From: Blastocatellia bacterium
GTDB lineage: Bacteria > Acidobacteriota > Blastocatellia > RBC074
Length of the DNA: 64,000 nucleotides
Assembly (NCBI GenBank): GCA_043736395.1
Contig: JAYTCQ010000354.1
Coordinates: forward strand, 3,723-67,722
Direction of reading: 5' to 3'
A model generated the notes under the pieces. The model did no database searches. It was not told where the DNA came from and worked only from the letters and a program-made list of their open reading frames with translations. Positions 1 through 64,000 of the stretch are shown piece by piece. The translations under genes were made by a program, and so were the position numbers. How positions within the stretch are numbered: position 1 is the stretch's first letter; the number at the start of each line of letters is the position of its first letter.

Positions 1-50
1 AATAAGGGAGAATTGGTGCACAAAAATGTTCATAGACTAAAAATAAAATT
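1..50. repeat. Copy 1 of a conserved ~48-nt intergenic motif (aaTAAGGGAGAATTGGTGCaCAAAAaTGTTCATaGACTAAAAAtaa) with a GTTCATGAAC-like palindromic core.
   Basis: Direct alignment by eye to copies at 3789-3836 and 10403-10450 (~85% identity). Lies 3' of the OMT gene at the window edge. Confidence 0.6.
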
Positions 51-116
51 CATGCGAGGCATGCGCAGTGCCTGTGAGCGCAGGCGCGGCGCGGCCCGCA
101 TCAAAATGACTTGGTT

Positions 117-1166
117 CTAACTTGGTTTGCCTTCGACAACGCTGACAGTTGATGGCGTGGGCGTGATGGATCTCAGTTGAAATCCCGCCTGCGCTAACAA
201 CTGTTCATACTCTTCTGCCGTGCGTTCAATACCACCGGGAAGCGTCATCATTGCCATATCAAAATCTTTCGCCAGGGAAGGATCGTTCCCGGTTGGCACG
301 ACAGCTTCGACAAGTAAGAGCCTGCCGTTGTTTGGAATAACGCTCCGACAATGACTCAGAATTTGAACGCATTGTTCGTCTGTCCAATCGTGAATGATAT
401 GGCGGAATACATAAGCATCCGCGCCGCTGGGAATGGACTCAAAAAAACTTCCTTCAATGACTGTACAGCGGTCGCTCAAACCGTTAGCCTGCACATTGTC
501 GCGCGCCCGTCCGATGACATGACCGAGGTCAAACAGGATGCCTTTCATGGCGGAATAACGTTGCAGTACGGCGCTAATTAATGATCCATTGCCGCCACCA
601 ATATCAGCTAAAACTTCAATGCCACTGAAGTCGTAGGCCTCAAGCATCGCGCCGGTTTCGTATCCGTGGATCGCCGTCATCCCCGCATCAAAAATCGGGC
701 CAAGCTCGGGATGCGTTCCGATGTAATCGAAAATCGGTTGTCCGAATACTTTATTGAAGCCGGGTTCCCCCGTGAGGGCCGAATGATGCAGGCCGTCCCA
801 AGCCGAAAACATGCGATGCATCATTTGCCCGGCAGCGCGGAATGAATTCTCGGCTTCAGTCCTGAGACAGCTTGAAAGCGGCGTGTGATCAAACTGGTGC
901 GGGCTAACTTCTTGAAACAATCCGTGGCTCGCCATGAATCGCAGGAGGCGATAGAGCGAACGTTCGTGCGTGCCTGTCGCGCGGGCGAGCGCTTCGACTG
1001 ATTGAGGTATACCTGCCTCAATTGCATCGGCAACACCCAGTTCAGCAACGGTGCTAAGAGCGCGACTGAGCGCAGCACTGAACATGATCTGCGTTAATTT
1101 TTCAGTTTCTATCTGTGCCATTTTATTTCCCTTTCGAGTGTTATAAACGTTCTGCTTCAACCACAC
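117..1166 (-). CDS. Class I SAM-dependent O-methyltransferase (Methyltransf_2 family with N-terminal dimerisation/winged-helix domain).
   Basis: 349 aa; 'LADIGGGNGSLISAVLQRY' glycine-rich SAM-binding motif I; N-terminal helix-turn-helix-like dimerisation region typical of plant/bacterial OMTs. Confidence 0.75.
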   Translation of the reverse strand: MWLKQNVYNTRKGNKMAQIETEKLTQIMFSAALSRALSTVAELGVADAIEAGIPQSVEALARATGTHERSLYRLLRFMASHGLFQEVSPHQFDHTPLSSCLRTEAENSFRAAGQMMHRMFSAWDGLHHSALTGEPGFNKVFGQPIFDYIGTHPELGPIFDAGMTAIHGYETGAMLEAYDFSGIEVLADIGGGNGSLISAVLQRYSAMKGILFDLGHVIGRARDNVQANGLSDRCTVIEGSFFESIPSGADAYVFRHIIHDWTDEQCVQILSHCRSVIPNNGRLLLVEAVVPTGNDPSLAKDFDMAMMTLPGGIERTAEEYEQLLAQAGFQLRSITPTPSTVSVVEGKPS

Positions 1167-1353
1167 TCATTGGCGAAGGTATCGGAACGATGTGGGTTAG
1201 TTTGAATCCGGCAGCGACGAGCAACAACGTCATCTGGCATCCAATATGATCGGCGAGTTCGAGTTGATGCGTTTCATAAGCAATCTCCTTGTTACTCGAA
1301 TTGCGGTTAATTAGCGGCGGCGAATGCAATTATTCACCGCCGCCAGATGCATT

Positions 1354-1860
1354 CTATTTTTTCGGCGATGCGGATTTCGTGACCTGTGTGCGCACGACTT
1401 GCCATTTTCCATTTCGCTTCAACCAAATATCGGTGTAGATATAATGTCCACTGTTGTCTTTGCCCTGATATTGGCTTTTCTCGGTCTGACCGTAGGTGGC
1501 GATGGCAGCGTCACTGACCACTTTGACCTTAAGATTGTCGAGTTCGAGCGCAGTGAATTTGTAGCTCCCTGATTTAAACATCTCCACGACCTGCGCCTTC
1601 GTTTCGATCTCACCCATTGGATCAATAAACGTAAAGTCGTCTGCTGTAATGCGCTCCGAAAATGCCACATCGCCTTTGAGAATGGCGGTCGTCCAATCCT
1701 GTTCCAGCTTGGTGATTAGTTGCTCGGCGTTTTCGGTTGGCGTGGCCGCTGCTGATGCAGAGGCTGCGGCAGTTGCGGTCGTTTTTTGATCCGGAGCAGC
1801 GCAGCTAGTAAGGGCCAGGGCTGCAACGAAAAACATCATAATGCTGATCATTCGTCTCAT
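1354..1860 (-). CDS. Secreted lipoprotein, DUF4440/SnoaL-like (NTF2 fold); paralog of 5130-5630.
   Basis: Signal peptide with lipobox-like 'LTSCAAP'. C-terminal '...SGHYIYTDIWLKRNGKWQVV' aligns with the same motif in the 5130-5630 product. Confidence 0.55.
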   Translation of the reverse strand: MRRMISIMMFFVAALALTSCAAPDQKTTATAAASASAAATPTENAEQLITKLEQDWTTAILKGDVAFSERITADDFTFIDPMGEIETKAQVVEMFKSGSYKFTALELDNLKVKVVSDAAIATYGQTEKSQYQGKDNSGHYIYTDIWLKRNGKWQVVRTQVTKSASPKK

Positions 1861-1958
1861 TGGGACTCTCCTTATTCATTCGTCTCGTTGAAATATTGCC
1901 GCCGCCAACGCCAGTCAGCGGCGACGTGATTTGCAATGGGGTGAGGACTGATTTACAA

Positions 1959-2279
1959 CTACTGTCCAGGTGCGCGATAACTGACCGTCTTCTTCGCTGC
2001 CTCGTCAATTTCTTCGGCAGTCAGCAGCACCGTCACTTTGATGGCGACTGCCCCGGCGGCGTTAACAAACATCGAGAGCGCAGCGGCAGTGACGTTGTCC
2101 GGCAGATCCGCGATGACATAGACATCAGTATCGCCAAAGGCATAGTAGAAAGCCTCTACAGTGCCGCCGACAGAACCAAGCAATGCCTCAATCGCAGCAC
2201 GGCGACTGGTGCCTCCTTCTTTAAGCAGTCCTTTTACTCCCGCTCCGGCGTAGTTGCCTTGAATTAAATATTTGGCCAT
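1959..2279 (-). CDS. GYD-domain protein.
   Basis: 106 aa; 'MAKYLIQGNYAGAGVKGLLKEGGTSRRAA...GDTDVYVIADLPDNVTAAALSM' matches GYD family pattern. Confidence 0.6.
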   Translation of the reverse strand: MAKYLIQGNYAGAGVKGLLKEGGTSRRAAIEALLGSVGGTVEAFYYAFGDTDVYVIADLPDNVTAAALSMFVNAAGAVAIKVTVLLTAEEIDEAAKKTVSYRAPGQ

Positions 2280-2309
2280 TACGATTTCCTCCTTATTGGT
2301 TGATTGTGA

Positions 2310-3737
2310 TTACCTTTTTTGTCCACTGTTCATCGCTACAGAAGGTTTTGCCTCTTGCGTGTAGTCAATAAAGCACGCCAGCATTTCGTCATACGTCGGG
2401 TCGCCCCAACGAACGGCTTTGGTTGGGTCAGGGTTGAATTTATTTTTCGCGGAATTATCAAACCAGCCTGTGACCAGAAAGGTTGTGCCTTTCGGAATCA
2501 TCAGCGGCTGCTTCAGCACATAGCTTGTCTGCCACGAAAAATCATAGCGCGGGACGTTCAGCAACATCTCTTTGCGGCCATCGGGATACGCGGCTTCGAT
2601 CTGCATCGCCGCGCCGCGAAAGTGCATGTGCGGCATGAGCGTCGTGAGCTTGATGTCGTTTGGAGCAGTCCAGCAGGCGCTCACTTGATGACGCTCTGCG
2701 CCCGGTGCAATTTTCATATACGCGTTGTAAATTAATTCTGTGCTGAGCAATTTGGCGGGCGGCGCTTTCGCAAAAACAAGGCCGACGCTCGAACGATCTG
2801 TCTGCACAGAACCGGCAGTCTTGTTGTAATGCACCTGAAAAATGAGCGTTGATCCGGCGGGGATTTTCTTTGCTACATTTGGTTCCATGACATCGGGGTT
2901 GCGACCTGGTGCCCACTCCGTCAAAAGGATAGAAATAGGGTCTCGCTTGCTGGTATTGAGCATTGTCCCGCCGCCACCGTTTGGCAACGCACATCCATCG
3001 TTGTAGACCGGAGCATCCATCTTTATGCGTCGCAGGAATCCGTCATCGTAACGAATGCTTTCTTTCGCTTGTTGCGCGCGGAGCTTCGCCAATTCTTCCT
3101 TGCTCATCTTGGGCGCGTCGGCAGGAGCAGGAGGACGAACGAAAACCACTACGTGATGCACGACTTTGCGATTGCCGGGACGCGCTTCGATCGCCCGCAC
3201 GTATTTATCTTCGGTGAAGCCGGTGGGAACTTCGAAGTATTGATATTCATCCGGCCCGCTGGCTTCGACCGTGTAAGGTTCCGGCATGCTCAGCACGACA
3301 TCAGGCTGACCAATGCCCCATCCTTCGACGAACTTCGGAACAGGCGGTAAATCTTTCGCTACGCCTTCGCCTGCGCCGCCCTCTACCCATGCGGTGATGG
3401 TGTCAATTTCTGATTGTGACAGACGGCGTTCATTTTTAAATTGTCCGAAATGCGGATCAGCATGCCAGGGCGGCATGGTGCGATTCACGACTTTTTCGCA
3501 GATGGATTTCGCCCACGGACGCGCGTCTTTGTAACTTAACACAGAGAACGGTGCGGCTTCGCCAGGACGATGACATTCAGCGCAATTTTTGAAAAAGATT
3601 GGCGCGATGTCTTTGTTGAAGGTAATGTTTTTTGCCGGTGCTTTTGTTCCGCTGGCGTGACTGGTATGCAAGATACTGAACACGGCAACGAACAATGACA
3701 AGGCGATGGTGGTGATGCGAATTGATTTCATAGCCAT
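2310..3737 (-). CDS. Secreted cytochrome c domain (CxxCH) fused to a copper type II ascorbate-dependent-monooxygenase-like (PHM/DBH fold) domain.
   Basis: Signal peptide; 'CAECH' heme-binding motif followed by '...MPPW' as in Planctomycete-type cytochrome c domains. C-terminal paired His motifs 'HHVVVF', 'HYN', 'MPHMHFRGAAM' resemble Cu2 monooxygenase copper ligands. Confidence 0.5.
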   Translation of the reverse strand: MAMKSIRITTIALSLFVAVFSILHTSHASGTKAPAKNITFNKDIAPIFFKNCAECHRPGEAAPFSVLSYKDARPWAKSICEKVVNRTMPPWHADPHFGQFKNERRLSQSEIDTITAWVEGGAGEGVAKDLPPVPKFVEGWGIGQPDVVLSMPEPYTVEASGPDEYQYFEVPTGFTEDKYVRAIEARPGNRKVVHHVVVFVRPPAPADAPKMSKEELAKLRAQQAKESIRYDDGFLRRIKMDAPVYNDGCALPNGGGGTMLNTSKRDPISILLTEWAPGRNPDVMEPNVAKKIPAGSTLIFQVHYNKTAGSVQTDRSSVGLVFAKAPPAKLLSTELIYNAYMKIAPGAERHQVSACWTAPNDIKLTTLMPHMHFRGAAMQIEAAYPDGRKEMLLNVPRYDFSWQTSYVLKQPLMIPKGTTFLVTGWFDNSAKNKFNPDPTKAVRWGDPTYDEMLACFIDYTQEAKPSVAMNSGQKR

Positions 3738-3788
3738 ACTGCTCCTTTTGCTGGTCTATTAACTTCACATAAATCATTGCGCTCCATG

Positions 3789-3836
3789 AGTAAGGGAGAA
3801 TTGGCGCGCAAAAGTGTTCATGAACTAAAAAATAAG
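3789..3836. repeat. Copy 2 of the conserved 48-nt intergenic motif, about 80 nt upstream of the 2310-3737 start (on the opposite strand).
   Basis: agTAAGGGAGAATTGGCGCGCAAAAGTGTTCATGAACTAAAAAATAAG; perfect palindrome GTTCATGAAC. Confidence 0.6.
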
Positions 3837-3905
3837 TTGAGCAGACTAAAACTCTCTCAACAAAATCTGGGAATCATTTGAAACAATGTTTCCTAATTTT
3901 CCCCC

Positions 3906-3958
3906 ATAAAAAACCCCTGGCAGTAGTTCACCTAATTAAGGGGAGCTACTGCCAGGGG
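3906..3958 (-). terminator. Rho-independent terminator of the M43 protease gene.
   Basis: Perfect 13-bp inverted repeat cccctggcagtag / ctactgccagggg (3914-3926 / 3946-3958), followed on the minus strand by UUUUUUAU. Confidence 0.6.
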
Positions 3959-3996
3959 AGTAGACGTGATCAAAAATAATATAGTACTTTTTCTAA

Positions 3997-4977
3997 CTAT
4001 TTCCCAAACCGATATTGCACCCATTGAGATTGCATGCGCGATGCCTGTCCAGCCGTGAACGTAAACATGCAGGCATCATCCGTGTAATCCATAAAATTCG
4101 TAATTGGATCGAGGCCTGCGATGGCTGTGCAGGTATCTCTTCCCGTCGGACAACCGAAGGCAGAAGATTTTTCCGCAGCCGTATCACCCACTAAATCACC
4201 ACCAGTATCAGCTTGTCTGGCGCATCCGCCCTGGAAGGTATGATAAAGCCCCAGCCAGTGACCCACTTCATGCGTACCCGTGTCGCCCAAATTGTAGGGA
4301 GCAGCAGCCCCACCCGGCAACGACGAATAAAGACACACAACGCCATCTTTGCTGGAGGCGCTGGCATAACTGGACGGGAAGGTCGCCCAGCCGAGCAATC
4401 CTCCGCCAGGATTGCTGGTGTAGAAATTCAGGTCATCCGCTGTTCCCTGGCGAAGTGCAGTTTTCATTTCAGTTTCCGCCGTAGTGCCGGGGCCAGCCGT
4501 AAACCAAGTGTCATTGGCAGAGGTGTCTACCGAAACTAAATTAAATTGAAACCCTTGATTTGAATAAGCTGCATTCAACACAGCAATCTGACTACTAATC
4601 TGCTGCGTTGTGGGGGCACCTTGCCCAGTGGTGTTCGTAATAACGTGAAAATAAACATTGATGATGGGGGGCACAAAAGTTCCGCCGCCACCACCTCCAC
4701 CGCCAGGAGGCTTGGCATTGGCTCCACTTGAACCTTTCTGCGCATCTGGGTCATCTTGACGCGTTCCGCAACGTAGTCCGGCATCTACAAATGCTTGTTG
4801 CGAAGTGTAATGTGTCCCGTCTGGCCCGATGAAGGTTCCATCGGGTTGATGTCCTGGTCGCTGTAGTTGGCCTCGTCCTTGTACTTGCGCACTAACGCTT
4901 TGGAAGTAATACCCGCTGAACGCAAGGATCAAGCCCAAACTTACTACCGCACATGCGAATAGCATTTTTTTGTTCAT
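3997..4977 (-). CDS. Secreted zinc metalloprotease, metzincin (M43/ulilysin-pappalysin-like).
   Basis: Signal peptide; '[13 protein letters not shown]' HExxHxxGxxH motif; Gly8 linker; C-terminal Cys-rich region; paralog of 8543-9511. Confidence 0.7.
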
Positions 4978-5129
4978 TGCTTTTTCTCCTAAGATCTAAT
5001 ATCTAATTTTCTAGGTTAGGAAATCGTGTGAGTGATTTTCCAGAAATGGTGTTGATTTAATCTAGCATACTCAAAACCTCATTGCATACCACAACCTACA
5101 TTTCACAAAAGTTTACGAACTCTTTAATA

Positions 5130-5630
5130 TTACTTTTGCGCGAAACGGCTGGTATGAGAAGCGACCGCCTGCCAGCGCCCATTGCGCTTCGTAAATATAT
5201 CCGTCCAGACATAATGACCGCTGGTATCTTTGCCTTTAAAACGGCTCTTTTCCGTGTTCCCTCCGGTCACGATGCCTACGTCACCAAAGACGCGCACTTT
5301 CAGCGGATCGAGCGTGTAAGAATCAAGCTGAGAGTCTGGTGCCAGATTAGCAACCAGGCTTTCGGCTTTCGTGTAGCTTTTGCCATCCCACGAAATGCCA
5401 ACCCAGTCGTCGGCCAGAAGGCCTTCCAGCTTGGTTTTATCCTTGTTTTTATTCGCTTCAATCCAGTCGCGCTCCAGTTGTGTCAGCGCCTTCTCGATGT
5501 CGGCGGAGCTTTCTGCCGGGACTGACGGAGAAGCCGCCACAGTCTTTGTGGCAGTATTATCGCTGGTTGCGCAGGCGATGAATGACAGAGCGAAAACAGT
5601 CAGGGCGATAGTGCTTAATATGCGTTTCAT
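5130..5630 (-). CDS. Secreted lipoprotein, DUF4440/SnoaL-like; paralog of 1354-1860.
   Basis: Lipobox 'FIACATS'; '...SGHYVWTDIFTKRNGRWQAV' shared with the 1354-1860 product. Confidence 0.55.
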   Translation of the reverse strand: MKRILSTIALTVFALSFIACATSDNTATKTVAASPSVPAESSADIEKALTQLERDWIEANKNKDKTKLEGLLADDWVGISWDGKSYTKAESLVANLAPDSQLDSYTLDPLKVRVFGDVGIVTGGNTEKSRFKGKDTSGHYVWTDIFTKRNGRWQAVASHTSRFAQK

Positions 5631-5692
5631 AATGCAATTCTCCTTTAGGGTGCGGGGCTTGCTTGCGCAGCACGGTTGTTCAGTTAATGGTT

Positions 5693-6580
5693 TTATTTCG
5701 CTTGCGATAATTCGGCGTAGAAACGGTCGAGTTGCTCGCCATTAAAACCAAATTGCCAGCCAAGATCATCTGTCTTGAGTTGGGAGAGCAACTGCTCTTT
5801 GGGAACGCCTTGCTTGACCAAACCCATCGCGCGCGAAATCAGCGTATCCATCTTGGTCTTGAACTCTTCCAGGTCGGCTCTGTTGATCATGGGGCCGTGG
5901 CTTGGCACTGCCACGTCGAAATCCAGTTTTAGAATCTGTGCTAACACCGGGCCCCAATTCACTAGGCTCCCGCCGCCAGCAAAATCGGGAGCGGGCGTGT
6001 TCGGGGTGAACAACTCTCCGACGGCGACGACTTTCAAGTTGGGGAAGTACACCACCGTATCGCCATTGGTATGGGCATTGCCAAAATGCTTAAGCTGCGC
6101 TTCGACGCCACCTAACCGCATGGTGAAATCCTTAGCATATGTGAAGGTTGGCAATGTGATCTTTCCATCGGAAGGAGGGTTGGCCGTCAAGTTCTGTTTG
6201 ACGTTTTCCTGCGCGATGATCTGCACGCCCGCCGTCAGGAATTTCGCATTGTTGCCAGTGTGATCTTCGTGGTGATCAGTAACAATGATGCCACGCACGG
6301 GCAAGTCTGAGATTTTCGAGATTTTTCGCACCTGCGACATCAGCGCGCGGTAATTGTCTGGCGACTTGCCATCTACCAGAATCAATCCATTCGCGCTGAA
6401 ACGCAGCAACGTATTGCCACCGCCGCCGGAGATCAGGTACAGCCCTGTCTTGACTAACTGGGCGGTCATCGTCACCTCGTTGGCGCTTTTCCCCGGCACT
6501 TGCGAGTTTTGTGCTGAAGCGGTGGCGACCATCGCCAGCAAAAAAATGACACCCCACTTATAAGTCGGAATTGTTTTCAT
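5693..6580 (-). CDS. Secreted metallo-beta-lactamase-fold hydrolase.
   Basis: Signal peptide; 'TDHHEDHTGN' HxHxDH zinc motif. Confidence 0.7.
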   Translation of the reverse strand: MKTIPTYKWGVIFLLAMVATASAQNSQVPGKSANEVTMTAQLVKTGLYLISGGGGNTLLRFSANGLILVDGKSPDNYRALMSQVRKISKISDLPVRGIIVTDHHEDHTGNNAKFLTAGVQIIAQENVKQNLTANPPSDGKITLPTFTYAKDFTMRLGGVEAQLKHFGNAHTNGDTVVYFPNLKVVAVGELFTPNTPAPDFAGGGSLVNWGPVLAQILKLDFDVAVPSHGPMINRADLEEFKTKMDTLISRAMGLVKQGVPKEQLLSQLKTDDLGWQFGFNGEQLDRFYAELSQAK

Positions 6581-6625
6581 ATAAGCCTCGGAAGGTAAAA
6601 ATCAGTATGCAGTTTTGCTTAAGAG

Positions 6626-6659
6626 TAGCTCCGCAGTCTTTGCAGACTGCGGAGCTACA
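6626..6659 (-). terminator. Probable terminator hairpin after the PQQ-propeller gene.
   Basis: Perfect 15-bp inverted repeat gtagctccgcagtct-ttgc-agactgcggagctac. U-tract on the minus strand is weak. Confidence 0.45.
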
Positions 6660-6674
6660 GTGATCTATCGGCTG

Positions 6675-8300
6675 TTAGTTTCCGTTCAGTGAAAAGGCGT
6701 AGAACTTGTTGTTCCCCGTGTAGCCCGGTATGCCCAGATGGGCGTACCCGGCCCCCCAGAACACTGTGCCGTTCACGATGGTGGCCCCGGCGTTCACGGA
6801 TGATCCCCCGATAAAGTTCCAAAGGATATTTCCTGTGGCGGCATTCAACGCAAACATAGTTGGAGTGCTCGCATCGCCTGCCATGGAGGCTGCATACACG
6901 ACTCCATTGGCCACGGACATGGGGCCGAGGTCAATTGCGCCGTTGGGGTCTGGTCTGTGCCAGAGAATCACGCCCGTAGCAGGATCAAGCGCAGCCCAGG
7001 AACCCGCATAACCGCCTGCCGGGGAAGGAAGACCATAAAAATTAGCGAGCTGCACATAGATTCGCTTGCCATCCGTTGCTGATCCCCATTCCATGCCGCC
7101 TAAAGAAGACCCCGGTCCAACCTGCGTTTGCCACAGTGTGTCACCGGTCTTTGGATCAAGTGCGAAGTAGATGCCGCTTTTCTGCCCCGCGCCGAGAATC
7201 GTCTTAGGCCCCTTGGAGGTTTGGTATGTGATTAAGTTTGGGGCAGAGGCGAAATCGTAGTCAGGGCCAGAATTGGTTGGACAATTCGTAAACGGTGGGA
7301 TAAAACAGGCCACGTTCCAGTCGTCACTGCCGTCTATCACACCAACGGCCGTCTGATTCCACGTTACAAACTTCTTTGCCCATTTCAGCTTACCGTTCCC
7401 CGTATCCAGCGCAATGACCGAATCCACGTAATTGTCGGGAGCATTGCACGAGGCCGCGTTGCCTCCTTGAGCAATACAGTCCCCATAGTTCGTGCCTGGG
7501 ATACTCGATTTAGCTTCGGGTTTCGGATGGCTGTAGTTGTTTCCGGTACTGACAAAGATCGTGTTGTTGTTTGCGTCCACAACCGGATTGCTGCCCCAGA
7601 CGCCGCCGCCACTGTATCCTTGGGGAACAGTATAGGTCTGCCATTTAATCTTGCCGGTGGCAGCATTGACAGCAACCACACTGCCTCTGGCCTTACAGCA
7701 CTGGAAGGCCGGATTAAAACCTGCGATGCCTTCTTCCAACGATGCCACACCCGTATATACAGTACCGCCGACCACCGTCGGGGAAGTTGTAATGAGCGCA
7801 AAGGGATCATTCGCTGGCGATTCCAGTTGTGTTTTCCAGACCAATGCTCCTGTCGTTGCATTGATTGCCAGCAACCAGGCTCCTTCCTGGGTGCCGAGAT
7901 ACAACGTGCCATTCACCACGGCTGGGGTGGTACGGGAGTGCGTGATTCCAGGCAAGCCGTAATCGGAAAGCTGATGCGACCAAAGCGCGTGCCCATTAGC
8001 AGTATTCAACGCAAACAGATTGCCGCCCCAGTCGGGGAAATAGGCAACACCATTCACGACAGCGGCGCGGGCTGACACATCGCCTCCAGTAGTAAATGTC
8101 CACTTCGGTAGCAGTTGACTCACGTTAGCAGTTGAGATGGTCGTTTCCGTCGCATTGGTCGCGGTATTCGACGCATTTTGCCCAAACATAGGCCAATCGG
8201 CAGTCTTTGGTTGAGCGATTGCTGCCCCAAAGCTGCATAACATTAAGAATCCGGCGATGAACCTTATTGAGTGTTCACGAGAACGTAGAAGGTTGTTCAT
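6675..8300 (-). CDS. Secreted PQQ-like beta-propeller repeat protein.
   Basis: Signal peptide; repeated '...G.(V/L)YA.....G.L.ALNA.TG..LW' blades (e.g. 'NLFALNTANGHALW', 'LLAINATTGALVW', 'VVAVNAATGKIKW', 'MFALNAATGNILW'). Confidence 0.6.
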   Translation of the reverse strand: MNNLLRSREHSIRFIAGFLMLCSFGAAIAQPKTADWPMFGQNASNTATNATETTISTANVSQLLPKWTFTTGGDVSARAAVVNGVAYFPDWGGNLFALNTANGHALWSHQLSDYGLPGITHSRTTPAVVNGTLYLGTQEGAWLLAINATTGALVWKTQLESPANDPFALITTSPTVVGGTVYTGVASLEEGIAGFNPAFQCCKARGSVVAVNAATGKIKWQTYTVPQGYSGGGVWGSNPVVDANNNTIFVSTGNNYSHPKPEAKSSIPGTNYGDCIAQGGNAASCNAPDNYVDSVIALDTGNGKLKWAKKFVTWNQTAVGVIDGSDDWNVACFIPPFTNCPTNSGPDYDFASAPNLITYQTSKGPKTILGAGQKSGIYFALDPKTGDTLWQTQVGPGSSLGGMEWGSATDGKRIYVQLANFYGLPSPAGGYAGSWAALDPATGVILWHRPDPNGAIDLGPMSVANGVVYAASMAGDASTPTMFALNAATGNILWNFIGGSSVNAGATIVNGTVFWGAGYAHLGIPGYTGNNKFYAFSLNGN

Positions 8301-8542
8301 TTTTACTCTCCTGGGTGAAGATTGAACATAATTTCATTGGGAAAAGGGGGGAGTTGAGAATGAATAGTTCACATCTGAAAAATTATTGATTGAGATGAAG
8401 TTAACCAACTTACACTAGTGGAATTTAAGGAAGTTGGCAAGATCACGGTTAAATCAAACTCAGACCGTTTCAATCGGTACCTCAACCCAGACGGTTGACG
8501 CGTGACCAATTGAAACAGTCTGGTGAAAGATTAATTTTTTAC

Positions 8543-9511
8543 TTATTGCCGGTAAGCTACCCACTGCGCATCCATGCGATCTGACTGACCTAGCGTGAGT
8601 TTGAACATGCAGGCATCATCCGTGTAATCCATAAAATTCGTGATCGGATCAAGGCCGGCTGACGTGCAGGTATCTCTTCCGGTCGGACAACCAAACGCAG
8701 AAGATTTTTCCGCCGGCGTATCCGCCACTAAATCACCGCCATTCGTGGTACTGGCGGCGCATCCGCCCTGGAAGGTGTGATAGAGACCCAACCAGTGACC
8801 TACTTCATGCGTACCGGTGTCGCCCAAATTGTAGGGAGCAGCAGTCCCACCCGGCAGCGACGAAAAGAGGCAAACAACGCCATCATTCTTAGGGTTGCTG
8901 ACATAGCTCGACGGGAAGGTCGCCCATCCCAGCAGTCCTCCACCAGGGCTATTGGTGTAGAAGTTCAATGCACCTTTTGTTCCCCTCCGTAGCGCATTTT
9001 TCATCTGTGCTTCGGCTGTCGTTCCAGGCCCAGCCGTAAACCAGGAGTTGTTCACAGTCCTATCCGTGCTAGCAAACTGGAACCGGAACGGCGTATTCGT
9101 ACCGCCCGTTACGCCGGAATAAGCATCATTCAAAACTTTGAGCTGGTTAGTAATCTGTGCATCCGTGACATTTCCCTGTCCTATCGTGTTGGTGATGATG
9201 TGGAAATAGACAGGGATAATGACACTGCCTGCCGCTAATCTAAGTCCTGAATCTATACCGATGTTTTTATTGCCACCGTTCCCACCTTTTTCGGCATCGT
9301 CATCCCGCACGCCGCAACGAAGCCCGGCATCGACAAAATCTTTTTGCGAAACGTAATGTGTTCCGTCTGGCCCGATAAAGGTTCCATCCGGTTGATGTCC
9401 CGGGTGTTCGCTTCGTCCTTGCGCATTAACGCTTTGAAAGTAATATCCACTGATCGCTAAAACAATGATCAGACTGATTGCCGCACAAGCAAATAAAGTT
9501 TTCTTTTTCAT
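8543..9511 (-). CDS. Secreted M43-like zinc metalloprotease (paralog of 3997-4977).
   Basis: Start moved to internal ATG ([14 protein letters not shown]..., signal peptide) preceded by AGGAG. '[17 protein letters not shown]'. Confidence 0.7.
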
Positions 9512-9678
9512 TGGGGTTCTCCTAATTGGTTTTATATAAGGTCGATTTATTTTCACTCGACCAACGTGAAGTTGAGGGAGGCGGAAACAAGATACTGCCA
9601 AGCAACAATTTTATAAATTACGTTGGTTGAAGATCGCTGTTCCCGCCTGACATCAGAGAATTGTTGATATTTTTTAGC

Positions 9679-10146
9679 TTACCGCTTTGAGGCTAAATTG
9701 GGTTCTAAAACAATCTCGCGCGCCATTCGTTCCGCCAGGACTTCCCGAATTTCAAGCCGTTCGCGGTATCCTTGCCGTTGCTTATCATCGTTGCCGATGA
9801 CGTTTTGCAATAAGGCATCGGTTTTGTCCAAACTTTTCTCATAGGTTGCGAGGTCTTTGTATTCCGTCAAAAGCATTAAGTTAAAGTCAGTTGCGCCGTG
9901 AGCTTCAGTTTGCAAAATCTTGTACGAAATAATTTGCCCATCTTTTTTCAAGGCCTCCTGCTCTCGCTTCCAATCGCCGGCGATGTAGTTTAGATAAGCC
10001 GTTTCCATACCCGGCTTCATGCGAATATATCCGATGCTCCAAACTGTGCCGTTGCGGTAAGGGCGATTGACTTGTGCAAAGACAACGACGCTCAAAGTCA
10101 ATACCAGAGCGACCAGCAAACTGACGAGGATGCGATTCTGTTTCAT
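9679..10146 (-). CDS. Hypothetical secreted/membrane-anchored protein.
   Basis: N-terminal hydrophobic helix; no recognisable motifs. Confidence 0.35.
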   Translation of the reverse strand: MKQNRILVSLLVALVLTLSVVVFAQVNRPYRNGTVWSIGYIRMKPGMETAYLNYIAGDWKREQEALKKDGQIISYKILQTEAHGATDFNLMLLTEYKDLATYEKSLDKTDALLQNVIGNDDKQRQGYRERLEIREVLAERMAREIVLEPNLASKR

Positions 10147-10402
10147 AAAAATATCTCCTGTTGTTTAGCAACGGAGTGCAAGAGCAAATTAGGTTATTTC
10201 GGCTGTCGCCGCACTCGTTTCAAGCGGCAGCCACCAACGATTCAACTTCCACTGGTGAGGTCATTTTCAGTCAAGCTGAGAGCAATAAATTTCTCATTCT
10301 CTTTTCTTGCTAATGGGTAAAGCGTCAGCCGCGACCAAAGTCCCTCACCTACCACTCCGAAAATTCACTAATAAATTATTGCGCCGATTATTGCTCTCAT
10401 TT

Positions 10403-19752: not shown

Positions 19753-22700
19753 CTAGAATTCATAGCGCAAAGCAAACTGCATGATTCTTGCTGCTGTAGT
19801 TTCGCCAAACGGTTTCTGAGTTGAAGTGAGATTTCCAAACGACGCCGTTGGCGTTCCGCCAGCACCGCCCAAATATGGGTCAAGACCGAGAGCGAAAGTG
19901 TTGCCTAATACAGTAGTCAGTCTTTGCGTGTTGGTTGCGTTAAATACCTCCCAACGGAATTGCAATTTGTGGTTCTCGCTGTAAGGCATCTTGAAAGACT
20001 TGGAAAGACCGAAATCAAGAGAGACAAATCCGGGGTAACGAAGTAAATTTCGGTTCCCCGTTTCACCAGCACGTGGGCTACGATAGCTTTGATACGCATA
20101 GGTTGGATCACTGAAAAGATTCGGTGCCAGTGTTCCGCCACGAGTCGCCGAAGTCTTCAGGTCTCTCACCTGCACACCATAGCTACGAATATTCCAATTA
20201 GTCGCCCAGCCATTGTTGTCGAATGGATCAACTACTGGAAGTCCACTCGTATAACGATAGATGGTGCTTAACTGCCAGCCACCGATAATATAGTCAGCCG
20301 CAGTATTGGCATTTCCAAGCAGGGACTTGCCTTTGCCAAACGGCAGTTCCCAAACCGAATTGAAGTTAATAATATGACGAACATCAAAATCGGAAACTGA
20401 ACGATTGTCGCGCTGGCGCAGCGGGTTCAGGATGAAAGCTGCGCCGTATACACCACTGGTTTGCAACCCTGACGCATCGTCAAAGGATTTCGAGAAAGTA
20501 TAGTTTAGATCCCAGATTAGTGATTTAAATCGCTGACGAATACTCAGCGACCCACCGTTGTAATCTGAACTTCCAATCGTACCGTAAGCCGATAATGCGC
20601 CATATTGACGGCTGTAAAACAGTCGTGCACCACTTCCCGAGTCAAGTGCGTCCTGCAACGAAGTCCAGTCGGTGCCGTACCCTAAACAGCCATCGGCCAA
20701 AGCACCACAGCCAGGTGAATTAACAGACATCATCGCGTAAGCAGCCTGCGTGTTGGACAATCCCGCCCCAACGTAATCGGTGCCATTGTAACCGTCAACT
20801 GCGGATGCGACTTTCCCCTTAGCATATAAGTTGTCGAAGAAGGGTAGGTTGGGGATTTGCGAGAGTGGCGTATTCTTAATACGCAAATCTTGCAGGATGC
20901 CAGCGGCAGTATACCAATCCTGTCCTGACTTCGGATCAACGATATTGTTGACAGCCATTACGTCACGAGTGGCAAGCAGTTTGCGAGCCTTACGACCGAT
21001 GTAAGAGGCTTCAACTGCTAAGCCTCCAGGTAACAGACGGCTATACGTAAAGTTCCAAACATAATTGATCGGCGACTGTAGATTGGTATCAAGAGAGCCT
21101 TCGATGCGGCGGCGATCATCCAACGGCTGTTGTTTTGGGAAGACCAAATCGCCGGGAACAACAACGTTCGGCAGCGTGCGAATCGGCTGACCTAAACCAG
21201 TAAAGAGCGGAGCGGGATTGGTGGTTACATTGTAAGTATTCGCTGAGATAGTATAGCTAGACTGGAATCCCAAAACGTTGTTGCCATCGAAATTGAGTGC
21301 CAGCCTTTGACCGAAATAGTCATTAGTGATAGCGAATCCACCACGGAAGGTGGACGCACCGTCTTTCCCAAAAATTTTGGACAAGAATCCATCTCTGAAC
21401 TTCGGATTCCAGGCAGCGGCGACACGTGGCTGAAAGTTATTTTTGTCCCACTTGTAAAATCCAGAGGCATTATTTGCCGGGCCAGATAGTTGAATAGAAA
21501 TTGGGTCGGTGTAGTTAACGCCCAGCTTGGCGGCAGCGATACGCTTGTTCAAATAATCTTCCAATCCGACATTTGGCGAAGTCTGAAATCCCTGAGTTTC
21601 ATAAACCGGACGGCTTAAACCGTAACGCAGACCATATGTCAACGTCAGGTTTGAGCGCAAATGCCAGACATCCTGACCATACGTATCATATTCTTCGGTA
21701 GCGAATTCGCGTACCGCCGGACTACCAGCCGTTAGAGGTTTACCGTTAAGTCCGAAGTTGAAGACTGCTGAATACTGTGAAAGTCGTCCAATAACCTGTG
21801 CCAACGCAATCCTCGTATTATTAACCCAGTCTGAACGAATTGCTGTTCCCGCAGGCAGGTTGAGTAAGCCAGGCAAAGAAGCGTTGATCGGTGCACTCAA
21901 AACTGAACCAGAACCAGAGTAGAATGAGTGGTTGGCGATTCCATTGTCAAAAGCTGGCGCGAAGTTAGTACGCTTGTTGCGAATCAAACGGATGTTAGTC
22001 CCGAAATCCAAACTATGGTTATTGCTTGGACGCCAGTTGAGATTGTCAGTGAAGTTGTGAACCGGAGTCACACGGTTAATTGTGCGTACATACGCCCGGT
22101 CGGAAAACGTTTGACGAAAGGTGACAGCGTTGACTGATGAATCGCCCTGAATGCTAAGGGCATCGCGGGTCACACCATAGCGAAAGTCATTGATCAGATT
22201 TGTACCAGCCCGGATATACCCAACGGCAAAAGCTTTTGGATGACTCCATTGAGCCTGTGTCGGCGTGTCAGGAAACTGCTGAGCCGTGACAAAAGTGTCG
22301 TTCTGATAGTTGCCACGAACGAAAAATGTATGAGCATCACTTGGTTTGAAATCAAGGCGCGTGGTGTGCGCACCAAGTCTGGCTGGTTGTGATTGATTGA
22401 AGCGAAACCCGCCAGTGTTGAGACCATCACCAACGGTATTATCGTTAGACGGATAACGTTGCGCAGCAGATGCGAATATCGCCAGTGCGGCAGGGTTTAC
22501 ATCAACAACTGCTGTGCCAGCAGGTGTACCACTGGAGGTCAACCCGTTGATTTGTGCTGCCGTCAGCGTAACCAATTGACCGTTTGTCGCAAAGAATTTC
22601 ACTTCGCCGCGTCCCAGACTAGCCAACGGAACTGTTTGCACGACACTGGTTCCTTTGGCATCGCGTCGTCCTTCATAGTTGTAAAAAAAGAAGGCTTTTT

Positions 22701-23601
22701 CTTTGATTGTTGATGCCCCACCTTCACCAAATCTTGGTAAGGAGAGCGGCCCACCCAGTGATCCTCCGAAATTATTTCGGATCAGCTTCGGGCGCGCCAC
22801 ACCACTACGGTTGTTGAAGAAATCGTTCGCTGTCGTCGCGGTGTTACGGTGATATTCATAAAGATTGCCGTGAAATTGATTAGTGCCACTTTTGGTAATG
22901 AAACCGACTTGAGCGCCAGACGAACGACCTTGCGTTGAGTTGCCATTAACCGTGGTAACCCGAAACTCTTCGACAGTGTCCTGGCTGACGCGAATCACAG
23001 GACTAAAGGCAGTGCCGTCCTGCTGGTCGTTCGCATCAACACCATCAATTGTTAGATTTGCCTGGTCACTGCGACCACCAGCAACATAACCACTAGATGT
23101 CACACCTGGTTGGAGACTCAATAAATTGCCAACATTGCGGGCGTTCAGTGGAAGTTGAAGAATCTGCTTAGAAACAAAGTTATTACCAAGACTAGCGTCC
23201 TGGGTATTAATAATATTCTCAACTCCTGAGGCTGTAACTGTAACACTCTCCGAAACTTCACCTGCCTCTAAAGCGACAGCAACGGTGACACGATTATCAA
23301 CAAGTGCCTGCACTTGAGTTAAAACAGCCTTTTTAAAACCTTTAGCTTCTACTTCGAGAGTATATGAACCGGGCGGAATAACAGTGAAAAGATAATTACC
23401 TGATGAATCGGAAGTAGTCGTGCGGCTAAAATTCCGCGCTCCATCTTTTAGGGTCACAGTCGCACCAGAAATAGCGGCCTGCGATGGATCTGTTATTGTA
23501 CCGCCAACCGTTGATGACCCGGTTTGTGCGAAAGTAATTATCGAAAAAAACAAAGCAACGGGAAGTGAAAGCATAACTTTCACAAATAATTTTTTAACCA
23601 C
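19753..23601 (-). CDS. TonB-dependent outer-membrane receptor with N-terminal carboxypeptidase-regulatory-like (CarboxypepD_reg) domain (Oar-like).
   Basis: 1282 aa; signal peptide; N-terminal 'GTITDPSQAAISGATVTLKDGARNFSRTTTSDSSGNYLFTVIPPGSYTLEVEAKGF'; plug-like region; beta-barrel-length body ending in '...RYEF' (C-terminal aromatic). Confidence 0.7.
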   Translation of the reverse strand: MVKKLFVKVMLSLPVALFFSIITFAQTGSSTVGGTITDPSQAAISGATVTLKDGARNFSRTTTSDSSGNYLFTVIPPGSYTLEVEAKGFKKAVLTQVQALVDNRVTVAVALEAGEVSESVTVTASGVENIINTQDASLGNNFVSKQILQLPLNARNVGNLLSLQPGVTSSGYVAGGRSDQANLTIDGVDANDQQDGTAFSPVIRVSQDTVEEFRVTTVNGNSTQGRSSGAQVGFITKSGTNQFHGNLYEYHRNTATTANDFFNNRSGVARPKLIRNNFGGSLGGPLSLPRFGEGGASTIKEKAFFFYNYEGRRDAKGTSVVQTVPLASLGRGEVKFFATNGQLVTLTAAQINGLTSSGTPAGTAVVDVNPAALAIFASAAQRYPSNDNTVGDGLNTGGFRFNQSQPARLGAHTTRLDFKPSDAHTFFVRGNYQNDTFVTAQQFPDTPTQAQWSHPKAFAVGYIRAGTNLINDFRYGVTRDALSIQGDSSVNAVTFRQTFSDRAYVRTINRVTPVHNFTDNLNWRPSNNHSLDFGTNIRLIRNKRTNFAPAFDNGIANHSFYSGSGSVLSAPINASLPGLLNLPAGTAIRSDWVNNTRIALAQVIGRLSQYSAVFNFGLNGKPLTAGSPAVREFATEEYDTYGQDVWHLRSNLTLTYGLRYGLSRPVYETQGFQTSPNVGLEDYLNKRIAAAKLGVNYTDPISIQLSGPANNASGFYKWDKNNFQPRVAAAWNPKFRDGFLSKIFGKDGASTFRGGFAITNDYFGQRLALNFDGNNVLGFQSSYTISANTYNVTTNPAPLFTGLGQPIRTLPNVVVPGDLVFPKQQPLDDRRRIEGSLDTNLQSPINYVWNFTYSRLLPGGLAVEASYIGRKARKLLATRDVMAVNNIVDPKSGQDWYTAAGILQDLRIKNTPLSQIPNLPFFDNLYAKGKVASAVDGYNGTDYVGAGLSNTQAAYAMMSVNSPGCGALADGCLGYGTDWTSLQDALDSGSGARLFYSRQYGALSAYGTIGSSDYNGGSLSIRQRFKSLIWDLNYTFSKSFDDASGLQTSGVYGAAFILNPLRQRDNRSVSDFDVRHIINFNSVWELPFGKGKSLLGNANTAADYIIGGWQLSTIYRYTSGLPVVDPFDNNGWATNWNIRSYGVQVRDLKTSATRGGTLAPNLFSDPTYAYQSYRSPRAGETGNRNLLRYPGFVSLDFGLSKSFKMPYSENHKLQFRWEVFNATNTQRLTTVLGNTFALGLDPYLGGAGGTPTASFGNLTSTQKPFGETTAARIMQFALRYEF

Positions 23602-24159
23602 GGGAATCCTCCTGATAGTTGGCTGCGAACTGAACTCCTCGATTGGGATTGTGAGTCATGGCTCATTGATCTAGCTGCAAACCAATAAAACTTTTTCTAA
23701 TTTTTAATAATACTAAAGTAGGGCGATGGAAAACTTTCTAAAGGCAAGAATTATGCCTCTAGTCGCAATGAACTTTATTTTCCTGAACTCCATTTATATC
23801 AATTTCATCAAGTGACTCAATTTATTGGAGTTCTTAATTTGCAAAACTAAAAAGTATTAAATTAATTTATTTAGAAGATTGGTTTTATACTTCAGATTTT
23901 TGGAGGATATTCAGATTTTCGGAGAGATAATCGTAAGGCTTTTCTGAAAAAAGTATTTGTAATTTTAATTTTAAGGAATGATCTGACTGAGTTTTGATGC
24001 TTCAAATAAGGTCGCCGCGTGATGTACTCTGAAAGAAATCCTTCAGCCCCCTTTTCGTACATCCCCGCGGCGCTTATTCCCAATACAATCAGCGATTGAT
24101 TGCCGGGAAATTCGTTACGCTATGACTACGACTTAAAAGTAGTCTCAGCATTTAATCTC

Positions 24160-24618
24160 TTAATATCTCGGTCGGTTATTGCGGTTATTCCCCCAATCGC
24201 CCCAGTTTCCCCAGCCGCCACCATTATTACCGCGTCGGTTATTGTCGCGTCGGTCATTATAACGATCACGATCATAGGCATCCCGATAACCACGCTCGAA
24301 ACCTTTTCGGAATCCATCTTTATAAGCTCCATCGTGCTTAAATTCTCCGCGATAGCCGACTAGCCCGAACTTATAATCACCGTCGCGCTTGTAATCGAGT
24401 TTATAACCGCTCCGCGCATCTCTTGATCCGGCACGGCTACCCATTTCATAGCCACGTCGCGCGCCCATATCTCGGATTTCATCTTTGCTATAACGACGAT
24501 ATTCGCGGCGATCATCACGACCATAATCTCGATCATAATCACGCTGTTTAGCGAAGGTGGACGAAGTCAATCCGATAAATAAAACTGTGATAACTGAAAG
24601 TATTAATTGACGCTTCAT
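24160..24618 (-). CDS. Small secreted low-complexity protein rich in Arg/Asp/Tyr/Gly with a C-terminal 'GGGWGNWGDWGNN' motif.
   Basis: Start at internal ATG (MKRQLILSVITVLFIGLTSSTFA signal peptide) with GGAG RBS; about 45% R+D+Y+G; no known domain. Confidence 0.45.
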   Translation of the reverse strand: MKRQLILSVITVLFIGLTSSTFAKQRDYDRDYGRDDRREYRRYSKDEIRDMGARRGYEMGSRAGSRDARSGYKLDYKRDGDYKFGLVGYRGEFKHDGAYKDGFRKGFERGYRDAYDRDRYNDRRDNNRRGNNGGGWGNWGDWGNNRNNRPRY

Positions 24619-24940
24619 AACTATTTCTCCTCTCTGGTTAACTTGATTTTCATCAAGGGACACCATGGTAGTTATCAAGCCTTGTGCCACAGCTTTTATA
24701 CCTTCAGCCAGCAACACTTAAACTATTGATAAAGATAGAATTAGAGCTACTATCAGACATTTCAATATAGCTCAGCATCCTTTCTGATTCATACCAATCT
24801 GTAGAGCGATTTGACGTTTTGGTGTAGTCCTGATCGTGCTTCTGTTGGAAAGCCAAAAGTTTGACAAGGCATAACTCATCTGTTAGCTTGAACCCTTTAT
24901 TTTCTGGGATGTTTATTGCGATGAGAGTTGTAAATTACTT

Positions 24941-25948
24941 ATGAATCAGGCTGTACATCAACCGGACTGGTCGCAGTCTCGTTTCATAATGTTAGGTTGC
25001 CTGCTGGCGATTACGATGTTCGTCAGCTCGTGCGCGAATCTCGTCAAGTACAAAGACTACACCATCGCGCAGCCACTGACGCCAATCGCTGATGCCAATC
25101 TGGATGCATTAATAGCTCAGCTCAAACCATTTCTCGAAATTGATTCAATGCGCGCGACACGGATTTCCATGAAGTTCATAGATGTTGCCGCTTCCGAGCG
25201 ATTCCGGGGCGCGGCTGACGCGACGTTAGTGATGAAACGACCGGAAAATATTCGGCTGATTATTCAGGTTCCGGTGGCGAAAACGAAGCTTGCTGAAATG
25301 GTTTCCGATGAGGAACATTTCAAGGTAGCAGTCTACTACGACAAATATAAGCGGTTTTTACTGGGCACGAACAAGGCTGATTATACAGCCTGGCGAACAC
25401 AGCTTGAAGGCAACAAAGAAGCGCAACAATCCGCTTTCATTAATGCTCGCCCTTTTCATTTTTCAGATGCGTTTCTGGTACAGCCTTTGCATTTGGGTAA
25501 AGAGGGATTTGTCCTGAGCGTTCAGGAGGAGCTGGTCGAGGAAGCCGACACACGACCAAACGCCAAAAAATCCGCCCGGGTTTTACGCAGTTTTTATGTT
25601 GTAGCAGAAATGGAAATCACTGATAAAGCTAGAAATATTGCGGTTTTAAGGCGACGCTTCTGGTTTGATCGCAACGAAAATTTGCACCTGCGACGACAAC
25701 AGGTTTTTGATAATAGTGGGAAAATTGTGACCGATGTCCGATATACAAATTATTTAAAGCTTGATTCCAATAGTCCGATTTTACGTCCAAGTGTCGTCGA
25801 AGTCCGACGCCCATATGACAAATACTCAGCAGAATTGAATTTCTTAACGGACAGCACGGAGTTCAATGTTGAAGATTTACCGGCGACAGCTTTTATTTTA
25901 GAAAACGATCAAAAATTGCCGGAAACAGACTTAGATAAACGCCCCTAA
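24941..25948 (+). CDS. Putative lipoprotein (first gene of a Lol-like ABC locus).
   Basis: N-terminal signal with 'VSSCANL' lipobox; no catalytic motifs. Confidence 0.45.
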
Positions 25949-25949
25949 A

Positions 25950-27044
25950 ATGGATAGTTTGATACTTGCCAATATTCGCCAACGACCTACCCGCACACTC
26001 GTCAGTGTGATCGGCGTAGCTCTCGGCGTTGTGCTAATCCTCGTCAACACAGGACTGGTACGCGGCATGATTAATGATCGTTCCAAGCGTGAACGCGGTG
26101 TTGGAGCTGAAATTAACTTCACCCGCCCTGGTGGAACAGATATTCTTTCATCTTCGGGGCTACAGCTTGATGTTCGATACGTTGATCGCATCAGCAAAAT
26201 TCCCGGCGTGAAAATTGCAACTCCGATTGGCAAATATTTACAAAAAGGAAGCAGCGGACTTGGATTAGAAATGGTGGACGGGATTGATTTCGCTGGATAT
26301 TCCGCGATGAGCGGAATCCAAATCGTTGAAGGTCGCTTATTTCAAGCGGAAGATGAAATTATTATTGATGATTTCAAAGCAAAAAAGAGTAAGGCTACGG
26401 TCGGAAGCACGATTGAGGTATTCGGCAAACAACTAAAGGTTGCCGGCATCTACGCTCCTGAATCCGGTGCGCGCGTCAAGATGGCACTCTCCTCGCTGCA
26501 AAATTATTTGAGTTCTCCGAATAAATGTTCTTACGTGGCTGTCAAATGCGCTGATCCTGAAAAACAAGAAGAACTGCAAAAACAAATCAATGCAGAATTG
26601 CCTGGAAATAGAGTTCAATTAATGCGTGATTTGCCCGGCTTTGAACGTGGGATTCCTGGTCTTGATGGATTTATCAAAACGATCATGGTGCTGTCAACGA
26701 TTGTGAGTTCGCTGGTAATTTTGCTGGCGATGTACACAACGATCACGGAACGGACGCGAGAAATCGGAGTCCTGAAATCGCTCGGTGCGTCCAAGCGATT
26801 TATCATTGGCATCATCGAAAAAGAAGCGATCACGATTAGCTTAATCGGCGTCGTAGTCGGCATCGTTGTTGCCTACATTATTGGATGGGGCATTCGTTCG
26901 GCGACGACGCTGCACGTTGAATTTCAACTGTCGTGGATTTTAATTGCGGCGGGCATCGGATTAGCAGCTGGCATTGGCGGCGCATTTTATCCCGCTGTCC
27001 GTGCTGCCAATCAGGATGCGGTCAAAGCGTTGTCTTACGAATAA
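25950..27044 (+). CDS. ABC transporter permease, FtsX family (LolC/E or MacB-type).
   Basis: N-terminal TM, large periplasmic domain, C-terminal 3 TM with 'GVLKSLGAS' FtsX motif. Confidence 0.75.
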
Positions 27045-27052
27045 TCTTCTTT

Positions 27053-27727
27053 ATGGCAATTTTGCAAACAGAAAATCTGGTGATGACGTACCGCGTCGGA
27101 AAAGTTGAGGTGCCTGCTTTACGTGGCGTTAATCTCGCTGTCGAAAAAGGTGAATTCATTTCGATTATGGGACATTCGGGCAGCGGCAAATCTACAATGC
27201 TGCATATTCTCGGCGGTTTGCTCAAACCCACGAGCGGAAAAGTTCTCGTGGATGGTGAAGATTTAGCTGCTGTCGGAGATGCGCAACGAACAGATATTCG
27301 TCGCCGCAAAATTGGCTTTGTGTTTCAGCGATTTAATTTATTTCCAACCCTCACAGCGGAAGGAAATTTAAAATTAGCGGAGACCATCCATGGAGCTGAG
27401 TCCAATGGCAATGGCGAGTTACGCCACGAAGTCTTGCGATTACTGAAATTAGAAAATAAAATGCAGCACAAGCCTTTAGAATTATCTGGCGGAGAGCAAC
27501 AGCGCGTAGCGATTGCACGTGCGGTCATCAATCGTCCGGCGATAATTTTAGCTGATGAACCGACCGGCAATCTGGATTCGGAAAATTCCGACATCGTGCT
27601 GAATATGCTGCAACAATTGAACCGCGATTTGGGACAGACGATTGTGATGATTACGCATAATCCCGAAGCGGCAGAAGTGGCCGGACGAAAAGTATTGATG
27701 CGCGACGGACAAATTGTAAGCAACTAA
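27053..27727 (+). CDS. ABC transporter ATP-binding protein (LolD/MacB-type).
   Basis: Start at internal [13 protein letters not shown]...; Walker A 'GHSGSGKST', signature '[14 protein letters not shown]', Walker B '[11 protein letters not shown]'. Confidence 0.85.
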
Positions 27728-27761
27728 TTGATCGCGCACGACGTCATAAGGTAGTACTGCT

Positions 27762-28130
27762 ATGAAAAAGCTGCGAGAAACTCTCAAGAATATTATTTGC
27801 TGGTCTTACGAACGTACGACATGGCAATATGACTTACTGGTCGTGCTGATTATCGCCACGGTAATTTTTGTTCCCAGCCGATTTTTCGGAGACCGTGACC
27901 GTCCCCTTAGAACTCCCAACGAAGAGGTTAGACGTTGGAGCATCGAATCCAATCGCATTGATAAATTTGCAGCCAAAAATGGAACGGCTGACAAATTGAA
28001 AAATGACCCTAAAGAAGTCGTGCAGCTTTATCTGCGCGAATTCATTCGCCCTGACATCCTCGTTGAGCATTGCTCAATCGAAATGGATGCGGTCGGCAAA
28101 GTAACTGGTTATAGTGTTCGGTTTCAGTAA
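27762..28130 (+). CDS. Hypothetical small membrane protein.
   Basis: One TM helix (LLVVLIIATVIFV); no motifs. Confidence 0.3.
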   Translation: MKKLRETLKNIICWSYERTTWQYDLLVVLIIATVIFVPSRFFGDRDRPLRTPNEEVRRWSIESNRIDKFAAKNGTADKLKNDPKEVVQLYLREFIRPDILVEHCSIEMDAVGKVTGYSVRFQ

Positions 28131-28214
28131 CCGCAGCACTTTTAATAGCGGCGAAATATTTTTTTGCCTGACGCAAAAGAAGAATGCGTAGTTTTTACTT
28201 GGAGATTATACGAA

Positions 28215-28922
28215 ATGATAAAACGTAGTATTAGTTTAGTGATCATCTTAACTTTAGTGATGGCATCCTTTGGAAATTACAAAAATACGGAAGCCAAAGC
28301 TGGTGGACAATTACTCACCGGAATTTTATCAAAGATGCAGACCGCCCATCGCGGACTGCGTTCGATGCGTACTTCGATCACTCAACAACGTCGCAATCCG
28401 CAGATTGGTTCAACCGATACTGATTACGGAACATTGATTTATAAACCCGGCGGCAAGGGTAACAGCCGTCTGCGCATTGATTACACTAAGCCCGATCAAA
28501 AAAGCGTTTCCGTCATCGGAGAAAGCCTGGTGTTTTATCAACCAAGAATTAATCAGGTTTTCAAATCTACTTTATCAAAAGCAGCAAAAGGTAAAACCGG
28601 AAGCTACGCCGGATTAATCGGGTTGGATAGTTCACTGGAATCTTTGACTAGAGAATATAACGTCGAGTACGTTAAAGATGTCCTCGTCAACGGCAAAGAA
28701 ACTTCGCTGTTAAGCCTGACACCAAAAGGTAGTAGCCCATTCAGCAAAGTTGAATTATGGGTAAGCAACGAATTCTGGCTGCCCGTGCAATACCAAATGT
28801 ATGAGCGCAATGGCGATTCGACGTTGGTGAAATTTACTGGCATGGAAGTCAACCCCAGCATTAACGAAACTGCTTTCAAAATCAGTTATCCATCCAGCGC
28901 CAAACTGGTTGATAAGCTGTAA
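28215..28922 (+). CDS. LolA-like outer-membrane lipoprotein carrier / DUF4367-type protein.
   Basis: Start at internal ATG (MIKRSISLVIILTLVMA signal) after GGAG; beta-rich, with LolA-like '...LVFYQP...VELWVSNEFWLPVQYQMYE'. Confidence 0.5.
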   Translation: MIKRSISLVIILTLVMASFGNYKNTEAKAGGQLLTGILSKMQTAHRGLRSMRTSITQQRRNPQIGSTDTDYGTLIYKPGGKGNSRLRIDYTKPDQKSVSVIGESLVFYQPRINQVFKSTLSKAAKGKTGSYAGLIGLDSSLESLTREYNVEYVKDVLVNGKETSLLSLTPKGSSPFSKVELWVSNEFWLPVQYQMYERNGDSTLVKFTGMEVNPSINETAFKISYPSSAKLVDKL

Positions 28923-28944
28923 GCGAAAAAATAATAAGTAAAAA

Positions 28945-28985
28945 TAAAAGGCTGAAGATTTTATCTTCAGCCTTTTATTTTTATC
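28945..28985. terminator. Bidirectional rho-independent terminator (between the LolA-like gene and the end of the gvp cluster).
   Basis: aaaaGGCTGAAGATtttaTCTTCAGCCttttattttt. Confidence 0.65.
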
Positions 28986-29007
28986 CTTACTGAAAAAATT
29001 CTGCACT

Positions 29008-29337
29008 TTATGCTGTTGCACTATTTTTTTGCAGAAGGGCTTCAAGCCTTTCCATGCGCTCCTCAATTTTCGTGAGAGTGCTCGCGTCGGCAGGCGGTAA
29101 TGATTTTTGCGCACTAAAAATAGGATGATTCACCCACCAGTCCATTCCCATTTCCTGGGCTTTATCAACGGAGCAAATCACCAGGCGAATTTGAATGGTA
29201 AGCAGTTCAACATCCGCCAAATTTACTTTTATGTCACCGGCAATCACGATGCCTTTGTCCAGAACACGTTCCAGAACATCAGCGAGAGTTGAACTGTTGA
29301 CGGCGTGCGTCATTGTACTATTTCGTGGTTGTATCAT
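29008..29337 (-). CDS. gvpJ: Gas vesicle protein, GvpA/J/M family (GvpJ-like with C-terminal extension).
   Basis: 'LADVLERVLDKGIVIAGDIKVNLADVELLTIQIRLVICSV' hallmark GvpA-family core; GGAG RBS. Confidence 0.8.
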   Translation of the reverse strand: MIQPRNSTMTHAVNSSTLADVLERVLDKGIVIAGDIKVNLADVELLTIQIRLVICSVDKAQEMGMDWWVNHPIFSAQKSLPPADASTLTKIEERMERLEALLQKNSATA

Positions 29338-29360
29338 TTTTTCTCCTGCACCTTTTGAGG

Positions 29361-29723
29361 CTAAAGCAATTTTCCGAGTGGTCCCAAATCCAGATTGAGG
29401 TCTTCTGGTTGTAATCCAAATTCCAAACGCAGCTTGTCAATTTCCTGCGTCTGCCGCATCAACGCTACGCCAAGGCGTTCAATACTTTCATCGTCTAATG
29501 TTTCCGATTCGATGCGCCGAATGGCTTGTCGTTCTAACAATTCATGCAAAAGCTTGATGATCGTTAACGCCAATCGTCCCAGCCCATTTTTCACATTTTT
29601 TTCGTCAAGTTCCAATCGTGAATTGCTGCCCAGACCCGAAAATAAATTCTTATCTGCCTGCAAAATACGAGCAAAGTCGCTAACAGTATCGGCGGTAGCA
29701 ATTGATGATATTTCAGAATTCAT
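29361..29723 (-). CDS. gvpK: Gas vesicle protein K.
   Basis: 'GLGRLALTIIKLLHELLERQAIRRIE' conserved GvpK core. Confidence 0.8.
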   Translation of the reverse strand: MNSEISSIATADTVSDFARILQADKNLFSGLGSNSRLELDEKNVKNGLGRLALTIIKLLHELLERQAIRRIESETLDDESIERLGVALMRQTQEIDKLRLEFGLQPEDLNLDLGPLGKLL

Positions 29724-29735
29724 TTGTCTTTTCCT

Positions 29736-29969
29736 TTACTCAATGGTTGATTGCACCTTTAAGGCTCGACCACCTTCAACTGAAGTCAGAACCAGTTGTA
29801 ATCCCAAGTAAATCAAATCTACATTCGCGACTGAAATTGTGACTTCGCCCACCACGACTGCGCCTTTATTCAATACACGATCAAGCACTTCGCACAGTGA
29901 AACATTTCCCTGCTCGTTCAGTGCTAAATTCGAAGCCAAAGCCGTTGTGTTGTAATTTTCAAAATTCAT
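29736..29969 (-). CDS. Small GvpA-family protein (GvpS/GvpM-like second structural homolog).
   Basis: 'SLCEVLDRVLNKGAVVVGEVTISVANVDLIYLGLQLVLTSVE'; its start abuts the ArsA-like stop codon. Confidence 0.7.
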   Translation of the reverse strand: MNFENYNTTALASNLALNEQGNVSLCEVLDRVLNKGAVVVGEVTISVANVDLIYLGLQLVLTSVEGGRALKVQSTIE

Positions 29970-31913
29970 TTATCGCCCCGCCGTTCGAACCATTTCGTAT
30001 TGATAAAGTGCTTTTCCCAATTCGCCAAGTTTTGACAAGCCGCGCAATTCACCCTGACGCGGAATGACGGCTTGCGGAATTCTTGGGAATGACACTTGAA
30101 ACTTCGTCTTAACAATCGCCTCGCGTGCGGCTAATGCATGGCACAAAGTGCAATCCTGTTGCGGTGTGGTCAGGTTAATAAAAATTCCTCCCACCGTGAT
30201 TTTCATTTGCTCGCACGATGCCAGCAAATCTCGTGTTTCGGCGTACGCCACTTCGGTTGGAATGCTCACGACAGAAATTCGCGCCTTGGTTCCATCAGCT
30301 AACAAAGTGCGTAATTTCTTAAGGTTTTTCGACATTTCTACTAATAACTGTGAGAGTCGCGGCAGGCGCAGCATGTTGCGATACTTCAGGAAAACACCAA
30401 AAAAAGCCTTCAACCATTGATCTATCAAAGTGGGCATTTCCAGCAAACGGATTAAATGTCCGGTAGGAGCCGTGTCGAGAACTACCACATCGTATTTCCC
30501 TGATTGATGCAGCTCAATCACGCGCAACAACGCCATCACTTCATCCAGTCCCGGCGGAGCCAGATCAATCATTCGTTCCATGACTTCGCGGTCAAAAGTG
30601 AAGTCGAGGTTTTGCATCGCAGCACTCAGGAATTTTTTCAGATCGTGGGCGTATTCTTTTTGCAAAACTTCAAATTCTGCATTCGCGTTAATTTCGAGAA
30701 CGCTCAAATTTGGGGTCACTGCTACGATTTCTGCGCCGATAGGTAGCGCAAAACAATCTGCCAATGAATGCGCCGGATCCGTCGAACATAGCAAAACTTT
30801 TTTGCCTTCTGTTTGTGCAAGTCTCATGGCTGTTGCACACGCCAGTGTAGTCTTTCCGACTCCGCCTTTCCCCGCAAAAAATAACAGGTTGGCTTTCGGC
30901 ACAGGTACGTTGCTGAAGGTGGGAAAATCATTAACCGAAGCCTTCACGCTCACCACCTCCGGCATCAATGTTAGCGGTTCCACGTCATCCCAAAAATGTT
31001 CGAGTGAATTCACTCCTCGCATTTCTTCCGGCTGCAATTCTGAGCGCCAGAAATTATATTCTTCATAACTTTGCAGCATTGCGCGAATTTCAGAATTTTG
31101 ACGCGCGTACGCTTCACGACAAGTCGCACAATCATTGTGTGGAAATAACTGATTGACGACGATCTCACTTACCGGGATTTGCAGGCGTTGTAAGGCCGTG
31201 AGTAAATCTTTTGTCTCATTGATGCTCAAAGCTTCTGCCAGCATTACTGGTACGAAGCGACACAGCTGTACATCACACAATAAGGCTTCCAGATTTTTGA
31301 CAGAGGAAGTGATCGTCAACAAAAATTGATCTAGTTCATCGCCGTAATAATTGCCACTGAACAATTTTTTCATGTAGCGATTTTTGGCTAACAGCGCATC
31401 CAGCATTCCTAACCAGCGATGCAATAATTCAGGCATTCCAAGCAATCGCAGCGTGTGCCCAGTTGGCGCAGTGTCTACAATCACGCAATCATAATTTTCA
31501 GCCGAAACCCATTCTGAGATTTCCAGAAATGCCATCAATTCATCTAAGCCAGGCAACGAAAGTTCCAGAAATTGATTGATGTCTGAATCGTCCAGAAACG
31601 TTCCGCGCTTGGCAATTTCGCGCAAATGTTCGGCGTGAAGTGCTTTGAATTTTGTCAGACATTCCTGTGCGTTGAGTTCAATGATCGTCAAATTTGACGG
31701 GATCATGCTCGCCTGTTCTCCCAATCCATCCATCAAAGAATGCGCTGGATCGGATGAAGCAATCAGGTATTTTTTTTCAGGAAAAGTTTTTGCGAGATAC
31801 AGCGCAGTCGCCAAAGCAGACGTAGTTTTCCCAACTCCACCTTTGCCACCAAAAAGCAGTAGGTGTAAATTTTGATCGTTGAGAAATGCAGGGCGCATTG
31901 GCTGATTAATCAT
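29970..31913 (-). CDS. Tandem two-domain ArsA/Get3-family P-loop ATPase embedded in the gvp cluster.
   Basis: Two halves, each with 'GGKGGVGKTT' deviant Walker A (LLLFGGKGGVGKTTSA; LLFFAGKGGVGKTTLA) and 'DTAPTGH' switch motifs. Each half carries a CxxC pair (DCATC; DCTLC) in the position of metal/client-binding Cys in Get3/ArsA. Confidence 0.8.
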   Translation of the reverse strand: MINQPMRPAFLNDQNLHLLLFGGKGGVGKTTSALATALYLAKTFPEKKYLIASSDPAHSLMDGLGEQASMIPSNLTIIELNAQECLTKFKALHAEHLREIAKRGTFLDDSDINQFLELSLPGLDELMAFLEISEWVSAENYDCVIVDTAPTGHTLRLLGMPELLHRWLGMLDALLAKNRYMKKLFSGNYYGDELDQFLLTITSSVKNLEALLCDVQLCRFVPVMLAEALSINETKDLLTALQRLQIPVSEIVVNQLFPHNDCATCREAYARQNSEIRAMLQSYEEYNFWRSELQPEEMRGVNSLEHFWDDVEPLTLMPEVVSVKASVNDFPTFSNVPVPKANLLFFAGKGGVGKTTLACATAMRLAQTEGKKVLLCSTDPAHSLADCFALPIGAEIVAVTPNLSVLEINANAEFEVLQKEYAHDLKKFLSAAMQNLDFTFDREVMERMIDLAPPGLDEVMALLRVIELHQSGKYDVVVLDTAPTGHLIRLLEMPTLIDQWLKAFFGVFLKYRNMLRLPRLSQLLVEMSKNLKKLRTLLADGTKARISVVSIPTEVAYAETRDLLASCEQMKITVGGIFINLTTPQQDCTLCHALAAREAIVKTKFQVSFPRIPQAVIPRQGELRGLSKLGELGKALYQYEMVRTAGR

Positions 31914-31931
31914 ATTTTGCGCTCATCAAAA

Positions 31932-32333
31932 TCATTCTTCATCACTGTCATCTTCATCTTCTTCATTTTCTTCGTCGTCATCGTCTTCTACCTCTTCATC
32001 CTCTTCATCACTGTCGTCTTCGTCTTCATCGTCGTCCTCATCGTCATCGTCACCATCATCTTCGTCTTCGTCATCGTCGTCCTCTTCATCGCCCTCATCA
32101 TTCGCCGCAGACTCTTCCAATGCGCTCAATCGCTCTAACAATACTGCTTCCTGTTCATCAAATTCGTCTTCGGTGATTTGTCCTGTTTCGAGCATCATGT
32201 ACAGCTCGCTCAGCGCAGTAGTAATTTGCTCAGAGGCGTTGGTTATTTCCTGCTCTGCCGCATTGCGGATTTCTCCCAGCAGCCAAAAAAAGCCGTGCAT
32301 GGGAGCCAGAAAAATGTCATCAACTAAAAACAC
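31932..32333 (-). CDS. gvpG: Gas vesicle protein G with a ~55-residue poly-Asp/Glu C-terminal tail.
   Basis: 'FLAPMHGFFWLLGEI...ITEDEFDEQEAVLLERL' fits the GvpG pattern (LL.P..G..W.GE ... I.EEEF..E..LL). Predicted GTG start (alternative in-frame ATG 11 codons later). Tail 'DEGDEEDDDDEDEDDGDDDDEDDDEDEDDSDEEDEEVEDDDDEENEEDEDDSDEE'. Confidence 0.65.
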   Translation of the reverse strand: MFLVDDIFLAPMHGFFWLLGEIRNAAEQEITNASEQITTALSELYMMLETGQITEDEFDEQEAVLLERLSALEESAANDEGDEEDDDDEDEDDGDDDDEDDDEDEDDSDEEDEEVEDDDDEENEEDEDDSDEE

Positions 32334-32362
32334 AAAAAACTTCTCGACGATTTCACAAACAA

Positions 32363-33127
32363 CTAAAATTCCAGGGCGACTTCGACAAAGTTATACGGCG
32401 CCCACGGCCCGTTAAAATCAAAGGCAAAGTTGTCATCAAACAATTCCGCTGCCGCATAAACCTGTTGCTCAAAGTTTGCTAACGAAGACCGATCCACCAG
32501 GCAAACCAGATTCATCACTTCGCGTTCCGTCCGGCAACGATTCACTTTGATTTCCGCGCAGGAATTCGTGAGTGCGTCCTCGACCTTCTCCGTGAACTCT
32601 TCCCTATCACTCGCATGCAATTGCTCAAAGAGGCGTCCAACAGCCAATTTGTCATCCTGACGCGGTTCACCTTCGCCACTGAATAAACGATCCCGCGCAG
32701 CCAGTAATTCAGGATGTAAATTGACGAAATATTCAAAAATATTCGGCACGTCCCACGTGACGCGAACGCCCATTTCTACTTTGTCTGCCACGCGTTCTAA
32801 TTGCGAAGCGAGTGCCTCGGAATTTTTTGTGAGTACTTCTTCGACGGCTTCCTGTGAATTCGCAGCGACGCCGAAAGCCATTGGTAAAACGGACAAATTT
32901 TCAGCTAATAATTTTTTCAGGACTTCCTGATGTGCGGCGAGATTTTTTCGCTGCGGCAGGATTTTTTCGCCGGAAGAATCACTCACCACAGCGGCGAATT
33001 TGCCGTTGGAAATTGTGTAGACGTGCTGACCGTTTAGACCACAATTTCCTAATTCCAGGTGGTCTTGGGCGGCGATGACGGCGTAAAGATATTTAGAACT
33101 GCGAGCGGCGGCGGCTTTGACTGACAT
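32363..33127 (-). CDS. Gas vesicle protein GvpF/L family (paralog 1).
   Basis: 'KYLYAVIAA' N-terminus and C-terminal 'NGPWAPYNFV' hallmark of GvpF/L; start at internal ATG with GGAG. Confidence 0.8.
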   Translation of the reverse strand: MSVKAAAARSSKYLYAVIAAQDHLELGNCGLNGQHVYTISNGKFAAVVSDSSGEKILPQRKNLAAHQEVLKKLLAENLSVLPMAFGVAANSQEAVEEVLTKNSEALASQLERVADKVEMGVRVTWDVPNIFEYFVNLHPELLAARDRLFSGEGEPRQDDKLAVGRLFEQLHASDREEFTEKVEDALTNSCAEIKVNRCRTEREVMNLVCLVDRSSLANFEQQVYAAAELFDDNFAFDFNGPWAPYNFVEVALEF

Positions 33128-33291
33128 GGTTTTGGGTCTCCTGTAAAACCTGCCACACAAACGGTCAGAACAAAGCGAAAACAAGGAAGGAAAACTGAAT
33201 GAATCAAAAGTTGCTCTGTTACTGAATCGCGGTGGCTCGGCGAATTTGGGTTACTGCTACTAACAACAATTTCTGTTGTTACGATCAAAAA

Positions 33292-33504
33292 TTATTTTGC
33301 TTCGGTGGCATTTCGGACTTGAGCATTCCATCGCTCAATCAACCACCAACGCCTTATTTCACGGTGCTGTAAATCAATTTCAGCATTACTATTTTCCTGC
33401 TCAGCCAGATGATCCTGCGGGACACCCGTACTCGTAGGAACCGCGCGAAACGATTTGCGATGACGATTGGTTTTGATGTGCGATGCGGTTTTTAATTTCA
33501 GCAT
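33292..33504 (-). CDS. Hypothetical small Arg/Trp-rich protein inside the gvp cluster.
   Basis: ATG start; translationally coupled to the upstream small gene (stop 33507). No known motifs. Confidence 0.3.
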   Translation of the reverse strand: MLKLKTASHIKTNRHRKSFRAVPTSTGVPQDHLAEQENSNAEIDLQHREIRRWWLIERWNAQVRNATEAK

Positions 33505-33506
33505 GA

Positions 33507-33830
33507 TTAGTATTTCAGCTTGAATGAATTATTTGCAGTGGCACTCACGCTTTTGGCGATTTGCTTGCTTCCTTCGACTGGAAGATCGTAATCGGCTGCC
33601 GCCAATTGTTTGAGGATGACAGCTTTTTCCGCATCAATTTCGCGGAAGCGTGTCCGCAATTCCTGCAATCGTTCCATCGCGCTGTCTTTTTCTTTGTTGC
33701 GACGGACTTTCTCCATTTCAAGTGCCGTCAATTTCATAAATGCTTTGTATGGACTAAAGCTACTTTCGTTACGATTGGAATGTGTACGAATGCTTTGTAA
33801 CCCGCGTAGCGTACTTTGACGTGATTTCAT
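33507..33830 (-). CDS. Hypothetical small coiled-coil protein inside the gvp cluster.
   Basis: Strong AGGAGG RBS; heptad-like 'MERLQELRTRFREIDAEKAVILKQL'. Confidence 0.45.
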   Translation of the reverse strand: MKSRQSTLRGLQSIRTHSNRNESSFSPYKAFMKLTALEMEKVRRNKEKDSAMERLQELRTRFREIDAEKAVILKQLAAADYDLPVEGSKQIAKSVSATANNSFKLKY

Positions 33831-33843
33831 TTCAGCTTTCCTC

Positions 33844-34800
33844 CTAACGACAAAATTTATGAATTAAAACATCAACTGTTTTGGGAGTAATGGTTTTCGA
33901 AGCTTTCTCGCCTTTGCCACCATCACGGCTTAGCACATCACGACAAACCCAACGGAACAATTCGTCATTGATCCGCGCATGCGAATCACGTGCAGCAATC
34001 ACGCGTGCAATCGCAATCGCAGCGCGAATTGTTGGATACGTTTGATCGTTACCGAGTGCTCGCAGTTCGTCTATGATGTTAATGATGCTGGTGGCGTCTT
34101 CGAGTTCAATGCCTGACTTCGCCATCGTGACAGCGATTTCTGTTTCGCGGTCATAATGTCCCAAATCAATGGTAATCATTCGATCTAACAACGCATCCTG
34201 CGTTTTATGGACACCGGCGTATTCTTCAGGATTTGAGGTGAAAATTGCGTGAAATTCTGGATGAACATTCATGTAGCCTTCGCCTGAGCGACGCAGCTTC
34301 GGCAAGTTCAAAATGCGCTCCGACAATACGCTGAGCAAAGCATTATTGGCTTCGGCTGGCGAGCGATTAAATTCATCGTAAATTAAAGTGTTACCATCTC
34401 GACAGGCCATCGTCAGGCGGCTGTCTACCCAATAACTTTTGACTTCATCCTGCGTTTTCACGACAGAATGAATAAAATTATCCACTAACGTAGAGCGACG
34501 ATAACCGGAGTCACGACCAATTAAATCAGCCGAACCGAATTCATCATCACCGTGAATCAGTGTGACCGGACGCGCTAATTGCGCGGCAACATGAAAAGCA
34601 AGCGTCGTCTTACCTGTTCCCGCCGGTCCGGCAAAATGTACCGGAAATCCAGCTTGCAAATAAGCGAGTGCTCGCTCAACGACGTGCGCAATTTGTGGTG
34701 TACTCACAAAACCTGAACTCGGTTCAAGTTGAAGATTTTCGTTCTCAGACTTCGTCCTTATCAAATCAGGAGAAGTTGCTGTAGAGGCGGATGCAGACAT
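33844..34800 (-). CDS. gvpN: Gas vesicle protein N (AAA+ ATPase of CbbQ/NirQ/GvpN family).
   Basis: Walker A 'GPAGTGKTT'; 'TLIYDEFNRS' Walker B region; length and order typical of GvpN. Confidence 0.85.
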   Translation of the reverse strand: MSASASTATSPDLIRTKSENENLQLEPSSGFVSTPQIAHVVERALAYLQAGFPVHFAGPAGTGKTTLAFHVAAQLARPVTLIHGDDEFGSADLIGRDSGYRRSTLVDNFIHSVVKTQDEVKSYWVDSRLTMACRDGNTLIYDEFNRSPAEANNALLSVLSERILNLPKLRRSGEGYMNVHPEFHAIFTSNPEEYAGVHKTQDALLDRMITIDLGHYDRETEIAVTMAKSGIELEDATSIINIIDELRALGNDQTYPTIRAAIAIARVIAARDSHARINDELFRWVCRDVLSRDGGKGEKASKTITPKTVDVLIHKFCR

Positions 34801-34855
34801 GCGTGGTTCTCTTGGTTGTTCTTTTCAGGCAAATATCCTGCAAAAAAATTTAGGC

Positions 34856-35605
34856 TTAGCCGGCTTTTGCGGCAGCCAATTCATGTTCAAATTCGCGGCG
34901 AAGCTTTGCGATAGTTTCGCCCTGAACATCTTCGATATGCTTGGAGACGACTTCAGCGGCCATTCTGCTGGCTTGTTCAGCGGCAGCGCGGCTAGCTTCT
35001 TCCAACCGCTTTCCAGCTTCGTTGGTTACGCGTTCGACGGCTTGCTCAACTTTGCGCGCTTTTTCAGCTCTGAGCACGGCATCAGCTTTCGCTTCTTCTA
35101 CAGCTTTCGAAGCTAACGTTGCTCTGGTTTCCGAAAGGGATTTTCCTTTAGTACGTGGCGCAGCGGCGGCAGCTTTGGCAACTGGCGCAGTTACAGCAAC
35201 TGGTCTGCTTGTGGCAGGCAAGGCAGGCTGATTCCACATCGCGCGCGCACCTGCCAGATCTTCCTGATTTTCTTCGCGGATGGCAGAAACTTCACTCTTC
35301 AATTCAGAGACAAATTCTTGCCGATCTTCTTTCGTAGTGACCGCCATTTCTGCGTGAGCAACTCGAAAGTCTTCCTGCATCGTCGCGACCTCACCAACGA
35401 GATTGGTGACGAATTCGACCCGCTCCGATTTTGATTTTTCAGCCATCTCGGCATGGTCAACACGAAAGCCTTCTTGCATCGTGACGACTTCTGCTTTTAA
35501 TTCCTGATTTTCAGCCGACAGTCTTTCGATTAACTCTCCGCGTTCGACACGCAAGTCGGCCATTTCTTCAACCAGCCGTTTCATATCATCGGTCAAGCGT
35601 CCCAT
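34856..35605 (-). CDS. GvpC-like gas-vesicle outer-layer protein candidate (33-residue tandem repeats plus Ala/Lys-rich coiled-coil tail).
   Basis: Two adjacent 33-aa repeats 'EVVTMQEGFRVDHAEMAEKSKSERVEFVTNLVG' / 'EVATMQEDFRVAHAEMAVTTKEDRQEFVSELKS'. Sits immediately downstream of gvpA, as gvpC does in cyanobacteria. Confidence 0.5.
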   Translation of the reverse strand: MGRLTDDMKRLVEEMADLRVERGELIERLSAENQELKAEVVTMQEGFRVDHAEMAEKSKSERVEFVTNLVGEVATMQEDFRVAHAEMAVTTKEDRQEFVSELKSEVSAIREENQEDLAGARAMWNQPALPATSRPVAVTAPVAKAAAAAPRTKGKSLSETRATLASKAVEEAKADAVLRAEKARKVEQAVERVTNEAGKRLEEASRAAAEQASRMAAEVVSKHIEDVQGETIAKLRREFEHELAAAKAG

Positions 35606-35659
35606 TCGATTTGCTCCTTAACTTGCACTGATTCAGGCAAAATCTTTGCTGCGTAAATT

Positions 35660-35702
35660 AGTTAAAAAAATTCCATTGACGGGAAGGAGCAAAGCTCCCT
35701 CG
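35660..35702 (-). terminator. Possible partial terminator/attenuator between gvpA and the gvpC-like gene.
   Basis: On the minus strand: GAGGGAGC-uuug-GCUCCuUC hairpin followed about 10 nt later by UUUUUUU; non-canonical spacing. Confidence 0.3.
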
Positions 35703-35733
35703 CCGACAAAGGAAATAAAAACGTTCAGTCGTT

Positions 35734-35952
35734 TTAAGCCGGTGCTGCTGCGCTGGAAGTTAATCCAATAGCTTCGGCGTACTTTAAATAAGTTTCGACC
35801 GAGGCAATCACGACACGTGCTTCAACTGACAGTAATTCAATACCGACGAGCGAGACCTTAACCCAAGCATCAATGACGATACCTTTATCAAGAATACGAT
35901 CTACGACTTCTGCCAGACTCGATGAATCCGTTGACTTCGCTATTTTAGCCAT
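35734..35952 (-). CDS. gvpA: Gas vesicle structural protein A.
   Basis: '[64 protein letters not shown]', near-canonical GvpA. Start at internal ATG with AAGGAG RBS; the ORF-track N-extension is rejected. Confidence 0.9.
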
Positions 35953-36145
35953 ATTTTCTCCTTTATGATTTTCATACTCCGGGTGGGAAAAGCTGAACAC
36001 ATCAGAAGGATGAGAAAGTCATCCCAACCACAGCTTGCTAAATCCTACTTGCAGATTTAGTGCCACAATCGGAAGGACTACAAAATATTTTTTCTGGGAG
36101 TTTTTTTGATAGCGTTGATAGACAAATAACTATTACTTCTATGTG

Positions 36146-36862
36146 CTATTTGAGTTTAGGCAGAAGCATCGCAGCAGGTAAATTTTCTGTCATCACAAAG
36201 TTGTAAGGAGGCCACGGCCCACTCGCTGAAAGCTTAACAGATTGCGGCACTATCAGGTGTCGCAACTTGTCATTCCAGGCTTCAATTTCCGTGCGTCGAA
36301 GCAAAAAATATTGCGAACATAACCAGCCATCTTCGAACCTTTTTACTTCTGTTTTTTGACGTTTGAATAACCCATCCAAAGGCGCACAGACCTCTGTCAT
36401 CATTGCCTGAAATTCGGTTGAAGGATCTTCGTAATGCCGCCGCCGTGCCGCCAGATATGCTCGACCTGAAGACACGGGTTCCGGTTCACTGACAACAATA
36501 TTCCCAATTGCTTGCGGTACAGAAATCAAAAATCGAAGCCCCATTTCAACACAATCTTCCAGTTCATCAAGGAGCGTTTCATACTGCGCCTGATGCTTCG
36601 TCAGGAAATTCATGAGTTGCGCTTCGTTATCAAACAGACAGCCGTACCGCATCGGAATCACTGTGTGTTCACGATGAAAATCTGCCACGACTTTTTCAAA
36701 TGATAATAATTGCTCAATGCTTGGAGTCGCAGAATTTTCACAGGCAGAAATAATCGCCGTCAGATTATTATTCGAGATAAAAAATACTTCTGTAGACACA
36801 GAATTCACGGAATGGATTTTCTTTTCAGAGTTGCGCAACACAGCGTAGAGCAGCAGTTTCAT
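36146..36862 (-). CDS. Gas vesicle protein GvpF/L family (paralog 2).
   Basis: 'MKLLLYAVLR' ... C-terminal 'SGPWPPYNFV'; ATGA overlap with the upstream paralog. Confidence 0.8.
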   Translation of the reverse strand: MKLLLYAVLRNSEKKIHSVNSVSTEVFFISNNNLTAIISACENSATPSIEQLLSFEKVVADFHREHTVIPMRYGCLFDNEAQLMNFLTKHQAQYETLLDELEDCVEMGLRFLISVPQAIGNIVVSEPEPVSSGRAYLAARRRHYEDPSTEFQAMMTEVCAPLDGLFKRQKTEVKRFEDGWLCSQYFLLRRTEIEAWNDKLRHLIVPQSVKLSASGPWPPYNFVMTENLPAAMLLPKLK

Positions 36863-37671
36863 GCACTTTGCTCCTTGGCTAAATTTGGAGAAAAACTATA
36901 CGGCGGCCACGCTCCGGACATCGTAAAAACAAAGCCTTTTTCTGCGTATTTCGAATTGATGCTATCAACGCGCAGTCGAAAATCTTCGCGAGATTCTTGT
37001 GGAATTAAAAATGCCCAATTCAAAATTGCTTCAAGTTCGTCGTCAGAATTCGTAACTTTTCGTGCTCGAAAATCAACGGCGGATTGACTCAGCTCCTGCG
37101 CAATTTGTACGCAGATTTCTTGTATCCATTGATTTAATTCCTGCTCTACCGCCGCCTTGATTTTTTGCTCTTGAAAATAGCGCAGCCCCGGAGAAATTGC
37201 GCCGAGCTGTTCGTCCTGTTCAGCTAATTTTTGATCCAACAATCGCTGTCTGGCTGCGACACGATTGATGCTTCCCTTGACTGAAAATTCCTGCTTGTTA
37301 TTGATGTGATGCAGGAATCCAAAAATTGTTCCGTGTTGTGTTTGAAGAAAATCTGTGACGCCGGAAGCCGTAGAAAATAACGTACCAAATCGCGCTGGTA
37401 AAACGGGAGCTTGACGCAGTTGCTCTTCGATGACTGCTTCGTGTTGCAAGGCTCGCGGAGCAATCCAGTTCAAATCTTTCATCAATTCTTCCGCTTCCGC
37501 ACCAATGAAATCAGTCAGTGGAACTTCGCTAACAATTGCGGTCAACGAATTGTATTGAAGAGCGAATAAAGGGCTGCCATCATCAAAGCCCACGCCTTGA
37601 ACTTCCGGCAGCTCTTTCGTCAGAGAAATACAAAAAAGATAAATTGCTTTGGAGGGTTGGTTGTTCGTCAT
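36859..37671 (-). CDS. Gas vesicle protein GvpF/L family (paralog 3).
   Basis: 'KAIYLFCISL' ... C-terminal 'SGAWPPYSFS'. Confidence 0.8.
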   Translation of the reverse strand: MTNNQPSKAIYLFCISLTKELPEVQGVGFDDGSPLFALQYNSLTAIVSEVPLTDFIGAEAEELMKDLNWIAPRALQHEAVIEEQLRQAPVLPARFGTLFSTASGVTDFLQTQHGTIFGFLHHINNKQEFSVKGSINRVAARQRLLDQKLAEQDEQLGAISPGLRYFQEQKIKAAVEQELNQWIQEICVQIAQELSQSAVDFRARKVTNSDDELEAILNWAFLIPQESREDFRLRVDSINSKYAEKGFVFTMSGAWPPYSFSPNLAKEQSA

Positions 37672-37747
37672 AAAATTCAGTTACAAAATGCAGCGGGTAC
37701 TGCACAAGTAACGAGAGTAATTTCTTCCGCGAAGATGGATGAATTTG

Positions 37748-47403: not shown

Positions 47404-48057
47404 TTACTGTTTGAGCTGTGCCTGAATGTCATCCTTACTGGTTCCTTTTTTTACCCAGTTAGGAACTTCATTCAAGCGTTCGCTAAGGCCCAGAACAAAG
47501 GTGCAATTTGCATCGCCGCGCGCTACACATGAAATTTCATGTGCCGCTATTGCAGAATTACTGGCGTGTGAAAACATGCCCGCTAATGCACCTGCTGCCA
47601 AATGATCAATTGGCATTCCTTTGGCGTCGCGTCCGCTTTTGGCAAACACTTCCGCGAAGGGCGTATCCGAAACCTGAGCGTAAATCAAACCTTGTTTGAT
47701 GTTGTTCAGTTCAAAGCTCAACTTGCCCCAGCCTTGCGTTCCCCAGGCTTCAACCAGCGAAGCATGAACATGTGCGGTTGGTAATTCTTCCAACGCTGAA
47801 CCGTAATACGCACTCAGCTCTTTTTCGTAGCGCTGCATTTGTCGGCGTCCCCACCATTCGCCGCATTTGTAGAGCACAACCGGCCACGCCTGCCCGCATT
47901 CATCTTCGAGGCTTTCCAATAAGCCCAGCGTAAATTCAAACGGGAATGCCACCAGGCGCGTACCGCTGCGTGAAGTGATGACGCCTTTTCCAGCGTCTAA
48001 ATCAACGTAGTCAAGATGCGAAAAATAATTCGCTTTCATGGCTGTAGCCAGACTCAT
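47404..48057 (-). CDS. V4R (4-vinyl-reductase-like) domain protein, paralog A.
   Basis: C-terminal 'EISCVARGDANCTFVLG' matches the V4R 'E..C.A.GD..C.F' signature. Start at internal ATG with GGGAGGAA RBS. Paralog of 49234-49899 (the N-terminal 'KANYFSHLDYVDLDAGKG' aligns with 'KHNYYTREDFFNFASDKG'). Confidence 0.6.
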   Translation of the reverse strand: MSLATAMKANYFSHLDYVDLDAGKGVITSRSGTRLVAFPFEFTLGLLESLEDECGQAWPVVLYKCGEWWGRRQMQRYEKELSAYYGSALEELPTAHVHASLVEAWGTQGWGKLSFELNNIKQGLIYAQVSDTPFAEVFAKSGRDAKGMPIDHLAAGALAGMFSHASNSAIAAHEISCVARGDANCTFVLGLSERLNEVPNWVKKGTSKDDIQAQLKQ

Positions 48058-48077
48058 AACGTTTCCTCCCGTACAAA

Positions 48078-48581
48078 TTAATTGGATTGCCCTGCGGCTG
48101 CGGCCTGTTCTTCCGAACACAGCACATCAATCACGACACTGACATATTGATTGATCTCTTCTGCATCTTCGGCACTCATTTCCTGACGTACCAAATCCTG
48201 CACGGTTTCATAAGTGCTGCGGACAAAGTTCGTATCAATGTCCATGGACATGAAGATCGTTTTCAACCAATACAACAACTTTTGACGAAGCATTTCCGGA
48301 TCGCCATTGACCATCGCCAAGGCGCAGTACCGTAAAACCAGCGTCACATCACGCATACCTTTTTCGGCAGCTTGAGGATGTTTTTGCGGAAAGTCAGGGA
48401 ATTTTTCAAATGACTTATCCACCGTTGCCGCCACGATATTTTTTTCCTTCTCTTCCAATCGTTGCATGATGGCGAGGCGACGTTCATACGCACGTGCAGT
48501 CTCGATGATGGTGTTATTTTCTTCAGGGGTGAAGTACCGGCCTTCGGCACTTCGCATGATGTCAGCAATTTGTCTATTCAT
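48078..48581 (-). CDS. Phycobiliprotein-fold globin-like protein (phycobilisome-protein family homolog; BBAG-like).
   Basis: 'MNRQIADIMRSAEGRYFTPEENNTIIETARAYERRLAIMQRLEEKEKNIVAATVDKSFEKFPDF...MRDVTLVLRYCALAMVNGDPEMLRQ...SAEDAEEINQYVSVVIDVL' aligns along its whole length with allophycocyanin-alpha-type sequences ('ARYLSPGELDRIKSF...GERRLRIAQTL.ENRERIVKQA...LF.K.PD...CLRDLDYYLRLVTY...GD...SAEDAAEAGSYFDFVI'). Confidence 0.7.
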   Translation of the reverse strand: MNRQIADIMRSAEGRYFTPEENNTIIETARAYERRLAIMQRLEEKEKNIVAATVDKSFEKFPDFPQKHPQAAEKGMRDVTLVLRYCALAMVNGDPEMLRQKLLYWLKTIFMSMDIDTNFVRSTYETVQDLVRQEMSAEDAEEINQYVSVVIDVLCSEEQAAAAGQSN

Positions 48582-48598
48582 AGATGGCAAAGTCCTTT

Positions 48599-49213
48599 CT
48601 AGGAGCGAGTGTTTCCGCCGTCACTGACAAGAAATTCTTCCAGCAATCCGGCAATATTTAATCCATTTGTATTGATTGAAGGGCTAGGCCATTTGGTCTT
48701 AATTGACTCAAGTGTGTAGCCTTCCTGAGATTTCGATTCTGTCATTGCGGCTGGAGCAGGCGCTTCTTCCACACCATTTCCGCTCAGCCAAGCCAAAAGA
48801 TTTTTCCAGGGTTGCACGGCAAGGCTTAATTGAAGTGCAACACGAACGGTTGAGGTCTCAACATCAGTTGCAGTCGCGAGCGCCGGAGCTGCTACAATTT
48901 CTTCGACAGGTTCTTGATACCCCGACAGAAATTGAAGTGTATCTTTCCAGGGTCTGACCGCTAATGAAAGAGATTTATTATTGATTTTCTTGATGGCCAC
49001 ATCGGTCGCAGCCGCTGAAGAAGCTTCTATGCCAGGTGCAATATCTACACTCAAAGCATGTGCCGGAGCGCCCGCCAGAGCTGCTCCGTCGAGCGAATCA
49101 GATGATAGTGCGGCATCTTTGTTTTTCGCATTATTTTCAGCGGATTCATTACTGCCTTCGCCGACAAAATCTTGCAGGAATGAACCTAGTGTTTGCGTGG
49201 GAACTTTTTGCAT
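48599..49213 (-). CDS. Hypothetical protein with two ~33-aa internal repeats (L.LAV.PWK..L.FLSG).
   Basis: 'SLSLAVRPWKDTLQFLSGYQEPVEEIVAAPALA' / 'QLSLAVQPWKNLLAWLSGNGVEEAPAPAA'; strong GGAGGTGA RBS. Confidence 0.4.
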   Translation of the reverse strand: MQKVPTQTLGSFLQDFVGEGSNESAENNAKNKDAALSSDSLDGAALAGAPAHALSVDIAPGIEASSAAATDVAIKKINNKSLSLAVRPWKDTLQFLSGYQEPVEEIVAAPALATATDVETSTVRVALQLSLAVQPWKNLLAWLSGNGVEEAPAPAAMTESKSQEGYTLESIKTKWPSPSINTNGLNIAGLLEEFLVSDGGNTRS

Positions 49214-49233
49214 AATGAGTCTTCACCTCCGGT

Positions 49234-49899
49234 TCACTCTGAAATTTTTTCGATGATTTCGGTCGCGGAAGCGCCTTCACGCAGCCAGAATTCTGCCGCA
49301 TCAATACGATTGCCTGAACCAATAATGAATTTGCAGAAATCCTCGCCCATCGCGTAACACTGCACTTCGATGCCGGAGAGATCGCGCTGTGTCAAATACG
49401 TGAAGACACCTGCGAACATTCCTGCGTAAACGTGGCAAACTGGTTTGCCAACATTGCCCAGGCTTTTCGCAACGGCACTATCGAACAGGTCAATAAAAAT
49501 CATGCCTTGCTTGCGCTGCGAAGTGTTGACCTTCCAAGCTCCCCAGCCTTCAGCCTGTAACGGCCACCACCAGGTTTCCAGAAAGAAATTCGCGTTCATT
49601 TCGCTGAGCTTTTTCCCGAATTCCGCTTCAACCATTGGCACGAAGGTTTTCATGTCCTCCAAGCCCCAGCGAAATCCTGCCTTATACATAATCATCGCCG
49701 AAGCGTCGCCGACTTCTTCTTCCAATCCTTGCTGCAATCCAACGACGAAATCTTCTGTCGCCAGAAAAGTACGCAGACCAGCGCGTGTGTGCACAGTGCC
49801 TTTGTCAGAAGCAAAGTTGAAAAAATCTTCGCGGGTATAATAATTATGTTTGATCGGCTGCTGGCCGATGATTACTTCTTGAGCGGTCATTTCGATCAT
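49234..49899 (-). CDS. V4R domain protein, paralog B.
   Basis: C-terminal 'EVQCYAMGEDFCKFIIG' V4R signature; AAGGAG RBS before internal ATG (MIEMTAQEV). Confidence 0.6.
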   Translation of the reverse strand: MIEMTAQEVIIGQQPIKHNYYTREDFFNFASDKGTVHTRAGLRTFLATEDFVVGLQQGLEEEVGDASAMIMYKAGFRWGLEDMKTFVPMVEAEFGKKLSEMNANFFLETWWWPLQAEGWGAWKVNTSQRKQGMIFIDLFDSAVAKSLGNVGKPVCHVYAGMFAGVFTYLTQRDLSGIEVQCYAMGEDFCKFIIGSGNRIDAAEFWLREGASATEIIEKISE

Positions 49900-49942
49900 T
49901 TGCAAAACTCCTTTTGTTATCCACTAAAAAATGTGCGCGGGA

Positions 49943-50428
49943 TTACATAATGCGCTCAGACGCCTGCAACATTTCGAGCACATCCGTCTCGATATTTTTG
50001 AGCGACATGATCACACTGCGCGTAATGATTTTGCCCTGTGGAATCAAGGCGACGCCTGTCACCGGATGAATAATTGTTTCATCCGCACGGCGTCCGATTA
50101 ATGATTCCAGACTGGCGAGCGACTCCAGATAAATCCCTTGTGGGACTTCGACGACACAACCATCGGCAATGATTTTCGCCTGGCAGGCAAGCCGGGAAGC
50201 GGCGGTCGTGCCGGAAATAAGTGACAAGGTTGAGATTTCACGTGGCGTTTGTGGCGATAGCGAGCCATTCCCGTCCAGCACTTTAATGTGGCAGGTGGCA
50301 CATAATCCTTTGCCTCCGCAAACTGCTTTGACGCGACCCTGTGATTGCGCCAGTAACACAGAAATTACATTGGCGCGCGTGAGAACATCTATGTCTGTTC
50401 CAATTGGTTCGATACGGATATTTTTCAT
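49943..50428 (-). CDS. Plant-type [2Fe-2S] ferredoxin with ~70-aa C-terminal extension.
   Basis: 'CGGKGLCATCHIKV ... ACQAKI' Cys ligand pattern (C-x4-C-x2-C ... C); AGGAGG RBS; ATGA overlap with the upstream gene. Confidence 0.75.
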   Translation of the reverse strand: MKNIRIEPIGTDIDVLTRANVISVLLAQSQGRVKAVCGGKGLCATCHIKVLDGNGSLSPQTPREISTLSLISGTTAASRLACQAKIIADGCVVEVPQGIYLESLASLESLIGRRADETIIHPVTGVALIPQGKIITRSVIMSLKNIETDVLEMLQASERIM

Positions 50429-50928
50429 GCTCCGCCTCCTTTAAAAAGATAAAAATTCAGTGCTTCACGTTCAATTGTTTCGGTTGGTTCTGGTGCTTCC
50501 GGCACTTCGTCTTTTTCGCCAGCCAAAATCTGCTGAAGGTAAAGATTCTTAACCAAAAAAGTTGACCTGCCAGTGGGGATTCCATCTTTGGTGAGGAGCG
50601 AAGCGGCTTGGTGATTAAAAGGAATAATTAATTGTGTGGGCAGGTCTACAGCTACCAATAAACTCAGCGAAAGAAACTCTCTTGCCCATTGCGAGGCTAA
50701 CTGGAAATCCTGCGGCTTAGCTGCCAGCTCTGGTTCGCTAACTTGAATCGTTGCCTCTTTAGACACAGAAAAAAGGTCACGCCAGACATCTGGTCGCGTC
50801 TGCCTCCAATTGTTGACGACCGAACTCCGCCCCAAATAGCCAGCAGCCATGAGCGAAATTTCGCTCAACCCTGCGGCAATCTTATCCAGCGTATTAAACT
50901 GTAAAGGGAGATATTCCATCTGTGGCAT
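50425..50928 (-). CDS. Hypothetical protein, first gene of the bilin/gvp locus.
   Basis: 167 aa; no recognisable motif; its stop overlaps the ferredoxin start. Confidence 0.35.
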   Translation of the reverse strand: MPQMEYLPLQFNTLDKIAAGLSEISLMAAGYLGRSSVVNNWRQTRPDVWRDLFSVSKEATIQVSEPELAAKPQDFQLASQWAREFLSLSLLVAVDLPTQLIIPFNHQAASLLTKDGIPTGRSTFLVKNLYLQQILAGEKDEVPEAPEPTETIEREALNFYLFKGGGA

Positions 50929-50973
50929 ACATCAAGGAAGGGCAATTTCTAGACAAGTTTTACCCTACAACCT

Positions 50974-50998
50974 TTGAAAATTTGTCGTAAATTTTCAA
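50974..50998. promoter_or_regulatory. Perfect 10-bp inverted repeat TTGAAAATTT-N5-AAATTTTCAA 46-70 nt upstream of the first gene of the locus; candidate operator/promoter element.
   Basis: ttgaaaatttgtcgtaaattttcaa read directly. Confidence 0.35.
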
Positions 50999-51301
50999 AA
51001 TGAAACGAAACGTGAGGAGCCAGTCAGTTTCAAAAATAAGCCCGGGTAGAAAGCTTAAAAAACCAGCTCAGACTTGGAGGAGCCAATCCGGCAACAACAC
51101 ATCATCACCGTCTAACATTGTTTATCATAGGCTAATTAAATGTGTCAACTTATAATATTTTCAGGGCTTTAGTTAGAATATATCCTCAACTATGCAGGCA
51201 AGTTAGCAGAATTTTTTATTTGGTTTTCAGGTTGGATACACTGGTGACAGCGATGATAGAAAGTACAAATAGTGTGCTGCCTGGAGGTAAAAAATCAGGA
51301 A

Positions 51302-52444
51302 TTATTGAATCCATCCGCCGCCAACAACAACATCTTCATCAAAAAAAACCGTCGCCTGACCTGGAGTGATGGCACGTTGCGGTTCGTCGAAAGTGACGAT
51401 GACGGTGTTGTTTTCTCCAGCTCTAATTGTGGCTTCGGCTTCTTTAGCACGAGAACGGATTTTCACGGTGACACGCATTGGTTCCGTTAATTTTTCTACG
51501 GAAATCCAGTTGGGACGAACCGCAATCATTTCGCGTTTGAATAAATTTTCGTGCGCTCCGACGATGACTTGATTTTTGTCGGCATTCACTTCGACGACGT
51601 AAAGGGGATCACTGTGTGGACTCGATGGAGAAATTCCAACGCCGCGTCGTTGGCCTATTGTGTAGCGATGAATTCCTGAATGTTCGCCAATCACTTCGCC
51701 TTCTGTCGTCACGATGCTTCCGATCTGCGGAGCATTCGGACGTTTTTCGATTTGTACCAACGGCTGCGGCAAAGCTTTTTGCTCATCTAAATACCGATCA
51801 ATAAATTTTGAATAATTGCCGTCCGGGATAAAACAAATTTCCTGGCTTTCGGCCTTTTGCGCCGTCGGCAATCCTGCCGCTTCGGCGATGTCACGCGCTT
51901 CCTGTTTGCTCATTCCACCCAATGGAAACAGAGCGTAGCTCAATTGTTCCTGCGTCAATTCAAATAAAAAATACGACTGATCTTTTGCCCGATTCGGCGA
52001 GCGCAGCAGCAACCAGCGACCACGATTTTCATCGTATTTCACGCCTGCATAATGCCCGGTAGCAACTTTCTCCGCGCCAACGCTTTTCGTCATTTCGACG
52101 AGCTTATCGAATTTTAAATAGGAATTGCACGCGACGCACGGACTAGGAGTTTGACCCTGCAAATATTTATCCACGAACGGCGCGACGACATCGCGTTCAA
52201 ATTCATCTTCGAGATTTAGAATATAAAACGGGAAGCCCAATTTATTCGCTACGACACGCGCATCGTATAAATCATCCAGCGAACAACAACGCGAAGGCAA
52301 TGGTTCGCCATCTGGTCCAACATTGATGCGGCGCTGATTCCAAAGCTGCATCGAAAATCCGACCAGTTCGTGTCCTTGATTTTTTAGCAAAGCGGCAGCA
52401 GTGGAACTGTCTACGCCTCCGCTCATCGCAACAGCAATCATCAT
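51302..52444 (-). CDS. mnmA: tRNA-specific 2-thiouridylase MnmA.
   Basis: PP-loop '[11 protein letters not shown]'; catalytic Cys region 'SPCVACN'; C-terminal beta-barrel. Confidence 0.85.
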
Positions 52445-52583
52445 TTTTAATCTCAATTTGAAGCTTATTTTTCAGCTTTCAATTTTCAAATCATCGAATA
52501 TTGATGCTAAGATACAAAGACGTATTCTAGCATAAGCTTCATTCGTACTGCACAAATCCAGGCAAAGGATCATTAATTTACCC

Positions 52584-53435
52584 ATGGCAAAAAGTTCGCC
52601 TATGAATTCCAAATCGCAAGCCTCACTCACCTCTGATCAGGTCTTAGAAAAATTTCGCATCTCTTCTGAACCTTATTACTTAAATGTCAAAGAAGAAGCG
52701 AATATTTTCGAAAAAGCCTATAAATCCAAGCTGCCCGTGATGCTGAAAGGGCCAACCGGTTGCGGCAAAACGCGCTTTGTTCAGGCGATGGCGTACCGCT
52801 TGGGATTACCGCTCATCACCGTCGCGTGTCACGAAGATTTATCCGCAACTGATTTAATCGGACGCTTTTTGCTGGAAGGCGAAGAGACTGTTTGGCACGA
52901 TGGCCCATTAACTACCGCCGTACGTCACGGCGCGATTTGTTACCTTGATGAAGTCGTCGAAGCCCGCAAAGACACGATCGTTTGCATTCATCCATTAACC
53001 GATGACCGTCGTGTTTTGCCCGTCGAAAAAATCGGTGAATTACTCGGCGCGCCCGATAATTTTATGCTGGTGATTTCATACAATCCCGGCTATCAAAGCG
53101 TCCTGAAAGATTTGAAGCAATCCACCCGACAAAGATTTATTTCGCTGGAATTCGATTACCCACCCGCTGAAGCCGAAGCGCAGATTGTCGCCCGTGAAGG
53201 TGGCGTCCAGGAAAGTATTGCACGTGATCTGGTGAAAATTGGGGAGAAAGTTCGCAACCTGAAAGGTCACGGATTAGAAGAAGGCGTCTCGACGCGCCTG
53301 CTGGTGTACGCTGCGCAAATGATTTCCGCTGGCGTAGATGCAATCACCGCCTGCGAAATCGCAATCGCCAGCCCCATCACCGATGATTCCGAACTGCAAC
53401 GCGGCATCCGTGAAATTGTCACAACTGTAGTGTAA
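52584..53435 (+). CDS. CbbQ/NirQ/NorQ/GvpN-family (MoxR-like) AAA+ ATPase.
   Basis: Walker A 'GPTGCGKT'; '[11 protein letters not shown]' Walker B; ~280 aa, typical of CbbQ. Confidence 0.8.
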
Positions 53436-53513
53436 AAATGCAGGGAGCAGGGCTAAGGGAACAAGGAAATATTAATCCTTTTTCTCTCGCCCTGCTCCCT
53501 AATCCCTTTCTTT

Positions 53514-56645
<3,132 letters not shown>

Positions 56646-56651
56646 TACATT

Positions 56652-57098
56652 TCAGATATTTTTCTGTCTTGGATCGTCTTCAGGTGGATGCCTGTTGACT
56701 GCCACATCAGCTTCTCGAATTAACAATACACGTTCTCGATTAAACTCAAATAAGTCAGATGTTGCCCTCCCGATGTTGGTCAATGGAAAGATTCTGAGTC
56801 CATCAGCCGACCAGATAAAATGATCTGCCCAGTTATTATTACGAGGATTAAAAATAAAAACTTCATCGCCACTTTCGGCGTCCATGGCTTTTTGTTTTCC
56901 AGATTTACGACGATTACAAAAGAAACAGGCTAAGGCAAGATTATCTAAAGATTCTGAACCGCTTTCTGTGACAGGAATTACATGATCAATAGTAAACCGC
57001 ACGTATTGCCAACGTTCATTGGTGTGACAATACTCACATAAACGATTAGCACGCTGACGAACTTGTGTTTGAAGAAGAGTAGAAAATTTACGAGGCAC
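56652..57098 (-). CDS. HNH endonuclease (cassette copy B).
   Basis: 'CEYCHTNE...IDHVIPVTESGSESLDNLALACFFCNRRK' plus downstream 'FNPRNNNWADHFIWS' matching copy A 'FNPNLKNWTEHFGWD'. Confidence 0.7.
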   Translation of the reverse strand: MPRKFSTLLQTQVRQRANRLCEYCHTNERWQYVRFTIDHVIPVTESGSESLDNLALACFFCNRRKSGKQKAMDAESGDEVFIFNPRNNNWADHFIWSADGLRIFPLTNIGRATSDLFEFNRERVLLIREADVAVNRHPPEDDPRQKNI

Positions 57099-57384
57099 GA
57101 GGAAGTTCCTGCAATTGAGTCTGCGTCAAATTACGGGTGAGGCGATTCAGAAAACTAAGATAATCATCAATACTTTCATACTCATCTAATTCTGTTTCTT
57201 CCGATGCAGATAATTTCGTCATCTTTTGCTTCTCAAGCAATTCTTCAATTCGTTCTTGTGTGATTTGGGAAACCCGCAAGACCACTGCGCCTTCAACTAC
57301 TTCAAGATTGACTGCGCCTTCGCGGGGCAAAGTGTTTGGCAGTTTGCCAATTTGCGGGACAGGCTGAACTAAGGTTAATGTCAT
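57088..57384 (-). CDS. Small hypothetical protein, upstream partner of HNH copy B.
   Basis: 98 aa; overlaps the HNH start by 11 nt; acidic helical C-terminal half as in the copy-A partner. Confidence 0.4.
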   Translation of the reverse strand: MTLTLVQPVPQIGKLPNTLPREGAVNLEVVEGAVVLRVSQITQERIEELLEKQKMTKLSASEETELDEYESIDDYLSFLNRLTRNLTQTQLQELPRAS

Positions 57385-57442
57385 AATTCCTCCAACGAAC
57401 TTTTACATATCATACTATAGCTACCAAGGATAAAAAATAAGA

Positions 57443-57892
57443 ATGCAAGCCATCATCTTCATTGGCATCCAAGCCTCCGGCAAGTCCACATTTTTTCAGC
57501 AACAATTTTTTCATACGCACCTTCGCCTCAATCTTGATATGCTCAATACGCGGCATCGAGAAGAGATTCTGCTTCGTGCTTGTCTGGAAGCAAAACAGCC
57601 TTTCGTGATTGACAATACCAACGTGACGCGTGAAGACCGCGCCAAATATATCAATGCCGCTAAAGACGTGGGCTTCAATGTGGTTGGCTATTATTTTCAA
57701 TCAAAATTGCAAGAGTCTATTGACCGCAACAGCAAGCGTTCAGGCAAGGCGTTGATTCCAGTAAAAGGAATTCTGGCGACACATCGAAAGTTGAAATTAC
57801 CGAATTACGATGAAGGATTCGATCAGCTATTTTACGTTTCGATCAATGATGTGGGAGAATTTATTGTAACGGAGTGGCGTAATGAAATTTGA
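57443..57892 (+). CDS. P-loop NTPase of polynucleotide-kinase/AAA_33 type.
   Basis: N-terminal Walker A 'GIQASGKST' six residues from the start, as in Pnk/Clp1-like kinases; 149 aa; overlaps the Thg1-like gene start. Confidence 0.55.
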   Translation: MQAIIFIGIQASGKSTFFQQQFFHTHLRLNLDMLNTRHREEILLRACLEAKQPFVIDNTNVTREDRAKYINAAKDVGFNVVGYYFQSKLQESIDRNSKRSGKALIPVKGILATHRKLKLPNYDEGFDQLFYVSINDVGEFIVTEWRNEI

Positions 57893-58652
57893 TGAATTAG
57901 ATGAAAAGATGCGTGCCTACGAAACGGCGTTTGATTTATGTGCTGTGCCAGGAATGTTTCTCGTAGCACGAATTGACGGGCGCAGCTTTACTCGCCTGAC
58001 GAAAGAAGTTCATAAGTTTGAGACTCCTTTTGATGTGCGAGTTCAGGATATGATGGTAGCGACGACGGAGCACCTGATGAATTGCGGGTTTCGATGTGTT
58101 TATGGATACACGCAGTCAGATGAAATTTCACTTTTATTTCATCCTGAAATTGATACGTTTGATCGTAAGCTCCGAAAATATGATTCGATTCTCGCAGGTG
58201 AAGCGAGTGCAAAATTTTCTTTATTGCTTGGTTCACACGCTGCTTTCGATTGCCGCATTTCGCAACTGCCAAATGAAAATTTAGTTCGTGATTATTTCCG
58301 TTGGCGCAATGAAGACGCGCATCGCAACGCACTCAACGGCTATTGTTATTGGCAACTCCGAAAGGACGGCGCAAGCGCAACGCAAGCAACCAAGCAGCTT
58401 AATAAAATGTCAGTTGCCGATAAAAACGAGTTGCTTTTTCAGTACGGCATTAATTTCAATGATGTTCCAAACTGGCAAAAGCGTGGAACCGGATTGTACT
58501 GGGAATCTTTCAGCAAAGCGGGGTTCAATCCCAAGACTGGTCAAGCCGTAATCGCAGAAAGGCGACGTATTAAAATTGATTATGAATTGCCGATGAAAGA
58601 TTCATACGGAGAATTTATTTTGCACTTGTTGTCTCAAACTTCTGAAGAATAA
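57882..58652 (+). CDS. tRNA(His) guanylyltransferase Thg1-like protein (TLP; 3'-5' nucleotidyltransferase).
   Basis: 'VARIDGRSFTRLTK ... PFD ... YTQSDEIS' matches the Thg1 family catalytic core (two-metal carboxylates in 'RIDGR' and 'SDE'). Confidence 0.75.
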   Translation: MKFDELDEKMRAYETAFDLCAVPGMFLVARIDGRSFTRLTKEVHKFETPFDVRVQDMMVATTEHLMNCGFRCVYGYTQSDEISLLFHPEIDTFDRKLRKYDSILAGEASAKFSLLLGSHAAFDCRISQLPNENLVRDYFRWRNEDAHRNALNGYCYWQLRKDGASATQATKQLNKMSVADKNELLFQYGINFNDVPNWQKRGTGLYWESFSKAGFNPKTGQAVIAERRRIKIDYELPMKDSYGEFILHLLSQTSEE

Positions 58653-58709
58653 CAACTGATCATTTCACTTCTTGGAGTCTTCGCTCGATAGACTTATTAT
58701 TCCCGTGCT

Positions 58710-61124
58710 ATGAAAACAATCCAATTTCTCGCCGCCCTGATTATTTGTTCGGTATTTTTTCAGTTCGCCTTCGCGCAAAATTTGCCGTCTGCCGCTCCCG
58801 AATCCGTCGGGATGTCGAGCCAACAACTGGCGTACATTGACGAAGCTGTCGCTGCTGAAATTGCCAAAAAACAATTACCCGGTGCCGTAGTCTTAGTCGG
58901 ACGACAAGGCAAAATTGTCTATCGCAAAGCCTTTGGCAATCGCTCTATCGAACCCAATATCGAAGCCATGACGCCAGATACGATTTTTGATTTGGCTTCA
59001 CTCACCAAGGTCGTAGCGACTGCGACTTCGGTGATGATTTTAGTGGAGCGCGGGAAGATTCGCCTCGGCGATCCGGTGTCGCGCTACATTCCTGAATTCG
59101 GCGAAATGGGCAAGAAAAATATTACCGTCGAACAATTGCTCATGCATCGTTCGGGATTGATACCGGACAACGCGATTGAGGATTATCATCAGGGCGCAGA
59201 AAAAGCCTGGGAAAATATTTGGAAGCTCGCTCCGATTGCCGAAGTCGGTTCGAAATTTATTTACTCCGATGTGAATTTTGAAGTGCTGGGCGAACTCGTC
59301 AAACGTATCAGCGGCAAACCGCTCAACGAATTCGCGGCTGAAAATATTTATCGTCCGCTGGGCATGAAAGATACGGGGTTTATCCCAGCAAAAAATTTGC
59401 AGACGCGCATTGCTCCAACCGAAAAGTTTTATGAGGCAGAGCGCAACGCAAGCAATGAAATCAAGCGCGGGGTTGTTCATGATCCACGCGCATATTTGCT
59501 CGGCGGTGTAGCGGGTCACGCTGGATTATTTTCTACGGCGGATGATTTGGCGCGGTATTGCCAGATGATTTTGAATGGCGGTTCACTCGACAGCGCAAGA
59601 ATTTTAAGTCAAATGGGCGTAGCGCGAATGACGGAAGGACGCGCTTCCGGCGGCAATGGAAACGATGGTAATATGCGCGGTTTGGGCTGGGATATTTTCA
59701 CCGGCTTTTCCGCTCCGCGCGGCGATTTATTTCCCGTCGGCGGATTCGGCCACACCGGATACACAGGTACAGGATTATGGCTTGATCCCAACAGTCAAAC
59801 CTTCGTGGTATTCCTCAGCAATCGCGTCCATCCAAAACTTGACCCCAAAAAACCTGCGGACGTGAGTAGTTTGCGCGGACGCGTAGCAACTATCGTCACC
59901 GCCTCCATCACCGACGAAATGCAATGGCGCAATTCACCGATACAAAATACGCTTGCGGCTGATGCTTCAACCCGCAACCCACAATCCGCAATCCGCAATG
60001 CTCTCAACGGCATTGATGTACTCGCCCGCGATAATTTTGCCACTCTCAAAAACAAACGCGTCGGACTCATCACCAATCAAACAGGAAAAGATCAAAACGG
60101 TAACAGCATTATTGATCTGTTATTCAAGGCTCCTGACGTAAAACTCACGACTTTGTTTTCGCCCGAACACGGCATTCGCGGCGCTTTGGATCAGGAAAAA
60201 ATCACTGATTCAAAAGACGAAAAAACCGGGTTGCCGATTTTGAGTTTATACGGCGAAGCGCGAAAGCCTACGGATGAAATGCTGAAAAATATTGACGTGC
60301 TGGTTTTTGATATTCAAGACATCGGCGCACGTTTTTGGACGTATCCGTCAACGATGGTCTTAGCGATGGAAGCCGCCGCGAAAAATAAAATCAAGTTCGT
60401 AGTCCTCGACCGCATCAATCCGATCAATGGCTCTGATGTCGAAGGGCCGATTGCAGACGCCGATAAATTATCCTTCATCGCACACAATCAAATTCCGCTC
60501 CGGCACGGCATGACCATGGGCGAACTCGCGCAGCTTTATAACGGCGAACGCAACATCAATGCTGATTTACAAATTGTAAAACTTGAAAATTGGCGAAGGC
60601 ACCAATGGTTCGATGAAACGGGGCTGACGTGGATTAATCCTTCGCCGAATATGCGGAGCTTGACGGAGGCTACGCTGTATCCCGGCATCGCGCTGCTCGA
60701 AACGACGAATGTTTCAGTCGGACGCGGGACAGATACACCATTTGAAATTTTAGGTGCGCCGTACATTGACGGACGCAAATTAGCGGAGGCTTTGAATGCT
60801 GCAAAATTAAGTGGCGTACGTTTTGTGCCAGTGCGATTTACTCCAAATGCCAGCATAAATAAAGGTGTAGAATGCGGCGGCGTGAATATCTTTGTCACCA
60901 ATCGAAATTCATTTGAGCCAGTATTGACGGGCTTAGAAATCGCTTCGCAGATTTTCAAAATGTATCCAAAAGAATTCAATGTAGACAAATTTAATCGCCT
61001 CCTCGTCAGCGATAAAATCTTTAACGCCTTCAAGCAAGGCAGCGAAGCGAAAGCTCTCAAGCAAATTTGGGAAAGTGATTTAGAAAAATTTAAGACGACG
61101 CGGCAGAAATATTTATTGTATTGA
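58710..61124 (+). CDS. Secreted fusion of a serine beta-lactamase/PBP-fold (AmpC/AmiE-like) domain and a DUF1343 (NamZ-like exo-beta-N-acetylmuramidase) domain.
   Basis: Signal peptide; 'ASLTKV' S-x-x-K and 'HTGYTG' (KTG-like) motifs N-terminally; C-terminal 'KRVGLITNQTG...LFSPEHGIRG...LPILSLYGE...DVLVFDIQDIGARFWTY...VLDRINP' DUF1343 pattern. Confidence 0.7.
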   Translation: MKTIQFLAALIICSVFFQFAFAQNLPSAAPESVGMSSQQLAYIDEAVAAEIAKKQLPGAVVLVGRQGKIVYRKAFGNRSIEPNIEAMTPDTIFDLASLTKVVATATSVMILVERGKIRLGDPVSRYIPEFGEMGKKNITVEQLLMHRSGLIPDNAIEDYHQGAEKAWENIWKLAPIAEVGSKFIYSDVNFEVLGELVKRISGKPLNEFAAENIYRPLGMKDTGFIPAKNLQTRIAPTEKFYEAERNASNEIKRGVVHDPRAYLLGGVAGHAGLFSTADDLARYCQMILNGGSLDSARILSQMGVARMTEGRASGGNGNDGNMRGLGWDIFTGFSAPRGDLFPVGGFGHTGYTGTGLWLDPNSQTFVVFLSNRVHPKLDPKKPADVSSLRGRVATIVTASITDEMQWRNSPIQNTLAADASTRNPQSAIRNALNGIDVLARDNFATLKNKRVGLITNQTGKDQNGNSIIDLLFKAPDVKLTTLFSPEHGIRGALDQEKITDSKDEKTGLPILSLYGEARKPTDEMLKNIDVLVFDIQDIGARFWTYPSTMVLAMEAAAKNKIKFVVLDRINPINGSDVEGPIADADKLSFIAHNQIPLRHGMTMGELAQLYNGERNINADLQIVKLENWRRHQWFDETGLTWINPSPNMRSLTEATLYPGIALLETTNVSVGRGTDTPFEILGAPYIDGRKLAEALNAAKLSGVRFVPVRFTPNASINKGVECGGVNIFVTNRNSFEPVLTGLEIASQIFKMYPKEFNVDKFNRLLVSDKIFNAFKQGSEAKALKQIWESDLEKFKTTRQKYLLY

Positions 61125-61142
61125 ATAGGTAATAATTACAAT

Positions 61143-61270
61143 GAAACGCGGAGCGTATGGAGTGCGACAGCTCGGTGTCGCTTTGGTAGAGGCGTTCATT
61201 GCAAATCTACAGCGATGGAAAGTATACCAAAGTTACGCCCAGCCGCAGCACTCCATACGCTCCGCGTTTC
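61143..61270. repeat. Nested palindromic element: perfect 23-bp inverted repeat (61143-61165 / 61248-61270) enclosing an 8-bp inverted repeat (61181-61188 / 61225-61232) and a small hairpin (61164-61181).
   Basis: gaaacgcggagcgtatggagtgc ... gcactccatacgctccgcgtttc; ctttggta...taccaaag; gcgacagctcggtgtcgc. Confidence 0.55.
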
Positions 61271-61371
61271 GGTTAGGGAACCACTTTACTGAAGCCTCAT
61301 TTGCTGTCACAAAACTTTGATGAGAAACGTTTACTCTGTGAAGCCGTGTGATTTTTTTCATTGAGGTAATT

Positions 61372-62193
61372 ATGAGCAAAAGCATTCTTGACCGCGTCAG
61401 TATTGGTTCTTCGTGCCAGACAGATTGGGAAGCCATGAACGGCGATCAGAGCCAACGCTACTGCGATCAATGTGAAAAATCCGTCTATAATTTTTCGCAA
61501 CTCACGCGCTCACAGGCGGAAGCCTTGATTGCTCGCACGAATGGGAAACTTTGCGCTCGCATTGAACGCCGTCCCGATGGATCAATTCTCACCGCTGATA
61601 AATCGTATTCACTCCCACGCTTGAATCAAAAATTTTTACGAATTGCTTCGGCAACGATGAGCGCGGCTTTGAGTTTGGCTCCGGTGGTTTCCGCGAAGCC
61701 TATTAAGAATTTACCTGTCTTAAATTTTTCGCAGGAACAGAAAAATCAAACTGATGCTAAAGTTACAGAAAAACTAGCTAGGATTTGGGGAAACGTTTAC
61801 GATCCGGCTCAAGCTGTAGTTCCTAATGTGAAAATTACTTTAATTAATGAATCTACCAAAAACGAACGTAAAACCTCTTCATCCGAGGAAGGAACATACG
61901 AATTTGCCTTACTTAAACCTGGTACTTATCAGTTAGTTTTTGAAGCCGTCGGTTTCAAGAAATCAACCCATACAGATATTAAAATTATTGATGGTCAGGA
62001 AATGCGACAAGACAACACTCTGTATATTGGGCAAATTCTGGGCGATTTAGTCATACTTCAAGATAAAGAAGTACCAACTGCATTAGAGCCTCAAGGGCTT
62101 TCAATAACGCCTCGAGAAAAACAGGCTGAACCAGAAAAAAAGAAAAATTTCTTCAGAAGTCTATTTTCTTACTTCAAAAAATCGAAGGTCTAA
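61372..62193 (+). CDS. Hypothetical protein with N-terminal Cys4 zinc-ribbon-like motif and a CarboxypepD_reg-like beta-sandwich domain.
   Basis: 'SCQTDWEAMNGDQSQRYCDQCEKSV' (C-x15-C-x2-C); 'VVPNVKITLINESTKNERKTSSSEEGTYEFALLKPGTYQLVFEAVGF'; GAGGT RBS. Confidence 0.4.
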   Translation: MSKSILDRVSIGSSCQTDWEAMNGDQSQRYCDQCEKSVYNFSQLTRSQAEALIARTNGKLCARIERRPDGSILTADKSYSLPRLNQKFLRIASATMSAALSLAPVVSAKPIKNLPVLNFSQEQKNQTDAKVTEKLARIWGNVYDPAQAVVPNVKITLINESTKNERKTSSSEEGTYEFALLKPGTYQLVFEAVGFKKSTHTDIKIIDGQEMRQDNTLYIGQILGDLVILQDKEVPTALEPQGLSITPREKQAEPEKKKNFFRSLFSYFKKSKV

Positions 62194-62241
62194 AAATCAC
62201 CTCCCTGCCATTCATCAAAACTATTTGTTATATTGGATCAG

Positions 62242-63501
62242 ATGAGTACTGATTCAAACGTCCGCAAAACCACCCTCGATAACGGCATTGTCGTAGTGTC
62301 TGAGCAAATGCCGCATGTGCGCTCTGTCAGCTTCGGAGTTTTTCTGCGCGAAGGTTCGCGGCATGAGTCTCCTGACGTGAACGGCATGTTTCATTTCATT
62401 GAACATACGCTTTTTAAAGGCACACGACGGCGTACGGCTGTCCAAATCGCTGATGAATCCGATGCGCTCGGCGGTTATCTTGATGCGTTTACTTCGCGCG
62501 ATTCGGTTGGATTCACCAACAAAGTTCTGGACGAACATTTGCCGCAGGCGTTTGAATTAATAGCCGACTTGGTCACGGCTCCCGTCTTCGATGAAGCCGA
62601 ACTCGATAAGGAACGTAACGTCATCCTCGAAGAAATTAAGATGGTCGAAGACACGCCGGATGATTTGGTCTACGAACTTTTTTCAGAAAAATATTATCCC
62701 GGTCATTCGCTGGGACGCCCGATTTTAGGAACTCCTGAGACGCTGGCGACATTCAATTCCAGCAGTGTTCGTAAGTTTTATGAAAGCGCGTACCGTCCTG
62801 AAAATCTGGTCATCGCGGCGGCAGGCAACATCACGCACGAAGCGTGGCTGGGTTTAGTGAATAAATATTTTTCACACCTGCGACCGCTCGGAGAAGTTTC
62901 GCCGATCGTCACGCCAGCTCCCGTTACGCACATCACGCTTCGGCACAAAGCCGAACTCGAACAATCGCACCTGGTCATTGGTGCGCAATGCCCATCGTTA
63001 TTAAGTAAAGATCACTACGCGATGAATGTGCTGTGCACGATTTTGGGCGGCGGGATGAGTTCGCGCTTGTTTCAATCTGTCCGCGAAGATCGCGGCTTGG
63101 TGTATACAATCGCCTCTTCGTTGACGGAATATATTGACACCGCCTACCTCAGCATTTACGCCGGAGCTTCGACTGAAAATATTAATCCAACCATCGAAGC
63201 GACAATGAAGGAAATCAATAAATTAAAAGCAGACGGCGTCGATCCACTCGAATTGCAGCGTAACAAAGACCAATTAAAAACGAGTTTGATGCTGGCGCTC
63301 GAATCCAGCTCCGCGCGGATGAATTCACTCGCCGGACAGGAAATGACCTGGAAAGAATTCATCACGCCTGATGAAGTGATCGCCAAAGTGAATGCCGTCA
63401 CCGCAGAAGATGTGTCGCGGTTGATGAATGAAGTTTTTAAGCCGGAAGCAATGGCTGTTACGGTTTTGGGTGATGTGGAAGGGTTGGAAATTCAGTTATA
63501 G
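62242..63501 (+). CDS. M16-family zinc peptidase (pitrilysin/insulinase-like).
   Basis: Inverted zinc motif 'HFIEHTLFKGT' (HxxEH) and downstream 'EEI..VEDTPDDLV' Glu region. Confidence 0.8.
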   Translation: MSTDSNVRKTTLDNGIVVVSEQMPHVRSVSFGVFLREGSRHESPDVNGMFHFIEHTLFKGTRRRTAVQIADESDALGGYLDAFTSRDSVGFTNKVLDEHLPQAFELIADLVTAPVFDEAELDKERNVILEEIKMVEDTPDDLVYELFSEKYYPGHSLGRPILGTPETLATFNSSSVRKFYESAYRPENLVIAAAGNITHEAWLGLVNKYFSHLRPLGEVSPIVTPAPVTHITLRHKAELEQSHLVIGAQCPSLLSKDHYAMNVLCTILGGGMSSRLFQSVREDRGLVYTIASSLTEYIDTAYLSIYAGASTENINPTIEATMKEINKLKADGVDPLELQRNKDQLKTSLMLALESSSARMNSLAGQEMTWKEFITPDEVIAKVNAVTAEDVSRLMNEVFKPEAMAVTVLGDVEGLEIQL

Positions 63502-63533
63502 AAGAGCGATAGGCGGGGACGCCTATCGTACTT

Positions 63534-64000
63534 TTATTCATACCGCAGAGCTTCTACGGGTTGAACTTTTGAGGCAGCGCGGGCGGGATAAATAGTCGCT
63601 AAAAAGCTGATTAATATTGCCAGTGATGCGATTAATAAACACGGTACGGCGCGGACTTTCAAGGTGATGTAGGAGATGGAATAAATCTCTGCGGGAATCG
63701 AAATCAGCCGATAATGATTGGCAAGCCAGCTCAACAATAATCCTAAAATTACTCCCAGCGTAGCCCCGATCACTCCGATCATTACTCCCTGCCACATAAA
63801 AATTTTGCTGATACTTTTCGCGGTTGCGCCTTGTGCGCGCAGGATCGCAATGTCGCCTTGTTTTTCAATCACTGACATCGTCAAAGTCGTGATGATGTTC
63901 AGCGCGGCGATAGCGATCAGCAACGAAAAGAAAACTATGATGAGTGATTGTTGCAGCTTGAAGGCGGCAAATAAGGAACGATTTAATTCCTGCCAGTTTT
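63534..64000 (-). CDS. FtsX-family ABC transporter permease, C-terminal part (gene continues beyond the window end).
   Basis: '[12 protein letters not shown]' FtsX motif followed by 3 TM helices; the N-terminus is off-window. Confidence 0.6.

Follow-up and report, generated by a model that had tools for sequence, protein, structure and literature searches.

Organization of the locus

Positions 29008 to 50928 of the window (the whole 64-kb stretch of DNA analysed here) hold 26 plausible genes, all on the minus strand (-), as are all feature coordinates given below. ORF listing and translation reproduced exactly the count of co-oriented genes, running from 50928 down to 29008, that had been given in an earlier note on this DNA, and AGGAG-like ribosome-binding sites precede most of them. 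The overlapping and abutting junctions described there were also found: x27 and the 2Fe-2S gene as well as gvpF1 and gvpF2 overlap by 4 nt, and arsA and gvpJ abut. A 27th gene in the same orientation, mnmA (51302-52456), is separated from the array by a 373-nt gap, and lolA, the gene following the end of the array at 29008, is convergent. The 10 upstream genes form an extended Pre-1-type "pre-PcyA" bilin cluster, the 16 downstream genes a gas-vesicle (gvp) cluster. The bilin module is joined head-to-tail to the gvp cluster and is packed against hsp20-cdc48-gvpF-gvpF with gaps of at most 86 nt.

The flanks encode GGT, BipA, MacB, LolA, MnmA, an ECF sigma factor, a Ser/Thr kinase, an Oar-like outer-membrane barrel and peptidases. 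Photosynthesis genes were not found in the flanks within the 64-kb window, in agreement with the previous remark that nothing else there suggests a phototroph; in this respect the DNA seen is unlike the cyanobacterial case. GC and GC3 are similar across module, gvp cluster and flanks, and the locus bears no sign of an island in the form of an integrase, a tRNA or a shift in composition.

The bilin module

The order of the module genes is x27, 2Fe-2S protein, V4R-A, x24, BBAG globin, V4R-B, Ser/Thr kinase, ABM protein, FDBR and coiled-coil protein. The families previously assigned by eye were borne out by Pfam, with FDBR, Phycobilisome, V4R (twice), Fer2, ABM and Pkinase all above the curated cut-offs. 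The first gene, x27 (50425..50928; 167 aa), is without a Pfam or NCBIfam match; over its last ~100 aa it aligns with the C-terminal ends of proteins of 265-392 aa that occupy this place in the comparison loci L001, L009, L010, L014 and L016. The 2Fe-2S ferredoxin-type protein (49943..50428; PF00111, 33.8 bits, cut-off 21) shares 54-63% identity with the Fe-S protein of every other module compared and is the counterpart of the Fe-S protein that is a component of pre-PcyA clusters (PMC10151467). V4R protein A (49234..49899; PF02830, 68 bits, cut-off 31) is the best conserved module protein, with 77-79% identity to L001, L009, L010, L014 and L016 and 486 homologues at E<=1e-20. A single NCBI label, Blastocatellia, on a V4R protein of 79% identity would place the organism in Acidobacteriota. 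V4R protein B (47404..48057; PF02830, 34.4 bits, cut-off 31) has 44-49% identity with its counterpart, the second V4R protein, in other modules. The low-complexity protein x24 (48599..49213), again outside Pfam and NCBIfam, carries the motif L(A/S)V(R/Q)PWK..L..LSG twice; its position is occupied by a variable gene of 128-224 aa in every module seen, with weak similarity to those of L009 and L010.

The gene at 48078..48581 was placed by profile search in the Phycobilisome family (PF00502, 90.4 bits, cut-off 22.2), as predicted, and encodes a BBAG-type globin, a phycobiliprotein paralogue that falls well short of the cut-offs of NCBIfam equivalog models for true phycobiliproteins (47.8 bits with ApcA, cut-off 270). 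Its bilin-binding motif reads GMRD versus CVRD in L001, L009, L010 and L017, so that it lacks the Cys of the CXRD motif of the published Pre-1/BBAG clusters. Characterised BBAGs are photoinert and weakly fluorescent in vitro and chromophorylate poorly; their photoinertness argues against a simple photoswitch.

Likewise, the gene at 44658..45464 fell into the expected family, the ferredoxin-dependent bilin reductases (FDBR; PF05996, 91.6 bits, cut-off 31). At the positions of PcyA Glu76, His88 and Asp105 the enzyme carries Ala85, Asn96 and Glu113, the Ala/Asn/Glu signature of Pre-1 enzymes (Table 2 in Frascogna et al. 2026, PMC13446030), and it is identical at all three positions to the Pre-1 enzyme MCC5789364. 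Its sub-clade is small: of 1.84 billion, 5 representatives reach E<=1e-30. The pre-PcyA/BBAG context suggested in the earlier note thus held for both the FDBR signature and the composition of the module, which resembles the Pre-1 pre-PcyA/BBAG cluster in its 2Fe-2S protein, two V4R types, phycobiliprotein-like globin and FDBR (Rockwell, Martin & Lagarias 2023, PMC10151467). The Ser/Thr kinase, the giant coiled-coil protein, x27 and x24 lie outside the published description of the Pre-1 core. Unlike the published cluster, the window has no canonical haem oxygenase; an ABM-fold protein is encoded beside the FDBR instead.

This ABM-fold protein (45476..45784; PF03992, 53 bits, cut-off 23.1) is a candidate IsdG-like haem-cleaving enzyme. 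Its gene lies directly upstream of that of the FDBR, the place taken by a canonical haem oxygenase in L011. Among solved structures its named matches are mostly haem-degrading enzymes (HmoB, IsdI, IsdG, MhuD), all weak, with E values of 6e-4 or worse. Like these it has the ABM fold and the haem-ligating His, but the catalytic Asn and Trp are replaced, so that the Asn/Trp/His triad of IsdG becomes Ser/Tyr/His, an exchange invariant in 5 homologues of the window subfamily. The missing IsdG Asn and Trp make it a less certain source of the bilin, and biliverdin is not among the known products of IsdG-type enzymes.

The Hanks-type Ser/Thr kinase (45839..47317; Pkinase, 134 bits, cut-off 31.7) has a conserved C-terminal domain of ~230 aa and no evident transmembrane segment. 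Kinases in L001, L008, L009, L010 and L014 share 43-47% identity with it across ~450 aa, and a module kinase is present in 8 of the 8 lineages examined, L011 and L027 included. The giant coiled-coil protein (41100..44615) belongs to no Pfam family. N-terminal alignment revealed a conserved alpha/beta domain of ~140 aa, for which a low-confidence model shows a beta-alpha repeat pattern, and its gene contains a 207-nt tandem duplication (43168-43581). A gene of 735-1353 aa follows the FDBR gene in L001, L008, L009 and L010, and the N-terminal domain is also found after the FDBR in L014, L021 and L022. The kinase and the coiled-coil protein had been proposed as linkers in between the two gene sets; instead, they are conserved parts of the module in the gvp-free loci L001, L008 and L014. 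The modules of L011 and L027, also gvp-free, keep the kinase and not the coiled-coil protein. Other modules have further proteins of regulatory type: the coiled-coil protein of L001 ends in HATPase_c, the module begins with a PATAN-domain protein in L001, L009, L010, L012 and L016, and sigma-54 activators or histidine kinases adjoin it in L011 and L014.

A similar combination of V4R proteins, globin, Fe-S protein and Hanks-type Ser/Thr kinase is known from the cyanobacterial operon slr0144-slr0152 of Synechocystis sp. PCC 6803, which contains V4R proteins, BBAG-type globins, ferredoxin 5 (Fd5) and, as last gene, the kinase SpkG, which is needed to phosphorylate the Fe-S protein of the cluster. 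This operon has been linked to photosystem assembly and, unlike the window, has no FDBR, haem oxygenase or gvp genes. The window kinase is likened to SpkG by kinase type and operon company, and the action of SpkG on Fd5 suggests a kinase substrate inside the module rather than among the gvp proteins.

The gas-vesicle cluster and its promoter

Judged by its genes, the downstream part is a complete Serratia-type (two-operon) gvp cluster. The full gvp set proposed in the earlier note was recovered with Pfam (Gas_vesicle three times, GvpK, GvpG, GvpL/GvpF three times and AAA_5 for GvpN); the ArsA, CDC48 and Hsp20 genes, left unnamed there, are standard in gvp clusters of this type. At the junction lies g17 (40456..41082), an orphan gene with a 17-nt gap on either side, no Pfam or NCBIfam family and no tblastn match in any comparison locus. 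The accessory block continues with an Hsp20-family protein (39899..40438; PF00011; NCBIfam Hsp20 137.9 bits, cut-off 140), which shares 48-51% identity with its positional counterpart in L024 and L026, and a CDC48-type double AAA+ ATPase (37748..39886; CDC48_N, CDC48_2 and two AAA domains). They are followed by GvpF/L paralogue 1 (36859..37671; PF06386, 175.7 bits; 40% identical to L024 and L026) and paralogue 2 (36146..36862; PF06386, 106.3 bits), which overlaps it by 4 nt.

The second block starts with the major shell protein GvpA (35734..35952; 72 aa from ATG 35952; PF00741, 62 bits), which is preceded by an AAAGGAG ribosome-binding site and is 79-88% identical to L010 and L016. For the next gene (34856..35605) the proposal of a GvpC-like protein is favoured by its position, its ~33-residue repeats and same-position homologues of 30-32% identity in L010, L016, L024 and L026, but no Pfam or NCBIfam family matched, and the assignment is by position and repeats only. 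GvpN, a MoxR-type AAA+ ATPase (33844..34800; AAA_5, 65 bits), shows 63-68% identity to many source-named GvpN homologues and 54-56% to L010 and L016. Two small proteins without family follow: x9 (33507..33830), conserved in gvp clusters and matching the gene after gvpN with 45-50% identity in L024, L025 and L026 and 30-32% in L010 and L016, and x8 (33292..33504; 41% identity to the L024 gene at the same position). GvpF/L paralogue 3 (32363..33127; PF06386, 210.4 bits) was started at Met20 of the listed ORF, as a ribosome-binding site precedes ATG 33127. GvpG (31932..32333; PF05120, 59.6 bits) has a ~70-residue Asp/Glu tail in translation, also visible as DNA repeats, and is followed by a tandem ArsA/Get3-type ATPase (29970..31913; PF02374, 411 bits over two stretches), which has an equivalent in the corresponding place in L009, L010, L016, L024, L025 and L026. 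The array ends with a GvpJ/GvpA2-like minor protein of the GvpA family (29736..29969; PF00741, 62.2 bits; NCBIfam GvpA, GvpM and GvpJ models below their cut-offs), GvpK (29361..29723; PF05121, 102.4 bits) and a GvpJ/GvpA3-like minor protein of the same family (29008..29337; PF00741, 64.5 bits; NCBIfam GvpJ 53.3 bits, under the cut-off).

A predicted sigma-54-type promoter (-24/-12), TGGCACTAAATCTGCA (36050..36065), lies 113 nt upstream of the gvpA ATG and has one mismatch to TGGCAC-N5-TTGCW. With at most one mismatch this motif occurs at only 6 sites in the whole window on both strands. The same -24/-12 element is located 93-119 nt upstream of gvpA in L010, L016, L024 and L026, making five loci with the window. 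L024 and L026 have the closest gvp clusters inspected (CDC48 70-73%, GvpN 65-67% identity), ordered as response-regulator/sigma-54 activator, Hsp20, CDC48, GvpF, GvpF, PAS histidine kinase, response regulator and GvpA onward. None of their three regulators (sigma-54 activator, histidine kinase, response regulator) is present in the window, and no protein with GAFTGA is encoded anywhere in it. The bilin module and g17 sit exactly at the usual slot of the activator. Transcription of gvpA would still need a sigma-54 activator, which would have to be encoded elsewhere.

The two-block layout, the sigma-54 promoter before gvpA and the accessory block with gvpF paralogues resemble the Serratia gvp cluster. 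L024 and L026 share the Serratia order; there Hsp20 takes the gvpH slot and CDC48 the gvpZ slot, an equation with GvpH and GvpZ by position only. Unlike Serratia, the window has no counterparts of GvrA, GvrB and GvrC, and the bilin module and g17 are found at the gvrA position.

Recurrence of the module-gvp adjacency

The synteny check proposed in the earlier note gave a divided answer. The adjacency is not confined to this genome: it recurs in a second module lineage (L009, L010 and L016; three contigs from NCBI, JGI and Logan assemblies) in two further arrangements, with the gvp cluster followed by the module on the same strand in L010 and L016, and the module followed by a convergent gvp cluster in L009. 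In contrast, no gvp genes were found in the visible DNA of L001, L008, L011, L014/L021, L022 and L027-L031, at least six module lineages; the module thus works with no gvp cluster beside it, and linkage is limited to particular lineages. The second lineage has the module either ~350 nt from the gvp genes or convergent with them, and the two are therefore not co-transcribed there.

Independent occurrence in three other assemblies makes it highly improbable that the junction is a metagenomic chimera made inside the repetitive coiled-coil gene. Such an artefact would fit the tandem duplication in that gene and independent short contigs with an identical FDBR, which stop inside the coiled-coil gene at residue 661. 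However, the coiled-coil frame stays open over more than 1,170 codons and reaches up to 17 nt before the next gene, the contig ends lie away from the tandem repeat, and composition is uniform.

A more serious alternative, although still an unlikely one, is neutral adjacency, in which two accessory cassettes became neighbours a single time in an ancestor, or at a common insertion hot-spot, and have so far stayed together. The module would then have a role unrelated to buoyancy, for which Fe-S/redox housekeeping, as proposed for slr0144-slr0152, is a candidate. This is consistent with the many module lineages that have no adjacent gvp genes, the majority, and with the GvpN tree, which is compatible with a single ancestral juxtaposition (joint clade of the two adjacency lineages with a neighbour-joining bootstrap of 47/100). 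Moreover, the module behaves as a discrete cassette of ~10 kb: comparison of L009 with L010 puts the rearrangement breakpoints at the two ends of the module, with no relationship between the far flanks. Against it, the pairing has persisted while FDBR identity fell to 46-48% and GvpN identity to 54-56%, the window module being equally distant from gvp-free modules, and while the module was inverted and its far-side neighbours were entirely exchanged. By a rough estimate a gene would lie within 10 kb of a gvp cluster by chance about once in several thousand cases, because gvp clusters are rare and small. The missing island marks and the precise replacement of a regulator gene by the module also argue against it.

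Possible coupling of bilin chemistry to buoyancy

Gene context points to functional coupling of bilin chemistry to buoyancy as the most likely reading, to which we assign a probability of about 0.45; we infer that the adjacency is kept by selection, with both systems working together. Under such coupling, a haem-cleaving enzyme, here possibly the ABM protein, would supply a bilin that is reduced by the FDBR with electrons from the 2Fe-2S protein of the cluster; the expected product, taken from a characterised Pre-1 enzyme, would be 3E-phytochromobilin. The BBAG globin and the V4R proteins would hold the bilin, and the loaded or unloaded state might report light, O2 or reducing power. This state could be relayed via the module kinase and the coiled-coil protein, in the window genome also by simple co-transcription, and would set gas-vesicle assembly and hence buoyancy. 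In cyanobacterial gas vesicles, buoyancy is set by an environmental cue and regulation is light-dependent. We know of no bilin-binding globin, V4R protein or FDBR involved in this light regulation or in the regulation of Serratia gas vesicles by oxygen. In Serratia, expression of the gas-vesicle genes varies with oxygen status, with stimulation at low oxygen described in PMC6617781.

The two sets might also serve parallel functions under shared expression and with no signalling between them, which we regard as somewhat less probable still than neutral adjacency. The product of the module would then be a pigment-protein, protective or light-absorbing, or else a bilin antioxidant, required in cells lifted into light and oxygen by their gas vesicles, and the sets would stay together through use under the same conditions and inheritance or transfer as one unit. 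Haem cleavage by haem oxygenases requires O2, and BBAGs bind bilins yet are photoinert, both of which suit this explanation, as do the packing of the module with the gvp accessory operon in the window and the simple adjacency of the two in L009, L010 and L016. However, the kinase, PATAN protein, HATPase_c-ended coiled-coil protein and neighbouring sigma-54 regulators look like signalling and not pigment production, the poor chromophorylation and fluorescence of BBAGs ill suit a pigment, and it is left unexplained why all three gvp-specific regulators are lost at precisely the site of the module insertion.

A bilin-making and bilin-binding set thus stands beside a gas-vesicle cluster in a window with no phototroph genes, and a second lineage repeats the pairing. 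BBAG function is stated as unknown in the literature, and the recurring pairing bears on this question as a testable clue to the role of these ancestors of cyanobacterial antenna proteins. The earlier note considered the coupling undescribed; consistent with this, the fusion to gas-vesicle genes is not mentioned and the term "gas vesicle" is absent in PMC10151467 and PMC13446030. None of the papers searched pairs "gas vesicle" with FDBR, and the single pairing of "gas vesicle" with V4R was unrelated.

Gene content and packing of the array

Open reading frame listing and translation yielded 26 plausible minus-strand genes between positions 50928 and 29008, the number of co-oriented genes reported in the earlier note, and AGGAG-type ribosome-binding sites precede most of them. 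The overlapping and abutting junctions described there were likewise recovered: x27/Fer2 and gvpF1/gvpF2 overlap by 4 nt each, and arsA and gvpJ abut. Every protein family that had been named was placed by Pfam. The upstream genes gave an FDBR (ferredoxin-dependent bilin reductase) at 91.6 bits, a globin of the Phycobilisome family at 90.4 bits and V4R proteins at 68 and 34.4 bits, besides a 2Fe-2S protein, an ABM protein and a Ser/Thr kinase; the gas-vesicle (gvp) set comprised GvpN, GvpK, GvpG and three members each of the GvpA and GvpF/L families. Also encoded in the array, and not named before, are Hsp20 and two ATPases, one a tandem ArsA and the other a CDC48-type AAA+ protein; their genes are regular members of gvp clusters of this kind.

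Over the 15 consecutive genes from x27 to gvpF2 no intergenic gap exceeds 86 nt, and the first large gap after this run (193 nt) contains a predicted sigma-54 element. Such an arrangement may reflect shared expression of the bilin module and the gvp genes without signalling, one of the main rival readings, which is considered unlikely. Scans for sigma-70 promoters and for terminators over positions 33000 to 52000 both returned fewer sites than shuffled controls and are thus uninformative on the limits of operons. Between x8, a gene without family assignment, and the gvpF3 start codon at 33127 there is a gap of 164 nt for which no other explanation was found. The ORF at 33049-33288 (minus strand, 79 aa), which overlaps the 5′ extension of gvpF3 and has a Pro/Ser-rich translation, is probably not a gene.

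Assignment of the FDBR and of the globin

The claimed FDBR identity was borne out by a match to PF05996 far above the cut-off of 31 bits, spanning profile positions 5-228 of 228, and searches of solved structures returned PEBB (1e-19), PebA (5e-14) and PcyA (2e-12). In the alignment with Synechocystis PcyA, Ala, Asn and Glu were found at positions 76, 88 and 105 (Ala85, Asn96 and Glu113 of the window protein). This is the active-site signature of Pre-1, a lineage of 'pre-PcyA' FDBRs which lack Glu76 and in which His88 is replaced by Asn or Thr and Asp105 by Glu; an A/V-N-E signature was present in all FDBRs of the module clade of the window. Ala/Asn/Glu is also listed for the Pre-1 enzyme MCC5789364 (Frascogna et al. 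2026, Table 2; PMC13446030), which is reported to convert biliverdin to 3E-phytochromobilin in vitro in a two-electron reduction. By analogy, 3E-phytochromobilin is the expected product of the window enzyme.

The pre-PcyA gene cluster was described as encoding an Fe-S protein, two V4R proteins, a bilin biosynthesis-associated globin (BBAG), an FDBR and often a haem oxygenase (Rockwell, Martin, Lagarias 2023; PMC10151467). The upstream part of the array is a cluster of this type, as stated in the earlier note: one array contains the FDBR gene together with genes for a BBAG, an Fe-S protein and one V4R protein from each of the clades A and B, the two V4R proteins having 26-29% identity to each other's orthologue sets. 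The FDBR sub-clade is small, with five representatives at E≤1e-30 among 1.84 billion proteins, and for this reason genome and metagenome scans with FDBR alignments returned only one and six loci, respectively. In a rough neighbour-joining (NJ) tree of unlabelled representatives, in which deep branches were not resolved, a compact FDBR clade of 10 was obtained.

The globin, correctly recognised as a phycobiliprotein-fold protein (PF00502), scored far below the cut-offs of all phycobiliprotein equivalog models, for example 47.8 against 270 for ApcA. It has a phycobiliprotein fold, is not a light-harvesting protein and is encoded with an FDBR, from whose gene it is 2.6 kb distant, and these are the features that define BBAGs. 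At the bilin-attachment site it carries GMRD, which retains Arg and Asp and has no Cys; CVRD was found in the globins of L001, L009, L010 and L017 (L numbers denote compared loci from other assemblies). The CXRD attachment motif occurs in some BBAG-1 and BBAG-3 proteins. Other BBAGs bound bilin on co-expression, and the characterised BBAGs are photoinert. Together with the pre-PcyA enzymes, BBAGs are the presumed stock of cyanobacterial phycocyanobilin synthesis and phycobiliproteins, and their function is 'not yet known' according to the authors who defined both partners.

A candidate source of bilin

A canonical haem oxygenase (PF01126), which is typical of Pre-1 clusters and not universal in them, was found neither in the array nor in the rest of the window examined; it is present in L027 and in L011, in the latter directly upstream of the FDBR gene. 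Here, the ABM gene (45476-45784, minus strand) is located 11 nt upstream of the FDBR gene, and the same pairing occurs in L008 (4246-4554), L018 (1049-1357), L019 (2421-2729) and L023 (891-1199), this ABM subfamily always being directly upstream of the FDBR clade of the window. Among solved structures the named matches of the ABM protein were mostly haem-degrading proteins (HmoB, IsdI, IsdG, MhuD) and weak, and the best match was an uncharacterised protein. The ABM fold is present, the haem-ligating His is kept, and the Asn/Trp/His triad of IsdG is represented by Ser6/Tyr63/His75, invariant in five homologues, in a comparison with IsdG and with TT1380, the latter taken from the structure-match search. 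Because of the weak matches and the replacement of Asn/Trp by Ser/Tyr, a role of the ABM protein as putative haem-cleaving enzyme is a lead and not a finding.

Extent of the bilin module

The module was compared in eight lineages, covering the window, L001, L008/L019/L022, L009/L010/L016, L011, L014/L021 and L027-L031. All eight encode a Hanks-type Ser/Thr kinase whose C-terminal domain is conserved (Pkinase 134 bits for the window copy), and in six a very long protein with a common N-terminal alpha/beta domain of approximately 140 residues is encoded 3′ of the FDBR gene; in L001, this long coiled-coil protein ends in HATPase_c. Further regular members are a variable gene of low complexity (x24 in the window) and a gene for an x27-like protein. 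The kinase and the giant coiled-coil protein had been proposed to stand in between the bilin and the gvp genes; since both recur across the module lineages, they are parts of the bilin module and not connectors to the gvp genes.

In several loci a PATAN (PatA_N) protein heads the module (L001 2412-4211, L009 7771-8634, L010 7579-8658, L012 451-1530, L016 7763-8629), and comparison of L009 with L010 showed that the spacer upstream of its gene moves with the module. PATAN domains are found in proteins that regulate motility and pattern formation. A PATAN gene was sought in the window and is absent there. The module is accordingly larger than published, as it includes the kinase, the giant coiled-coil protein and, in some lineages, the PATAN protein, or the ABM protein in place of haem oxygenase.

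In operon content the module resembles the homologous cyanobacterial operon slr0144-slr0152, the last gene of which encodes the kinase SpkG; Synechocystis mutant data showed that ferredoxin 5, the Fe-S protein encoded in this operon, depends on SpkG for its phosphorylation. The coiled-coil protein was also compared with FrzS/AglZ-like proteins, in which a receiver-type domain precedes a long coiled coil. Its N-terminal domain had no Response_reg match in Pfam, a profile search of solved structures was empty, and a single-sequence AlphaFold model was poor (pLDDT 50.6), with a beta-alpha-beta pattern only. The coiled-coil gene contains a 207-nt tandem duplication (43168-43581, 78% identity) which encodes two 69-residue repeats.

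Two of the compared loci have further genes beside the module. The more distant module of L011 (2596-4880, 12022-19023), whose FDBR is Pre-3-like (Thr/Thr/Asp), adjoins a CarH-like B12-binding MerR regulator and a sigma-54 activator, and is itself followed by an 1815-aa UvrA-like protein in place of the coiled-coil protein. Immediately upstream of its module, L014 (350-3758) has two genes of histidine-kinase type and one for a response-regulator/sigma-54 activator; a CbiA/ParA-like ATPase gene lies between the kinase and FDBR genes, and such a gene is also located beside the kinase gene in L027.

The gvp cluster and its missing regulators

The full gvp set that had been claimed was recovered, with GvpA, GvpF/L, GvpG, GvpJ/A-family, GvpK and GvpN proteins above Pfam cut-offs. 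The GvpC-like gene had no family match and was named by its position after gvpA, its repeats of approximately 33 residues and homologues at the same position elsewhere. Among the clusters inspected, the closest relatives were L024 and L026 (CDC48 70-73%, GvpN 65-67% and Hsp20 48-51% identity), with which the gvp gene order of the window is collinear. Their first block comprises genes for a response-regulator/sigma-54 activator, Hsp20, CDC48, GvpF, GvpF, a PAS histidine kinase and a response regulator, and the second block those for GvpA, a GvpC-like protein, GvpN, small proteins, GvpF, GvpG, ArsA, GvpJ, GvpK and GvpA. The order in L024 and L026 is in turn collinear with the two gvp operons of Serratia, where the NtrC-like GvrA drives gvpA1 from a sigma-54 promoter and there is a further requirement for GvrB and GvrC (PMC4982088). 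The GvpG of the window has a tail of approximately 70 residues, nearly all Asp/Glu (31932-32140, minus strand); the GvpG proteins of L024-L026 are shorter (79-87 aa) and lack this tail.

A predicted sigma-54 -24/-12 element, TGGCACTAAATCTGCA, precedes the gvpA ATG by 113 nt, at 36065-36050 on the minus strand. L010, L016, L024 and L026 have this element at a similar distance from gvpA, which makes five loci including the window, and on this sequence match it is taken as a putative sigma-54 promoter. L024 and L026 encode counterparts of the Serratia regulators, whereas the window has no counterpart of GvrA, GvrB or GvrC: no array gene matched Sigma54_activat, HisKA or Response_reg in Pfam, and a GAFTGA motif was absent from all six frames of the window. 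The slot of the activator is occupied by the bilin module and the orphan gene g17 (40456-41082, minus strand), which encodes 209 aa without a Pfam or NCBIfam family at the junction of the bilin module and hsp20. Homologues of g17 were not found in any fetched locus, and its candidacy as a decayed sigma-54 activator was rejected, there being no similarity to the activators of L024 and L026 or to anything else. Since the promoter is kept while the activator is replaced by the module, the locus points to an unrecognised form of gas-vesicle regulation.

Recurrence of the linkage

The earlier note had named chance adjacency in this genome only as the finding that would speak against a linkage; a second module lineage was found that also has the module beside gvp genes. 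Among its members L009, L010, L016 and L017 identities are 87-98%, and to the window they are 77-79% for V4R-A and 46-48% for FDBR. The gvp cluster is upstream of the module on the same strand in an NCBI assembly (L010) and a JGI assembly (L016), and downstream and convergent in L009 (Logan assembly). DNA comparison of L009 and L010 placed breakpoints at the module boundaries, with unrelated far flanks, and no neighbour of the module other than the gvp cluster is shared by the window, L009 and L010. In the visible stretches of L001, L008, L011, L014/L021, L022 and L027-L031 no gvp gene was found near the module; L001 is the sister of the second lineage (66% FDBR identity). From this second adjacency and from the lineages free of gvp genes it follows that the link is recurrent and restricted to certain lineages, within a small sampling of about eight module lineages. 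The same pairing in three other assemblies also argues against an assembly chimera in the window, as do the unbroken coiled-coil reading frame and the short independent contigs, which do not end at the coiled-coil repeat, and a chimeric join is hardly credible.

By pairwise identities, the gvp genes of the window are closer to those of L024/L026 than to those of L010/L016. In an NJ tree of GvpN both groups (the window; L010/L016) were on long branches, and their joint clade had a bootstrap value of 47/100. Either one old juxtaposition was kept through deep divergence and rearrangement, or module and gvp cluster were juxtaposed twice. Because gvp clusters are rare and small, both courses are, as an estimate and not a computed statistic, hard to square with neutrality, and neutral adjacency of the two gene sets is judged unlikely. 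A search of a plasmid collection with V4R-A returned Acaryochloris plasmids only, which carry the cyanobacterial version without gvp genes.

Proposed coupling of bilin chemistry to gas-vesicle assembly

Functional coupling of bilin chemistry to gas-vesicle assembly through the module, as suggested by gene context, is given a probability of about 0.45. Its observed basis is the composition and packing of the locus, the retained sigma-54-type promoter, the missing regulators and the recurrent adjacency. A haem-cleaving enzyme would supply the bilin, which the FDBR would reduce with electrons from the 2Fe-2S protein of the cluster; the globin would bind it, with the V4R proteins helping. The resulting state could reflect light, oxygen or reducing power. 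Haem cleavage requires O2. The state might be passed via the kinase and the coiled-coil protein to gas-vesicle assembly and, in the window genome, possibly also through co-transcription with hsp20-cdc48-gvpF-gvpF.

A more specific version, regarded as doubtful, is that the BBAG/V4R/Fe-S/kinase module is a bilin-based sensor of light or of O2/reducing power which took over gas-vesicle control from GvrA, GvrB and GvrC in some non-phototrophs. The photoinert nature of the characterised BBAGs and the absence of the attachment Cys from the window globin speak against a simple photoreceptor, as does the SpkG precedent, which points to a kinase substrate inside the module.

The module and the gvp cluster are each of a known kind, and their pairing was not found in the literature searched. 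In agreement with the claim that the coupling was undescribed, 'gas vesicle' is absent from both pre-PcyA papers (PMC10151467, PMC13446030) and from the 2023 supplement; in the literature searched no paper joins gas vesicles with FDBRs or Blastocatellia, and the sole paper on gas vesicles and V4R is unrelated. As it ties BBAGs repeatedly to a buoyancy organelle, the linkage offers a first clue from gene context to their cellular role. If the sensor reading is true, it would be the first known function for BBAGs, and phycobiliprotein-like globins would have sensed vertical position before becoming antenna pigments. The proposal is directly testable, as E. coli can express gas-vesicle clusters and simple scoring of flotation or opacity is available, and work with gas vesicles as acoustic reporters could profit from a switch that responds to bilin, light or oxygen.

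Flanking regions and base composition

Base composition is even across the module, the gvp cluster and the flanks. The flanks code for GGT, BipA, MacB, LolA, MnmA, an ECF sigma factor with a kinase, an Oar-like barrel and peptidases, and contain no photosynthesis gene, so that the absence of phototroph signs elsewhere in the window stands as described. Hints to the source of the DNA are the gene content of the flanks, a Blastocatellia label on a V4R protein of 79% identity and a sample name that suggests a metagenome from a glacier-fed stream. A tRNA scan of the window gave no tRNA, no island markers were seen, and an Rfam scan gave no match.

Several further genes were observed in the flanks. 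A CbbQ/NorQ-type MoxR ATPase gene is followed by a gene whose 1043-aa product has a VWA domain at its C-terminus (52584-56645, plus strand), a pair which resembles CbbQ/CbbO or NorQ/NorD activase systems and has no target enzyme nearby. Two small stand-alone HNH endonuclease genes are located at 11560-11913 (plus strand) and 56652-57098 (minus strand), one of them between the genes of an ECF sigma factor and a Ser/Thr kinase. A homologue of Thg1-like tRNA-His guanylyltransferases, which are uncommon in bacteria, adjoins a small AAA_33 kinase-like protein (57443-58652, plus strand). Finally, in an 804-aa protein encoded at 58710-61124 (plus strand), a serine beta-lactamase-type domain is fused to NamZ exo-N-acetylmuramidase domains.

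Follow-up and report, generated by a model that had tools for sequence, protein, structure and literature searches.

A tandem Get3-like ATPase in a bacterial gas-vesicle operon and its possible chaperone role

INTRODUCTION

What does an ATPase of the ArsA/Get3 fold do inside a gas-vesicle operon? The question is raised by a 64,000-nt stretch of the genome of a Blastocatellia bacterium (contig JAYTCQ010000354.1), called the window here, where the gene for such an ATPase is flanked by gvpG upstream, across an 18-nt gap, and by a 77-aa GvpA-family gene downstream. The locus touches two questions: the function of bacterial Get3 homologues, and the solubilization or insertion of hydrophobic gas-vesicle shell and nucleator proteins. 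A sequence-only reading of the window had proposed a targeting or holdase role for shell proteins and called it unreported. That novelty does not hold. Castillo & Saier 2010 (PMC2963123) describe two-domain ArsA homologues within gvp operons of four phyla, including Acidobacteria, and propose that these supply energy for a step in the biogenesis of gas vesicles. Farkas et al. 2019 (PMC6593721) singled out tandem bacterial Get3 homologues with CxxC motifs ("Group 8") as unique, with a function described as "unclear", and suggested a chaperone function for the class. Group 8 was based on 17 sequences from Myxococcales and some Proteobacteria, and gas vesicles are not mentioned. The literature searched, which included few subscription journals, contained no study that joined the gvp link with the tandem CxxC class or tested its function. 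The same search, which extended to papers on acoustic-reporter mining and on the Anabaena 7120 cluster, returned no experimental work on the gvp-linked ATPase beyond the 2010 and 2019 bioinformatic papers.

RESULTS

Organization of the gvp operon

The operon that holds the ATPase gene is tightly packed and ends at a terminator-like hairpin. Its features, in the direction of transcription, are as follows.

39899..40453, minus strand: small heat-shock protein (sHsp; alpha-crystallin, GvpH-like; PF00011, E = 1.6e-7)
37748..39895, minus strand: Cdc48-like double AAA+ ATPase (CDC48_N, CDC48_2, and two AAA domains)
36859-37671, minus strand: gvpF/L paralogue (PF06386, E = 2e-51)
36146-36862, minus strand: gvpF/L paralogue (PF06386, E = 3e-30)
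35734..36000, minus strand: gvpA, major shell protein (NF006874, 131.8 bits against a cut-off of 100)
33844..34800, minus strand: gvpN, AAA+ (TIGR02640, 338 bits against a cut-off of 267)
32363..33184, minus strand: gvpF/L, start of the conserved sub-block (PF06386, E = 5.5e-62)
31932..32333, minus strand: gvpG, with a hydrophobic N-terminal helix and a long acidic tail (PF05120, 59.6 bits)
29970..31913, minus strand: tandem Get3/ArsA-fold ATPase (N half, ~aa 1-333; C half, ~aa 334-647)
29736..29969, minus strand: small GvpA-family gene, 77 aa, GvpM/S-like (PF00741, E = 5e-17)
29361..29723, minus strand: gvpK (PF05121, E = 1.4e-29)
29008..29337, minus strand: GvpJ-like GvpA-family gene, 109 aa, the last of the operon (PF00741, E = 1e-17; best NCBIfam model, halo_gas_GvpJ)
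28939..28983, minus strand: terminator-like hairpin at the end of the operon (20-bp stem followed by a T run)

As the sequence-only reading had pointed out, the ATPase stop codon (29970-29972) directly abuts the ATG of the small gvp gene (29967-29969), the junction reading ...CGA TAA ATG AAT.... The cluster genes carry gvp, AAA+, sHsp, or function-less annotations, and no Get1/2 or Get4/5 partner was recognized among them.

The most hydrophobic segments of the encoded Gvp proteins were compared as Kyte-Doolittle maxima over 19 residues. These equal 1.78 for GvpA, 1.73 for the small Gvp protein (aa 43-61), 1.45 for GvpG (aa 1-19), and 1.40 for the GvpJ-like protein. None of the Gvp proteins is classically tail-anchored, a counterpoint to reading the ATPase as their chaperone. 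The hydrophobic part of GvpA-family proteins forms a β-hairpin in the shell, not a helix, which likewise counts against that reading.

The sHsp scores 22.4 bits with PF17886 (ArsA_HSP20), just under the cut-off of 22.5, and its orthologue in locus L001 matches PF05455 (GvpH). An "ArsA-type" alpha-crystallin identity was considered for it and set aside, as the HSP20, GvpH, and ArsA_HSP20 matches overlap within one clan.

Domains and predicted structure of the ATPase

Judging by its sequence, the 647-aa protein encoded by 29970..31913 on the minus strand is a tandem ATPase of the ArsA/Get3 fold, a fused pseudo-dimer. Pfam ArsA_ATPase matches it twice (residues 18-309 and ~345-636, E = 3.9e-123), with 411 bits for PF02374 against a cut-off of 24.3, and the NCBIfam model TIGR00345 (GET3_arsA_TRC40) gives 397 bits against a cut-off of 135. 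The chain ends 11 residues past the second domain and carries no alpha-crystallin fusion. Its closest relatives in the protein database are at most 57% identical.

An AF2 model (pLDDT, 87; pTM, 0.87) was compared with the PDB using Foldseek. Tandem ArsA structures rank at the top (TMq of 0.69; ArsA range, 0.6-0.69), and single Get3 chains reach a TMt of 0.75-0.81 per half. The rank of ArsA arises because it is equally two-domain, and the ranking follows target length. Foldseek was therefore discarded as a discriminator: it confirms the fold and does not separate the two classes.

The nucleotide-binding and cysteine motifs, with coordinates verified via translation, are listed below together with their conservation among 71 tandem homologues.

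31821..31850, minus strand: P-loop 1, GGKGGVGKTT (aa 22-31; invariant)
31119..31130, minus strand: CxxC of the N half, C262-A-T-C265 (C262 in 68/71, C265 in 63/71)
30846..30875, minus strand: P-loop 2, AGKGGVGKTT (aa 347-356; conserved)
30141..30152, minus strand: CxxC of the C half, C588-T-L-C591 (C588 in 63/71, C591 in 57/71)

Both nucleotide sites look intact. Besides its P-loop, each half keeps a catalytic-Asp motif (SSDPAHS, aa 53-59; STDPAHS, aa 377-383) and a switch II (DTAPTGHTLRL, aa 147-157; DTAPTGHLIRL, aa 480-490), all conserved in the 71 homologues. Such a core would also suit a SIMIBI-class organizer of the ParA/MinD kind that positions, spaces, or clusters gas vesicles or scaffolds an assembly complex. 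ParA-type ATPases position other bacterial organelles; the deviant Walker A motif and dimer-sandwich core are shared, and weak Pfam and NCBIfam matches to CbiA, ParA, and MinD were found. However, the ParA/MinD matches are confined to the P-loop region (residues ~343-424), whereas the 411-bit ArsA/Get3 match is full-length and takes in the Get3-specific helical subdomain and the CxxC. Monomer-dimer cycling would also be impossible for a fused pseudo-dimer, and we consider such an organizer quite improbable.

The earlier observation of one CxxC per half, in an ATPase placed between gvpG and a GvpA-family gene, is borne out by Pfam, NCBIfam, and the translation. None of the four cysteines varies among 92 homologues of 50-57% identity, and both motifs are present in 56 of the 71 full tandem sequences, at identities down to 31%; the pairs are therefore not a chance occurrence. 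Where they change, the changes are correlated between the two halves: five Thermoanaerobaculia sequences pair a CxxD in the N half with a CxCD in the C half, and one planctomycete homologue lacks both motifs. Through these cysteine pairs, the Get3 dimer coordinates a single zinc ion at the hinge that joins its protomers. In both ATPase halves the CxxC falls in the alignment column of the zinc-binding CxxC of Get3 (3zq6, 3ug6, 3ibg, and 2woo), the N-half motif aligning with that of both archaeal and fungal Get3, and a zinc site is predicted here. The motif is common to the ATPase and these four Get3 structures and is missing from ArsA.

The helices that follow switch II are amphipathic, and their hydrophobic positions are conserved, as are W167, K177, and R179 in the N half and W500 and L509-K510-Y511 in the C half. 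Both halves thus appear to retain a helical subdomain with periodic hydrophobic residues, the region that forms the client groove in Get3. Compared with archaeal Get3 (3zq6), the N-half stretch from switch II to the next strand aligns and is 7 residues shorter, and the helical region of the C half is 14 residues shorter.

Classification against ArsA and Get3

Source annotations call proteins of this type "arsenite-transporting ATPase", which would make the gene product the catalytic subunit of an arsenite pump, located in a gvp cluster by chance. Its architecture agrees with this, since two homologous ATPase domains occupy one chain (two ArsA_ATPase stretches, two P-loops), and so do the ArsA structures at the top of the Foldseek ranking. 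The specific models, in contrast, fail: the ArsA equivalog TIGR04291 gives 191.8 bits against a cut-off of 650, and NF041417 gives 200 bits against 800. Alignment to E. coli ArsA (1f48) is limited to the first ~150 residues of each half. The metalloid-binding triad C113, C172, and C422 is absent; C113 faces D450, C422 faces G455, and the region of C172 is unaligned. The homologue alignment likewise has no conserved cysteine in the N-half region equivalent to the metalloid site.

A neighbor-joining tree of the separate halves places Klebsiella and Halobacterium ArsA in a clade of their own (bootstrap, 98) with all gvp-linked halves outside, although deep nodes of the tree have bootstrap values below 60. 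The phylogeny that had been suggested as a check thus sets the protein apart from working ArsA. The gene neighborhood agrees with the earlier remark that arsenic-resistance neighbors are lacking: tblastn (E <= 1e-3) with ArsR, ArsD, ArsB, and ArsC references found no homologue either in the window or across 80 related loci (1.29 Mb), and no ars Pfam family occurs among the window ORFs scanned. True ArsA genes, namely the Klebsiella and Halobacterium plasmid copies, lie in arsRDABC or arsDA operons.

Get3 of M. thermautotrophicus (3zq6), by comparison, aligns end to end with each half (141.8 and 131.4 bits), CxxC on CxxC. Among PDB sequences, Chlamydomonas ArsA1 (5zme) gives the best match (188.6 bits); it is likewise two-domain and is a Get3-like factor that recognizes and targets tail-anchored proteins. 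Because the equivalog model failed, the metalloid cysteines are absent, the halves fall outside the ArsA clade, and no ArsR, ArsD, ArsB, or ArsC homologue lies in the window or the related loci, the ATPase is classified from these comparisons as Get3-like and not as a true ArsA. The arsenite-pump explanation is effectively refuted.

Conservation in other gvp clusters

Relatives of the ATPase lie inside gvp clusters in ~75 of 80 related genome loci from many bacterial phyla and some archaea, flanked on either side by gvp genes that share their orientation. The class was found in Acidobacteriota, Desulfobacterota, Verrucomicrobiota, Chloroflexota, Planctomycetota, Gemmatimonadota, Methylomirabilota, and archaea. 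The gene order conserved among the loci is gvpF/L-gvpG-ATPase-(gvpF/L)-small gvp-gvpK-gvpJ. The commonest conserved neighbor is gvpG, upstream in 52 loci, and not the abutting small gvp gene, which is directly downstream in 26 loci and separated by a gvpF/L in 27 more. The ATPase gene thus has a constant place within one type of gvp operon across many phyla. Two observations had been named beforehand as counting against a gas-vesicle role, ars partners elsewhere and a lack of conservation in other gvp loci; neither applies, because such partners are missing from the window and the related loci and the gene is conserved in these clusters. The model gvp clusters of Halobacterium, B. megaterium, and Serratia, to our knowledge, make vesicles without such a gene, so its function is accessory or specific to this cluster type.

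Mirror-tree comparison of ATPase distances with those of each Gvp family singled out no partner. Pearson coefficients range from 0.57 to 0.91 (FL3, 0.91; GvpN, 0.89; small Gvp, 0.82; GvpG, 0.80; GvpA, 0.57), and the high correlations are not discriminating, because the genes share one operon history.

The Cdc48-like gene lies within 10 kb in 28 of the 80 related loci, and the trio of ATPase, GvpH-like sHsp, and Cdc48-like ATPase occurs in 27-28 of them, as well as on plasmid p4 of Nostoc sphaeroides. The gvp cluster of p4 contains a homologue of the ATPase followed directly by an AAA ATPase gene, whose product is 51% identical to the Cdc48-like protein of the window. Some Desulfobacterota loci carry the sHsp gene directly upstream of the ATPase gene. 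This association could point to shell disassembly or recycling, with the Cdc48-like unfoldase pulling out hydrophobic GvpA-family subunits and the ATPase accepting them. The link between gvpG and the ATPase is, however, far more general than that with the Cdc48-like gene; we give this idea a very slim chance.

DISCUSSION

From the fold and the gene neighborhood, we infer a holdase or targeting role for GvpA-family proteins. More specifically, the protein may be a gas-vesicle-dedicated Get3-type ATPase, two protomers fused into one, that acts as an ATP-gated chaperone for hydrophobic Gvp proteins; to us the chances of this are about even. Its four cysteines would form a single intramolecular Zn(Cys)4 hinge, and with ATP bound and the protein closed, the helical subdomains of both halves would come together as a hydrophobic groove. 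This groove would capture a hydrophobic stretch of a freshly synthesized Gvp protein; the candidate clients are GvpG, through its N-terminal helix, and the small GvpA paralogues (M/S-like, J-like) or GvpA, through their hydrophobic core. The client would be kept soluble until ATP hydrolysis releases it at the protein shell during nucleation or growth. The ATPase is probably part of a proteostasis set with the GvpH-like sHsp, the Cdc48-like AAA+ protein, and GvpN, and would have no part in arsenic resistance.

The same set of proteins would also fit a general, possibly redox-switched holdase that buffers the proteotoxic load of shell proteins, with no specific client and no delivery step. Oxidized Get3 loses its zinc and becomes an ATP-independent chaperone, and the CxxC pair is reportedly (Voth et al. 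2014) the redox-sensitive element of Get3. The sHsp and Cdc48-like genes accompany the ATPase gene in the operon and recur with it as the trio described above. Farkas et al. (PMC6593721) make the case that Get3 homologues of bacteria may serve as general chaperones and not as targeting factors. However, the position of the gene between gvpG and the small gvp, gvpK, and gvpJ genes is fixed across phyla and the groove helices are conserved at the sequence level, which suggests a specific partner over generic buffering. We therefore regard a general holdase as rather unlikely.

A bolder form of the dedicated-chaperone reading, which we put forward tentatively and with some doubt, places the tandem CxxC Get3 homologue at the center of a GET-like pathway for a lipid-free, protein-only organelle, loading GvpG or a GvpM/S/J-type nucleator into the nascent shell in an ATP-dependent manner. 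If true, a client would be defined for a bacterial Get3 homologue for the first time, and adding the ATPase could improve the expression of gas vesicles in heterologous hosts. The near-obligate place of the gene between gvpG and small gvp/gvpK/gvpJ yields a short list of candidate clients and suggests that the ATPase may offer a handle on foreign-host expression of this type of gvp cluster. Thousands of "arsenite-transporting ATPase" database entries in the gvp-linked clade are misnamed.

Comparison with known systems

E. coli R773 ArsA (1f48) has the same fold and tandem two-domain architecture as the ATPase. It differs in lacking CxxC motifs, in its three metalloid-binding cysteines, and in belonging to ars operons and a separate clade. 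ArsA1 of Chlamydomonas reinhardtii (5zme) also lacks the CxxC; it is eukaryotic, serves chloroplast-membrane targeting, and has no gas-vesicle link. Get3d and the cyanobacterial All4481-type proteins (3igf, 8egk) couple a Get3 fold to alpha-crystallin, as the window does through a separate sHsp gene in the same operon. Unlike the ATPase, Get3d is single-domain with the sHsp domain fused, and it matches the ATPase weakly (48.9 bits), within the P-loop region alone.

The members of clusters 4 and 6 in Castillo & Saier (PMC2963123) resemble the ATPase closely: they are two-domain proteins of ~637-645 aa inside gvp operons without ars genes, their operon partners are gvpF/L, G, J, K, M, N, and hsp20, and they include an acidobacterial member, Aba1. 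The ATPase shows the same combination of two domains, a gvp operon, and no ars genes, both in the window and in ~75 of the 80 related loci. Their account treats these proteins as ArsA homologues that energize transport and appears to discuss neither a CxxC of the Get3 type nor a mechanism as chaperones.

Group 8 of Farkas et al. (PMC6593721) is defined by a double Get3 domain, a TRC40-insert or hydrophobic groove, and the CxxC, without an alpha-crystallin domain or Get1/2/4-binding residues. The ATPase has the double Get3 domain, a CxxC in both halves, and no alpha-crystallin fusion, and may largely share the TRC40-insert/groove. The class described here differs from Group 8 in its wider range of phyla and its tie to gvp clusters.

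Archaeal and other Get3 proteins (3zq6, 3ug6, 2woj) match both halves over their full length at 26-30% identity. They have in common with the ATPase the P-loop, the catalytic Asp, the switch II DTAPTGH, the amphipathic helices of the putative groove, and the CxxC column. Whereas Get3 is a homodimer of single-domain chains, the ATPase is one fused chain of 647 aa. Get3 delivers tail-anchored clients to a membrane; the likely destination of the ATPase is a lipid-free protein shell, and its candidate clients are not tail-anchored.

A tandem Get3/ArsA-fold ATPase encoded within a gas-vesicle operon

The ORF at 29970-31913 (-) encodes a 647-aa protein to which the Pfam ArsA_ATPase model matches twice (residues 18-309 and approximately 345-636; E = 3.9e-123) and which scores 397 bits against NCBIfam TIGR00345 (TRC40/GET3/ArsA; cut-off, 135). 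Each half carries one P-loop and one CxxC motif, with coordinates verified by translation. The protein shows Get3-type sequence features, and its two nucleotide sites are intact. The gene is embedded in a long, tightly spaced gvp operon with all genes on the same strand, listed here in transcription order.

Gas-vesicle operon and motifs of the tandem ATPase
39899-40453 (-), GvpH-like small heat-shock protein (sHsp), operon gene 1
37748-39895 (-), Cdc48-like double AAA+ ATPase (CDC48_N, CDC48_2, two AAA domains)
36146-37671 (-), two gvpF/L genes
35734-36000 (-), gvpA
34856-35605 (-), 249-aa ORF, no family match
33844-34800 (-), gvpN
33507-33830 (-), 107-aa ORF, no family match
32363-33184 (-), gvpF/L
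31932-32333 (-), gvpG, 18 nt from the ATPase gene
29970-31913 (-), tandem ATPase, 647 aa
31821-31850 (-), P-loop 1, GGKGGVGKTT, N half
31119-31130 (-), CxxC 1, C262ATC265, N half
30846-30875 (-), P-loop 2, AGKGGVGKTT, C half
30141-30152 (-), CxxC 2, C588TLC591, C half
29736-29969 (-), small gvp gene, GvpA family, 77 aa
29361-29723 (-), gvpK
29008-29337 (-), GvpJ-like gene
28939-28983, terminator-like hairpin, 20-bp stem

The sequence-only reading had described a tandem ATPase with a CxxC motif in each half, located between gvpG and a GvpA-family gene and translationally abutted to the latter. This is right in every detail; the TAA stop of the ATPase gene is directly followed by the ATG of the small gvp gene. 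Elsewhere in the operon, the product of the 249-aa ORF is rich in Ala and Glu, contains internal repeats, and may be a GvpC-like outer-layer protein; the relatives encoded in other loci range from 87 to 465 aa.

Conservation across gas-vesicle loci

More than 7,900 homologues were retrieved from the protein database at E <= 1e-20. The top 120 matches are all full-length tandem proteins (626-724 aa), the closest, besides the protein's own entry, being 57% identical. When one genome per GTDB species was scanned, 80 related loci were obtained, from Acidobacteriota, Desulfobacterota, Verrucomicrobiota, Chloroflexota, Planctomycetota, Gemmatimonadota, Methylomirabilota, Betaproteobacteria, Myxococcales, and archaea. 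Conservation in other gvp loci, the lack of which would have counted against the sequence-only reading by its own account, is evident: gvp genes lie beside the ATPase in approximately 75 of the 80, the exceptions being mostly short contigs. The conserved order is gvpF/L-gvpG-ATPase-(gvpF/L)-small gvp-gvpK-gvpJ, with gvpG as the upstream neighbor in 52 loci and the small gvp gene directly downstream in 26, or past one gvpF/L gene in 27 more. Within this one type of gvp operon, the position of the ATPase gene is fixed. In a few Desulfobacterota loci (L026, L028, L032, L035, and L040), gvpG is replaced by a protein of approximately 300 aa, encoded immediately upstream, with an alpha-crystallin-like region at its end and an N-terminal 200 aa lacking a Pfam match. 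The 107-aa ORF keeps its position between gvpN and gvpF/L in 24 related loci.

The Cdc48-like ATPase and sHsp pair that heads the operon (37748-40453, -) recurs in 27 to 28 of the 80 loci. The annotated gvp cluster of Nostoc sphaeroides plasmid p4 has at its end an "ArsA family ATPase" and, directly after it, an AAA ATPase 51% identical to the Cdc48-like protein. We know of no described role for an unfoldase in a gas-vesicle operon. A function of the tandem ATPase as recycling partner of the Cdc48-like protein seems improbable.

Get3-type features and absence of arsenic context

Judged by its sequence, the ATPase belongs to the Get3/ArsA superfamily, yet is not an ArsA. It fails the ArsA equivalog models (192 bits versus 650; 200 bits versus 800), and D450 and G455 occupy the positions of ArsA C113 and C422. 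Among PDB sequences, archaeal Get3 of Methanothermobacter thermautotrophicus (3zq6) aligns end to end with each half (141.8 and 131.4 bits); the alignment with Escherichia coli ArsA is limited to the nucleotide-binding core, approximately the first 150 residues per half. The CxxC motif of each half shares its alignment column with the zinc-binding CxxC of two archaeal and two fungal Get3 proteins, a column without cysteines in Klebsiella ArsA, Halobacterium ArsA, Chlamydomonas ArsA1, and the Nostoc homologue.

A neighbor-joining tree was built from separated halves, with ArsA taken from annotated arsRDABC and arsDA operons and Get3 sequences read from HMMER alignments. A separate clade (bootstrap, 98) unites the ArsA halves and excludes the gvp-linked halves, whose N halves cluster together, as do their C halves; single Get3 sequences group with a bootstrap of 74. 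Because the deep nodes have bootstrap values below 60, the tree does no more than suggest that the gvp-linked proteins descend from a single fusion event, separate from the one behind ArsA. Confidence in the AlphaFold2 model is high (pLDDT, 87; pTM, 0.87). It matches ArsA in the closed form across both domains (TMq, 0.69) and Get3 chains across one half (TMt, 0.75-0.81), which confirms the fold without separating ArsA from Get3.

Pfam scans that covered the genes of the gvp operon (down to 77 aa) and most window ORFs of at least 130 aa outside it detected no ars genes, and tblastn with Klebsiella ArsR/D/B/C and Halobacterium ArsD/R returned nothing in the window at E <= 1e-3. The lack of arsenic-resistance neighbors noticed from the sequence alone extends to the related loci, where 0 of 80 (1.29 Mb) contain an ArsR/D/B/C homologue. 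A classical ArsA is therefore extremely improbable, given the failed models, the unkept cysteines, the separate clade, and this gene context. The ATPase is very probably a Get3-type accessory factor of gas-vesicle formation that has nothing to do with arsenic.

Paired CxxC motifs and a proposed mechanism

Among 71 full tandem homologues that share 31-54% identity with the window protein, 56 have both CxxC motifs; several apparent single losses are ORFs truncated where a contig ends. In five Thermoanaerobaculia sequences (L058, L064, L068, L070, and L076), the N-half motif reads CxxD and the C-half motif CxCD, and one planctomycete (L039) has lost both motifs. These paired changes suggest that the halves share one site and are consistent with four ligands drawn from both halves, as in the Get3 dimer. 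By analogy, we infer that this four-cysteine site binds zinc.

In the mechanism we propose, the cysteines would form a Zn(Cys)4 hinge within the single chain, closure driven by ATP would create a composite hydrophobic groove, and this groove would capture a hydrophobic Gvp segment and then release it at the nascent shell. Such a specific chaperone or loader role has, in our estimate, an even chance of being correct. A holdase, either nonspecific or redox-switched, is an unlikely alternative reading of the same protein, and a ParA-like organizer is about half as likely as the holdase. Based on hydrophobicity and gene adjacency, candidate clients are the small GvpA paralogue, GvpA, the GvpG N-terminal helix, and the GvpJ-like protein (Kyte-Doolittle maxima of 1.73, 1.78, 1.45, and 1.40, respectively); none is a classical tail-anchored protein. 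A mirror-tree test singled out no partner of the ATPase.

Other genes in the window

The sHsp gene is preceded on its own strand, at a distance of 2 nt, by a 209-aa ORF without Pfam match (40456-41085, -). Its homologues in four other gvp loci (L022, L028, L039, and L043) share 33-39% identity over approximately 200 aa, and L004 and L075 contain partial matches at the edges of their contigs; this ORF may represent a gvp-associated gene that has not been described. Directly upstream on the same strand, a 1178-aa ORF (41100-44636, -), also without Pfam match, has a very high content of E, L, A, and Q and resembles a long coiled coil preceded by an N-terminal globular part of approximately 150 aa. 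It coincides with the strongest AT skew (-0.29) and has no match among the 80 related loci. Further upstream, a same-strand gene group (44658-50428, -) includes a Ser/Thr kinase and the following:

44658-45464 (-), ferredoxin-dependent bilin reductase
47404-48120 (-) and 49234-49905 (-), two V4R-domain proteins
48078-48590 (-), phycobilisome-family protein
49943-50428 (-), 2Fe-2S ferredoxin

A gene group of this kind is unexpected outside cyanobacteria and may constitute a module in which bilins serve light sensing or regulation in connection with buoyancy. Elsewhere, an AAA_33 kinase-like gene adjoins one for a Thg1-like tRNA-His guanylyltransferase (57882-58652, +), from a family with a patchy distribution in bacteria.

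Comparison with known systems

To our knowledge, the well-studied Halobacterium, Bacillus megaterium, and Serratia clusters have no such ATPase gene, so its function is either accessory or restricted to clusters of this type. ArsA homologues with two domains were reported from gvp operons of four phyla, including an acidobacterium and Anabaena/Nostoc, in each case without ars genes, and were proposed to energize vesicle biogenesis at a step other than the one served by GvpN (Castillo & Saier 2010, PMC2963123). The targeting or holdase role for gas-vesicle shell proteins that the sequence-only reading put forward as unreported is partly supported: it points in a sensible direction, but the link to gvp operons had been published before. 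Separately, bacterial double-domain Get3 homologues with TRC40-insert and CxxC were defined as Group 8, a combination unique in all domains of life and of unclear function, for which a general chaperone role was suggested and gas vesicles were not mentioned (Farkas, De Laurentiis & Schwappach 2019, PMC6593721). Our literature search, which misses most subscription journals, found no paper joining these two lines or testing the gene experimentally. The key idea goes only a short step beyond published work, and the window gene is a new and fairly divergent member of a class known from earlier bioinformatic studies.

Relative to Get3, the helical region of the N half is approximately equal in length, whereas that of the C half is 14 residues shorter than in 3zq6. 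The helices after switch II are amphipathic in both halves and contain conserved residues (N half: W167, K177, and R179; C half: W500 and L509-K510-Y511), as would be expected of a Get3-type groove. The ATPase offers a concrete, testable link between the role of bacterial Get3 homologues and the handling of hydrophobic vesicle proteins.

Follow-up and report, generated by a model that had tools for sequence, protein, structure and literature searches.

The protein GvpC determines how stiff gas vesicles are and at what pressure they collapse, and it is a handle for engineering acoustic reporter genes. In Serratia sp. strain ATCC 39006, its gene is found in the order gvpA1-gvpC-gvpN-gvpV-gvpF-gvpG (Ramsay 2011, Tashiro 2016). 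Deletion of Serratia gvpC lowers the collapse pressure threefold, from 0.43 to 0.14 MPa, with the mutants still forming vesicles that are of normal size and merely weaker, and gvpC was reported by Tashiro et al. to be conserved in beta-, gamma-, and deltaproteobacterial clusters (PMC4982088). Cyanobacterial GvpC is built of tandem 33-residue alpha-helical repeats and is encoded between gvpA and gvpN; in Anabaena, one 33-residue GvpC repeat covers four GvpA subunits, binding helix alpha2 (PMC9994262). The GvpC of haloarchaea, also encoded in a gvpA-gvpC-gvpN arrangement, is very acidic and has helical repeats of about 32 and 38 to 39 aa followed by a globular, zinc-finger-like C-terminal domain. 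A GvpC-like protein outside the cyanobacteria, as the original prediction describes for the locus, is not novel in itself, such proteins being already known from haloarchaea and Serratia sp. 39006.

Gas-vesicle cluster of a Blastocatellia bacterium

The window, the whole 64,000-nucleotide stretch of DNA that was analyzed, comes from a Blastocatellia acidobacterium. Its TypA protein is 93% identical to those of Blastocatellia/Acidobacteria metagenome-assembled genomes, and the host is, as had been supposed, not a cyanobacterium. The window itself is ordinary, containing a complete gas-vesicle cluster that includes the expected stiffener gene (Table 1). The GvpC-type open reading frame starts 128 nt past gvpA and lies directly ahead of gvpN. 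The gvpA product is 82% identical to GvpA of Nostoc sphaeroides, and the 11-residue motif of helix alpha2 is identical in the two proteins. Six metagenome contigs carry an identical GvpC-type protein with its neighbors unchanged. A Methylobacter homologue of the 107-aa gene that follows gvpN contains the sequence MAISTRP, which equals the N terminus of Serratia GvpV deduced from primers; from this match, we infer that the gene is of the GvpV type. It completes a Serratia-like order of gvpA-gvpC-gvpN-gvpV, and in nearly all of 47 loci that hold a relative of the GvpC-type gene, gvpN is followed by a homologue of it. A search with Rfam at gathering thresholds identified no family anywhere in the window.

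TABLE 1 Positions of features in the gas-vesicle locus, numbered from the first base of the window
Feature	Position	Strand	Description and basis
gvpA	35734..35952	-	72 aa, major gas-vesicle shell protein; NF006874 E=3.7e-39, PF00741 E=3.6e-17
Intrinsic-terminator-like stem-loop with U7	35664..35714 (stem 35671-35714, U7 35664-35670)	-	Folding energy
Shine-Dalgarno sequence AAGGAG of GvpC-type gene	35614..35619	-	8 nt before ATG; read from sequence
GvpC-type gene, whole	34856..35605	-	249 aa plus stop; ORF list, family profile search
N-terminal helix, family specific, aa 1-38	35492..35605	-	Signature MGRLTDDM...L...R
Repeat 1, aa 39-71, EVVTMQEGFRVDHAEMAEKSKSERVEFVTNLVG	35393..35491	-	Self-comparison; repeat-unit HMM E=3.5e-16
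Repeat 2, aa 72-104, EVATMQEDFRVAHAEMAVTTKEDRQEFVSELKS	35294..35392	-	Self-comparison; repeat-unit HMM E=1.2e-18
Closing segment, aa 105-124, DLAGARAMW	35234..35293	-	Family end motif at aa 116-124; 123-residue helix ends
Pro/Ala-rich disordered linker, aa 125-158	35132..35233	-	pLDDT about 47-51, without secondary structure; composition
C-terminal Ala/Glu/Arg/Lys-rich helix, aa 159-249	34859..35131	-	Variable module of the family; predicted helix
gvpN, AAA+ ATPase	33844..34800	-	Directly downstream of GvpC-type gene; TIGR02640 E about 3e-101
GvpV-type gene	33507..33830	-	107 aa; after gvpN

Architecture of the GvpC-type protein

To score internal repeats, the protein was compared with itself using BLOSUM62 and a 33-residue window, and the best score at any offset was recorded for 300 shuffled sequences. 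The score at an offset of 33 was 94, against a maximum of 50 among the shuffles (mean, 31.5; standard deviation, 4.9; n = 300), confirming that the two tandem 33-aa repeats predicted just 3' of gvpA are real. Repeat 1 and repeat 2 have 20 of 33 residues and 63 of 99 nucleotides in common, with the codons that differ comprising 9 synonymous and 13 nonsynonymous changes. The duplication behind the two repeats is old and has been preserved in the protein sequence, so that Tandem Repeats Finder detected nothing in the DNA and the repeat is visible in the protein only. The flanking segments, aa 6 to 38 and aa 105 to 124, were not significant as further repeat copies.

AlphaFold2 predicted an uninterrupted helix of approximately 185 Å for residues 2 to 124 (pLDDT, 94 to 98) and a second helix for residues 159 to 248 (pLDDT, about 90 to 95). 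The description of the rest of the protein as an Ala/Lys/Glu-rich helix was borne out, as the C-terminal half consists of 25% A, 17% E, 10% R, and 9% K and is predicted to be helical, the hydrophobic moment of the C-terminal helix peaking at 3.7 residues per turn. The helix was also compared with the N-terminal repeats as a possible degenerate second array, giving a phmmer score of 6.8 bits that was equaled by 4 of 200 shuffles; this similarity was marginal, and the array was not adopted. Neither a sequence search of the PDB (E ≤ 10) nor a Foldseek search of the PDB with the AlphaFold2 model returned a match to the window protein, as expected for a protein that is a single long helix.

The MGxLTDDM family

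By its sequence, the window protein is a member of a large uncurated family, with 908 cluster representatives in a profile search at E ≤ 1e-3, of which 340 remained at the stricter E ≤ 1e-10. The N terminus typical of the family is MGxLTDDM; it is followed by repeat units 33 or 40 aa long, a DLAGARxAW motif that closes the array, and C-terminal modules that vary. The start of the window protein, MGRLTDDMKRL, agrees with the family signature MGxLT[DE][DEG]M plus L11 and R22, and the remainder matches the family profile in its units (xVxxMxxxFRxxHxxMA...FVSxLK) and end motif. In alignment A1/A2, no variation is seen at M1, G2, R3, L4, T5, M8, L11, R22, A118, or W124, and M1, M8, L11, and R22 are conserved in at least 90% of 150 family sequences. 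The N-terminal motif was present in 65 of 155 family N termini, compared with none of 120 TypA proteins.

Across the family, repeats were spaced by 33 aa in 181 cases and by 40 aa in 93, the 40-residue unit being the 33-residue unit plus one heptad. Conserved positions of the unit (V2, M5, F9, H/R13, M16, R/L24, F27, and L31) recur every 3.67 residues and so form a single stripe along a straight helix. A harmonic of 3.67 residues accounts for 54% of the variance in conservation in the MGxLTDDM family (reached by 0 of 5,000 permutations) and for 49% in cyanobacterial GvpC (reached by 2 of 5,000). The stripe is partly polar (H, R, and S/T). As the N-terminal repeats of the window protein gave no clean peak in the Eisenberg hydrophobic moment near 98 to 100 degrees (a periodicity of 3.6 to 3.7), conservation periodicity was used for them in place of a plain hydrophobic-moment spectrum.

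The C-terminal modules are variable. HHH_5/DUF4332 domains were found in 62 of 150 members, and others carry Ala/Glu/Lys/Arg helices or basic tails. A C-terminal module is missing altogether from many members, such as P0025 and Methylococcales proteins of 160 to 164 aa.

The genomic setting of the family is largely constant. In 41 of the 47 loci, which come from Thermodesulfobacteriota, Rokubacteria, Acidobacteria, Methylococcales, and others, gvpA is directly upstream and gvpN directly downstream of the relative; four of the six loci without the full arrangement are cut by contig ends. Farther downstream, the order of gvpN, GvpV-like gene, gvpF, and gvpG equals that in Serratia. Outside cyanobacteria and haloarchaea, the gene in this slot is called a "hypothetical protein" by annotation pipelines, as neither Pfam nor NCBIfam has a model for the MGxLTDDM family. 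A tblastn search of a plasmid collection with the N-terminal 127 aa gave no match. The plasmid-borne clusters of Methylocella, Spartinivicinus, and Octadecabacter have other "hypothetical" proteins between gvpA and gvpN, that of Spartinivicinus scoring weakly on the small family profile (9.3 bits) and that of Methylocella weakly on the broad family HMM (21.8 bits; bias, 29.8).

Relationship to Serratia GvpC

The ends of Serratia GvpC were read from the published primers gvpCF, gvpC_5R, and RTGVL2, which recover 9 N-terminal and 5 C-terminal residues only. The start of the gene, ATG GGA TGC TT(T/A) ACA GAC GGT ATG GC, encodes MGC(F/L)TDGMA, which matches the family signature in the form MGxLT[DE][DG]M. 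This match of nine primer-deduced N-terminal residues, together with synteny, indicates that Serratia GvpC belongs to the MGxLTDDM family. The two genes occupy the same slot, and proteins in the equivalent slot of Methylococcales, which are gammaproteobacterial, are clear members of the family, scoring 81 to 102 bits against its HMM. The window protein differs from Serratia GvpC, as far as the latter is known from its primer-derived ends, in being acidobacterial and in carrying an extra Pro/Ala linker and 90-residue Ala/Glu/Arg/Lys helix.

Comparison with cyanobacterial and haloarchaeal GvpC

The predicted likeness to GvpC did not extend to the curated profiles: PF01304, TIGR02641, and PF05465 gave no hit to the window protein at E ≤ 1, while controls were recognized, namely, GvpC of Nostoc sphaeroides (PF01304, 7.5e-48; TIGR02641, 3.2e-39) and of Halobacterium (PF05465, 3.4e-74). 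PF01304 was absent from the 25 families most matched by 150 relatives at E ≤ 0.01, and six further relatives had no hit to it at E ≤ 0.1. The family HMM scored 22.8 bits against Nostoc GvpC, with a bias of 17.9. When the repeats of the family were aligned with those of cyanobacterial GvpC using hhalign, a score of 28.6 (probability, 86%) was obtained, compared with a mean of 7.1 and a maximum of 15.4 for random column permutations. Permutations that kept the 11-residue periodicity averaged 20.5 (standard deviation, 5.5; n = 150), and 10 of the 150 reached the observed score; as it lies within these controls, common descent with classic GvpC is unproven.

Mimicry of cyanobacterial GvpC in the 33-residue period and the gvpA-gvpN position is nonetheless well founded, given the repeat score and the synteny described above. 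The two kinds of protein are also alike in placing conserved residues every 3.67 positions on one helix face, and the alpha2 surface of their GvpA partners is identical. They differ in the repeat consensus, which is xVAxMQAGFRxAHAEMARKTKAERxAFVSGLKx in the MGxLTDDM family and YKELQETSQQFLSATAQARIAQAEKQAQELLAF in cyanobacterial GvpC, and the latter lacks the MGxLTDDM cap, the DLAGARxAW end motif, 40-residue units, and C-terminal modules. Haloarchaeal GvpC resembles the family in its slot and in general layout, its two repeat lengths and C-terminal domain corresponding to the 33- and 40-aa units and C-terminal module. It differs in its acidity and zinc-finger-like C terminus, and there was no HMM match between the two (hhalign of the family against Halobacterium GvpC; probability, 1.4%).

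Proposed function

From the analyses above, we consider it likely that the gene encodes a GvpC-type outer-surface gas vesicle protein, of the family of the vesicle-strengthening GvpC of Serratia sp. 39006. The presence of the family signature in Serratia GvpC and the threefold drop in collapse pressure on its deletion make a Serratia-type GvpC the best reading of the window protein. The rod-like helix would follow a GvpA rib, its conserved stripe turned toward alpha2, and the 49.5 Å of each 33-residue unit would span four GvpA subunits; a rod so placed would make the shell stiffer and its collapse pressure higher. The disordered linker and second, 90-residue helix would constitute a lineage-specific module, which may reach a neighboring rib, another GvpC, or another vesicle.

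An assembly role is improbable, though it has the most in its favor among the alternatives. Under it, the rod would be a chaperone or scaffold that binds GvpA before or during insertion, perhaps passes it to GvpN, and leaves mature vesicles. The gene invariably adjoins gvpN, which encodes an AAA+ ATPase; haloarchaeal GvpC binds many accessory Gvp proteins and enhances GvpA dimerization, as found by split-GFP (PMC9501494); and the only direct evidence that ties the family to vesicles is the Serratia phenotype. That phenotype, however, consists of vesicles of normal size that are weaker, and is therefore structural rather than one of assembly, and the fixed repeat length of 33 or 40 aa and the conserved stripe suit a periodic surface better than they suit monomers.

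Slightly less probable still is a main role in clustering or tethering vesicles, for example, to the nucleoid, with the variable C-terminal module doing the work and the repeat rod serving as no more than its anchor. The swapping of C-terminal modules between lineages, HHH_5/DUF4332 among them, would fit such a role, as would the flexible linker and long second helix of the window protein. Some relatives also have a C-terminal HHH tail in common with the phasin PhaH, another organelle-coat protein, which the tail of P0001 resembles. Against this, the Serratia phenotype is mechanical, and the many members lacking a C-terminal module place the conserved core function in the repeat rod. A role in organizing vesicles is compatible, as an added function, with a strengthening GvpC.

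The Apolipoprotein A1/A4/E model PF01442 was matched by 65 of 150 relatives at E ≤ 0.01 (best E=1.7e-12), and the window protein itself did not match it at the gathering score. These matches are a resemblance in helix design and not membership: exchangeable apolipoproteins, perilipins, and phasins likewise have long amphipathic helices of 11-residue subrepeats that lie flat on a surface, but the surface for the MGxLTDDM family would be a protein lattice rather than lipid or polyester, and its context is strictly that of gas vesicles. That the window protein is a generic apolipoprotein- or phasin-like coiled coil unrelated to gas vesicles, its repeat and position being coincidental, is very improbable despite the PF01442 matches, the lack of a GvpC model match, and the empty Foldseek search of the PDB, as gvpA-X-gvpN synteny kept across several phyla comes close to refuting it, the apolipoprotein model does not match this member, and the N-terminal signature is common to Serratia GvpC.

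Hairpin downstream of gvpA

Between gvpA and the GvpC-type gene lies a stem-loop, 20 nt from the stop codon of the former and 58 nt from the start of the latter. The stem has a folding energy of -23.3 kcal/mol (z = -4.5), with none of 200 shuffles folding as well, and the whole spacer between the two genes has a folding z of -2.9. A strong equivalent is present in the same spacer of 31 of 33 related loci (median z, -4.9). A simple pattern scan for promoters and terminators did not list the hairpin in the window, probably because the extended stem has bulges. In form, the element fits an intrinsic terminator, being a GC-rich stem-loop followed by a U tract past a stop codon. The original prediction had placed a possible attenuator hairpin at 35660-35702, which covers the core of the element; the hairpin holds, but nothing points to an attenuator of the leader-peptide type, and the GC-rich stem with U7 looks like a classical terminator.

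Judged by its sequence and fold, the hairpin appears to be a leaky intrinsic terminator, through which the ratio of GvpA to GvpC is probably set. Transcription would mostly end past gvpA, with the GvpC-type gene and gvpN reached by a minority of read-through transcripts, and such a leaky stop would give the large excess of GvpA needed by the shell. A known gvpACN system is similar in that transcription stops right after gvpA and gvpA mRNA is far more abundant than the gvpACN cotranscript; the window element differs in being a putative terminator of the bacterial Rho-independent type.

A T-rich tail follows the hairpin in only 4 of 40 related spacers, and the stem-loop may consequently be an RNA 3'-end stabilizer rather than a terminator in many lineages. 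It is possible, though we favor termination, that the stem-loop in the window is likewise a processing or stability element, guarding gvpA mRNA at its 3' end after cleavage, and that a separate promoter serves the GvpC-type gene and gvpN. The conservation of the hairpin in spacers without such a tail speaks for this, but the U7 tract after the hairpin in the window is perfect, and no sigma-70-like promoter was found by a scan, weak for Acidobacteria, of the spacer from the hairpin to the gene.

Implications for gas-vesicle biology

The slot between gvpA and gvpN is filled by three families, PF01304, PF05465, and MGxLTDDM, with no detectable relation among them. Tentatively, the three may be independent lattice-matched rulers, or the MGxLTDDM family may be the missing link to a single ancient origin of GvpC. 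If they are convergent, the ruler would be a straight helix in which conserved residues form a stripe at intervals of 3.67 residues and whose unit length is quantized by GvpA spacing. The two discrete unit lengths suggest a rule by which each repeat covers a whole number of GvpA subunits; if this is true, a unit of 33 residues would correspond to about four subunits and one of 40, longer by a heptad, to about five, and the swappable C-terminal modules, such as helix-hairpin-helix domains and charged helices, would be a natural toolkit for tying vesicles to cell structures.

The find is sound, yet Serratia-type GvpC is already known, and the window protein is most likely not a new sort of protein. 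Defining the family by its signature, 33- and 40-residue units, DLAGARxAW motif, and modules would allow proper annotation of hundreds of gas-vesicle clusters in Thermodesulfobacteriota, Acidobacteriota, Rokubacteria, and methanotrophs, and the family would offer new, diverse GvpC scaffolds for engineering.

A complete gas vesicle cluster in an acidobacterium

The gene between gvpA and gvpN is complete, encodes 249 aa, and is preceded by a strong ribosome-binding site, AAGGAG, with the ATG 8 nt further on. It forms part of a full gas vesicle cluster, listed below in coding-strand order. As the TypA protein encoded in the window is 93% identical to those of Blastocatellia/Acidobacteria MAGs, the host is an acidobacterium and not a cyanobacterium. 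Besides GvpN, the cluster (28755 to 40453) encodes CDC48-like and ArsA-like double ATPases, accessory proteins that also recur in a Desulfobacterales locus (L001). Four genes directly upstream (40456 to 45784) have the same direction as the cluster, and metagenome contig L002 carries the same four-gene arrangement. Bilin synthesis beside a buoyancy organelle in a nonphototroph could be a pointer to light-controlled flotation.

Features of the gas vesicle region and of the protein encoded between gvpA and gvpN
Feature	Position	Strand	Remark
ABM monooxygenase	45476-45784	-	
Ferredoxin-dependent bilin reductase	44658-45464	-	PF05996, 7.6e-26
1178-aa protein	41100-44636	-	no Pfam match
209-aa protein	40456-41085	-	no match
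HSP20	39899-40453		first in cluster
CDC48-like double AAA+ ATPase	37748-39895		
gvpF/L	36859-37671		
gvpF/L	36146-36862		
gvpA	35734-35952		
Stem-loop	35671-35714		
Seven U	35664-35670		directly after stem-loop
ORF	34856-35605	-	
gvpN	33844-34800		
107-aa gene	33507-33830	-	no family-model match
70-aa gene			
gvpF	32363-33184		
gvpG	31932-32333		
ArsA-like ATPase	29970-31913		
gvpJ type, first			
gvpK	29361-29723		
gvpJ type, second			last in cluster
Helix 1, unbroken	aa 2-124		AlphaFold2, pLDDT 94-98
Repeat unit 1	aa 39-71		
Repeat unit 2	aa 72-104		
Pro/Ala linker, disordered	aa 125-158		AlphaFold2, pLDDT about 50
Helix 2	aa 159-248		AlphaFold2, pLDDT about 90

Repeats and predicted structure

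Self-comparison of the ORF protein (BLOSUM62) gave its best offset at exactly 33 residues with a score of 94, against a mean of 31.5 (standard deviation, 4.9; maximum, 50) for the best score at any offset in 300 shuffles, confirming the tandem 33-residue repeats of the original prediction. The two units are identical at 20 of 33 residues and at only 63 of 99 nucleotides, and nine differing codons are synonymous. The repeat thus stems from an old duplication that protein-level selection has maintained, and Tandem Repeats Finder accordingly detected nothing in the DNA. AlphaFold2, run with a 150-sequence alignment, predicted a first helix of approximately 185 Å (123 residues at 1.5 Å each). The remainder had been described as Ala/Lys/Glu rich, and the C-terminal half is indeed rich in Ala, Glu, Arg, and Lys, with a second helix predicted. 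No similar entry was found by PDB sequence search or Foldseek.

A family with repeats of two lengths

A word-indexed search with the ORF protein returned only five relatives, all labeled "hypothetical." When 1.84 billion cluster representatives were searched with a repeat-region profile, 908 matched at an E value of ≤1e-3, 340 of them at ≤1e-10. Family members consist of an N-terminal cap (MGxLTDDMTRLRxEI..LR..R), one to ten units with the consensus xVAxMQAGFRxAHAEMARKTKAERxAFVSGLKx, a closing motif (DLAGARxAW.G), and a variable tail. Successive units start 33 (181 cases) or 40 (93 cases) residues apart, other distances being rare; the longer unit is the shorter one plus a heptad duplicating the "F.S.LK." segment. 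Units of 33 residues alone occur in 60 proteins and units of 40 alone in 18, and 44 proteins have both, often in alternation.

In P0001 to P0004 and in 62 of 150 members (for example, L001:10001-11116), an HHH_5/DUF4332 domain forms the tail; others have a charged Ala/Glu/Lys/Arg helix, as in the window protein, or just a short basic stretch. The P0001 tail also matches modeled C-terminal extensions of phasin PhaH, ribosomal proteins L21 and S2, and NuoE. Through such a nucleic acid-binding module, the coat protein might anchor gas vesicles to the nucleoid.

Genomic context was scanned using one genome per species, giving 47 loci from Thermodesulfobacteriota/Desulfobacterota, Rokubacteria, Acidobacteria, Methylococcales (Methylobacter, Methylomonas, and Methylovulum), Schekmanbacteria, and Salinisphaeraceae. 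In 41 of these, the family gene is flanked immediately by gvpA on its upstream side and by gvpN on its downstream side, and four of the remaining six are truncated by contig ends. Evidence by association hardly comes stronger than this: the family is specific to gas vesicles and fills the gvpC slot. Nearly all 47 loci also carry a homolog of the 107-aa gene after gvpN.

Slot genes annotated as hypothetical were also seen on plasmids of Methylocella tundrae (L052:2731-3474) and Spartinivicinus ruber (L053:3068-3361). All that their products have in common with the family is an N-terminal helix and, at the end, an R..(A/I)W.G motif, and their HMM scores are weak at best (9.3 bits for Spartinivicinus; 21.8 bits, at a bias of 29.8, for Methylocella); they may belong to the family as far-diverged members or fill the slot independently. 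In Octadecabacter arcticus plasmid pOA238_160, a 208-aa hypothetical protein is encoded just before gvpN (L056:2318-2944), with gvpA 1.3 kb away and an opposite-strand gene between them; no internal repeat was seen in this protein, which looks unlike every GvpC type.

Probable correspondence with Serratia GvpC

In Serratia sp. 39006, gvpC lies between gvpA1 and gvpN, and after its deletion the vesicles collapsed at 0.14 instead of 0.43 MPa, with their size the same; conservation of gvpC in beta-, gamma-, and deltaproteobacterial clusters was also described (Tashiro et al., PMC4982088). The ends of Serratia GvpC were read from the primer table of that study (PMC4982088). The 3' end of gvpCF (...AAGGAGAATCCTATGGG) and the reverse complements of gvpC_5R (GGATGCTTTACAGACGGT) and RTGVL2 (GCTTAACAGACGGTATGGC) combine to ATG GGA TGC TT(T/A) ACA GAC GGT ATG GC, encoding M-G-C-(F/L)-T-D-G-M-A. 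This start is the family N-terminal signature (MGGLTDGMTRL in P0025, MGCLTDDMTRL in P0066, and MGRLTDDMKRL in the window protein), which among the sequences examined is confined to these genes. Slot proteins of Methylococcales, gammaproteobacteria like Serratia, score 81 to 102 bits against the family HMM. In Methylobacter tundripaludum (L044, about 8000-8309), the gene that follows gvpN encodes MAISTRP, the same residues as those read from primers for the start of Serratia GvpV; therefore, the whole A-C-N-V block corresponds to that of Serratia, and the 107-aa gene, of which this is the counterpart, is probably of the GvpV type. From a comparison spanning only nine residues, we conclude that the family is likely Serratia-type GvpC, in which case stiffening has been shown by experiment in one member.

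Comparison with curated GvpC families

The GvpC HMM match expected from the original prediction was not found: the window protein matched none of PF01304, TIGR02641 (both cyanobacterial), and PF05465 (haloarchaeal) even at an E value of ≤1, and no match was seen for the relatives tested. As controls matched their models (Nostoc sphaeroides GvpC, 7.5e-48 for PF01304 and 3.2e-39 for TIGR02641; Halobacterium GvpC, 3.4e-74 for PF05465), the protein lies outside both curated repeat families. The GvpC call is better supported by family, synteny, and Serratia than by HMM; the function proposed originally therefore stands, and the implied novelty does not.

To compare the repeats, 33-column profiles were built from 188 family units and from 11 distinct units of seven PF01304 proteins. 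Hhalign aligned them with a score of 28.6 (probability, 86%), placing family H/R13, A17, F27, and L31 on GvpC R19, A23, F33, and L4. With the columns of the GvpC profile permuted at random, scores were ≤15.4, whereas permutations only among the three 11-residue subrepeats averaged 20.5 (standard deviation, 5.5), with 10 of 150 reaching 28.6. The likeness is thus real and is probably explained by common design rather than by demonstrable common descent. The broad family HMM gave Nostoc GvpC 22.8 bits, with a composition bias of 17.9 bits. In both profiles the ninth harmonic (3.67 residues per turn) dominates conservation, with 54% of the variance in the family (reached by 0 of 5,000 permutations) and 49% in cyanobacterial GvpC (2 of 5,000); in each, the unit is nine turns of straight helix with one conserved stripe. 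This stripe was not visible in a plain hydrophobic-moment spectrum of the window protein, as it mixes His, Arg, and Ser/Thr with Val, Met, Phe, and Leu. The best self-offsets of gvpC from Halobacterium salinarum pNRC100 (L055:1667-2815) were 38, 71, 70, 72, 39, and 32; its repeats therefore alternate between approximately 32 and 38 to 39 residues, much like the 33/40 alternation of the family.

Hairpin after gvpA

The 128-nt spacer between gvpA and the ORF contains the predicted hairpin (-23.3 kcal/mol; z = -4.5), in form a textbook candidate intrinsic (Rho-independent) terminator with all sequence features present. No sigma-70-like promoter was found between hairpin and ORF, so the downstream genes probably depend on read-through. 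The original term attenuator fits loosely, in the sense of a leaky terminator, with no sign of a leader-peptide mechanism. Among the 33 related loci with a gvpA-gvpC spacer of 50 to 320 nt, the best local hairpin was more than two standard deviations below dinucleotide shuffles in 31 (median z, -4.9), its structure being conserved and its sequence not. Spacers of L005 to L051 carry a very stable GC-rich stem-loop across phyla, mostly without a U tract, the best local energy having a median of about -31 kcal/mol. As only 4 of 40 related spacers have a T-rich tail, the stem-loop may act mainly as a 3'-end stabilizer in GC-rich lineages. Under either role, gvpA message would be expected far above gvpC-gvpN message.

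Model and implications

Anabaena GvpC sits on helix alpha2 of GvpA, and one 33-residue helical repeat (49.5 Å) was calculated to approximate four GvpA subunits (50.8 Å) (Huber et al., PMC9994262). The window GvpA is 82% identical to that of Nostoc and identical in alpha2, so the receptor surface for GvpC is the same. Most economically, the 123-residue rod would lie along the GvpA rib with its conserved stripe facing alpha2, covering about 15 subunits at one unit per four. As a hypothesis only, a 40-residue unit (60 Å) would span about five, the fit being good for the 12.1-Å inner spacing and poorer for the 12.7-Å outer spacing; the Halobacterium alternation is at least suggestive for this 33/40 lattice fit. 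The linker and second helix are a lineage-specific addition that might join one rib, GvpC molecule, or vesicle to another. Two points have value outside the window: a large GvpC family lacks a curated model and is annotated as "hypothetical," and its repeats are of only two lengths, 33 and 40 residues.

Follow-up and report, generated by a model that had tools for sequence, protein, structure and literature searches.

What do two V4R-domain proteins do on either side of a phycobiliprotein-like globin? The window analyzed here, a 64,000-nucleotide stretch of the genome of a Blastocatellia bacterium, contains such an arrangement, and the initial annotation had regarded the two proteins as candidate bilin carriers or chaperones. 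The block comprises the following genes, listed from upstream to downstream:

50425..50928, minus strand: 167-aa protein, first gene of the block; no Pfam match
49943..50428, minus strand: 2Fe-2S ferredoxin-like protein, 161 aa (PF00111, E 3.2e-8)
49234..49899, minus strand: upstream V4R protein, 221 aa; its clade is highly conserved, and it corresponds in position to Synechocystis Slr0144
48599..49213, minus strand: low-complexity repeat protein, 204 aa; no Pfam or NCBIfam match
48078..48581/48590, minus strand: phycobiliprotein-like globin of the BBAG type, 167 aa (PF00502, E 1.5e-25)
47404..48057, minus strand: downstream V4R protein, 217 aa; fast-evolving clade; position of Slr0147
45839..47317, minus strand: Ser/Thr protein kinase, 492 aa (PF00069, E 8e-39)
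45476..45784, minus strand: ABM-domain protein, IsdG/HmuQ-like, 102 aa (PF03992, E 4e-14)
44658..45464, minus strand: ferredoxin-dependent bilin reductase (FDBR), 268 aa (PF05996, E 7.6e-26)
41100..44636, minus strand: coiled-coil protein, 1178 aa, no Pfam match; links the bilin block to gas-vesicle genes

Most neighbouring genes of the block were separated by about 10–90 nt, and the genes for the 167-aa and 2Fe-2S proteins overlapped by 4 nt. A promoter and terminator scan of 39.5–51.5 kb returned fewer sites than shuffled sequences and was uninformative on operon structure. The upstream V4R gene was called at 49234–49899 within an ORF of 49234–49905. The downstream V4R gene likely starts at the ATG at 48057 rather than the GTG at 48120 (ORF 47404–48120), because the latter overlaps the end of the globin gene. 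The V4R genes do bracket a globin gene, the product of which belongs to the Phycobilisome family (PF00502), as initially described. The FDBR that they had been said to flank is present, albeit two genes further downstream rather than directly adjacent.

Conservation of the gene cluster

We compared the window with 80 related genome loci (38 non-cyanobacterial and 42 cyanobacterial) and sorted their V4R ORFs by clade-specific HMMs, each ORF being assigned to the best-scoring family. Both V4R types, one of each, were found in 78 of the 80 loci, as in the window; the absence from syntenic loci that would have spoken against the proposed association was thus not observed. The strict order V4R–globin–V4R was kept in 70/80 loci, spanning cyanobacteria, Myxococcota, Planctomycetota, Sumerlaeota, and Sericytochromatia, and the upstream V4R gene occurred together with a BBAG gene in 79/80. 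The closest loci were labelled as Polyangiaceae and Acidobacteriota metagenome-assembled genomes. Of the 38 non-cyanobacterial loci, 20 had an FDBR gene no more than 10 kb from the V4R pair; none of the 42 cyanobacterial loci did. The cyanobacterial clusters retained the V4R pair with neither FDBR nor heme oxygenase nearby (0/42), and the pair is therefore not tied to local bilin synthesis.

This gene set corresponds to the pre-PcyA clusters, which were reported in 2023 to be ancestral to cyanobacterial pigment systems (Rockwell, Martin, Lagarias, PNAS 2023, PMC10151467). Such clusters comprise an Fe-S protein, two V4R proteins (one each of clades A and B), a bilin-binding globin (BBAG), and an FDBR, with a heme oxygenase in some cases, and they gave rise to the Synechocystis slr0144–slr0149 cluster. 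The window shares with these clusters the Fe-S protein, the two V4R clades, the globin, and the presence of an FDBR, and likewise comes from a non-cyanobacterial genome. It differs from them in having an IsdG-like ABM protein beside the FDBR in place of a canonical heme oxygenase, and a GMRD rather than a CXRD sequence in the globin. The kinase, the Trp-motif repeat protein, and the 167-aa protein recur in related loci (from 27 to most of the 80); the searched text of the 2023 paper does not mention slr0145 and names a kinase in its reference list only (PMC10151467). Very probably, the V4R pair consists of two subunits of the conserved pre-PcyA/BBAG cluster that stem from two different, ancient paralog clades, and the cluster here is the non-cyanobacterial counterpart of Synechocystis slr0144–slr0149. 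The V4R–globin–V4R arrangement itself has already been published (PMC10151467); new here are the clade-asymmetric metal site, the modelled folds of the V4R proteins, the Trp-motif family, the kinase link, the GMRD sequence, the ABM protein, and the gas-vesicle neighbours. A 2026 paper states that little is still known (PMC13326532).

The cyanobacterial loci in our set (L037–L080) show the same core order as the Synechocystis slr0144–slr0152 "pap" operon, in which V4R (Slr0144), a small ORF (Slr0145), the globin, and V4R (Slr0147) follow one another, a 2Fe-2S protein and SpkG, a kinase, being encoded nearby. A part in photosystem assembly or repair has been considered for cyanobacterial clusters of the slr0144 type. 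Unlike the pap operon, the window cluster has bilin-synthesis genes and adjoins gas-vesicle genes. Interactions among Slr0144–Slr0149 have been reported by AP-MS (bioRxiv 10.1101/2020.03.07.980128).

Fold of the V4R paralogs

The two V4R proteins are full-length paralogs (BLASTP 27% identity over 232 aa, E 5e-35), and the profile search that had been suggested placed both above the 31-bit cut-off of Pfam V4R PF02830, with 68.0 bits (E 7.5e-19) for the upstream protein and 34.4 bits (E 2.4e-8) for the downstream protein; their initial description as two paralogous V4R proteins was therefore confirmed. Conservation differed between the clades. The upstream protein retained 53–60% identity across phyla with an invariant Trp cluster, whereas the word filter was passed by only 10 homologs of the downstream protein.

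Structural prediction, performed on monomers, yielded PoxR/MopR sensor-domain, Bet3, and H-NOX-like folds for both proteins, and the fold of the XylR/DmpR/PoxR/MopR sensory domain was recovered over the whole domain. The AF2 model of the downstream protein (pLDDT 74.5) had the same topology as the upstream one and matched MopR in Foldseek with an E value of 2e-10. The ligands of these fold relatives are phenol (PoxR), palmitate (Bet3), and heme (H-NOX). Bet3-family structures among the matches were 2c0j, 2cfh, and 2j3r, and Bet3-family relatives form heterodimers. The N-terminal arms contained N, G, and R positions conserved in both clades, yet were modelled at pLDDT <50; in DmpR, the corresponding arm takes part in a domain swap within the dimer (PMC7264223).

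The pair departs from the sensory (A) domains of PoxR, MopR, and DmpR (XylR family) in several respects. Identity to them was only 12–20%, and these regulators form homodimers, whereas the window encodes two divergent paralogs. Both V4R proteins stand alone at 217–221 aa with no other domain; neither a sigma-54 AAA+ nor a DNA-binding domain is fused to either of them. A search for cofactor-binding or catalytic motifs in the V4R proteins found none.

BchJ, the founding V4R protein, is also stand-alone and tied to tetrapyrrole metabolism, although it is concerned with cyclic Mg-tetrapyrroles and occurs in single copy, unlike the paralog pair here. We rejected a BchJ ortholog: with TIGR02019 (cut-off 74.3 bits), the upstream protein reached only 17 bits and the downstream one was not matched. 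BchJ is not a reductase and has been proposed to be a porphyrin carrier or scaffold (PMC4432870). A vinyl reductase function of the pair was likewise rejected on this literature (PMC4432870).

A predicted metal site conserved in one clade

Next, we focused on the C-terminal "C.A.G(D/E)..C.F" signature. It was present in both proteins, as CYAMGEDFCKF (C183–C191) in the upstream copy and CVARGDANCTF (C198–C206) in the downstream copy, although it was conserved in just one of the two clades. The signature is not a tetrapyrrole-binding motif. Alignment places it on zinc ligands in PoxR and DmpR, and it belongs to the Cys3/Glu metal site that these two regulators have in common with MopR. In the upstream protein, the residues aligned to the PoxR and CapR zinc ligands are C157, E180, C183, and C191, the 26/8 cysteine spacing is that of MopR C155/C181/C189, and the four residues were 100% conserved across the clade. 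The corresponding positions of the downstream protein are D172, E195, C198, and C206, keeping three of the four ligands, and its clade has decayed at these positions (C 34%, Q 77%, C 68%, N 54%). From these alignments, a Cys-Glu-Cys-Cys zinc site is predicted in the upstream protein and three of its four ligands in the downstream one.

A rival account is a redox or oxygen sensor, in which the upstream Cys3/Glu site would act as a metal-thiolate switch as in archaeal MsvR, the heterodimer would pass oxidation state rather than bilin to the ferredoxin and the Ser/Thr kinase, and the globin-bilin would serve as a photosensitiser, a quencher, or a second input. We consider this account rather unlikely, although several observations point to it. 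The best NCBIfam match of both proteins was the V4R part of MsvR, a methanogen redox regulator (E 2e-10 and 1.2e-5), albeit under the cut-off: NF053755 gave 40.8 and 25.1 bits over the C-terminal part only, against 220. This closest curated sequence model has the same three-cysteine spacing, with C206, C232, and C240 of MaMsvR spaced 26/8 like C157, C183, and C191, a triad that was 100% conserved in the upstream clade, and the C206A substitution abolishes redox control in MaMsvR (PMC3729527). A 2Fe-2S protein is always a component of the cluster and a kinase often is, fusions of the two exist, and reference 58 of PMC10151467 deals, by its title, with the phosphorylation of ferredoxin 5 by a SpkG-dependent route in Synechocystis. 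However, the MopR counterpart of this site is considered to hold structural zinc (PMC9556785), the downstream clade has lost the metal site yet is retained everywhere, and the account leaves unexplained why the pair is so strictly associated with a bilin-binding globin. The V4R pair also differs from MsvR in having no helix-turn-helix.

The globin and the interleaved repeat protein

The globin aligned with globins of related loci and scored far under the NCBIfam allophycocyanin cut-offs. It has GMRD where the covalent bilin site CXRD is expected, and the attachment cysteine is thus absent. CVRD was found in the globins of three relatives (L002, L084, and L086), and the CXRD cysteine in only 17 of 106 globins of related loci. 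Of its earlier designation as a bilin-binding globin, the globin family stands, whereas bilin binding, given GMRD in place of CXRD, can only be inferred from relatives. BBAG-1 was poorly chromophorylated when expressed without cluster partners (PMC10151467), and BBAG-3 binds bilins well without any V4R protein.

These properties bear on whether the V4R proteins act enzymatically on bilin, as a vinyl reductase or as a lyase attaching bilin to the globin. Phycobiliproteins need lyases and the cluster contains no known lyase gene, BBAG-1 is poor at bilin self-attachment, and the V4R family name itself suggests an enzyme. Nevertheless, such activity seems very improbable: BchJ is not a vinyl reductase (PMC4432870), its model scored 17 bits against a cut-off of 74.3, the proteins have no cofactor-binding or catalytic motif, and the globin lacks the CXRD cysteine for attachment, as do all but 17 of the 106 related-locus globins.

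The 204-aa protein between the V4R genes contains PW(K)xxLxxLSG twice, along with KWxxxxxxxxGxNIAGLLEEF as a C-terminal motif. The internal repeat attributed to it was verified: LSLAVRPWKDTLQFLSG aligned with LSLAVQPWKNLLAWLSG at a local score of 68, which was reached by 0 of 1000 shuffles (27.5 +/- 5.1). Its orthologs keep the motifs alone and are 38–43% identical, where the neighbouring V4R proteins are 85–92% identical. An ORF of similar style occupies this position in most related loci, and by its motifs the protein is assigned to a fast-evolving, Trp-motif protein family. Iterated phmmer searches from the 204-aa protein found nothing beyond its own lineage, and profile–profile comparison of its family with cyanobacterial and other interleaved ORFs aligned the C-terminal motif alone (probability 2.8%); the case for shared ancestry with the cyanobacterial interleaved ORFs is therefore positional and stylistic rather than demonstrated.

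Two observations would suit a ligand-free Bet3-type scaffold that does no more than organise the complex, or a sensor of some non-tetrapyrrole hydrophobic small molecule: the Trp-motif protein resembles a tether with docking motifs, and characterized V4R sensor domains bind phenols rather than tetrapyrroles. We judge either role of the pair unlikely. The 53–60% identity of the upstream protein across phyla, together with its invariant Trp cluster, is unusually strong for a pure scaffold, and its almost exclusive occurrence with BBAG (79/80 loci) argues against both.

Neighbouring genes

The 2Fe-2S gene lies directly upstream of the upstream V4R gene in the window, and a Fer2 gene held this position relative to the conserved V4R in 44/80 loci. 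Homologs of the 167-aa protein, usually 270–390 aa long, were found upstream of Fer2 in 27/80 loci, 17 of them cyanobacterial. A kinase gene directly followed the downstream V4R gene in 29/80 loci, and Fer2–kinase fusion proteins were present in L035, L074, and L021. Outside the closest relatives, the kinase aligned in the catalytic domain only, so its orthology across phyla rests on position.

The ABM protein is a candidate heme-degrading enzyme in place of a canonical heme oxygenase, judging from its sequence relatives. Its nearest solved structures were TT1380, HmoB, IsdI, and MhuD, and its nearest NCBIfam model was HmuQ, with a score under the cut-off. A tblastn search of the 64-kb window with the heme oxygenase of L084 found no canonical heme oxygenase (best E 1.5). 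The ABM protein was not found in the 80 genome loci; it appeared only in two metagenome contigs (L088 and L089), where the ABM–FDBR pair recurs. The FDBR scored under every NCBIfam PcyA, PebA, and PebB cut-off, and a metagenome scan with it retrieved only three loci. Weak similarity to the 1178-aa protein was found after the FDBR in L089 and L090; the same position is taken by a 1037-aa protein with no Pfam match in L086 and by a 735-aa coiled-coil protein with HATPase_c in L084. Gas-vesicle genes adjoin the cluster in three lineages, including that of the window.

Proposed role of the V4R pair

That the V4R proteins serve as bilin carriers or chaperones is plausible in view of their near-universal co-occurrence with BBAG, their ligand-binder fold, and the carrier or scaffold role suggested for BchJ (PMC4432870). 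We propose a mechanism in which they are paired ligand-binding subunits that handle or report a tetrapyrrole; as a whole it is tentative, possible but somewhat short of probable. Each protein would be a stand-alone ligand-sensing domain rather than an enzyme, equivalent to the N-terminus of PoxR, MopR, and DmpR and with a fold common to Bet3 and heme-binding H-NOX proteins. The paralogs would pair via their conserved N-terminal arms into a heterodimer, and this heterodimer may assemble with the globin, the disordered Trp-motif protein encoded between the V4R genes, and the 2Fe-2S ferredoxin. Function would reside in the upstream protein, which has the invariant Cys3/Glu site and whose Trp-rich core surrounds a hydrophobic pocket; the downstream protein would be a degenerate partner. 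The pair would bind a tetrapyrrole made by the neighbouring ABM protein or heme oxygenase together with the FDBR. It would then either place or keep this molecule in the globin, or signal the state of the molecule to the Ser/Thr kinase encoded next to the pair.

Counted in favor of this mechanism were the paralogy, the published cluster, the 70/80 gene order, the small gaps, the metal site, and the clade asymmetry, as well as the arms, the Bet3 heterodimers, the Slr0144–Slr0149 AP-MS data, the role of BchJ, and the BBAG-1 result. Counted against it were bilin binding by BBAG-3 without V4R, the missing CXRD cysteine of the window globin, and the cyanobacterial V4R pairs without local FDBR or heme oxygenase. 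The phenol cavity of DmpR, at 24–36 cubic angstroms, is far too small for a bilin. The metal/thiol site is the sole strictly conserved chemistry of the pair, and redox sensing fits it at least as well.

Implications for bilin-based systems

Phycocyanobilin synthesis and phycobiliproteins are believed to derive from this cluster, in which no component is more conserved than the upstream V4R protein. For reconstitution, the locus provides a small and seemingly complete set, comprising the candidate heme-degrading ABM protein, FDBR, globin, V4R pair, tether, ferredoxin, and kinase, and experimental handles in the metal/thiol site of one paralog, the docking-type Trp motifs, the kinase link, and a possible buoyancy output. 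A speculative and improbable extension is that the V4R pair, globin, ferredoxin, Trp-motif tether, and kinase form an ancient bilin-based light- or oxygen-sensing complex, unrelated to phytochromes, that controls gas-vesicle buoyancy in several lineages, this one among them. If this were true, phycobiliproteins would descend from signalling proteins that only later took on an antenna role.

Organization and conservation of the V4R gene pair

The V4R pair lies in a co-directional minus-strand gene run with a transcription order from 50928 to 41100.

Genes of the minus-strand block in order of transcription
50425-50928, minus, 167-aa protein of no family, first gene of the block
49943-50428, minus, 2Fe-2S ferredoxin-like protein
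49234-49899, minus, V4R protein (upstream V4R)
48599-49213, minus, 204-aa protein of no family
48078-48581, minus, phycobilisome-family globin
47404-48057, minus, V4R protein (downstream V4R)
45839-47317, minus, Ser/Thr kinase
45476-45784, minus, ABM-domain protein
44658-45464, minus, ferredoxin-dependent bilin reductase (FDBR)
41100-44636, minus, 1178-aa coiled-coil protein without a Pfam match

The initial annotation described two paralogous V4R proteins bracketing the globin gene. In the profile search, the upstream and downstream proteins scored 68 and 34.4 bits against PF02830, above the Pfam gathering score of 31 bits, and they aligned end to end as paralogs (27% identity over 232 residues, E 5e-35). 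The C.A.G(D/E)..C.F string was found in both, and the internal repeat of the interleaved 204-aa protein proved genuine (score 68 versus 27.5 ± 5.1 in shuffles). On identical public contigs the four central genes were called at 221, 204, 167, and 217 aa, which bears out the coordinates proposed initially; one change is needed, a probable start of the downstream V4R gene at 48057. Matches to the whole window were metagenome contigs only.

This V4R-globin arrangement is already published, and the initial annotation re-discovers a known cluster. Pre-PcyA bilin reductases of non-photosynthetic bacteria occur in gene clusters that also encode a pair of V4R proteins (from clades A and B), a bilin-binding globin (BBAG), an Fe-S protein and, in some cases, heme oxygenase (HO); the cyanobacterial slr0144-slr0149 cluster descends from these clusters (Rockwell, Martin, Lagarias, PNAS 2023; PMC10151467). 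In a 2026 follow-up, "HO, BBAG, V4R and FeS" defines the gene context (PMC13446030).

Using the upstream V4R as query, we retrieved 80 genome loci and analyzed them by tblastn and family HMMs. Both V4R types were present in 78 loci, and the order upstream V4R, one or two globins, downstream V4R was found in 70; the genes thus persist in syntenic loci. A 2Fe-2S ferredoxin (Fer2) gene immediately preceded the upstream V4R in 44/80, and FDBR was encoded within 10 kb in 20 of the 38 non-cyanobacterial and none of the 42 cyanobacterial loci. The closest relatives were MAGs labelled Polyangiaceae (81% identity) and Acidobacteriota (75%). Three Sumerlaeota-type loci (L008, L012, L017) carried the V4R genes side by side, followed by a kinase and two globin genes.

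Homologs of the 167-aa protein were located directly upstream of the ferredoxin gene in 27/80 loci, 17 of them cyanobacterial. These are usually 270-390 aa long (e.g., L045:7992-9056 and L084:8288-9466 among the related loci), so the copy in the window is short; close relatives also had a PatA_N-domain protein just upstream. At the other end of the block, the position of the 1178-aa protein after FDBR was occupied in relatives by a 1037-aa protein without Pfam match (L086:14667-17780) or a 735-aa coiled-coil protein with a C-terminal histidine-kinase-type ATPase domain (L084:14814-17021).

Sequence asymmetry and predicted fold of the V4R paralogs

The two V4R paralogs differ in kind. Few cluster proteins were as strongly conserved as the upstream V4R, which had 44 invariant columns and 53-60% identity to homologs from cyanobacteria, Myxococcota, Gemmataceae, Sumerlaeota, and Sericytochromatia. 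The downstream V4R reached only 28-36% identity with most of these partners, and the word filter retained only 10 of its homologs. The ETWWWP and GWGxW motifs were invariant in the upstream clade and missing from the downstream clade.

The Cys signature is part of a four-residue putative metal site, C157, E180, C183, and C191 of the upstream V4R, which HMMER aligned with the PVC...E..C.......C residues of PoxR and CapR/DmpR. These four residues were conserved in 100% of 81 upstream-clade sequences, and the commonest residues in 79 downstream-clade sequences were C (34%), Q (77%), C (68%), and N (54%). The downstream V4R of the window, with D172, E195, C198, and C206, is better preserved at these positions than most members of its clade.

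The spacing of the upstream cysteines, 26 and 8, equals that of the zinc cysteines C155, C181, and C189 of MopR, whose site is called structural (PMC9556785); a zinc site is also described in DmpR (PMC7264223). The same 26/8 spacing occurs in C206, C232, and C240 of MsvR, a redox-sensitive regulator in which C206A abolishes redox control of DNA binding (PMC3729527), and MsvR was the best NCBIfam match of both V4R proteins, albeit sub-threshold. Redox sensing via the Cys3 site is the main rival to a role in tetrapyrrole handling, although we regard it as rather doubtful.

Both V4R models had PoxR/MopR sensor-domain, Bet3, and H-NOX-like folds, with weaker matches to the archaeal V4R protein MJ1460, BcsD, YslB, and the palmitate-binding, heterodimer-forming Bet3/TRAPP subunits. 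The first ~37 residues were of low confidence in both models and contain N, G, and R positions conserved in both clades; the equivalent segment of DmpR is swapped between subunits of a tight dimer (PMC7264223). On these grounds, we propose that the paralogs may form a swapped-arm heterodimer.

The interleaved protein and the kinase

The 204-aa protein evolves very fast, with 38-43% identity where the neighboring V4R shows 85-92%. The surviving motifs were two PW(K/S)xxLxxL(S/A)G copies and a C-terminal (K/R)W...G..IA.LIEEF. Most related loci had an ORF of 85-350 aa at this position; those of cyanobacteria, Gemmataceae, and Myxococcota carried two (S)VxxFFxxVNW copies with an invariant Trp and a C-terminal TLEDFxxxF or FxxFxW motif, and the interleaved proteins of L001 and L087 united both styles. 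Profile comparison did not establish homology across the ORF families (probability 2.8%). The 204-aa protein would fit a disordered tether with docking motifs. We take its position to be that of Synechocystis Slr0145. No mention of slr0145 was found in the main text of PMC10151467 as searched.

A Ser/Thr kinase gene directly followed the downstream V4R in 29/80 loci (11 cyanobacterial and 18 others), and outside close relatives the kinases aligned over the catalytic domain only. Three V4R/globin clusters of Gemmataceae-type genomes (L035:7539-9218, L074:347-2059, L021:5703-7301) encoded an N-terminal 2Fe-2S ferredoxin domain and a Ser/Thr kinase domain in one protein, linking the ferredoxin of the cluster to the kinase. 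In Synechocystis, the corresponding pair is SpkG and ferredoxin 5, with which reference 58 of PMC10151467 deals, and a Synechocystis complexome preprint reports AP-MS support for interactions among Slr0144-Slr0149 (bioRxiv 10.1101/2020.03.07.980128). The V4R pair may belong to a complex with the globin and ferredoxin.

Functional prediction

"Little is known" of what the V4R pair does as of 2026 (PMC13326532), and the initial annotation suggested bilin carriers or chaperones. We tentatively favor accessory tetrapyrrole-handling proteins, of which the upstream V4R would be the working subunit. This model draws on the nearly constant pairing with a bilin-binding globin, on the precedent of BchJ (PMC4432870), and on the poor self-chromophorylation of one BBAG-1 (PMC10151467). 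Against bilin as the ligand, BBAG-3 takes up bilin well without V4R proteins (PMC10151467), the phenol pocket of the closest structures is very small (PMC7264223), and cyanobacterial clusters retain the V4R pair without FDBR or HO nearby. Moreover, the window globin has GMRD at the covalent bilin site, versus CXRD in phycobiliproteins and some BBAGs; relatives had CVRD (L002, L084, L086) or AERD (L001, L087), and the CXRD cysteine occurred in only 17/106 globins of related loci. Another cysteine is located 11 residues past GMRD (LRYC). Next after redox sensing among the rivals comes a scaffold that binds no ligand, or a sensor of some other molecule, which we consider unlikely; an enzymatic role of the pair is very improbable.

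No canonical HO was found in the window. The 102-aa ABM protein adjoins FDBR; relatives had nothing at this position, or a canonical HO elsewhere. Its nearest structures were the heme-degrading IsdG-family proteins TT1380, HmoB, IsdI, and MhuD, and its nearest NCBIfam model was HmuQ, below cut-off. Of the IsdG catalytic triad Asn/Trp/His, the alignment with TT1380 shows Ser at the Asn position and Trp and His kept. The kinase-ABM-FDBR order recurred at ~50-59% identity in two metagenome contigs (ABM at L088:1049-1354 and L089:2421-2726).

A full gas-vesicle gene set (29008-40453, minus) comes immediately after the block and is co-directional with it, comprising three GvpA-like genes, GvpK, GvpG, three GvpL/F, an ArsA-type ATPase, a GvpN-like AAA, a CDC48-type AAA, and Hsp20. 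Gas-vesicle genes were within 10 kb of the V4R cluster in 10/83 loci from about three lineages: relatives of the window (L002:579-7217, L084:27-934, L086:18008-20654), Thermostichus/Synechococcus hot-spring cyanobacteria, and Arthrospira/Limnospira (GvpF-like only). In L016, L022, and L023-L025, they were about 0.7-4 kb upstream of the V4R gene. The papers searched contained no link between gas vesicles and the V4R cluster.

Beyond the published cluster, our analysis adds the metal/redox-site asymmetry of the V4R clades, the family of Trp-motif proteins, the link to a kinase, an ABM protein in place of HO, the absence of the attachment cysteine from the globin, and the gas-vesicle neighborhood, a possible sign of buoyancy controlled by light or oxygen.

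Follow-up and report, generated by a model that had tools for sequence, protein, structure and literature searches.

A new member of the described bilin-biosynthesis-associated globin (BBAG) family is encoded at positions 48078-48581 on the minus strand of the 64-kb window (the whole stretch of 64,000 nucleotides that was analysed), in the usual bilin-synthesis cluster of a non-cyanobacterial bacterium. The Cys residue that carries bilin in allophycocyanin (APC) is replaced by Gly in this globin, and the reading that we favour, at a probability of about 0.58 for the statement as a whole, is that of a BBAG-1-type globin within a pre-1 cluster, binding its bilin non-covalently. BBAGs have been proposed as the stock from which cyanobacterial phycobiliproteins evolved. 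The family and its gene cluster were published in 2023, the chromophore-attachment motif CXRD being stated for only 'some' members of BBAG-1 and BBAG-3 (PMC10151467), and the present locus contributes little to how that family is defined.

The coding sequence, stop codon included, occupies exactly 48078-48581 and specifies 167 amino acid residues; the plus-strand translation of the same interval contains stops throughout. The open reading frame was listed as 48078..48590 (minus strand) with a TTG start, and the ATG at 48581 gives the 167-residue product MNRQIADIMR..., of which the MNRQI start is shared with all globin homologues. The motifs quoted in the earlier note, YERRLAIMQRLEEKEK, LVLRYCALAMVNGD and MSAEDAEEINQYVSVVIDVLCSEE, are all found in this minus-strand translation, the strand having been left unstated there. 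The end-to-end similarity to phycobiliproteins claimed in that note was borne out, at a level well above what chance would give. The Pfam profile PF00502 was matched with E=1.4e-25 (90.5 bits against a gathering cut-off of 22.2) over profile positions 8-154 of 155, and 77 phycobiliprotein chains of the PDB, mostly allophycocyanin alpha, were detected at E<=0.01 with residues about 10-155 aligned. The AF2 model (pLDDT 95.1, pTM 0.88), with helices at residues 3-11, 19-60, 71-92, 95-112, 117-134 and 137-154, displays an N-terminal X-Y helical hairpin and a globin-like helical fold, and not a different helical fold. The best 50 PDB matches of this model in Foldseek were all phycobiliproteins (allophycocyanin and phycocyanin at the top, TM 0.75-0.81), with alignments of 155-168 columns covering about 158 of the 167 residues at 22-27% identity to APC.

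The BBAG-type identity, also proposed from the sequence in the earlier note, is supported by 37% identity across 98% of the length to the characterised BBAG-3 MBL9008307.1, by the published cluster architecture and by the neighbouring bilin reductase gene. The closest relatives of the globin are found in Acidobacteriota and Myxococcales MAGs. The identical 167-residue protein is encoded on contigs of at least four independent metagenome assemblies, and purifying selection is indicated by dN/dS values of 0.10 in the comparison with the other Gly-type relative and 0.15 in that with the Cys-type one; a sequencing error or a pseudogene is ruled out by these observations. The BBAG-2/photoglobin lineage is marked by an RGMC or CXQD motif and by clusters of three genes that include those for a B12-binding protein and a pre-2 FDBR (ferredoxin-dependent bilin reductase). 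Assignment to it was rejected, the globin having neither the RGMC motif (present in 0 of the best 150 relatives) nor CXQD, and no gene for a B12-binding domain being found in the bilin cluster by Pfam annotation of its open reading frames.

The order of genes in the cluster is Fe-S protein, V4R-b, small PW-motif protein, globin, V4R-a, Ser/Thr kinase, ABM protein and pre-1 ferredoxin-dependent bilin reductase (FDBR). The ferredoxin, the two V4R genes and the FDBR lie on the strand of the globin, with gaps of 11-86 nt. This order is conserved in nine genome loci and in L016, L020 and L022, and matches the published pre-PcyA cluster; a metagenome scan with V4R_b gave three loci. The globin is thus accompanied by the partners published for pre-1/pre-3 clusters, a single Fe-S protein together with two V4R proteins that belong to different clades. 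The 2Fe-2S ferredoxin-type protein (49943..50428, minus strand; PF00111 E=3.2e-08, TIGR02007-like) is represented, wherever the flank is long enough, by an orthologue of 43-63% identity upstream of V4R_b. V4R_b (49234..49905, minus strand; PF02830 E=7.5e-19) is 75-96% identical to its orthologues in L006, L007, L016, L020 and L022 and about 50% identical to those of the Myxococcales loci, and V4R_a (47404..48057, minus strand; 217 residues from the gene-caller ATG; PF02830 E=2.4e-08) is 48-79% identical to proteins at the same position in L005, L007, L016, L020 and L022 and 28-31% identical to those of the Myxococcales loci. Since the two share only about 28% identity with each other, as against 48-96% with their positional orthologues, they form two distinct orthologous groups.

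Two unannotated proteins belong to the same region. One of 204 residues (48599..49213, minus strand), with two '(P)W..L..L.G' motifs, is a conserved element of pre-1-type loci, where it lies between V4R_b and the globin, and has no match in Pfam or NCBIfam; L005 and L006 have homologues there (42% identity), and L007, L016 and L020 have motif-bearing open reading frames. The other, of 167 residues (50425..50928, minus strand), has a stop codon that overlaps the ferredoxin start by 4 nt and is likewise without a Pfam or NCBIfam match; weak homologues (25-31%) occupy the same position in L007, L016 and L021. Published pre-PcyA clusters contain 'one or two' globins (PMC10151467). That either of these proteins is a hidden second globin was rejected by hhalign comparison with a 102-sequence BBAG profile, which gave probabilities below 1%. 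Downstream, the Ser/Thr protein kinase (45839..47317, minus strand; PF00069 E=8.3e-39), with a conserved C-terminal domain of about 200 residues assigned to no family, comes after V4R_a in each of the 9 genome loci that have flank, as well as in L005, L016 and L020. A giant coiled-coil protein of about 1171-1178 residues (41100..44636, minus strand), without a Pfam match, follows the FDBR; its N-terminal 110 residues or so are conserved, a homologous N-terminus being located after the FDBR in L007, L016, L019 and L023, and the homologue in L016 ends in an HATPase_c domain.

The subtype of the globin is given by the FDBR (44658..45464, minus strand; PF05996 E=7.6e-26), located 2.6 kb downstream of the globin on the same strand. 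This genetic association with a pre-PcyA FDBR, which is a defining property of BBAGs, is kept in L007, L016 and L020. At the positions of PcyA Glu76, His88 and Asp105 the enzyme carries Ala, Asn and Glu, and Asn at His88 and Glu at Asp105 ('GIELL') are shared by its five relatives, in agreement with the pre-1 signature, in which Glu takes the place of PcyA-Asp105, and Thr or Asn that of PcyA-His88 (PMC13446030); it is on these published catalytic-residue signatures that the pre-1 assignment rests. For the pre-3 enzyme MBL9008304, the same alignment gave Ala/Thr/Asp/Arg, as published. The BBAG-3 subtype was rejected for the globin, as MBL9008304 and 30 relatives have Thr/Asp at His88/Asp105 in contrast to Asn/Glu in the window FDBR, and the two enzymes are only 18% identical. 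The profile search with the FDBR returned its relatives and pre-3-type sequences only. At the position of HY2-Asp256/PcyA-Asp220, Glu is found in the enzyme and in all five relatives ('DEP') instead of the Ser typical of pre-1; this Ser is not universal, and POZ53557 is also without it (PMC13446030). Because the published naming rule follows the type of the neighbouring FDBR, the globin would be a BBAG-1, and its placement as BBAG-1-type in a pre-1 cluster is, from these residues, very probably correct.

The slot next to the FDBR where a heme oxygenase is expected is occupied by a gene for a 102-residue ABM-family protein (45476..45784, minus strand; PF03992 E=4e-14), a candidate non-canonical heme-degrading enzyme of IsdG/HmuQ-like type. 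Its best NCBIfam model was HmuQ at 37.3 bits, below the cut-off of 130 bits, and its PDB matches include HmoB, IsdI, IsdG and MhuD. Of the IsdG triad Asn/Trp/His only the His is kept (Ser6/Tyr65/His75). The gene is positionally conserved in L020 (55% identity) and L023, and it is found together with a Cys-less globin in all three loci where both could be assessed (one of the three by inference). No canonical heme oxygenase of PF01126 type was detected among the annotated open reading frames of the 64-kb window; in BBAG clusters this enzyme is 'typically' or 'sometimes' present and not obligatory (PMC10151467).

At the chromophore position, the globin sequence reads Gly75-Met76-Arg77-Asp78 (Gly75 codon GGT), and its alignment at the Cys column is EK-G-M-R-D versus T-C-L-R-D in APC alpha (2v8a_A). 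The absence of the canonical Cys described in the earlier note therefore stands, but the replacing residue is Gly75 and not the Met named there, Met76 being the X of CXRD. A 74%-identical relative also carries Gly at this column (codon GGC), and Cys-bearing relatives have TGC or TGT. As this relative has the same substitution and the identical protein recurs in at least four assemblies, Gly75 is a real residue. Among 129 single-domain representatives of the family, the column is occupied by Cys in 38, Gly in 29, Thr in 19 and Ala in 18, so that about 70% are without Cys and Gly is the second commonest residue; since most of the family thus also lack the attachment Cys, the globin is a fairly ordinary new member. 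The Arg-Asp of CXRD is retained: among 102 aligned relatives Arg77 is shared by 88% and Asp78 by 96%, and neither residue varies within the clade. As judged from the alignment, every other strongly conserved family position is kept as well (R15, Y16, R35, E46, R84, Y85, D94, W105 and Y124).

The replacement of the attachment Cys by Gly75 argues for non-covalent bilin binding, most likely, by analogy, in the manner of ApcE2, ApcD3 and ApcF2, which are without this Cys and hold bilin non-covalently (PDB 9I1R; PMC12152189). The best PDB sequence match of the globin is 9i1r_C, with Ala at the Cys column. The two share the fold, a small residue in place of Cys and the retained Arg-Asp (A-M-R-D in 9i1r_C and G-M-R-D in the globin). 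These proteins, however, are cyanobacterial antenna subunits working in phycobilisome cores with partners and linkers, whereas the globin stands alone in a heterotroph-type cluster and is only about 23% identical to them. The Cys-less far-red subunits are the best model for how it may hold its pigment. Non-covalent binding by BBAGs is not discussed in PMC10151467 or PMC13446030. Every BBAG-1 or BBAG-3 globin tested so far has CXRD (PMC10151467), and MBL9008307.1 binds PCB, PPhiB and PEB without a lyase (PMC10151467; PMC13446030).

A pathway can be proposed from these elements. Biliverdin would be formed from heme, for which the enzyme is either encoded at another place or possibly the IsdG-like ABM protein of the cluster. 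The pre-1 FDBR, supplied with electrons by the ferredoxin of the cluster, would then reduce biliverdin. The product is probably 3E-phytochromobilin, as obtained in vitro with another pre-1 enzyme (PMC13446030). Through Arg77 and Asp78, the globin may bind this bilin in its helix-E pocket, the Arg and Asp of CXRD being known to hydrogen-bond the bilin in phycobiliproteins (PMC10151467). A bilin bound non-covalently would be exchangeable and its spectrum shifted somewhat to the red. Rather than an antenna subunit, the globin would more likely form a bilin carrier or sensor module with both V4R proteins and the kinase.

The absence of the attachment Cys is also compatible with a complete loss of chromophore binding, the globin then being an apo scaffold or regulatory subunit of a V4R/Fe-S/kinase complex and the bilin being used by another protein. 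POZ53552, the only BBAG-1 tested, has the Cys and yet took up chromophore poorly (PMC10151467). Among the 91 representatives without Cys at the CXRD column, 15 have no Cys anywhere, so that many family members can clearly do without covalent pigment. The conservation of Arg77 and Asp78 described above, under strong purifying selection, and the tight linkage that the gene keeps with the FDBR stand against an apo-protein, which we consider unlikely.

Covalent attachment through one of the remaining cysteines, analogous to the Cys motif of BBAG-2, appears very doubtful. The globin contains only Cys86, in helix E, and Cys155, at the C terminus. Both are kept in its three closest relatives, and the non-CXRD motif RGMC of BBAG-2 still forms adducts (PMC10151467). 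The nearest Cys is indeed shifted, as the earlier note had remarked: Cys86 lies 11 residues C-terminal of Gly75 and is aligned with Val92 of APC alpha, three helical turns past the attachment site. Its service as an alternative or compensatory site did not survive comparison with the family. Cys86 is also present in a 70%-identical relative with the canonical Cys. The natural Cys-type relative P0003 retains the canonical Cys together with Cys86 and Cys155, indicating that these two predate the loss of the canonical Cys. Among the 129 representatives, Cys at column 86 and Cys at column 75 are independent of each other (10/28 versus 24/67, Fisher p=1.0), and the globin of L020 has Ala at both columns. 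Cys155 is located after the last helix, where the confidence of the AF2 model falls, and no RGMC is present in the globin. The three close relatives (70-74% identical), which differ by Cys or Gly at the attachment residue, provide a clean natural test case: a direct comparison of them could reveal if BBAG function depends on covalent attachment, and if the pigment is red-shifted by non-covalent binding, as it is in ApcE2.

Binding of heme or another non-bilin ligand, by which the globin would sense redox state or oxygen for the kinase, would be in keeping with its globin-derived fold and with a cluster that includes an Fe-S protein, V4R domains and a possibly heme-related ABM protein. V4R domains are small-molecule-binding modules. 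We regard this as highly improbable, since the globin has no conserved proximal-ligand His, its sole His (H68) being in a loop and not conserved, and the characterised members of the clade all bind bilins and not heme (PMC10151467). That the globin is a genuine light-harvesting, allophycocyanin-like antenna subunit of a phototroph can practically be dismissed: allophycocyanin alpha subunits head its matches in PDB and NCBIfam, but with the equivalog models of NCBIfam it reaches 18-48 bits where the cut-offs are 225-279 (ApcA, 47.8 versus 270), Gly stands at the Cys column, the identity to APC is low, no second subunit, linker, lyase or photosynthesis gene is found within the 64-kb window, the closest relatives belong to MAGs of Acidobacteriota and Myxococcales, and characterised BBAGs, in contrast to antenna proteins, have low fluorescence yields (PMC10151467).

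The globin can be compared with further known systems. BBAG-3 MBL9008307, from a Myxococcales MAG, was characterised by Rockwell et al. 2023 (PMC10151467) and Frascogna et al. 2026 (PMC13446030). The two globins are alike in length, fold, N-terminus (MNRQI..SAEGRY) and core (RD.TLVLRY), and both loci contain Fer2, V4R_b, globin, V4R_a, Ser/Thr kinase and FDBR. In contrast to the GMRD of our globin, MBL9008307 has TCIRD, a CXRD motif; its FDBR is pre-3 instead of pre-1-type, its cluster ends with a canonical heme oxygenase where the window has the ABM protein, and the Myxococcales loci are without gas-vesicle genes. The pre-1 clusters, including that of BBAG-1 POZ53552 (Methylovulum psychrotolerans) and that of Opitutales MCC5789364, resemble the window in having Glu in place of PcyA-Asp105 and either Asn or Thr in place of His88, and it is from these FDBR residues that the likeness is drawn; POZ53552 has CXRD, unlike the globin, the published pre-1 clusters have a canonical heme oxygenase (PMC13446030), unlike the window, and the window FDBR differs from typical pre-1 at HY2-Asp256. 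The slr0144-slr0149 cluster of Synechocystis also combines an Fe-S protein (Fd5, slr0148), two V4R proteins and a globin (slr0149) with a nearby Ser/Thr kinase, SpkG (slr0152), although cyanobacterial BBAG clusters are without FDBR and heme oxygenase, whereas the window has an FDBR. According to the title of Angeleri et al. 2018, SpkG takes part in phosphorylating the ferredoxin of this cluster.

The context of the globin may be more useful than the globin itself, as it includes a conserved kinase, a candidate non-canonical heme-degrading enzyme and a linkage to gas-vesicle genes in two genomes; none of the three is mentioned in PMC10151467 or PMC13446030. The gas-vesicle cluster (29008..40453, minus strand; matches to PF06386, PF00741, PF05121, PF07728, PF00011 and PF02374) includes genes for Hsp20, a CDC48-like AAA protein, three GvpF/L proteins, GvpA, a GvpN-like AAA protein, ArsA, GvpS/J-type proteins and GvpK. 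It is co-directional and contiguous with the bilin cluster, about 24 co-directional genes running from the bilin cluster into a complete gvp set. No minus-strand terminator-like site was found in the intergenic gaps from 50928 to 32363, but the promoter and terminator scan carries little weight, its counts being not above the shuffled expectation. In L007 the orthologous gvp genes are located directly upstream of the BBAG cluster. The bilin-gvp linkage is seen, rearranged, in one Acidobacteriota MAG. The linkage is not general, since none was found within 10 kb in L016 or in any of the Myxococcales loci, and no relevant paper linking gas vesicles with bilin reductase or V4R was found. The tie between the two clusters is one of genomic context, and a functional tie is not proven.

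The kinase, the ABM protein and the gvp linkage suggest an output, buoyancy control, and a signalling route. In the fullest form of this proposal, which we consider quite unlikely as a whole, the BBAG/V4R/ferredoxin/Ser-Thr-kinase module would be a bilin sensor (of light, heme, oxygen or redox state) that controls gas vesicles and buoyancy in a non-photosynthetic, probably Acidobacteriota-like host, through an exchangeable, non-covalently bound bilin whose precursor comes from the IsdG-like ABM enzyme, with its atypical Ser/Tyr/His site, in place of a canonical heme oxygenase. The run of about 24 co-directional genes without an intergenic terminator-like site, the linkage in an Acidobacteriota MAG and the co-occurrence of the ABM gene with Cys-less globins fit this reading. 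A role in buoyancy control, if confirmed, would be the first physiological role of a BBAG system outside cyanobacteria. The gas-vesicle junction is the most unusual feature of this BBAG cluster.

The globin is encoded on the minus strand, where 48078-48581 forms a complete coding sequence; read on the plus strand, the interval is full of stops. The ORF list gives 48078..48590 (-), and the ATG at 48581, a start common to all homologues and also chosen in the gene predictions for four independent metagenome contigs, yields a 167-aa protein starting with MNRQI. All motifs quoted in the earlier note were found in this product, and the similarity to phycobiliproteins claimed there was borne out: the whole profile of Pfam PF00502 was covered (E=1.4e-25), and 77 PDB phycobiliprotein sequences were matched at E<=0.01 over residues ~10-155. 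The AlphaFold2 model, built on an input alignment of 102 sequences, was of high quality (mean pLDDT 95.1, pTM 0.88), and its best 50 Foldseek matches in PDB (TM 0.75-0.81, ~158 aligned columns) were without exception chains of allophycocyanin, phycocyanin or phycoerythrocyanin. Pfam, PDB, AlphaFold2 and Foldseek evidence thus indicates the phycobiliprotein fold and not a different helical fold.

The note's reading as a bilin biosynthesis-associated globin (BBAG) was correct in outline, and the finding is real: the protein adds a member to a family and cluster type known from a publication of 2023 and, in extended form, from one of 2026. Among the nearest relatives outside its own small clade is MBL9008307.1 (37% identity over 98% of the query), a BBAG-3 that binds PCB, PPhiB and PEB without lyase (Rockwell et al., PMC10151467) and was studied again in 2026 (PMC13446030). 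An assignment as antenna phycobiliprotein was rejected on NCBIfam scores (18-48 bits, where the cut-offs are 225-279) and on the lack of a partner subunit, linker and lyase in the window; membership of BBAG-2 was rejected on the absence of the RGMC motif and of a B12-binding neighbour.

The neighbourhood is the pre-1/pre-3 cluster of PMC10151467, described there as an Fe-S protein, two V4R proteins of different clades, one or two globins, a ferredoxin-dependent bilin reductase (FDBR) and sometimes a heme oxygenase. In the window the order, all on the minus strand, is a 167-aa unknown protein, 2Fe-2S ferredoxin, V4R_b, a 204-aa unknown protein, globin, V4R_a, Ser/Thr kinase, a small ABM-family protein and FDBR; neighbouring genes are 11-86 nt apart, except for one pair that overlaps by 4 nt. 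By tblastn this order was repeated in nine reference-genome loci (Acidobacteriota, Myxococcales, Polyangia, Bradymonadales and Nannocystis) plus further metagenome loci, and the two V4R proteins form distinct orthologous groups. The slot between V4R_b and globin is always occupied in pre-1-type loci by a small unannotated protein, here at 48599-49213 (-), with counterparts in the related loci L005 (39-620), L006 (505-1098), L007 (~7290-7965), L016 (6593-7177) and L020 (1344-1838). This low-complexity protein carries two '(P)W..L..L.G' motifs and a conserved C-terminal 'W(K)..ATRSP'; it matched no family, and hhalign indicated that it is not a globin. The kinase (45839-47317, -), with a conserved C-terminal region of ~200 aa without Pfam match, comes directly after V4R_a wherever the sequence of a related locus extends far enough (L005, L007-L016 and L020), and is not mentioned for pre-PcyA clusters in the BBAG papers (PMC10151467, PMC13446030). 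A parallel is Synechocystis SpkG (slr0152), a kinase near the homologous cluster, which the title of Angeleri et al. 2018 connects with phosphorylation of the cluster ferredoxin Fd5. Directly after the FDBR lies a giant coiled-coil protein of 1178 aa (41100-44636, -) with long internal repeats, such as NAS.A.[LM]LSEA..AKEELQ..SDAKIESLQ occurring twice. Its homologues (L007, 11456-14215; L016, 10734-12941; L019, 1264-1542; L023, 1047-1379) always follow the pre-1 FDBR and share a conserved N-terminal domain of ~110 aa, the L016 protein ending in a HATPase_c (histidine-kinase-type ATPase) domain. On the upstream side, just past mnmA, two divergently oriented genes (52584-56645, +) code for a CbbQ/NorQ-type AAA protein and a CbbO/NorD-like VWA-domain protein of 1043 aa.

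The GC content of the window is 47%, and an Acidobacteriota MAG is among the closest relatives of the cluster. Other genes of the window encode CarboxypepD_reg/OMP beta-barrel proteins and a PF07638 ECF sigma factor, both common in Acidobacteriota, which is only suggestive of such an affinity. No photosynthesis genes were found in the 64 kb.

The type of the globin was assigned from its FDBR (44658-45464, -), one of a small lineage of six sequences and sharing 18% identity with MBL9008304, a pre-3 enzyme. Catalytic residues were read from an alignment to Synechocystis PcyA, using what we take to be its reference sequence, validated by the published Ala/Thr/Asp/Arg for MBL9008304 that the alignment reproduces. 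In this lineage PcyA Glu76 is replaced by Ala (as in the window) or Val, His88 by Asn and Asp105 by Glu. The same Ala/Asn/Glu is found in Pre-1 MCC5789364, which converts biliverdin to 3E-phytochromobilin in vitro (Frascogna et al., PMC13446030), indicating that the window enzyme is of pre-1 type. Since the number of a BBAG follows its FDBR type (PMC10151467), the globin is classed as BBAG-1 by this residue signature. Unlike typical pre-1 enzymes, which have Ser at the HY2-Asp256 (PcyA-Asp220) position, the six sequences carry Glu in a conserved 'DEP' motif, which could alter the A-ring reduction chemistry or product stereochemistry.

Whereas a canonical heme oxygenase comes right after the FDBR in the pre-3 reference locus L010, none was found in the 64-kb window, and the gene beside the FDBR encodes instead the 102-aa ABM protein (45476-45784, -). 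Its best NCBIfam model is heme-degrading HmuQ (37 bits, under the 130-bit cut-off), and its PDB relatives include HmoB, IsdI, IsdG and MhuD. The triad of IsdG is Asn/Trp/His; the ABM protein reads Ser6/Tyr65/His75, only His being kept, and Ser/Tyr/His is likewise found in the 55% identical, positionally equivalent protein of the high-GC locus L020 (6990-7295). L023 has a third copy (1-192), on the upstream side of its FDBR. The globins of loci with ABM are Cys-less (window Gly, L020 Ala and probably P0002 Gly, counted here because it and L023 share a sample of origin) and those of L007 and L016, without ABM, have Cys, a comparison of only five, phylogenetically non-independent loci. Part of the value of the locus lies in this so far unreported context, made up of the ABM gene, the kinase with its conserved position and a gas-vesicle linkage.

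As claimed earlier, the canonical chromophore Cys is absent, but the residue in its column is Gly75 and not part of MRD: E-K-G-M-R-D aligns with T-C-L-R-D of APC alpha and T-C-I-R-D of BBAG relatives, so that Met76 is the variable X of CXRD, and Arg77 and Asp78 are kept. The Gly codon is GGT in the query and GGC in P0002 (74% identical), versus TGC in P0003 (70% identical) and TGT in a 40%-identical Acidobacteriota homologue, indicating a single first-position transversion. The identical protein is encoded in at least four assemblies, and Gly75 is therefore not an assembly artefact. The globin gene is under purifying selection and not decaying, dN/dS being 0.10 in the comparison with the other Gly-type gene and 0.15 with the Cys-type one.

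A Cys-less member is not unusual, absence of the canonical Cys being the majority state in the family. Searching 1.84 billion representatives with the family profile gave 527 members at E<=1e-3, and the best 150 of these were aligned to the profile. The Cys column of their 215 domains holds C 59, G 40, T 33 and A 27 (C 38, G 29, T 19 and A 18 in the 129 single-domain representatives), with the motif Arg in 167 and Asp in 191 of the 215. In a neighbour-joining tree the column switches repeatedly within the query's clade, the groups being {window G, P0002 G, P0003 C}, {L020 A, L022 A, P0029 G} and {L007 C, L016 C, P0022 C}. Some metagenomic relatives of 750-980 aa (P0020, P0038, P0043, P0055, P0088, P0159) contain 4-8 tandem BBAG-like domains, most without Cys, an architecture recalling multi-domain ApcE.

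The globin keeps the Arg-Asp pair and all strongly conserved family positions, and its linkage to FDBR and ferredoxin is conserved. With electrons from the clustered ferredoxin, the pre-1 FDBR would form a phytobilin, probably 3E-PPhiB, which the globin would take into the canonical pocket and, having no thiol at position 75, hold non-covalently. The far-red allophycocyanin core PDB 9I1R offers a precedent: its ApcE2, ApcD3 and ApcF2, all without the Cys, bind bilin non-covalently, with an extended conjugated system and red-shifted absorption (PMC12152189). Chain 9i1r_C is the query's top PDB sequence match and reads A-M-R-D where the query has G-M-R-D. Because non-covalent binding is discussed in neither BBAG paper (PMC10151467, PMC13446030) and all BBAG-1/-3 proteins so far tested carry CXRD (PMC10151467), this step is a prediction, to which we give a probability of roughly 0.55-0.6. 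That the globin is an apo-protein without chromophore is unlikely. Covalent attachment through another Cys, the shifted Cys86 having been raised earlier, is highly improbable, because Cys86 coexists with the canonical Cys in P0003, occurs independently of its loss (Fisher p=1.0; 129 single-domain representatives), is missing from the Ala-type L020 globin and falls in the column of APC alpha Val92, three turns of the helix off the attachment site. For the predicted non-covalent binding, the natural Cys/Gly pair formed with close relatives is of value in testing it against covalent binding.

Beyond the FDBR, the coiled-coil protein and a 209-aa unknown protein are followed on the same strand by a complete gas-vesicle cluster (29008-40453, -), contiguous with the bilin cluster and making about 24 co-directional genes with it. 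It encodes Hsp20, a CDC48-like AAA protein, three GvpF/L, GvpA (35734-36000, -), a GvpN-like AAA protein, ArsA, GvpA-family proteins (29008-29337 and 29736-29969, -) and GvpK. We found no report of this linkage in the literature. In the Acidobacteriota MAG locus L007 an orthologous GvpF-GvpG-ArsA-GvpS-GvpK-GvpJ block (1-3852) lies immediately upstream of the BBAG cluster, and gas-vesicle genes were absent within 10 kb in L016 and the Myxococcales loci. It is quite improbable that the bilin module acts as a sensor controlling gas vesicles, and thereby buoyancy. A GvpG-like ORF in the window (31932-32333, -) is 54% identical to that of L007 over the first 59 residues and ends in an extremely acidic, Asp/Glu-rich tail of ~60 residues.

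What the first reader, a model, noticed from the sequence alone, without database searches (positions are those of the whole stretch)
57443..58652. P-loop polynucleotide-kinase-like gene overlapping a Thg1-like 3'-5' polymerase gene: candidate RNA 5'-end repair pair
Bacterial Thg1-like proteins repair 5'-truncated tRNAs by templated 3'-5' addition, which requires a 5'-activated end. An overlapping AAA_33/Pnk-type kinase (Walker A at residues 10-17) could supply the 5'-phosphorylation. The pair sits next to an HNH nuclease cassette.
Basis: partly seen in the sequence, partly recalled or inferred. Interest (0 to 1): 0.55.

Follow-up and report, generated by a model that had tools for sequence, protein, structure and literature searches.

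The report
Polynucleotide kinase plus reverse polymerase operon
Two overlapping genes encode a small polynucleotide 5'-kinase and a Thg1-like 3'-5' RNA polymerase, a widely conserved bacterial gene pair already predicted in 2010 to repair damaged RNA 5' ends, so this locus is a real but ordinary new example.

Summary
Window 57443..57892 (+) encodes a 149-aa P-loop kinase and 57882..58652 (+) a 256-aa Thg1-like protein (TLP), overlapping by 11 nt. The Walker A motif is at residues 8-15, not 10-17. Profile, sequence and fold searches place the kinase in the polynucleotide 5'-kinase family, not with gluconate or shikimate kinases. The TLP keeps the three catalytic carboxylates.

The pairing is not chance. 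In 80 TLP loci from species of about ten phyla, 65 have this kinase directly upstream, 52 with the same 11-nt overlap. In the reverse direction, 58 of 78 kinase loci have a TLP downstream. Kinase-TLP fusion proteins exist. Fifteen of the 80 loci place the TLP gene, usually with the kinase, next to Hen1, Pnkp, RNA ligase or RlaP genes.

The interpretation (kinase makes the 5'-phosphate that the TLP extends) is well supported by context. It matches the prediction of Anantharaman, Iyer and Aravind (Biol Direct 2010), and I found no experimental test of it.

The neighbouring HNH cassette is a separate two-gene module in a variable slot and is not linked to the pair.

Novelty is low and interest modest.

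The parts
57443..57892 (+). Stand-alone polynucleotide 5'-kinase-family P-loop kinase, 149 aa
   Evidence: ORF. Pfam AAA_33 E 1.4e-14. NCBIfam PNK-3'Pase, Pnkp and PSTK. PDB mPNKP kinase domain E 1e-8. AF2 model pLDDT 86.8. Foldseek top 16 hits are all polynucleotide kinases, TMq up to 0.80. More than 4400 homologues, mostly 149 aa.
57464..57490 (+). Walker A / P-loop codons, residues 8-16 (GIQASGKST)
   Evidence: Read from the translation. G8, G13, K14 and S15 are invariant in 31 homologues.
57536..57538 (+). Codon of Asp32, the predicted general base of the kinase
   Evidence: Aligns with the Asp of the NRD motif of mouse PNKP. Invariant in the family. The equivalent Asp38 of CthPnk and Asp35 of T4 Pnk is the general base (PMC3902929).
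57871..57874 (+). GGAG Shine-Dalgarno-like tetramer inside the kinase's last codons, starting 11 nt (ending 8 nt) upstream of the TLP ATG
   Evidence: The junction motif AGGAGTGG-N4-ATGAARTTTGA recurs in most of the 62 overlapping junctions.
57882..57892 (+). 11-nt overlap of the kinase stop (TGA 57890..57892) with TLP codons 1-4
   Evidence: The same 11-nt overlap occurs in 52 of 65 kinase-TLP loci from other phyla. This implies translational coupling (inference).
57882..58652 (+). [quoted passage not shown]
   Evidence: Pfam Thg1 2.2e-30 and Thg1C 1.5e-18. PDB M. acetivorans TLP 5axk 3.9e-30 and B. thuringiensis TLP 4kgk 4.8e-19. PHROG tRNA-His guanylyltransferase 2.3e-42. Catalytic D32, D80 and E81 are present.
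56652..57384 (-). Neighbouring two-gene cassette that is not part of the system: 98-aa ORF (57088..57384) plus 148-aa HNH nuclease (56652..57098)
   Evidence: Pfam HNH 2.9e-13. GC 40% against 47% for the window; absent from all other loci fetched up to that call. The small gene with an HNH partner recurs in unrelated genomic contexts. The slot holds other cargo in relatives.

Best explanation
This is a translationally coupled two-gene operon from a Blastocatellia (Acidobacteriota) genome. The first product is a minimal polynucleotide 5'-OH kinase. The second is a Thg1-like 3'-5' polymerase. The most likely pathway has four steps. (1) An RNA, most plausibly a tRNA whose 5' acceptor-stem strand has been cut or trimmed, is left with a 5'-OH (inferred). 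(2) The kinase transfers the gamma-phosphate of an NTP to that 5'-OH; this is inferred from homology, with K14/S15 in the P-loop, D32 as general base, R39 and T59 as acceptor contacts and R95/R99 as lid arginines. (3) The TLP activates the new 5'-monophosphate with GTP or ATP. (4) The TLP adds the missing nucleotides in the 3'-5' direction, templated by the 3' strand; steps 3 and 4 have been shown in vitro for other bacterial TLPs but not for this protein. The conserved 11-nt overlap with an internal GGAG, together with natural kinase-TLP fusions, suggests the two proteins are made together and act together. The pair is a member of the kinase-Thg1 gene neighbourhood described by Anantharaman, Iyer and Aravind in 2010.
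For: Identity of the parts. Catalytic residues: with roles taken from PMC3902929 and PMC3701042. Linkage: 65 of 80 TLP loci from species of about ten phyla have the kinase directly upstream on the same strand, and 62 of these overlap (52 by 11 nt, 4 by 14 nt, 6 by 4 nt). In the reverse direction, 58 of 78 assessable kinase loci have a TLP directly downstream. Fusion proteins with AAA_33 + Thg1 + Thg1C are P0128 and P0226. Kinase and TLP pairwise distances correlate, r = 0.67, with 0 of 2000 Mantel permutations reaching that value. RNA-repair context: 15 of 80 loci have Hen1, Pnkp, RNA ligase with an HD-kinase, or RlaP next to the TLP gene, with the kinase present in all but L023, for example Hen1-kinase-TLP-Pnkp. 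Bacterial TLPs repair 5'-truncated, 5'-monophosphorylated tRNAs in vitro (PMC3061083). The 2010 prediction is quoted.
Against: There is no biochemical or genetic evidence for this kinase family or for its coupling to a TLP. [quoted passage not shown] The natural substrate and the source of 5'-OH damage are unknown. About a quarter of kinase loci lack an adjacent TLP, including sbcD-kinase-sbcC arrangements, and 15 of 80 TLP loci lack an intact kinase; each enzyme can therefore work, or at least persist, alone. Loci that also contain Pnkp already have a 5'-kinase domain, so the extra kinase may do something more specific. The 80 genome loci are the 80 closest relatives of the query TLP, not a random sample of all TLPs. 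Only 6 of 80 TLP loci on viral contigs have the kinase.
Confidence: 0.65

Rival explanations
1. The pair maintains tRNA-His identity by restoring G-1 opposite C73, rather than carrying out general 5'-end repair.
For: Bacterial and archaeal TLPs can add a templated G-1 to tRNA-His lacking it in vitro (PMC6471195; PMC3061083).
Against: G-1 is genome-encoded and retained by RNase P in most bacteria. RNase P leaves a 5'-phosphate, so a dedicated 5'-OH kinase would be unnecessary. All bacterial TLPs tested prefer 5'-truncated tRNAs and are not tRNA-His specific. The associations with Hen1, Pnkp, RNA ligase and RlaP point to damage repair. The window has no tRNA gene with which to test this.
Confidence: 0.12
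2. The kinase is a general DNA/RNA end-healing enzyme that works independently of the TLP. The adjacency would then reflect co-transfer of a compact operon, not a shared pathway.
For: 20 of 78 kinase loci lack a TLP, and some place the kinase between sbcD and sbcC, which are DNA-end-processing genes. The closest solved relatives (mammalian PNKP, CthPnk, Mucorales KIN) phosphorylate DNA as well as RNA.
Against: The identical 11-nt overlap is maintained at about 46% mean kinase sequence divergence across about ten phyla. Kinase-TLP fusions exist in two representatives. Divergence of the two proteins is correlated. Persistence of this kind is the usual signature of a functional partnership.
Confidence: 0.15
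3. The kinase, the TLP and the adjacent HNH cassette form one defence or toxin-antidote system.
For: They are adjacent in the window. The HNH protein gives weak PADLOC hits to PtuB-type HNH effectors. The slot upstream of the kinase holds an EcoRV restriction-modification pair in a relative.
Against: The HNH gene and its 98-aa partner occur next to the pair only in contigs identical to the window (L001-L004) and in none of the 247 other loci fetched up to that call. The small gene with an HNH partner recurs between unrelated housekeeping genes elsewhere. The kinase and TLP have no PADLOC hit. HNH nucleases are known to leave 5'-phosphate ends, which need no kinase (established knowledge).
Confidence: 0.03
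4. The kinase is a small-molecule kinase (gluconate or shikimate type) and is unrelated to nucleic acids.
For: Gluconokinases appear among the structural neighbours from rank 17 (TMq about 0.6).
Against: No Pfam or NCBIfam hit to SKI or gluconate-kinase models. The acceptor-site residues of polynucleotide kinases (Asp32, Arg39, the DNTN threonine, lid arginines) are conserved. All top sequence and fold hits are polynucleotide kinases.
Confidence: 0.02

Closest known systems
Bacterial P-loop polynucleotide kinase + Thg1 conserved gene neighbourhood (Anantharaman, Iyer, Aravind, Biol Direct 2010;5:43)
   Same: Same two families, same order and strand, and the same proposed logic: the kinase generates the 5'-phosphate that Thg1/TLP activates and extends. 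The occasional association with RNA ligase genes is also reported there.
   Different: Nothing essential differs. Added here: quantification on current genomes (65/80 and 58/78); the conserved 11-nt overlap with an internal GGAG; natural kinase-TLP fusions, whereas the 2010 paper says most Thg1 proteins are stand-alone; the Hen1-kinase-TLP-Pnkp arrangement; and the absence of the ATP-positioning lysine in this TLP clade.
Biochemically characterised bacterial TLPs (Bacillus thuringiensis BtTLP, PDB 4kgk; Myxococcus xanthus MxTLP) and Methanosarcina acetivorans TLP (PDB 5axk)
   Same: Thg1 + Thg1C architecture, the catalytic carboxylates, and TLP-type sequence in place of the eukaryotic HINNLYN motif. 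Corallococcus (Myxococcota) TLPs, 72-74% identical to the window protein, carry the same kinase upstream.
   Different: The window TLP has Thr48 where BtTLP has Lys43 and human THG1 has Lys44, the residue that positions the activating ATP. All 80 closest genomic relatives have Ala, Ser, Thr or Val there. No activity data exist for this protein.
Stand-alone and domain polynucleotide 5'-kinases: mammalian PNKP kinase domain, Clostridium thermocellum Pnk, T4 Pnk, Mucorales RNA 5'-OH kinases (RazKIN, LcoKIN)
   Same: P-loop fold, general-base Asp, acceptor-binding Arg and Thr, and lid arginines. TMq 0.70-0.80 to these structures.
   Different: At 149 aa it is shorter than any of these. It has no phosphatase or ligase domain. 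By length, it should lack the CthPnk homodimerisation module (inference). It is encoded in an operon with a 3'-5' polymerase rather than with a ligase.
Pnkp/Hen1 bacterial RNA repair system
   Same: An RNA end-healing logic. In at least 10 of 80 related loci the kinase-TLP pair is embedded between or beside Hen1 and Pnkp genes.
   Different: The window contains no Hen1, Pnkp, RNA ligase or RlaP gene. The pair has no 2',3'-phosphatase, ligase or methyltransferase activity. It would rebuild a 5' end by polymerisation, not seal a break.

Membership tests
Polynucleotide 5'-kinase family of P-loop kinases (T4 Pnk / CthPnk / PNKP type) | Walker A P-loop GxxxxGK[ST] with the essential Lys and Ser | tested here: met
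   G8-IQAS-G13-K14-S15-T16; invariant in 31 homologues. Roles are taken from CthPnk Lys21/Ser22.
Polynucleotide 5'-kinase family of P-loop kinases (T4 Pnk / CthPnk / PNKP type) | General-base Asp after strand 2, with a nearby essential Arg that orients it and binds the acceptor | tested here: met
   D32 aligns with the Asp of the mouse PNKP 'NRD' motif, and R39 with the PNKP Arg seven residues later. D32, R37 and R39 are invariant. The spacing to the Arg differs from CthPnk and T4 (D+3), so which Arg pairs with D32 is inferred.
Polynucleotide 5'-kinase family of P-loop kinases (T4 Pnk / CthPnk / PNKP type) | Thr of the D-x-T-N motif that anchors the first phosphodiester, and lid arginines that bind the NTP phosphates | tested here: met
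   D57-N58-T59-N60 is invariant and R95/R99 are conserved. The match to T4 Pnk (query 53-116 against chain 80-142) places T59 at about Thr86 and R99 at about Arg126, assuming no gaps.
Polynucleotide 5'-kinase family of P-loop kinases (T4 Pnk / CthPnk / PNKP type) | Fold closer to polynucleotide kinases than to other P-loop kinases | tested here: met
   Foldseek against PDB: ranks 1-16 are all PNKP, Mucorales KIN or CthPnk (TMq 0.69-0.80). Gluconokinase appears at rank 17 (TMq 0.62).
Polynucleotide 5'-kinase family of P-loop kinases (T4 Pnk / CthPnk / PNKP type) | NTP-dependent phosphorylation of 5'-OH polynucleotide ends | not testable with these tools
   Needs an enzyme assay.
Thg1-like proteins (TLP clade of the Thg1 3'-5' polymerase superfamily) | Thg1 catalytic palm domain plus the Thg1C C-terminal domain | tested here: met
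   PF04446 2.2e-30 (residues 8-130) and PF14413 1.5e-18 (residues 135-215).
Thg1-like proteins (TLP clade of the Thg1 3'-5' polymerase superfamily) | Three metal-binding carboxylates (human D29, D76, E77) | tested here: met
   D32, D80 and E81 align with them. D80 and E81 are invariant and D32 near-invariant across the 160 genome and viral loci analysed.
Thg1-like proteins (TLP clade of the Thg1 3'-5' polymerase superfamily) | TLP rather than eukaryotic Thg1: lacks the eukaryote-specific HINNLYN motif and is closest to characterised TLPs | tested here: met
   The window has HRNALNG where human THG1 has HINNLYN (alignment; the motif is described in PMC6471195). The best solved relative is M. 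acetivorans TLP (3.9e-30), ahead of human THG1 (4.2e-23).
Thg1-like proteins (TLP clade of the Thg1 3'-5' polymerase superfamily) | Conserved Lys that positions the activating ATP (hTHG1 K44 / BtTLP K43) | tested here: not met
   Thr48 in the window, and Ala/Ser/Thr/Val in all 80 closest genome loci. BtTLP K43A loses about 10-fold in adenylylation but keeps guanylylation. This is therefore a clade-specific variation, not a loss of family membership.
Thg1-like proteins (TLP clade of the Thg1 3'-5' polymerase superfamily) | [quoted passage not shown] | not testable with these tools
   Needs an enzyme assay. Shown for other bacterial TLPs.
Conserved kinase-Thg1 operon (Anantharaman et al. 2010) | PNK-family kinase and Thg1/TLP genes adjacent on the same strand, conserved across distant bacterial lineages | tested here: met
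   Window genes overlap by 11 nt. 65 of 80 TLP loci and 58 of 78 kinase loci show the same arrangement. The published description is quoted.
Pnkp/Hen1 RNA repair system | Presence of Hen1 methyltransferase and trifunctional Pnkp (kinase-phosphatase-ligase) | tested here: not met
   tblastn of Hen1, Pnkp, RNA ligase and RlaP from related loci against the whole window finds only the weak kinase-domain match to the kinase gene itself.
Known anti-phage defence systems (PADLOC models) | Kinase or TLP matches a defence-system protein model | tested here: not met
   No PADLOC hit for either protein at E <= 0.01.

The most novel reading that the evidence does not exclude
The kinase-associated TLP clade may be a self-contained, horizontally mobile 5'-end RNA rebuilding module with its own chemistry. 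It would be a two-protein (sometimes fused) machine in which a minimal 5'-OH kinase hands its product directly to a TLP. That TLP has lost the ATP-positioning lysine and so would activate ends with GTP. The module would act as an antidote to ribotoxins or nucleases that leave 5'-OH-truncated tRNAs. This would give bacterial TLPs their long-missing physiological role.
Probability: 0.25. Interest if true: 0.55.

Novelty: already known. Interest (0 to 1): 0.28.

Why it matters
Bacterial Thg1-like polymerases have had no established physiological role since their discovery. The conserved kinase partner is the strongest clue: it argues that the natural substrates carry 5'-OH ends, which are typical of metal-independent RNases and ribotoxins, rather than the 5'-phosphate ends left by RNase P. 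That clue has been in print since 2010, but the experimental TLP papers I read do not mention a kinase partner. This locus adds no new principle. The survey done here gives concrete handles for the missing experiment: a tight overlap, fusions, Hen1/Pnkp contexts, and the loss of the ATP-binding lysine.

Tried and rejected
1. Link to the HNH cassette: rejected. The cassette is absent from every other locus fetched up. Its small gene, with an HNH partner, recurs elsewhere in unrelated contexts. In relatives the slot upstream of the kinase holds an EcoRV/Dam pair, unknown ORFs or nothing.

2. Defence-system membership: no PADLOC hit for the kinase or the TLP.

3. Small-molecule kinase: not supported.

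4. Phage origin: TLPs are common on viral contigs (569 hits), but only 6 of the best 80 have the kinase, three of them in the reversed order.

5. A partner non-coding RNA or tRNA near the pair: no tRNA in the 64-kb window and no credible Rfam match in 52-62 kb.

6. Promoter and terminator scan around the pair: counts were at the level of shuffled sequence and uninformative.

7. Other RNA-repair genes in the window: none.

8. Literature on an experimental test of the kinase: none found. A look-up of Burroughs and Aravind 2016 by DOI failed because the paper is not held, so later computational treatments may exist that I could not read.

9. Does loss of the activation lysine track kinase presence? 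No. It is a property of the whole closest clade, including the 15 loci without an intact kinase. Some kinase-linked viral and fused TLPs keep Lys or have His there.
Full report
OBSERVATION

ORF 57443..57892 (+) encodes 149 aa and ORF 57882..58652 (+) encodes 256 aa. They overlap by 11 nt, 57882..57892. Pfam assigns AAA_33 to the first (E 1.4e-14) and Thg1 (2.2e-30) plus Thg1C (1.5e-18) to the second.

The only correction concerns the Walker A motif. GIQASGKS(T) lies at residues 8-15(16), not 10-17. Upstream on the opposite strand are a 98-aa ORF (57088..57384) and a 148-aa HNH nuclease gene (56652..57098).

The organism is an uncultured Blastocatellia (Acidobacteriota). This follows from the source names of the closest kinase homologues and from identical metagenomic contigs.

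WHAT THE KINASE IS

NCBIfam's best, sub-threshold hits are the bifunctional PNK-3'-phosphatase, bacterial Pnkp and PSTK. A sequence search of the PDB finds these relatives:
- the kinase domain of mammalian PNKP, E about 1e-8 over residues 3-130
- the stand-alone Mucorales RNA 5'-OH kinases, 0.002 for 9drz and 0.24 for 9d8a
- T4 Pnk, about 0.003
- C. thermocellum Pnk, about 0.1

An AlphaFold2 model built on 31 homologues is confident, with pLDDT 86.8 and pTM 0.83. Its 16 best Foldseek matches in the PDB are all polynucleotide kinases, with TMq 0.69-0.80. Gluconokinase first appears at rank 17 with TMq 0.62.

The residues that define the family mechanistically are present and invariant or nearly so among homologues:
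- P-loop K14 and S15
- D32, aligned with the general-base Asp of PNKP
- R39 (and R37)
- the D57-N58-T59-N60 motif, whose Thr anchors the acceptor's first phosphodiester
- the lid arginines R95 and R99

The roles of these residues are taken from the CthPnk and T4 Pnk structures (PMC3902929). At 149 aa this is a minimal stand-alone member of the family. The Mucorales enzymes (161-176 aa) show that proteins of this size can be bona fide RNA 5'-OH kinases (PMC11571804).

WHAT THE SECOND GENE IS

The protein is a TLP, not a eukaryotic-type Thg1. Its best solved relative is the Methanosarcina acetivorans TLP (5axk, 3.9e-30). Human THG1 scores 4.2e-23 and B. thuringiensis TLP 4.8e-19. The three metal-binding carboxylates are present as D32, D80 and E81. 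The eukaryote-specific HINNLYN motif is replaced by HRNALNG (the motif is described in PMC6471195).

IS THE PAIRING MEANINGFUL?

I built a TLP alignment from 50%-identity cluster representatives. With it I fetched the 80 best TLP loci from a collection holding one genome per species. These loci come from Acidobacteriota, Myxococcota, Planctomycetota, Chloroflexota, Cyanobacteriota, Bacteroidota, Bacillota, Pseudomonadota, Verrucomicrobiota and others.

Sixty-five of the 80 have an intact homologue of the kinase on the same strand directly upstream. Sixty-two of these overlap the TLP start: 52 by exactly the same 11 nt as in the window, 4 by 14 nt and 6 by 4 nt. In two further loci the genes are split by an insertion, and in L046 the insert is a DDE transposase gene. 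Two of the 15 loci without an intact kinase still carry a C-terminal kinase remnant abutting the TLP start.

The junction reads AGGAGTGG-N4-ATGAARTTTGA. The kinase's Glu-Trp codons contain a GGAG that starts 11 nt upstream of the TLP start codon. The kinase's TGA stop lies within the conserved Phe3-Asp4 codons of the TLP. I read this as conserved translational coupling, which is an inference.

In the reverse direction, 58 of 78 assessable kinase loci from metagenomes have a TLP immediately downstream. Two representatives, P0128 and P0226, are natural kinase-TLP fusions with AAA_33 + Thg1 + Thg1C. Pairwise divergences of the kinase and the TLP across 62 loci correlate, r = 0.67, and none of 2000 Mantel permutations reached that value.

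In 15 of the 80 loci the TLP gene sits next to recognised RNA-repair genes, and the kinase is present in all of these but L023:
- Hen1 and/or Pnkp, typically arranged Hen1-kinase-TLP-Pnkp
- an RNA ligase with an HD-kinase
- RlaP

The window itself has none of these genes, so it carries the minimal two-gene version.

CAVEATS ON LINKAGE

- The 80 genome loci are the closest relatives of the query TLP, not a random sample of all TLPs.
- On viral contigs TLPs are frequent, but only 6 of the best 80 have the kinase.
- A quarter of kinase loci lack a TLP. Two of them show an sbcD-kinase-sbcC arrangement that suggests DNA-end work.
- One Blastocatellia relative keeps the kinase in the same syntenic position with no TLP (L007).

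THE HNH CASSETTE

It is unrelated to the pair. It occurs next to the pair only in contigs identical to the window and in none of the 247 other loci fetched up to that call. Its GC content is 40%, against 47% for the window. The 98-aa protein belongs to a family of about 140 hypothetical proteins. Members of that family sit immediately upstream of a 141-143-aa HNH gene, overlapping or abutting it, between unrelated housekeeping genes in other genomes. One member stands alone in an island with RES-Xre, MazEF and an integrase fragment.

In Blastocatellia relatives the slot between the NorD-like VWA gene and the kinase varies. It holds the HNH cassette in this organism, an EcoRV/Dam restriction-modification pair in L010, two unknown ORFs in L005, and nothing in L007. 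HNH nucleases are known to leave 5'-phosphate ends, so no mechanistic link to a 5'-kinase is expected (established knowledge).

MECHANISM

Shown here:
- the identity of both proteins
- intact catalytic residues
- tight, conserved, probably translationally coupled operon structure
- fusions
- RNA-repair neighbourhoods

Shown elsewhere for homologues:
- Bacterial TLPs add templated nucleotides to 5'-truncated tRNAs. They need a 5'-monophosphate, which they activate with ATP or GTP, or a 5'-triphosphate (PMC3061083; PMC3701042).
- Polynucleotide kinases convert 5'-OH to 5'-phosphate.

Inferred: the kinase supplies the 5'-phosphate on 5'-OH-terminated, 5'-truncated RNA, and the TLP then rebuilds the end. 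The need for a kinase argues for substrates produced by metal-independent RNases or ribotoxins, not by RNase P.

COMPARISON WITH WHAT IS KNOWN

This is the conserved neighbourhood reported by Anantharaman, Iyer and Aravind (Biol Direct 2010;5:43). [quoted passage not shown] They proposed that the kinase generates the 5'-phosphate substrate, and they noted links to RNA ligase and Macro-domain genes.

I found no experimental follow-up. The 2019 TLP review never uses the word kinase. [quoted passage not shown]

DETAILS THAT MAY BE NEW, ALL MINOR

- the quantified co-occurrence in both directions
- the conserved 11-nt overlap with an internal GGAG
- kinase-TLP fusions
- the Hen1-kinase-TLP-Pnkp order
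- the missing activation lysine

On the last point: the lysine that positions the activating ATP (human K44, BtTLP K43) is Thr in the window. It is Ala, Ser, Thr or Val in all 80 closest genome loci, whereas 63 of 80 TLPs on viral contigs have Lys or Arg there. BtTLP K43A loses about 10-fold in adenylylation but keeps guanylylation. This clade may therefore prefer GTP for activation, which is a testable prediction, not a finding.

VERDICT

The HNH context is incidental. Novelty: already known, with this locus being one more member. Interest: 0.28.

Noticed in passing
window 56652..57384 (-); also L252 3001-3710, L254 3001-3715, L255 3001-3294: A compact two-gene cassette: a 98-aa protein with an acidic C-terminal half and no Pfam hit, followed by a 148-aa HNH nuclease, overlapping by 11 nt, at GC 40%. 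The small protein defines a family of about 140 hypothetical proteins. Members with a 141-143-aa HNH partner sit between unrelated housekeeping genes in other genomes. One member stands alone in an island with RES-Xre, MazEF and an integrase fragment. It looks like a small mobile toxin-antitoxin-like or selfish module.
   Followed up: partly
window 56646..57442; L005 3226-4970; L010 3216-4993; L007 4993-5001: The short interval between the NorD-like VWA gene and the kinase gene is a variable slot in Blastocatellia relatives. It holds the HNH cassette here, an EcoRV endonuclease plus Dam-type methyltransferase in L010, two unknown ORFs in L005, and nothing in L007. This suggests a local hotspot for selfish or defence cargo.
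   Followed up: partly
window 58023..58025 (TLP residue 48); loci L012-L171: The TLP lacks the conserved lysine that positions the activating ATP (human K44, BtTLP K43). It is Thr here and Ala/Ser/Thr/Val in all 80 closest genome loci, but Lys or Arg in 63 of 80 TLPs on viral contigs. Published BtTLP K43A data suggest this clade would activate 5' ends with GTP rather than ATP.
   Followed up: partly
proteins P0133, P0159; P0158, P0194, P0212; P0189: Other TLP fusions among 50%-identity representatives. P0133 and P0159 carry a C-terminal circularly permuted YpsA (SLOG) domain. P0158, P0194 and P0212 share an uncharacterised C-terminal domain of about 150 aa that ends ...RHDWI in the first two and has no Pfam hit. 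P0189 is a TLP-DinB (Y-family polymerase) fusion, which could be a gene-calling artefact.
   Followed up: no
L196 1741-6044; L214 2-4275: Close homologues of the kinase (58% and 57% identity to the window protein) sit, without a TLP, between a Metallophos (SbcD-like) gene and an SMC/Rad50-like (SbcC-like) gene. This suggests the same kinase family is also recruited to DNA-end processing.
   Followed up: no
L012 3904-4008; L048 2062-2148; L038 3552-4008; L046 2813-3799: Signs of decay of the pair in some genomes. L012 and L048 keep only a C-terminal kinase remnant abutting an intact TLP gene. L038 has a frameshifted kinase. In L046 a DDE transposase gene is inserted between the kinase and the TLP.
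   Followed up: partly
window 37748..44636 (-): A 1178-aa ORF (41100..44636) rich in Gln, Glu, Ala and Leu, predicted coiled-coil, with no Pfam hit. It accounts for the strong AT skew (-0.29) at 42-44 kb. It lies in an apparent operon with a 209-aa unknown protein, an HSP20-like protein (39899..40453) and a CDC48-like double-AAA ATPase (37748..39895).
   Followed up: partly
window 57443..58652 versus flanks: The kinase (43.1% GC) and the TLP (42.7%) are lower in GC than the flanking VWA (51.0%) and beta-lactamase/NamZ (48.1%) genes. The closest TLP relatives come from many phyla. Both points are consistent with horizontal spread of the two-gene module.
   Followed up: no
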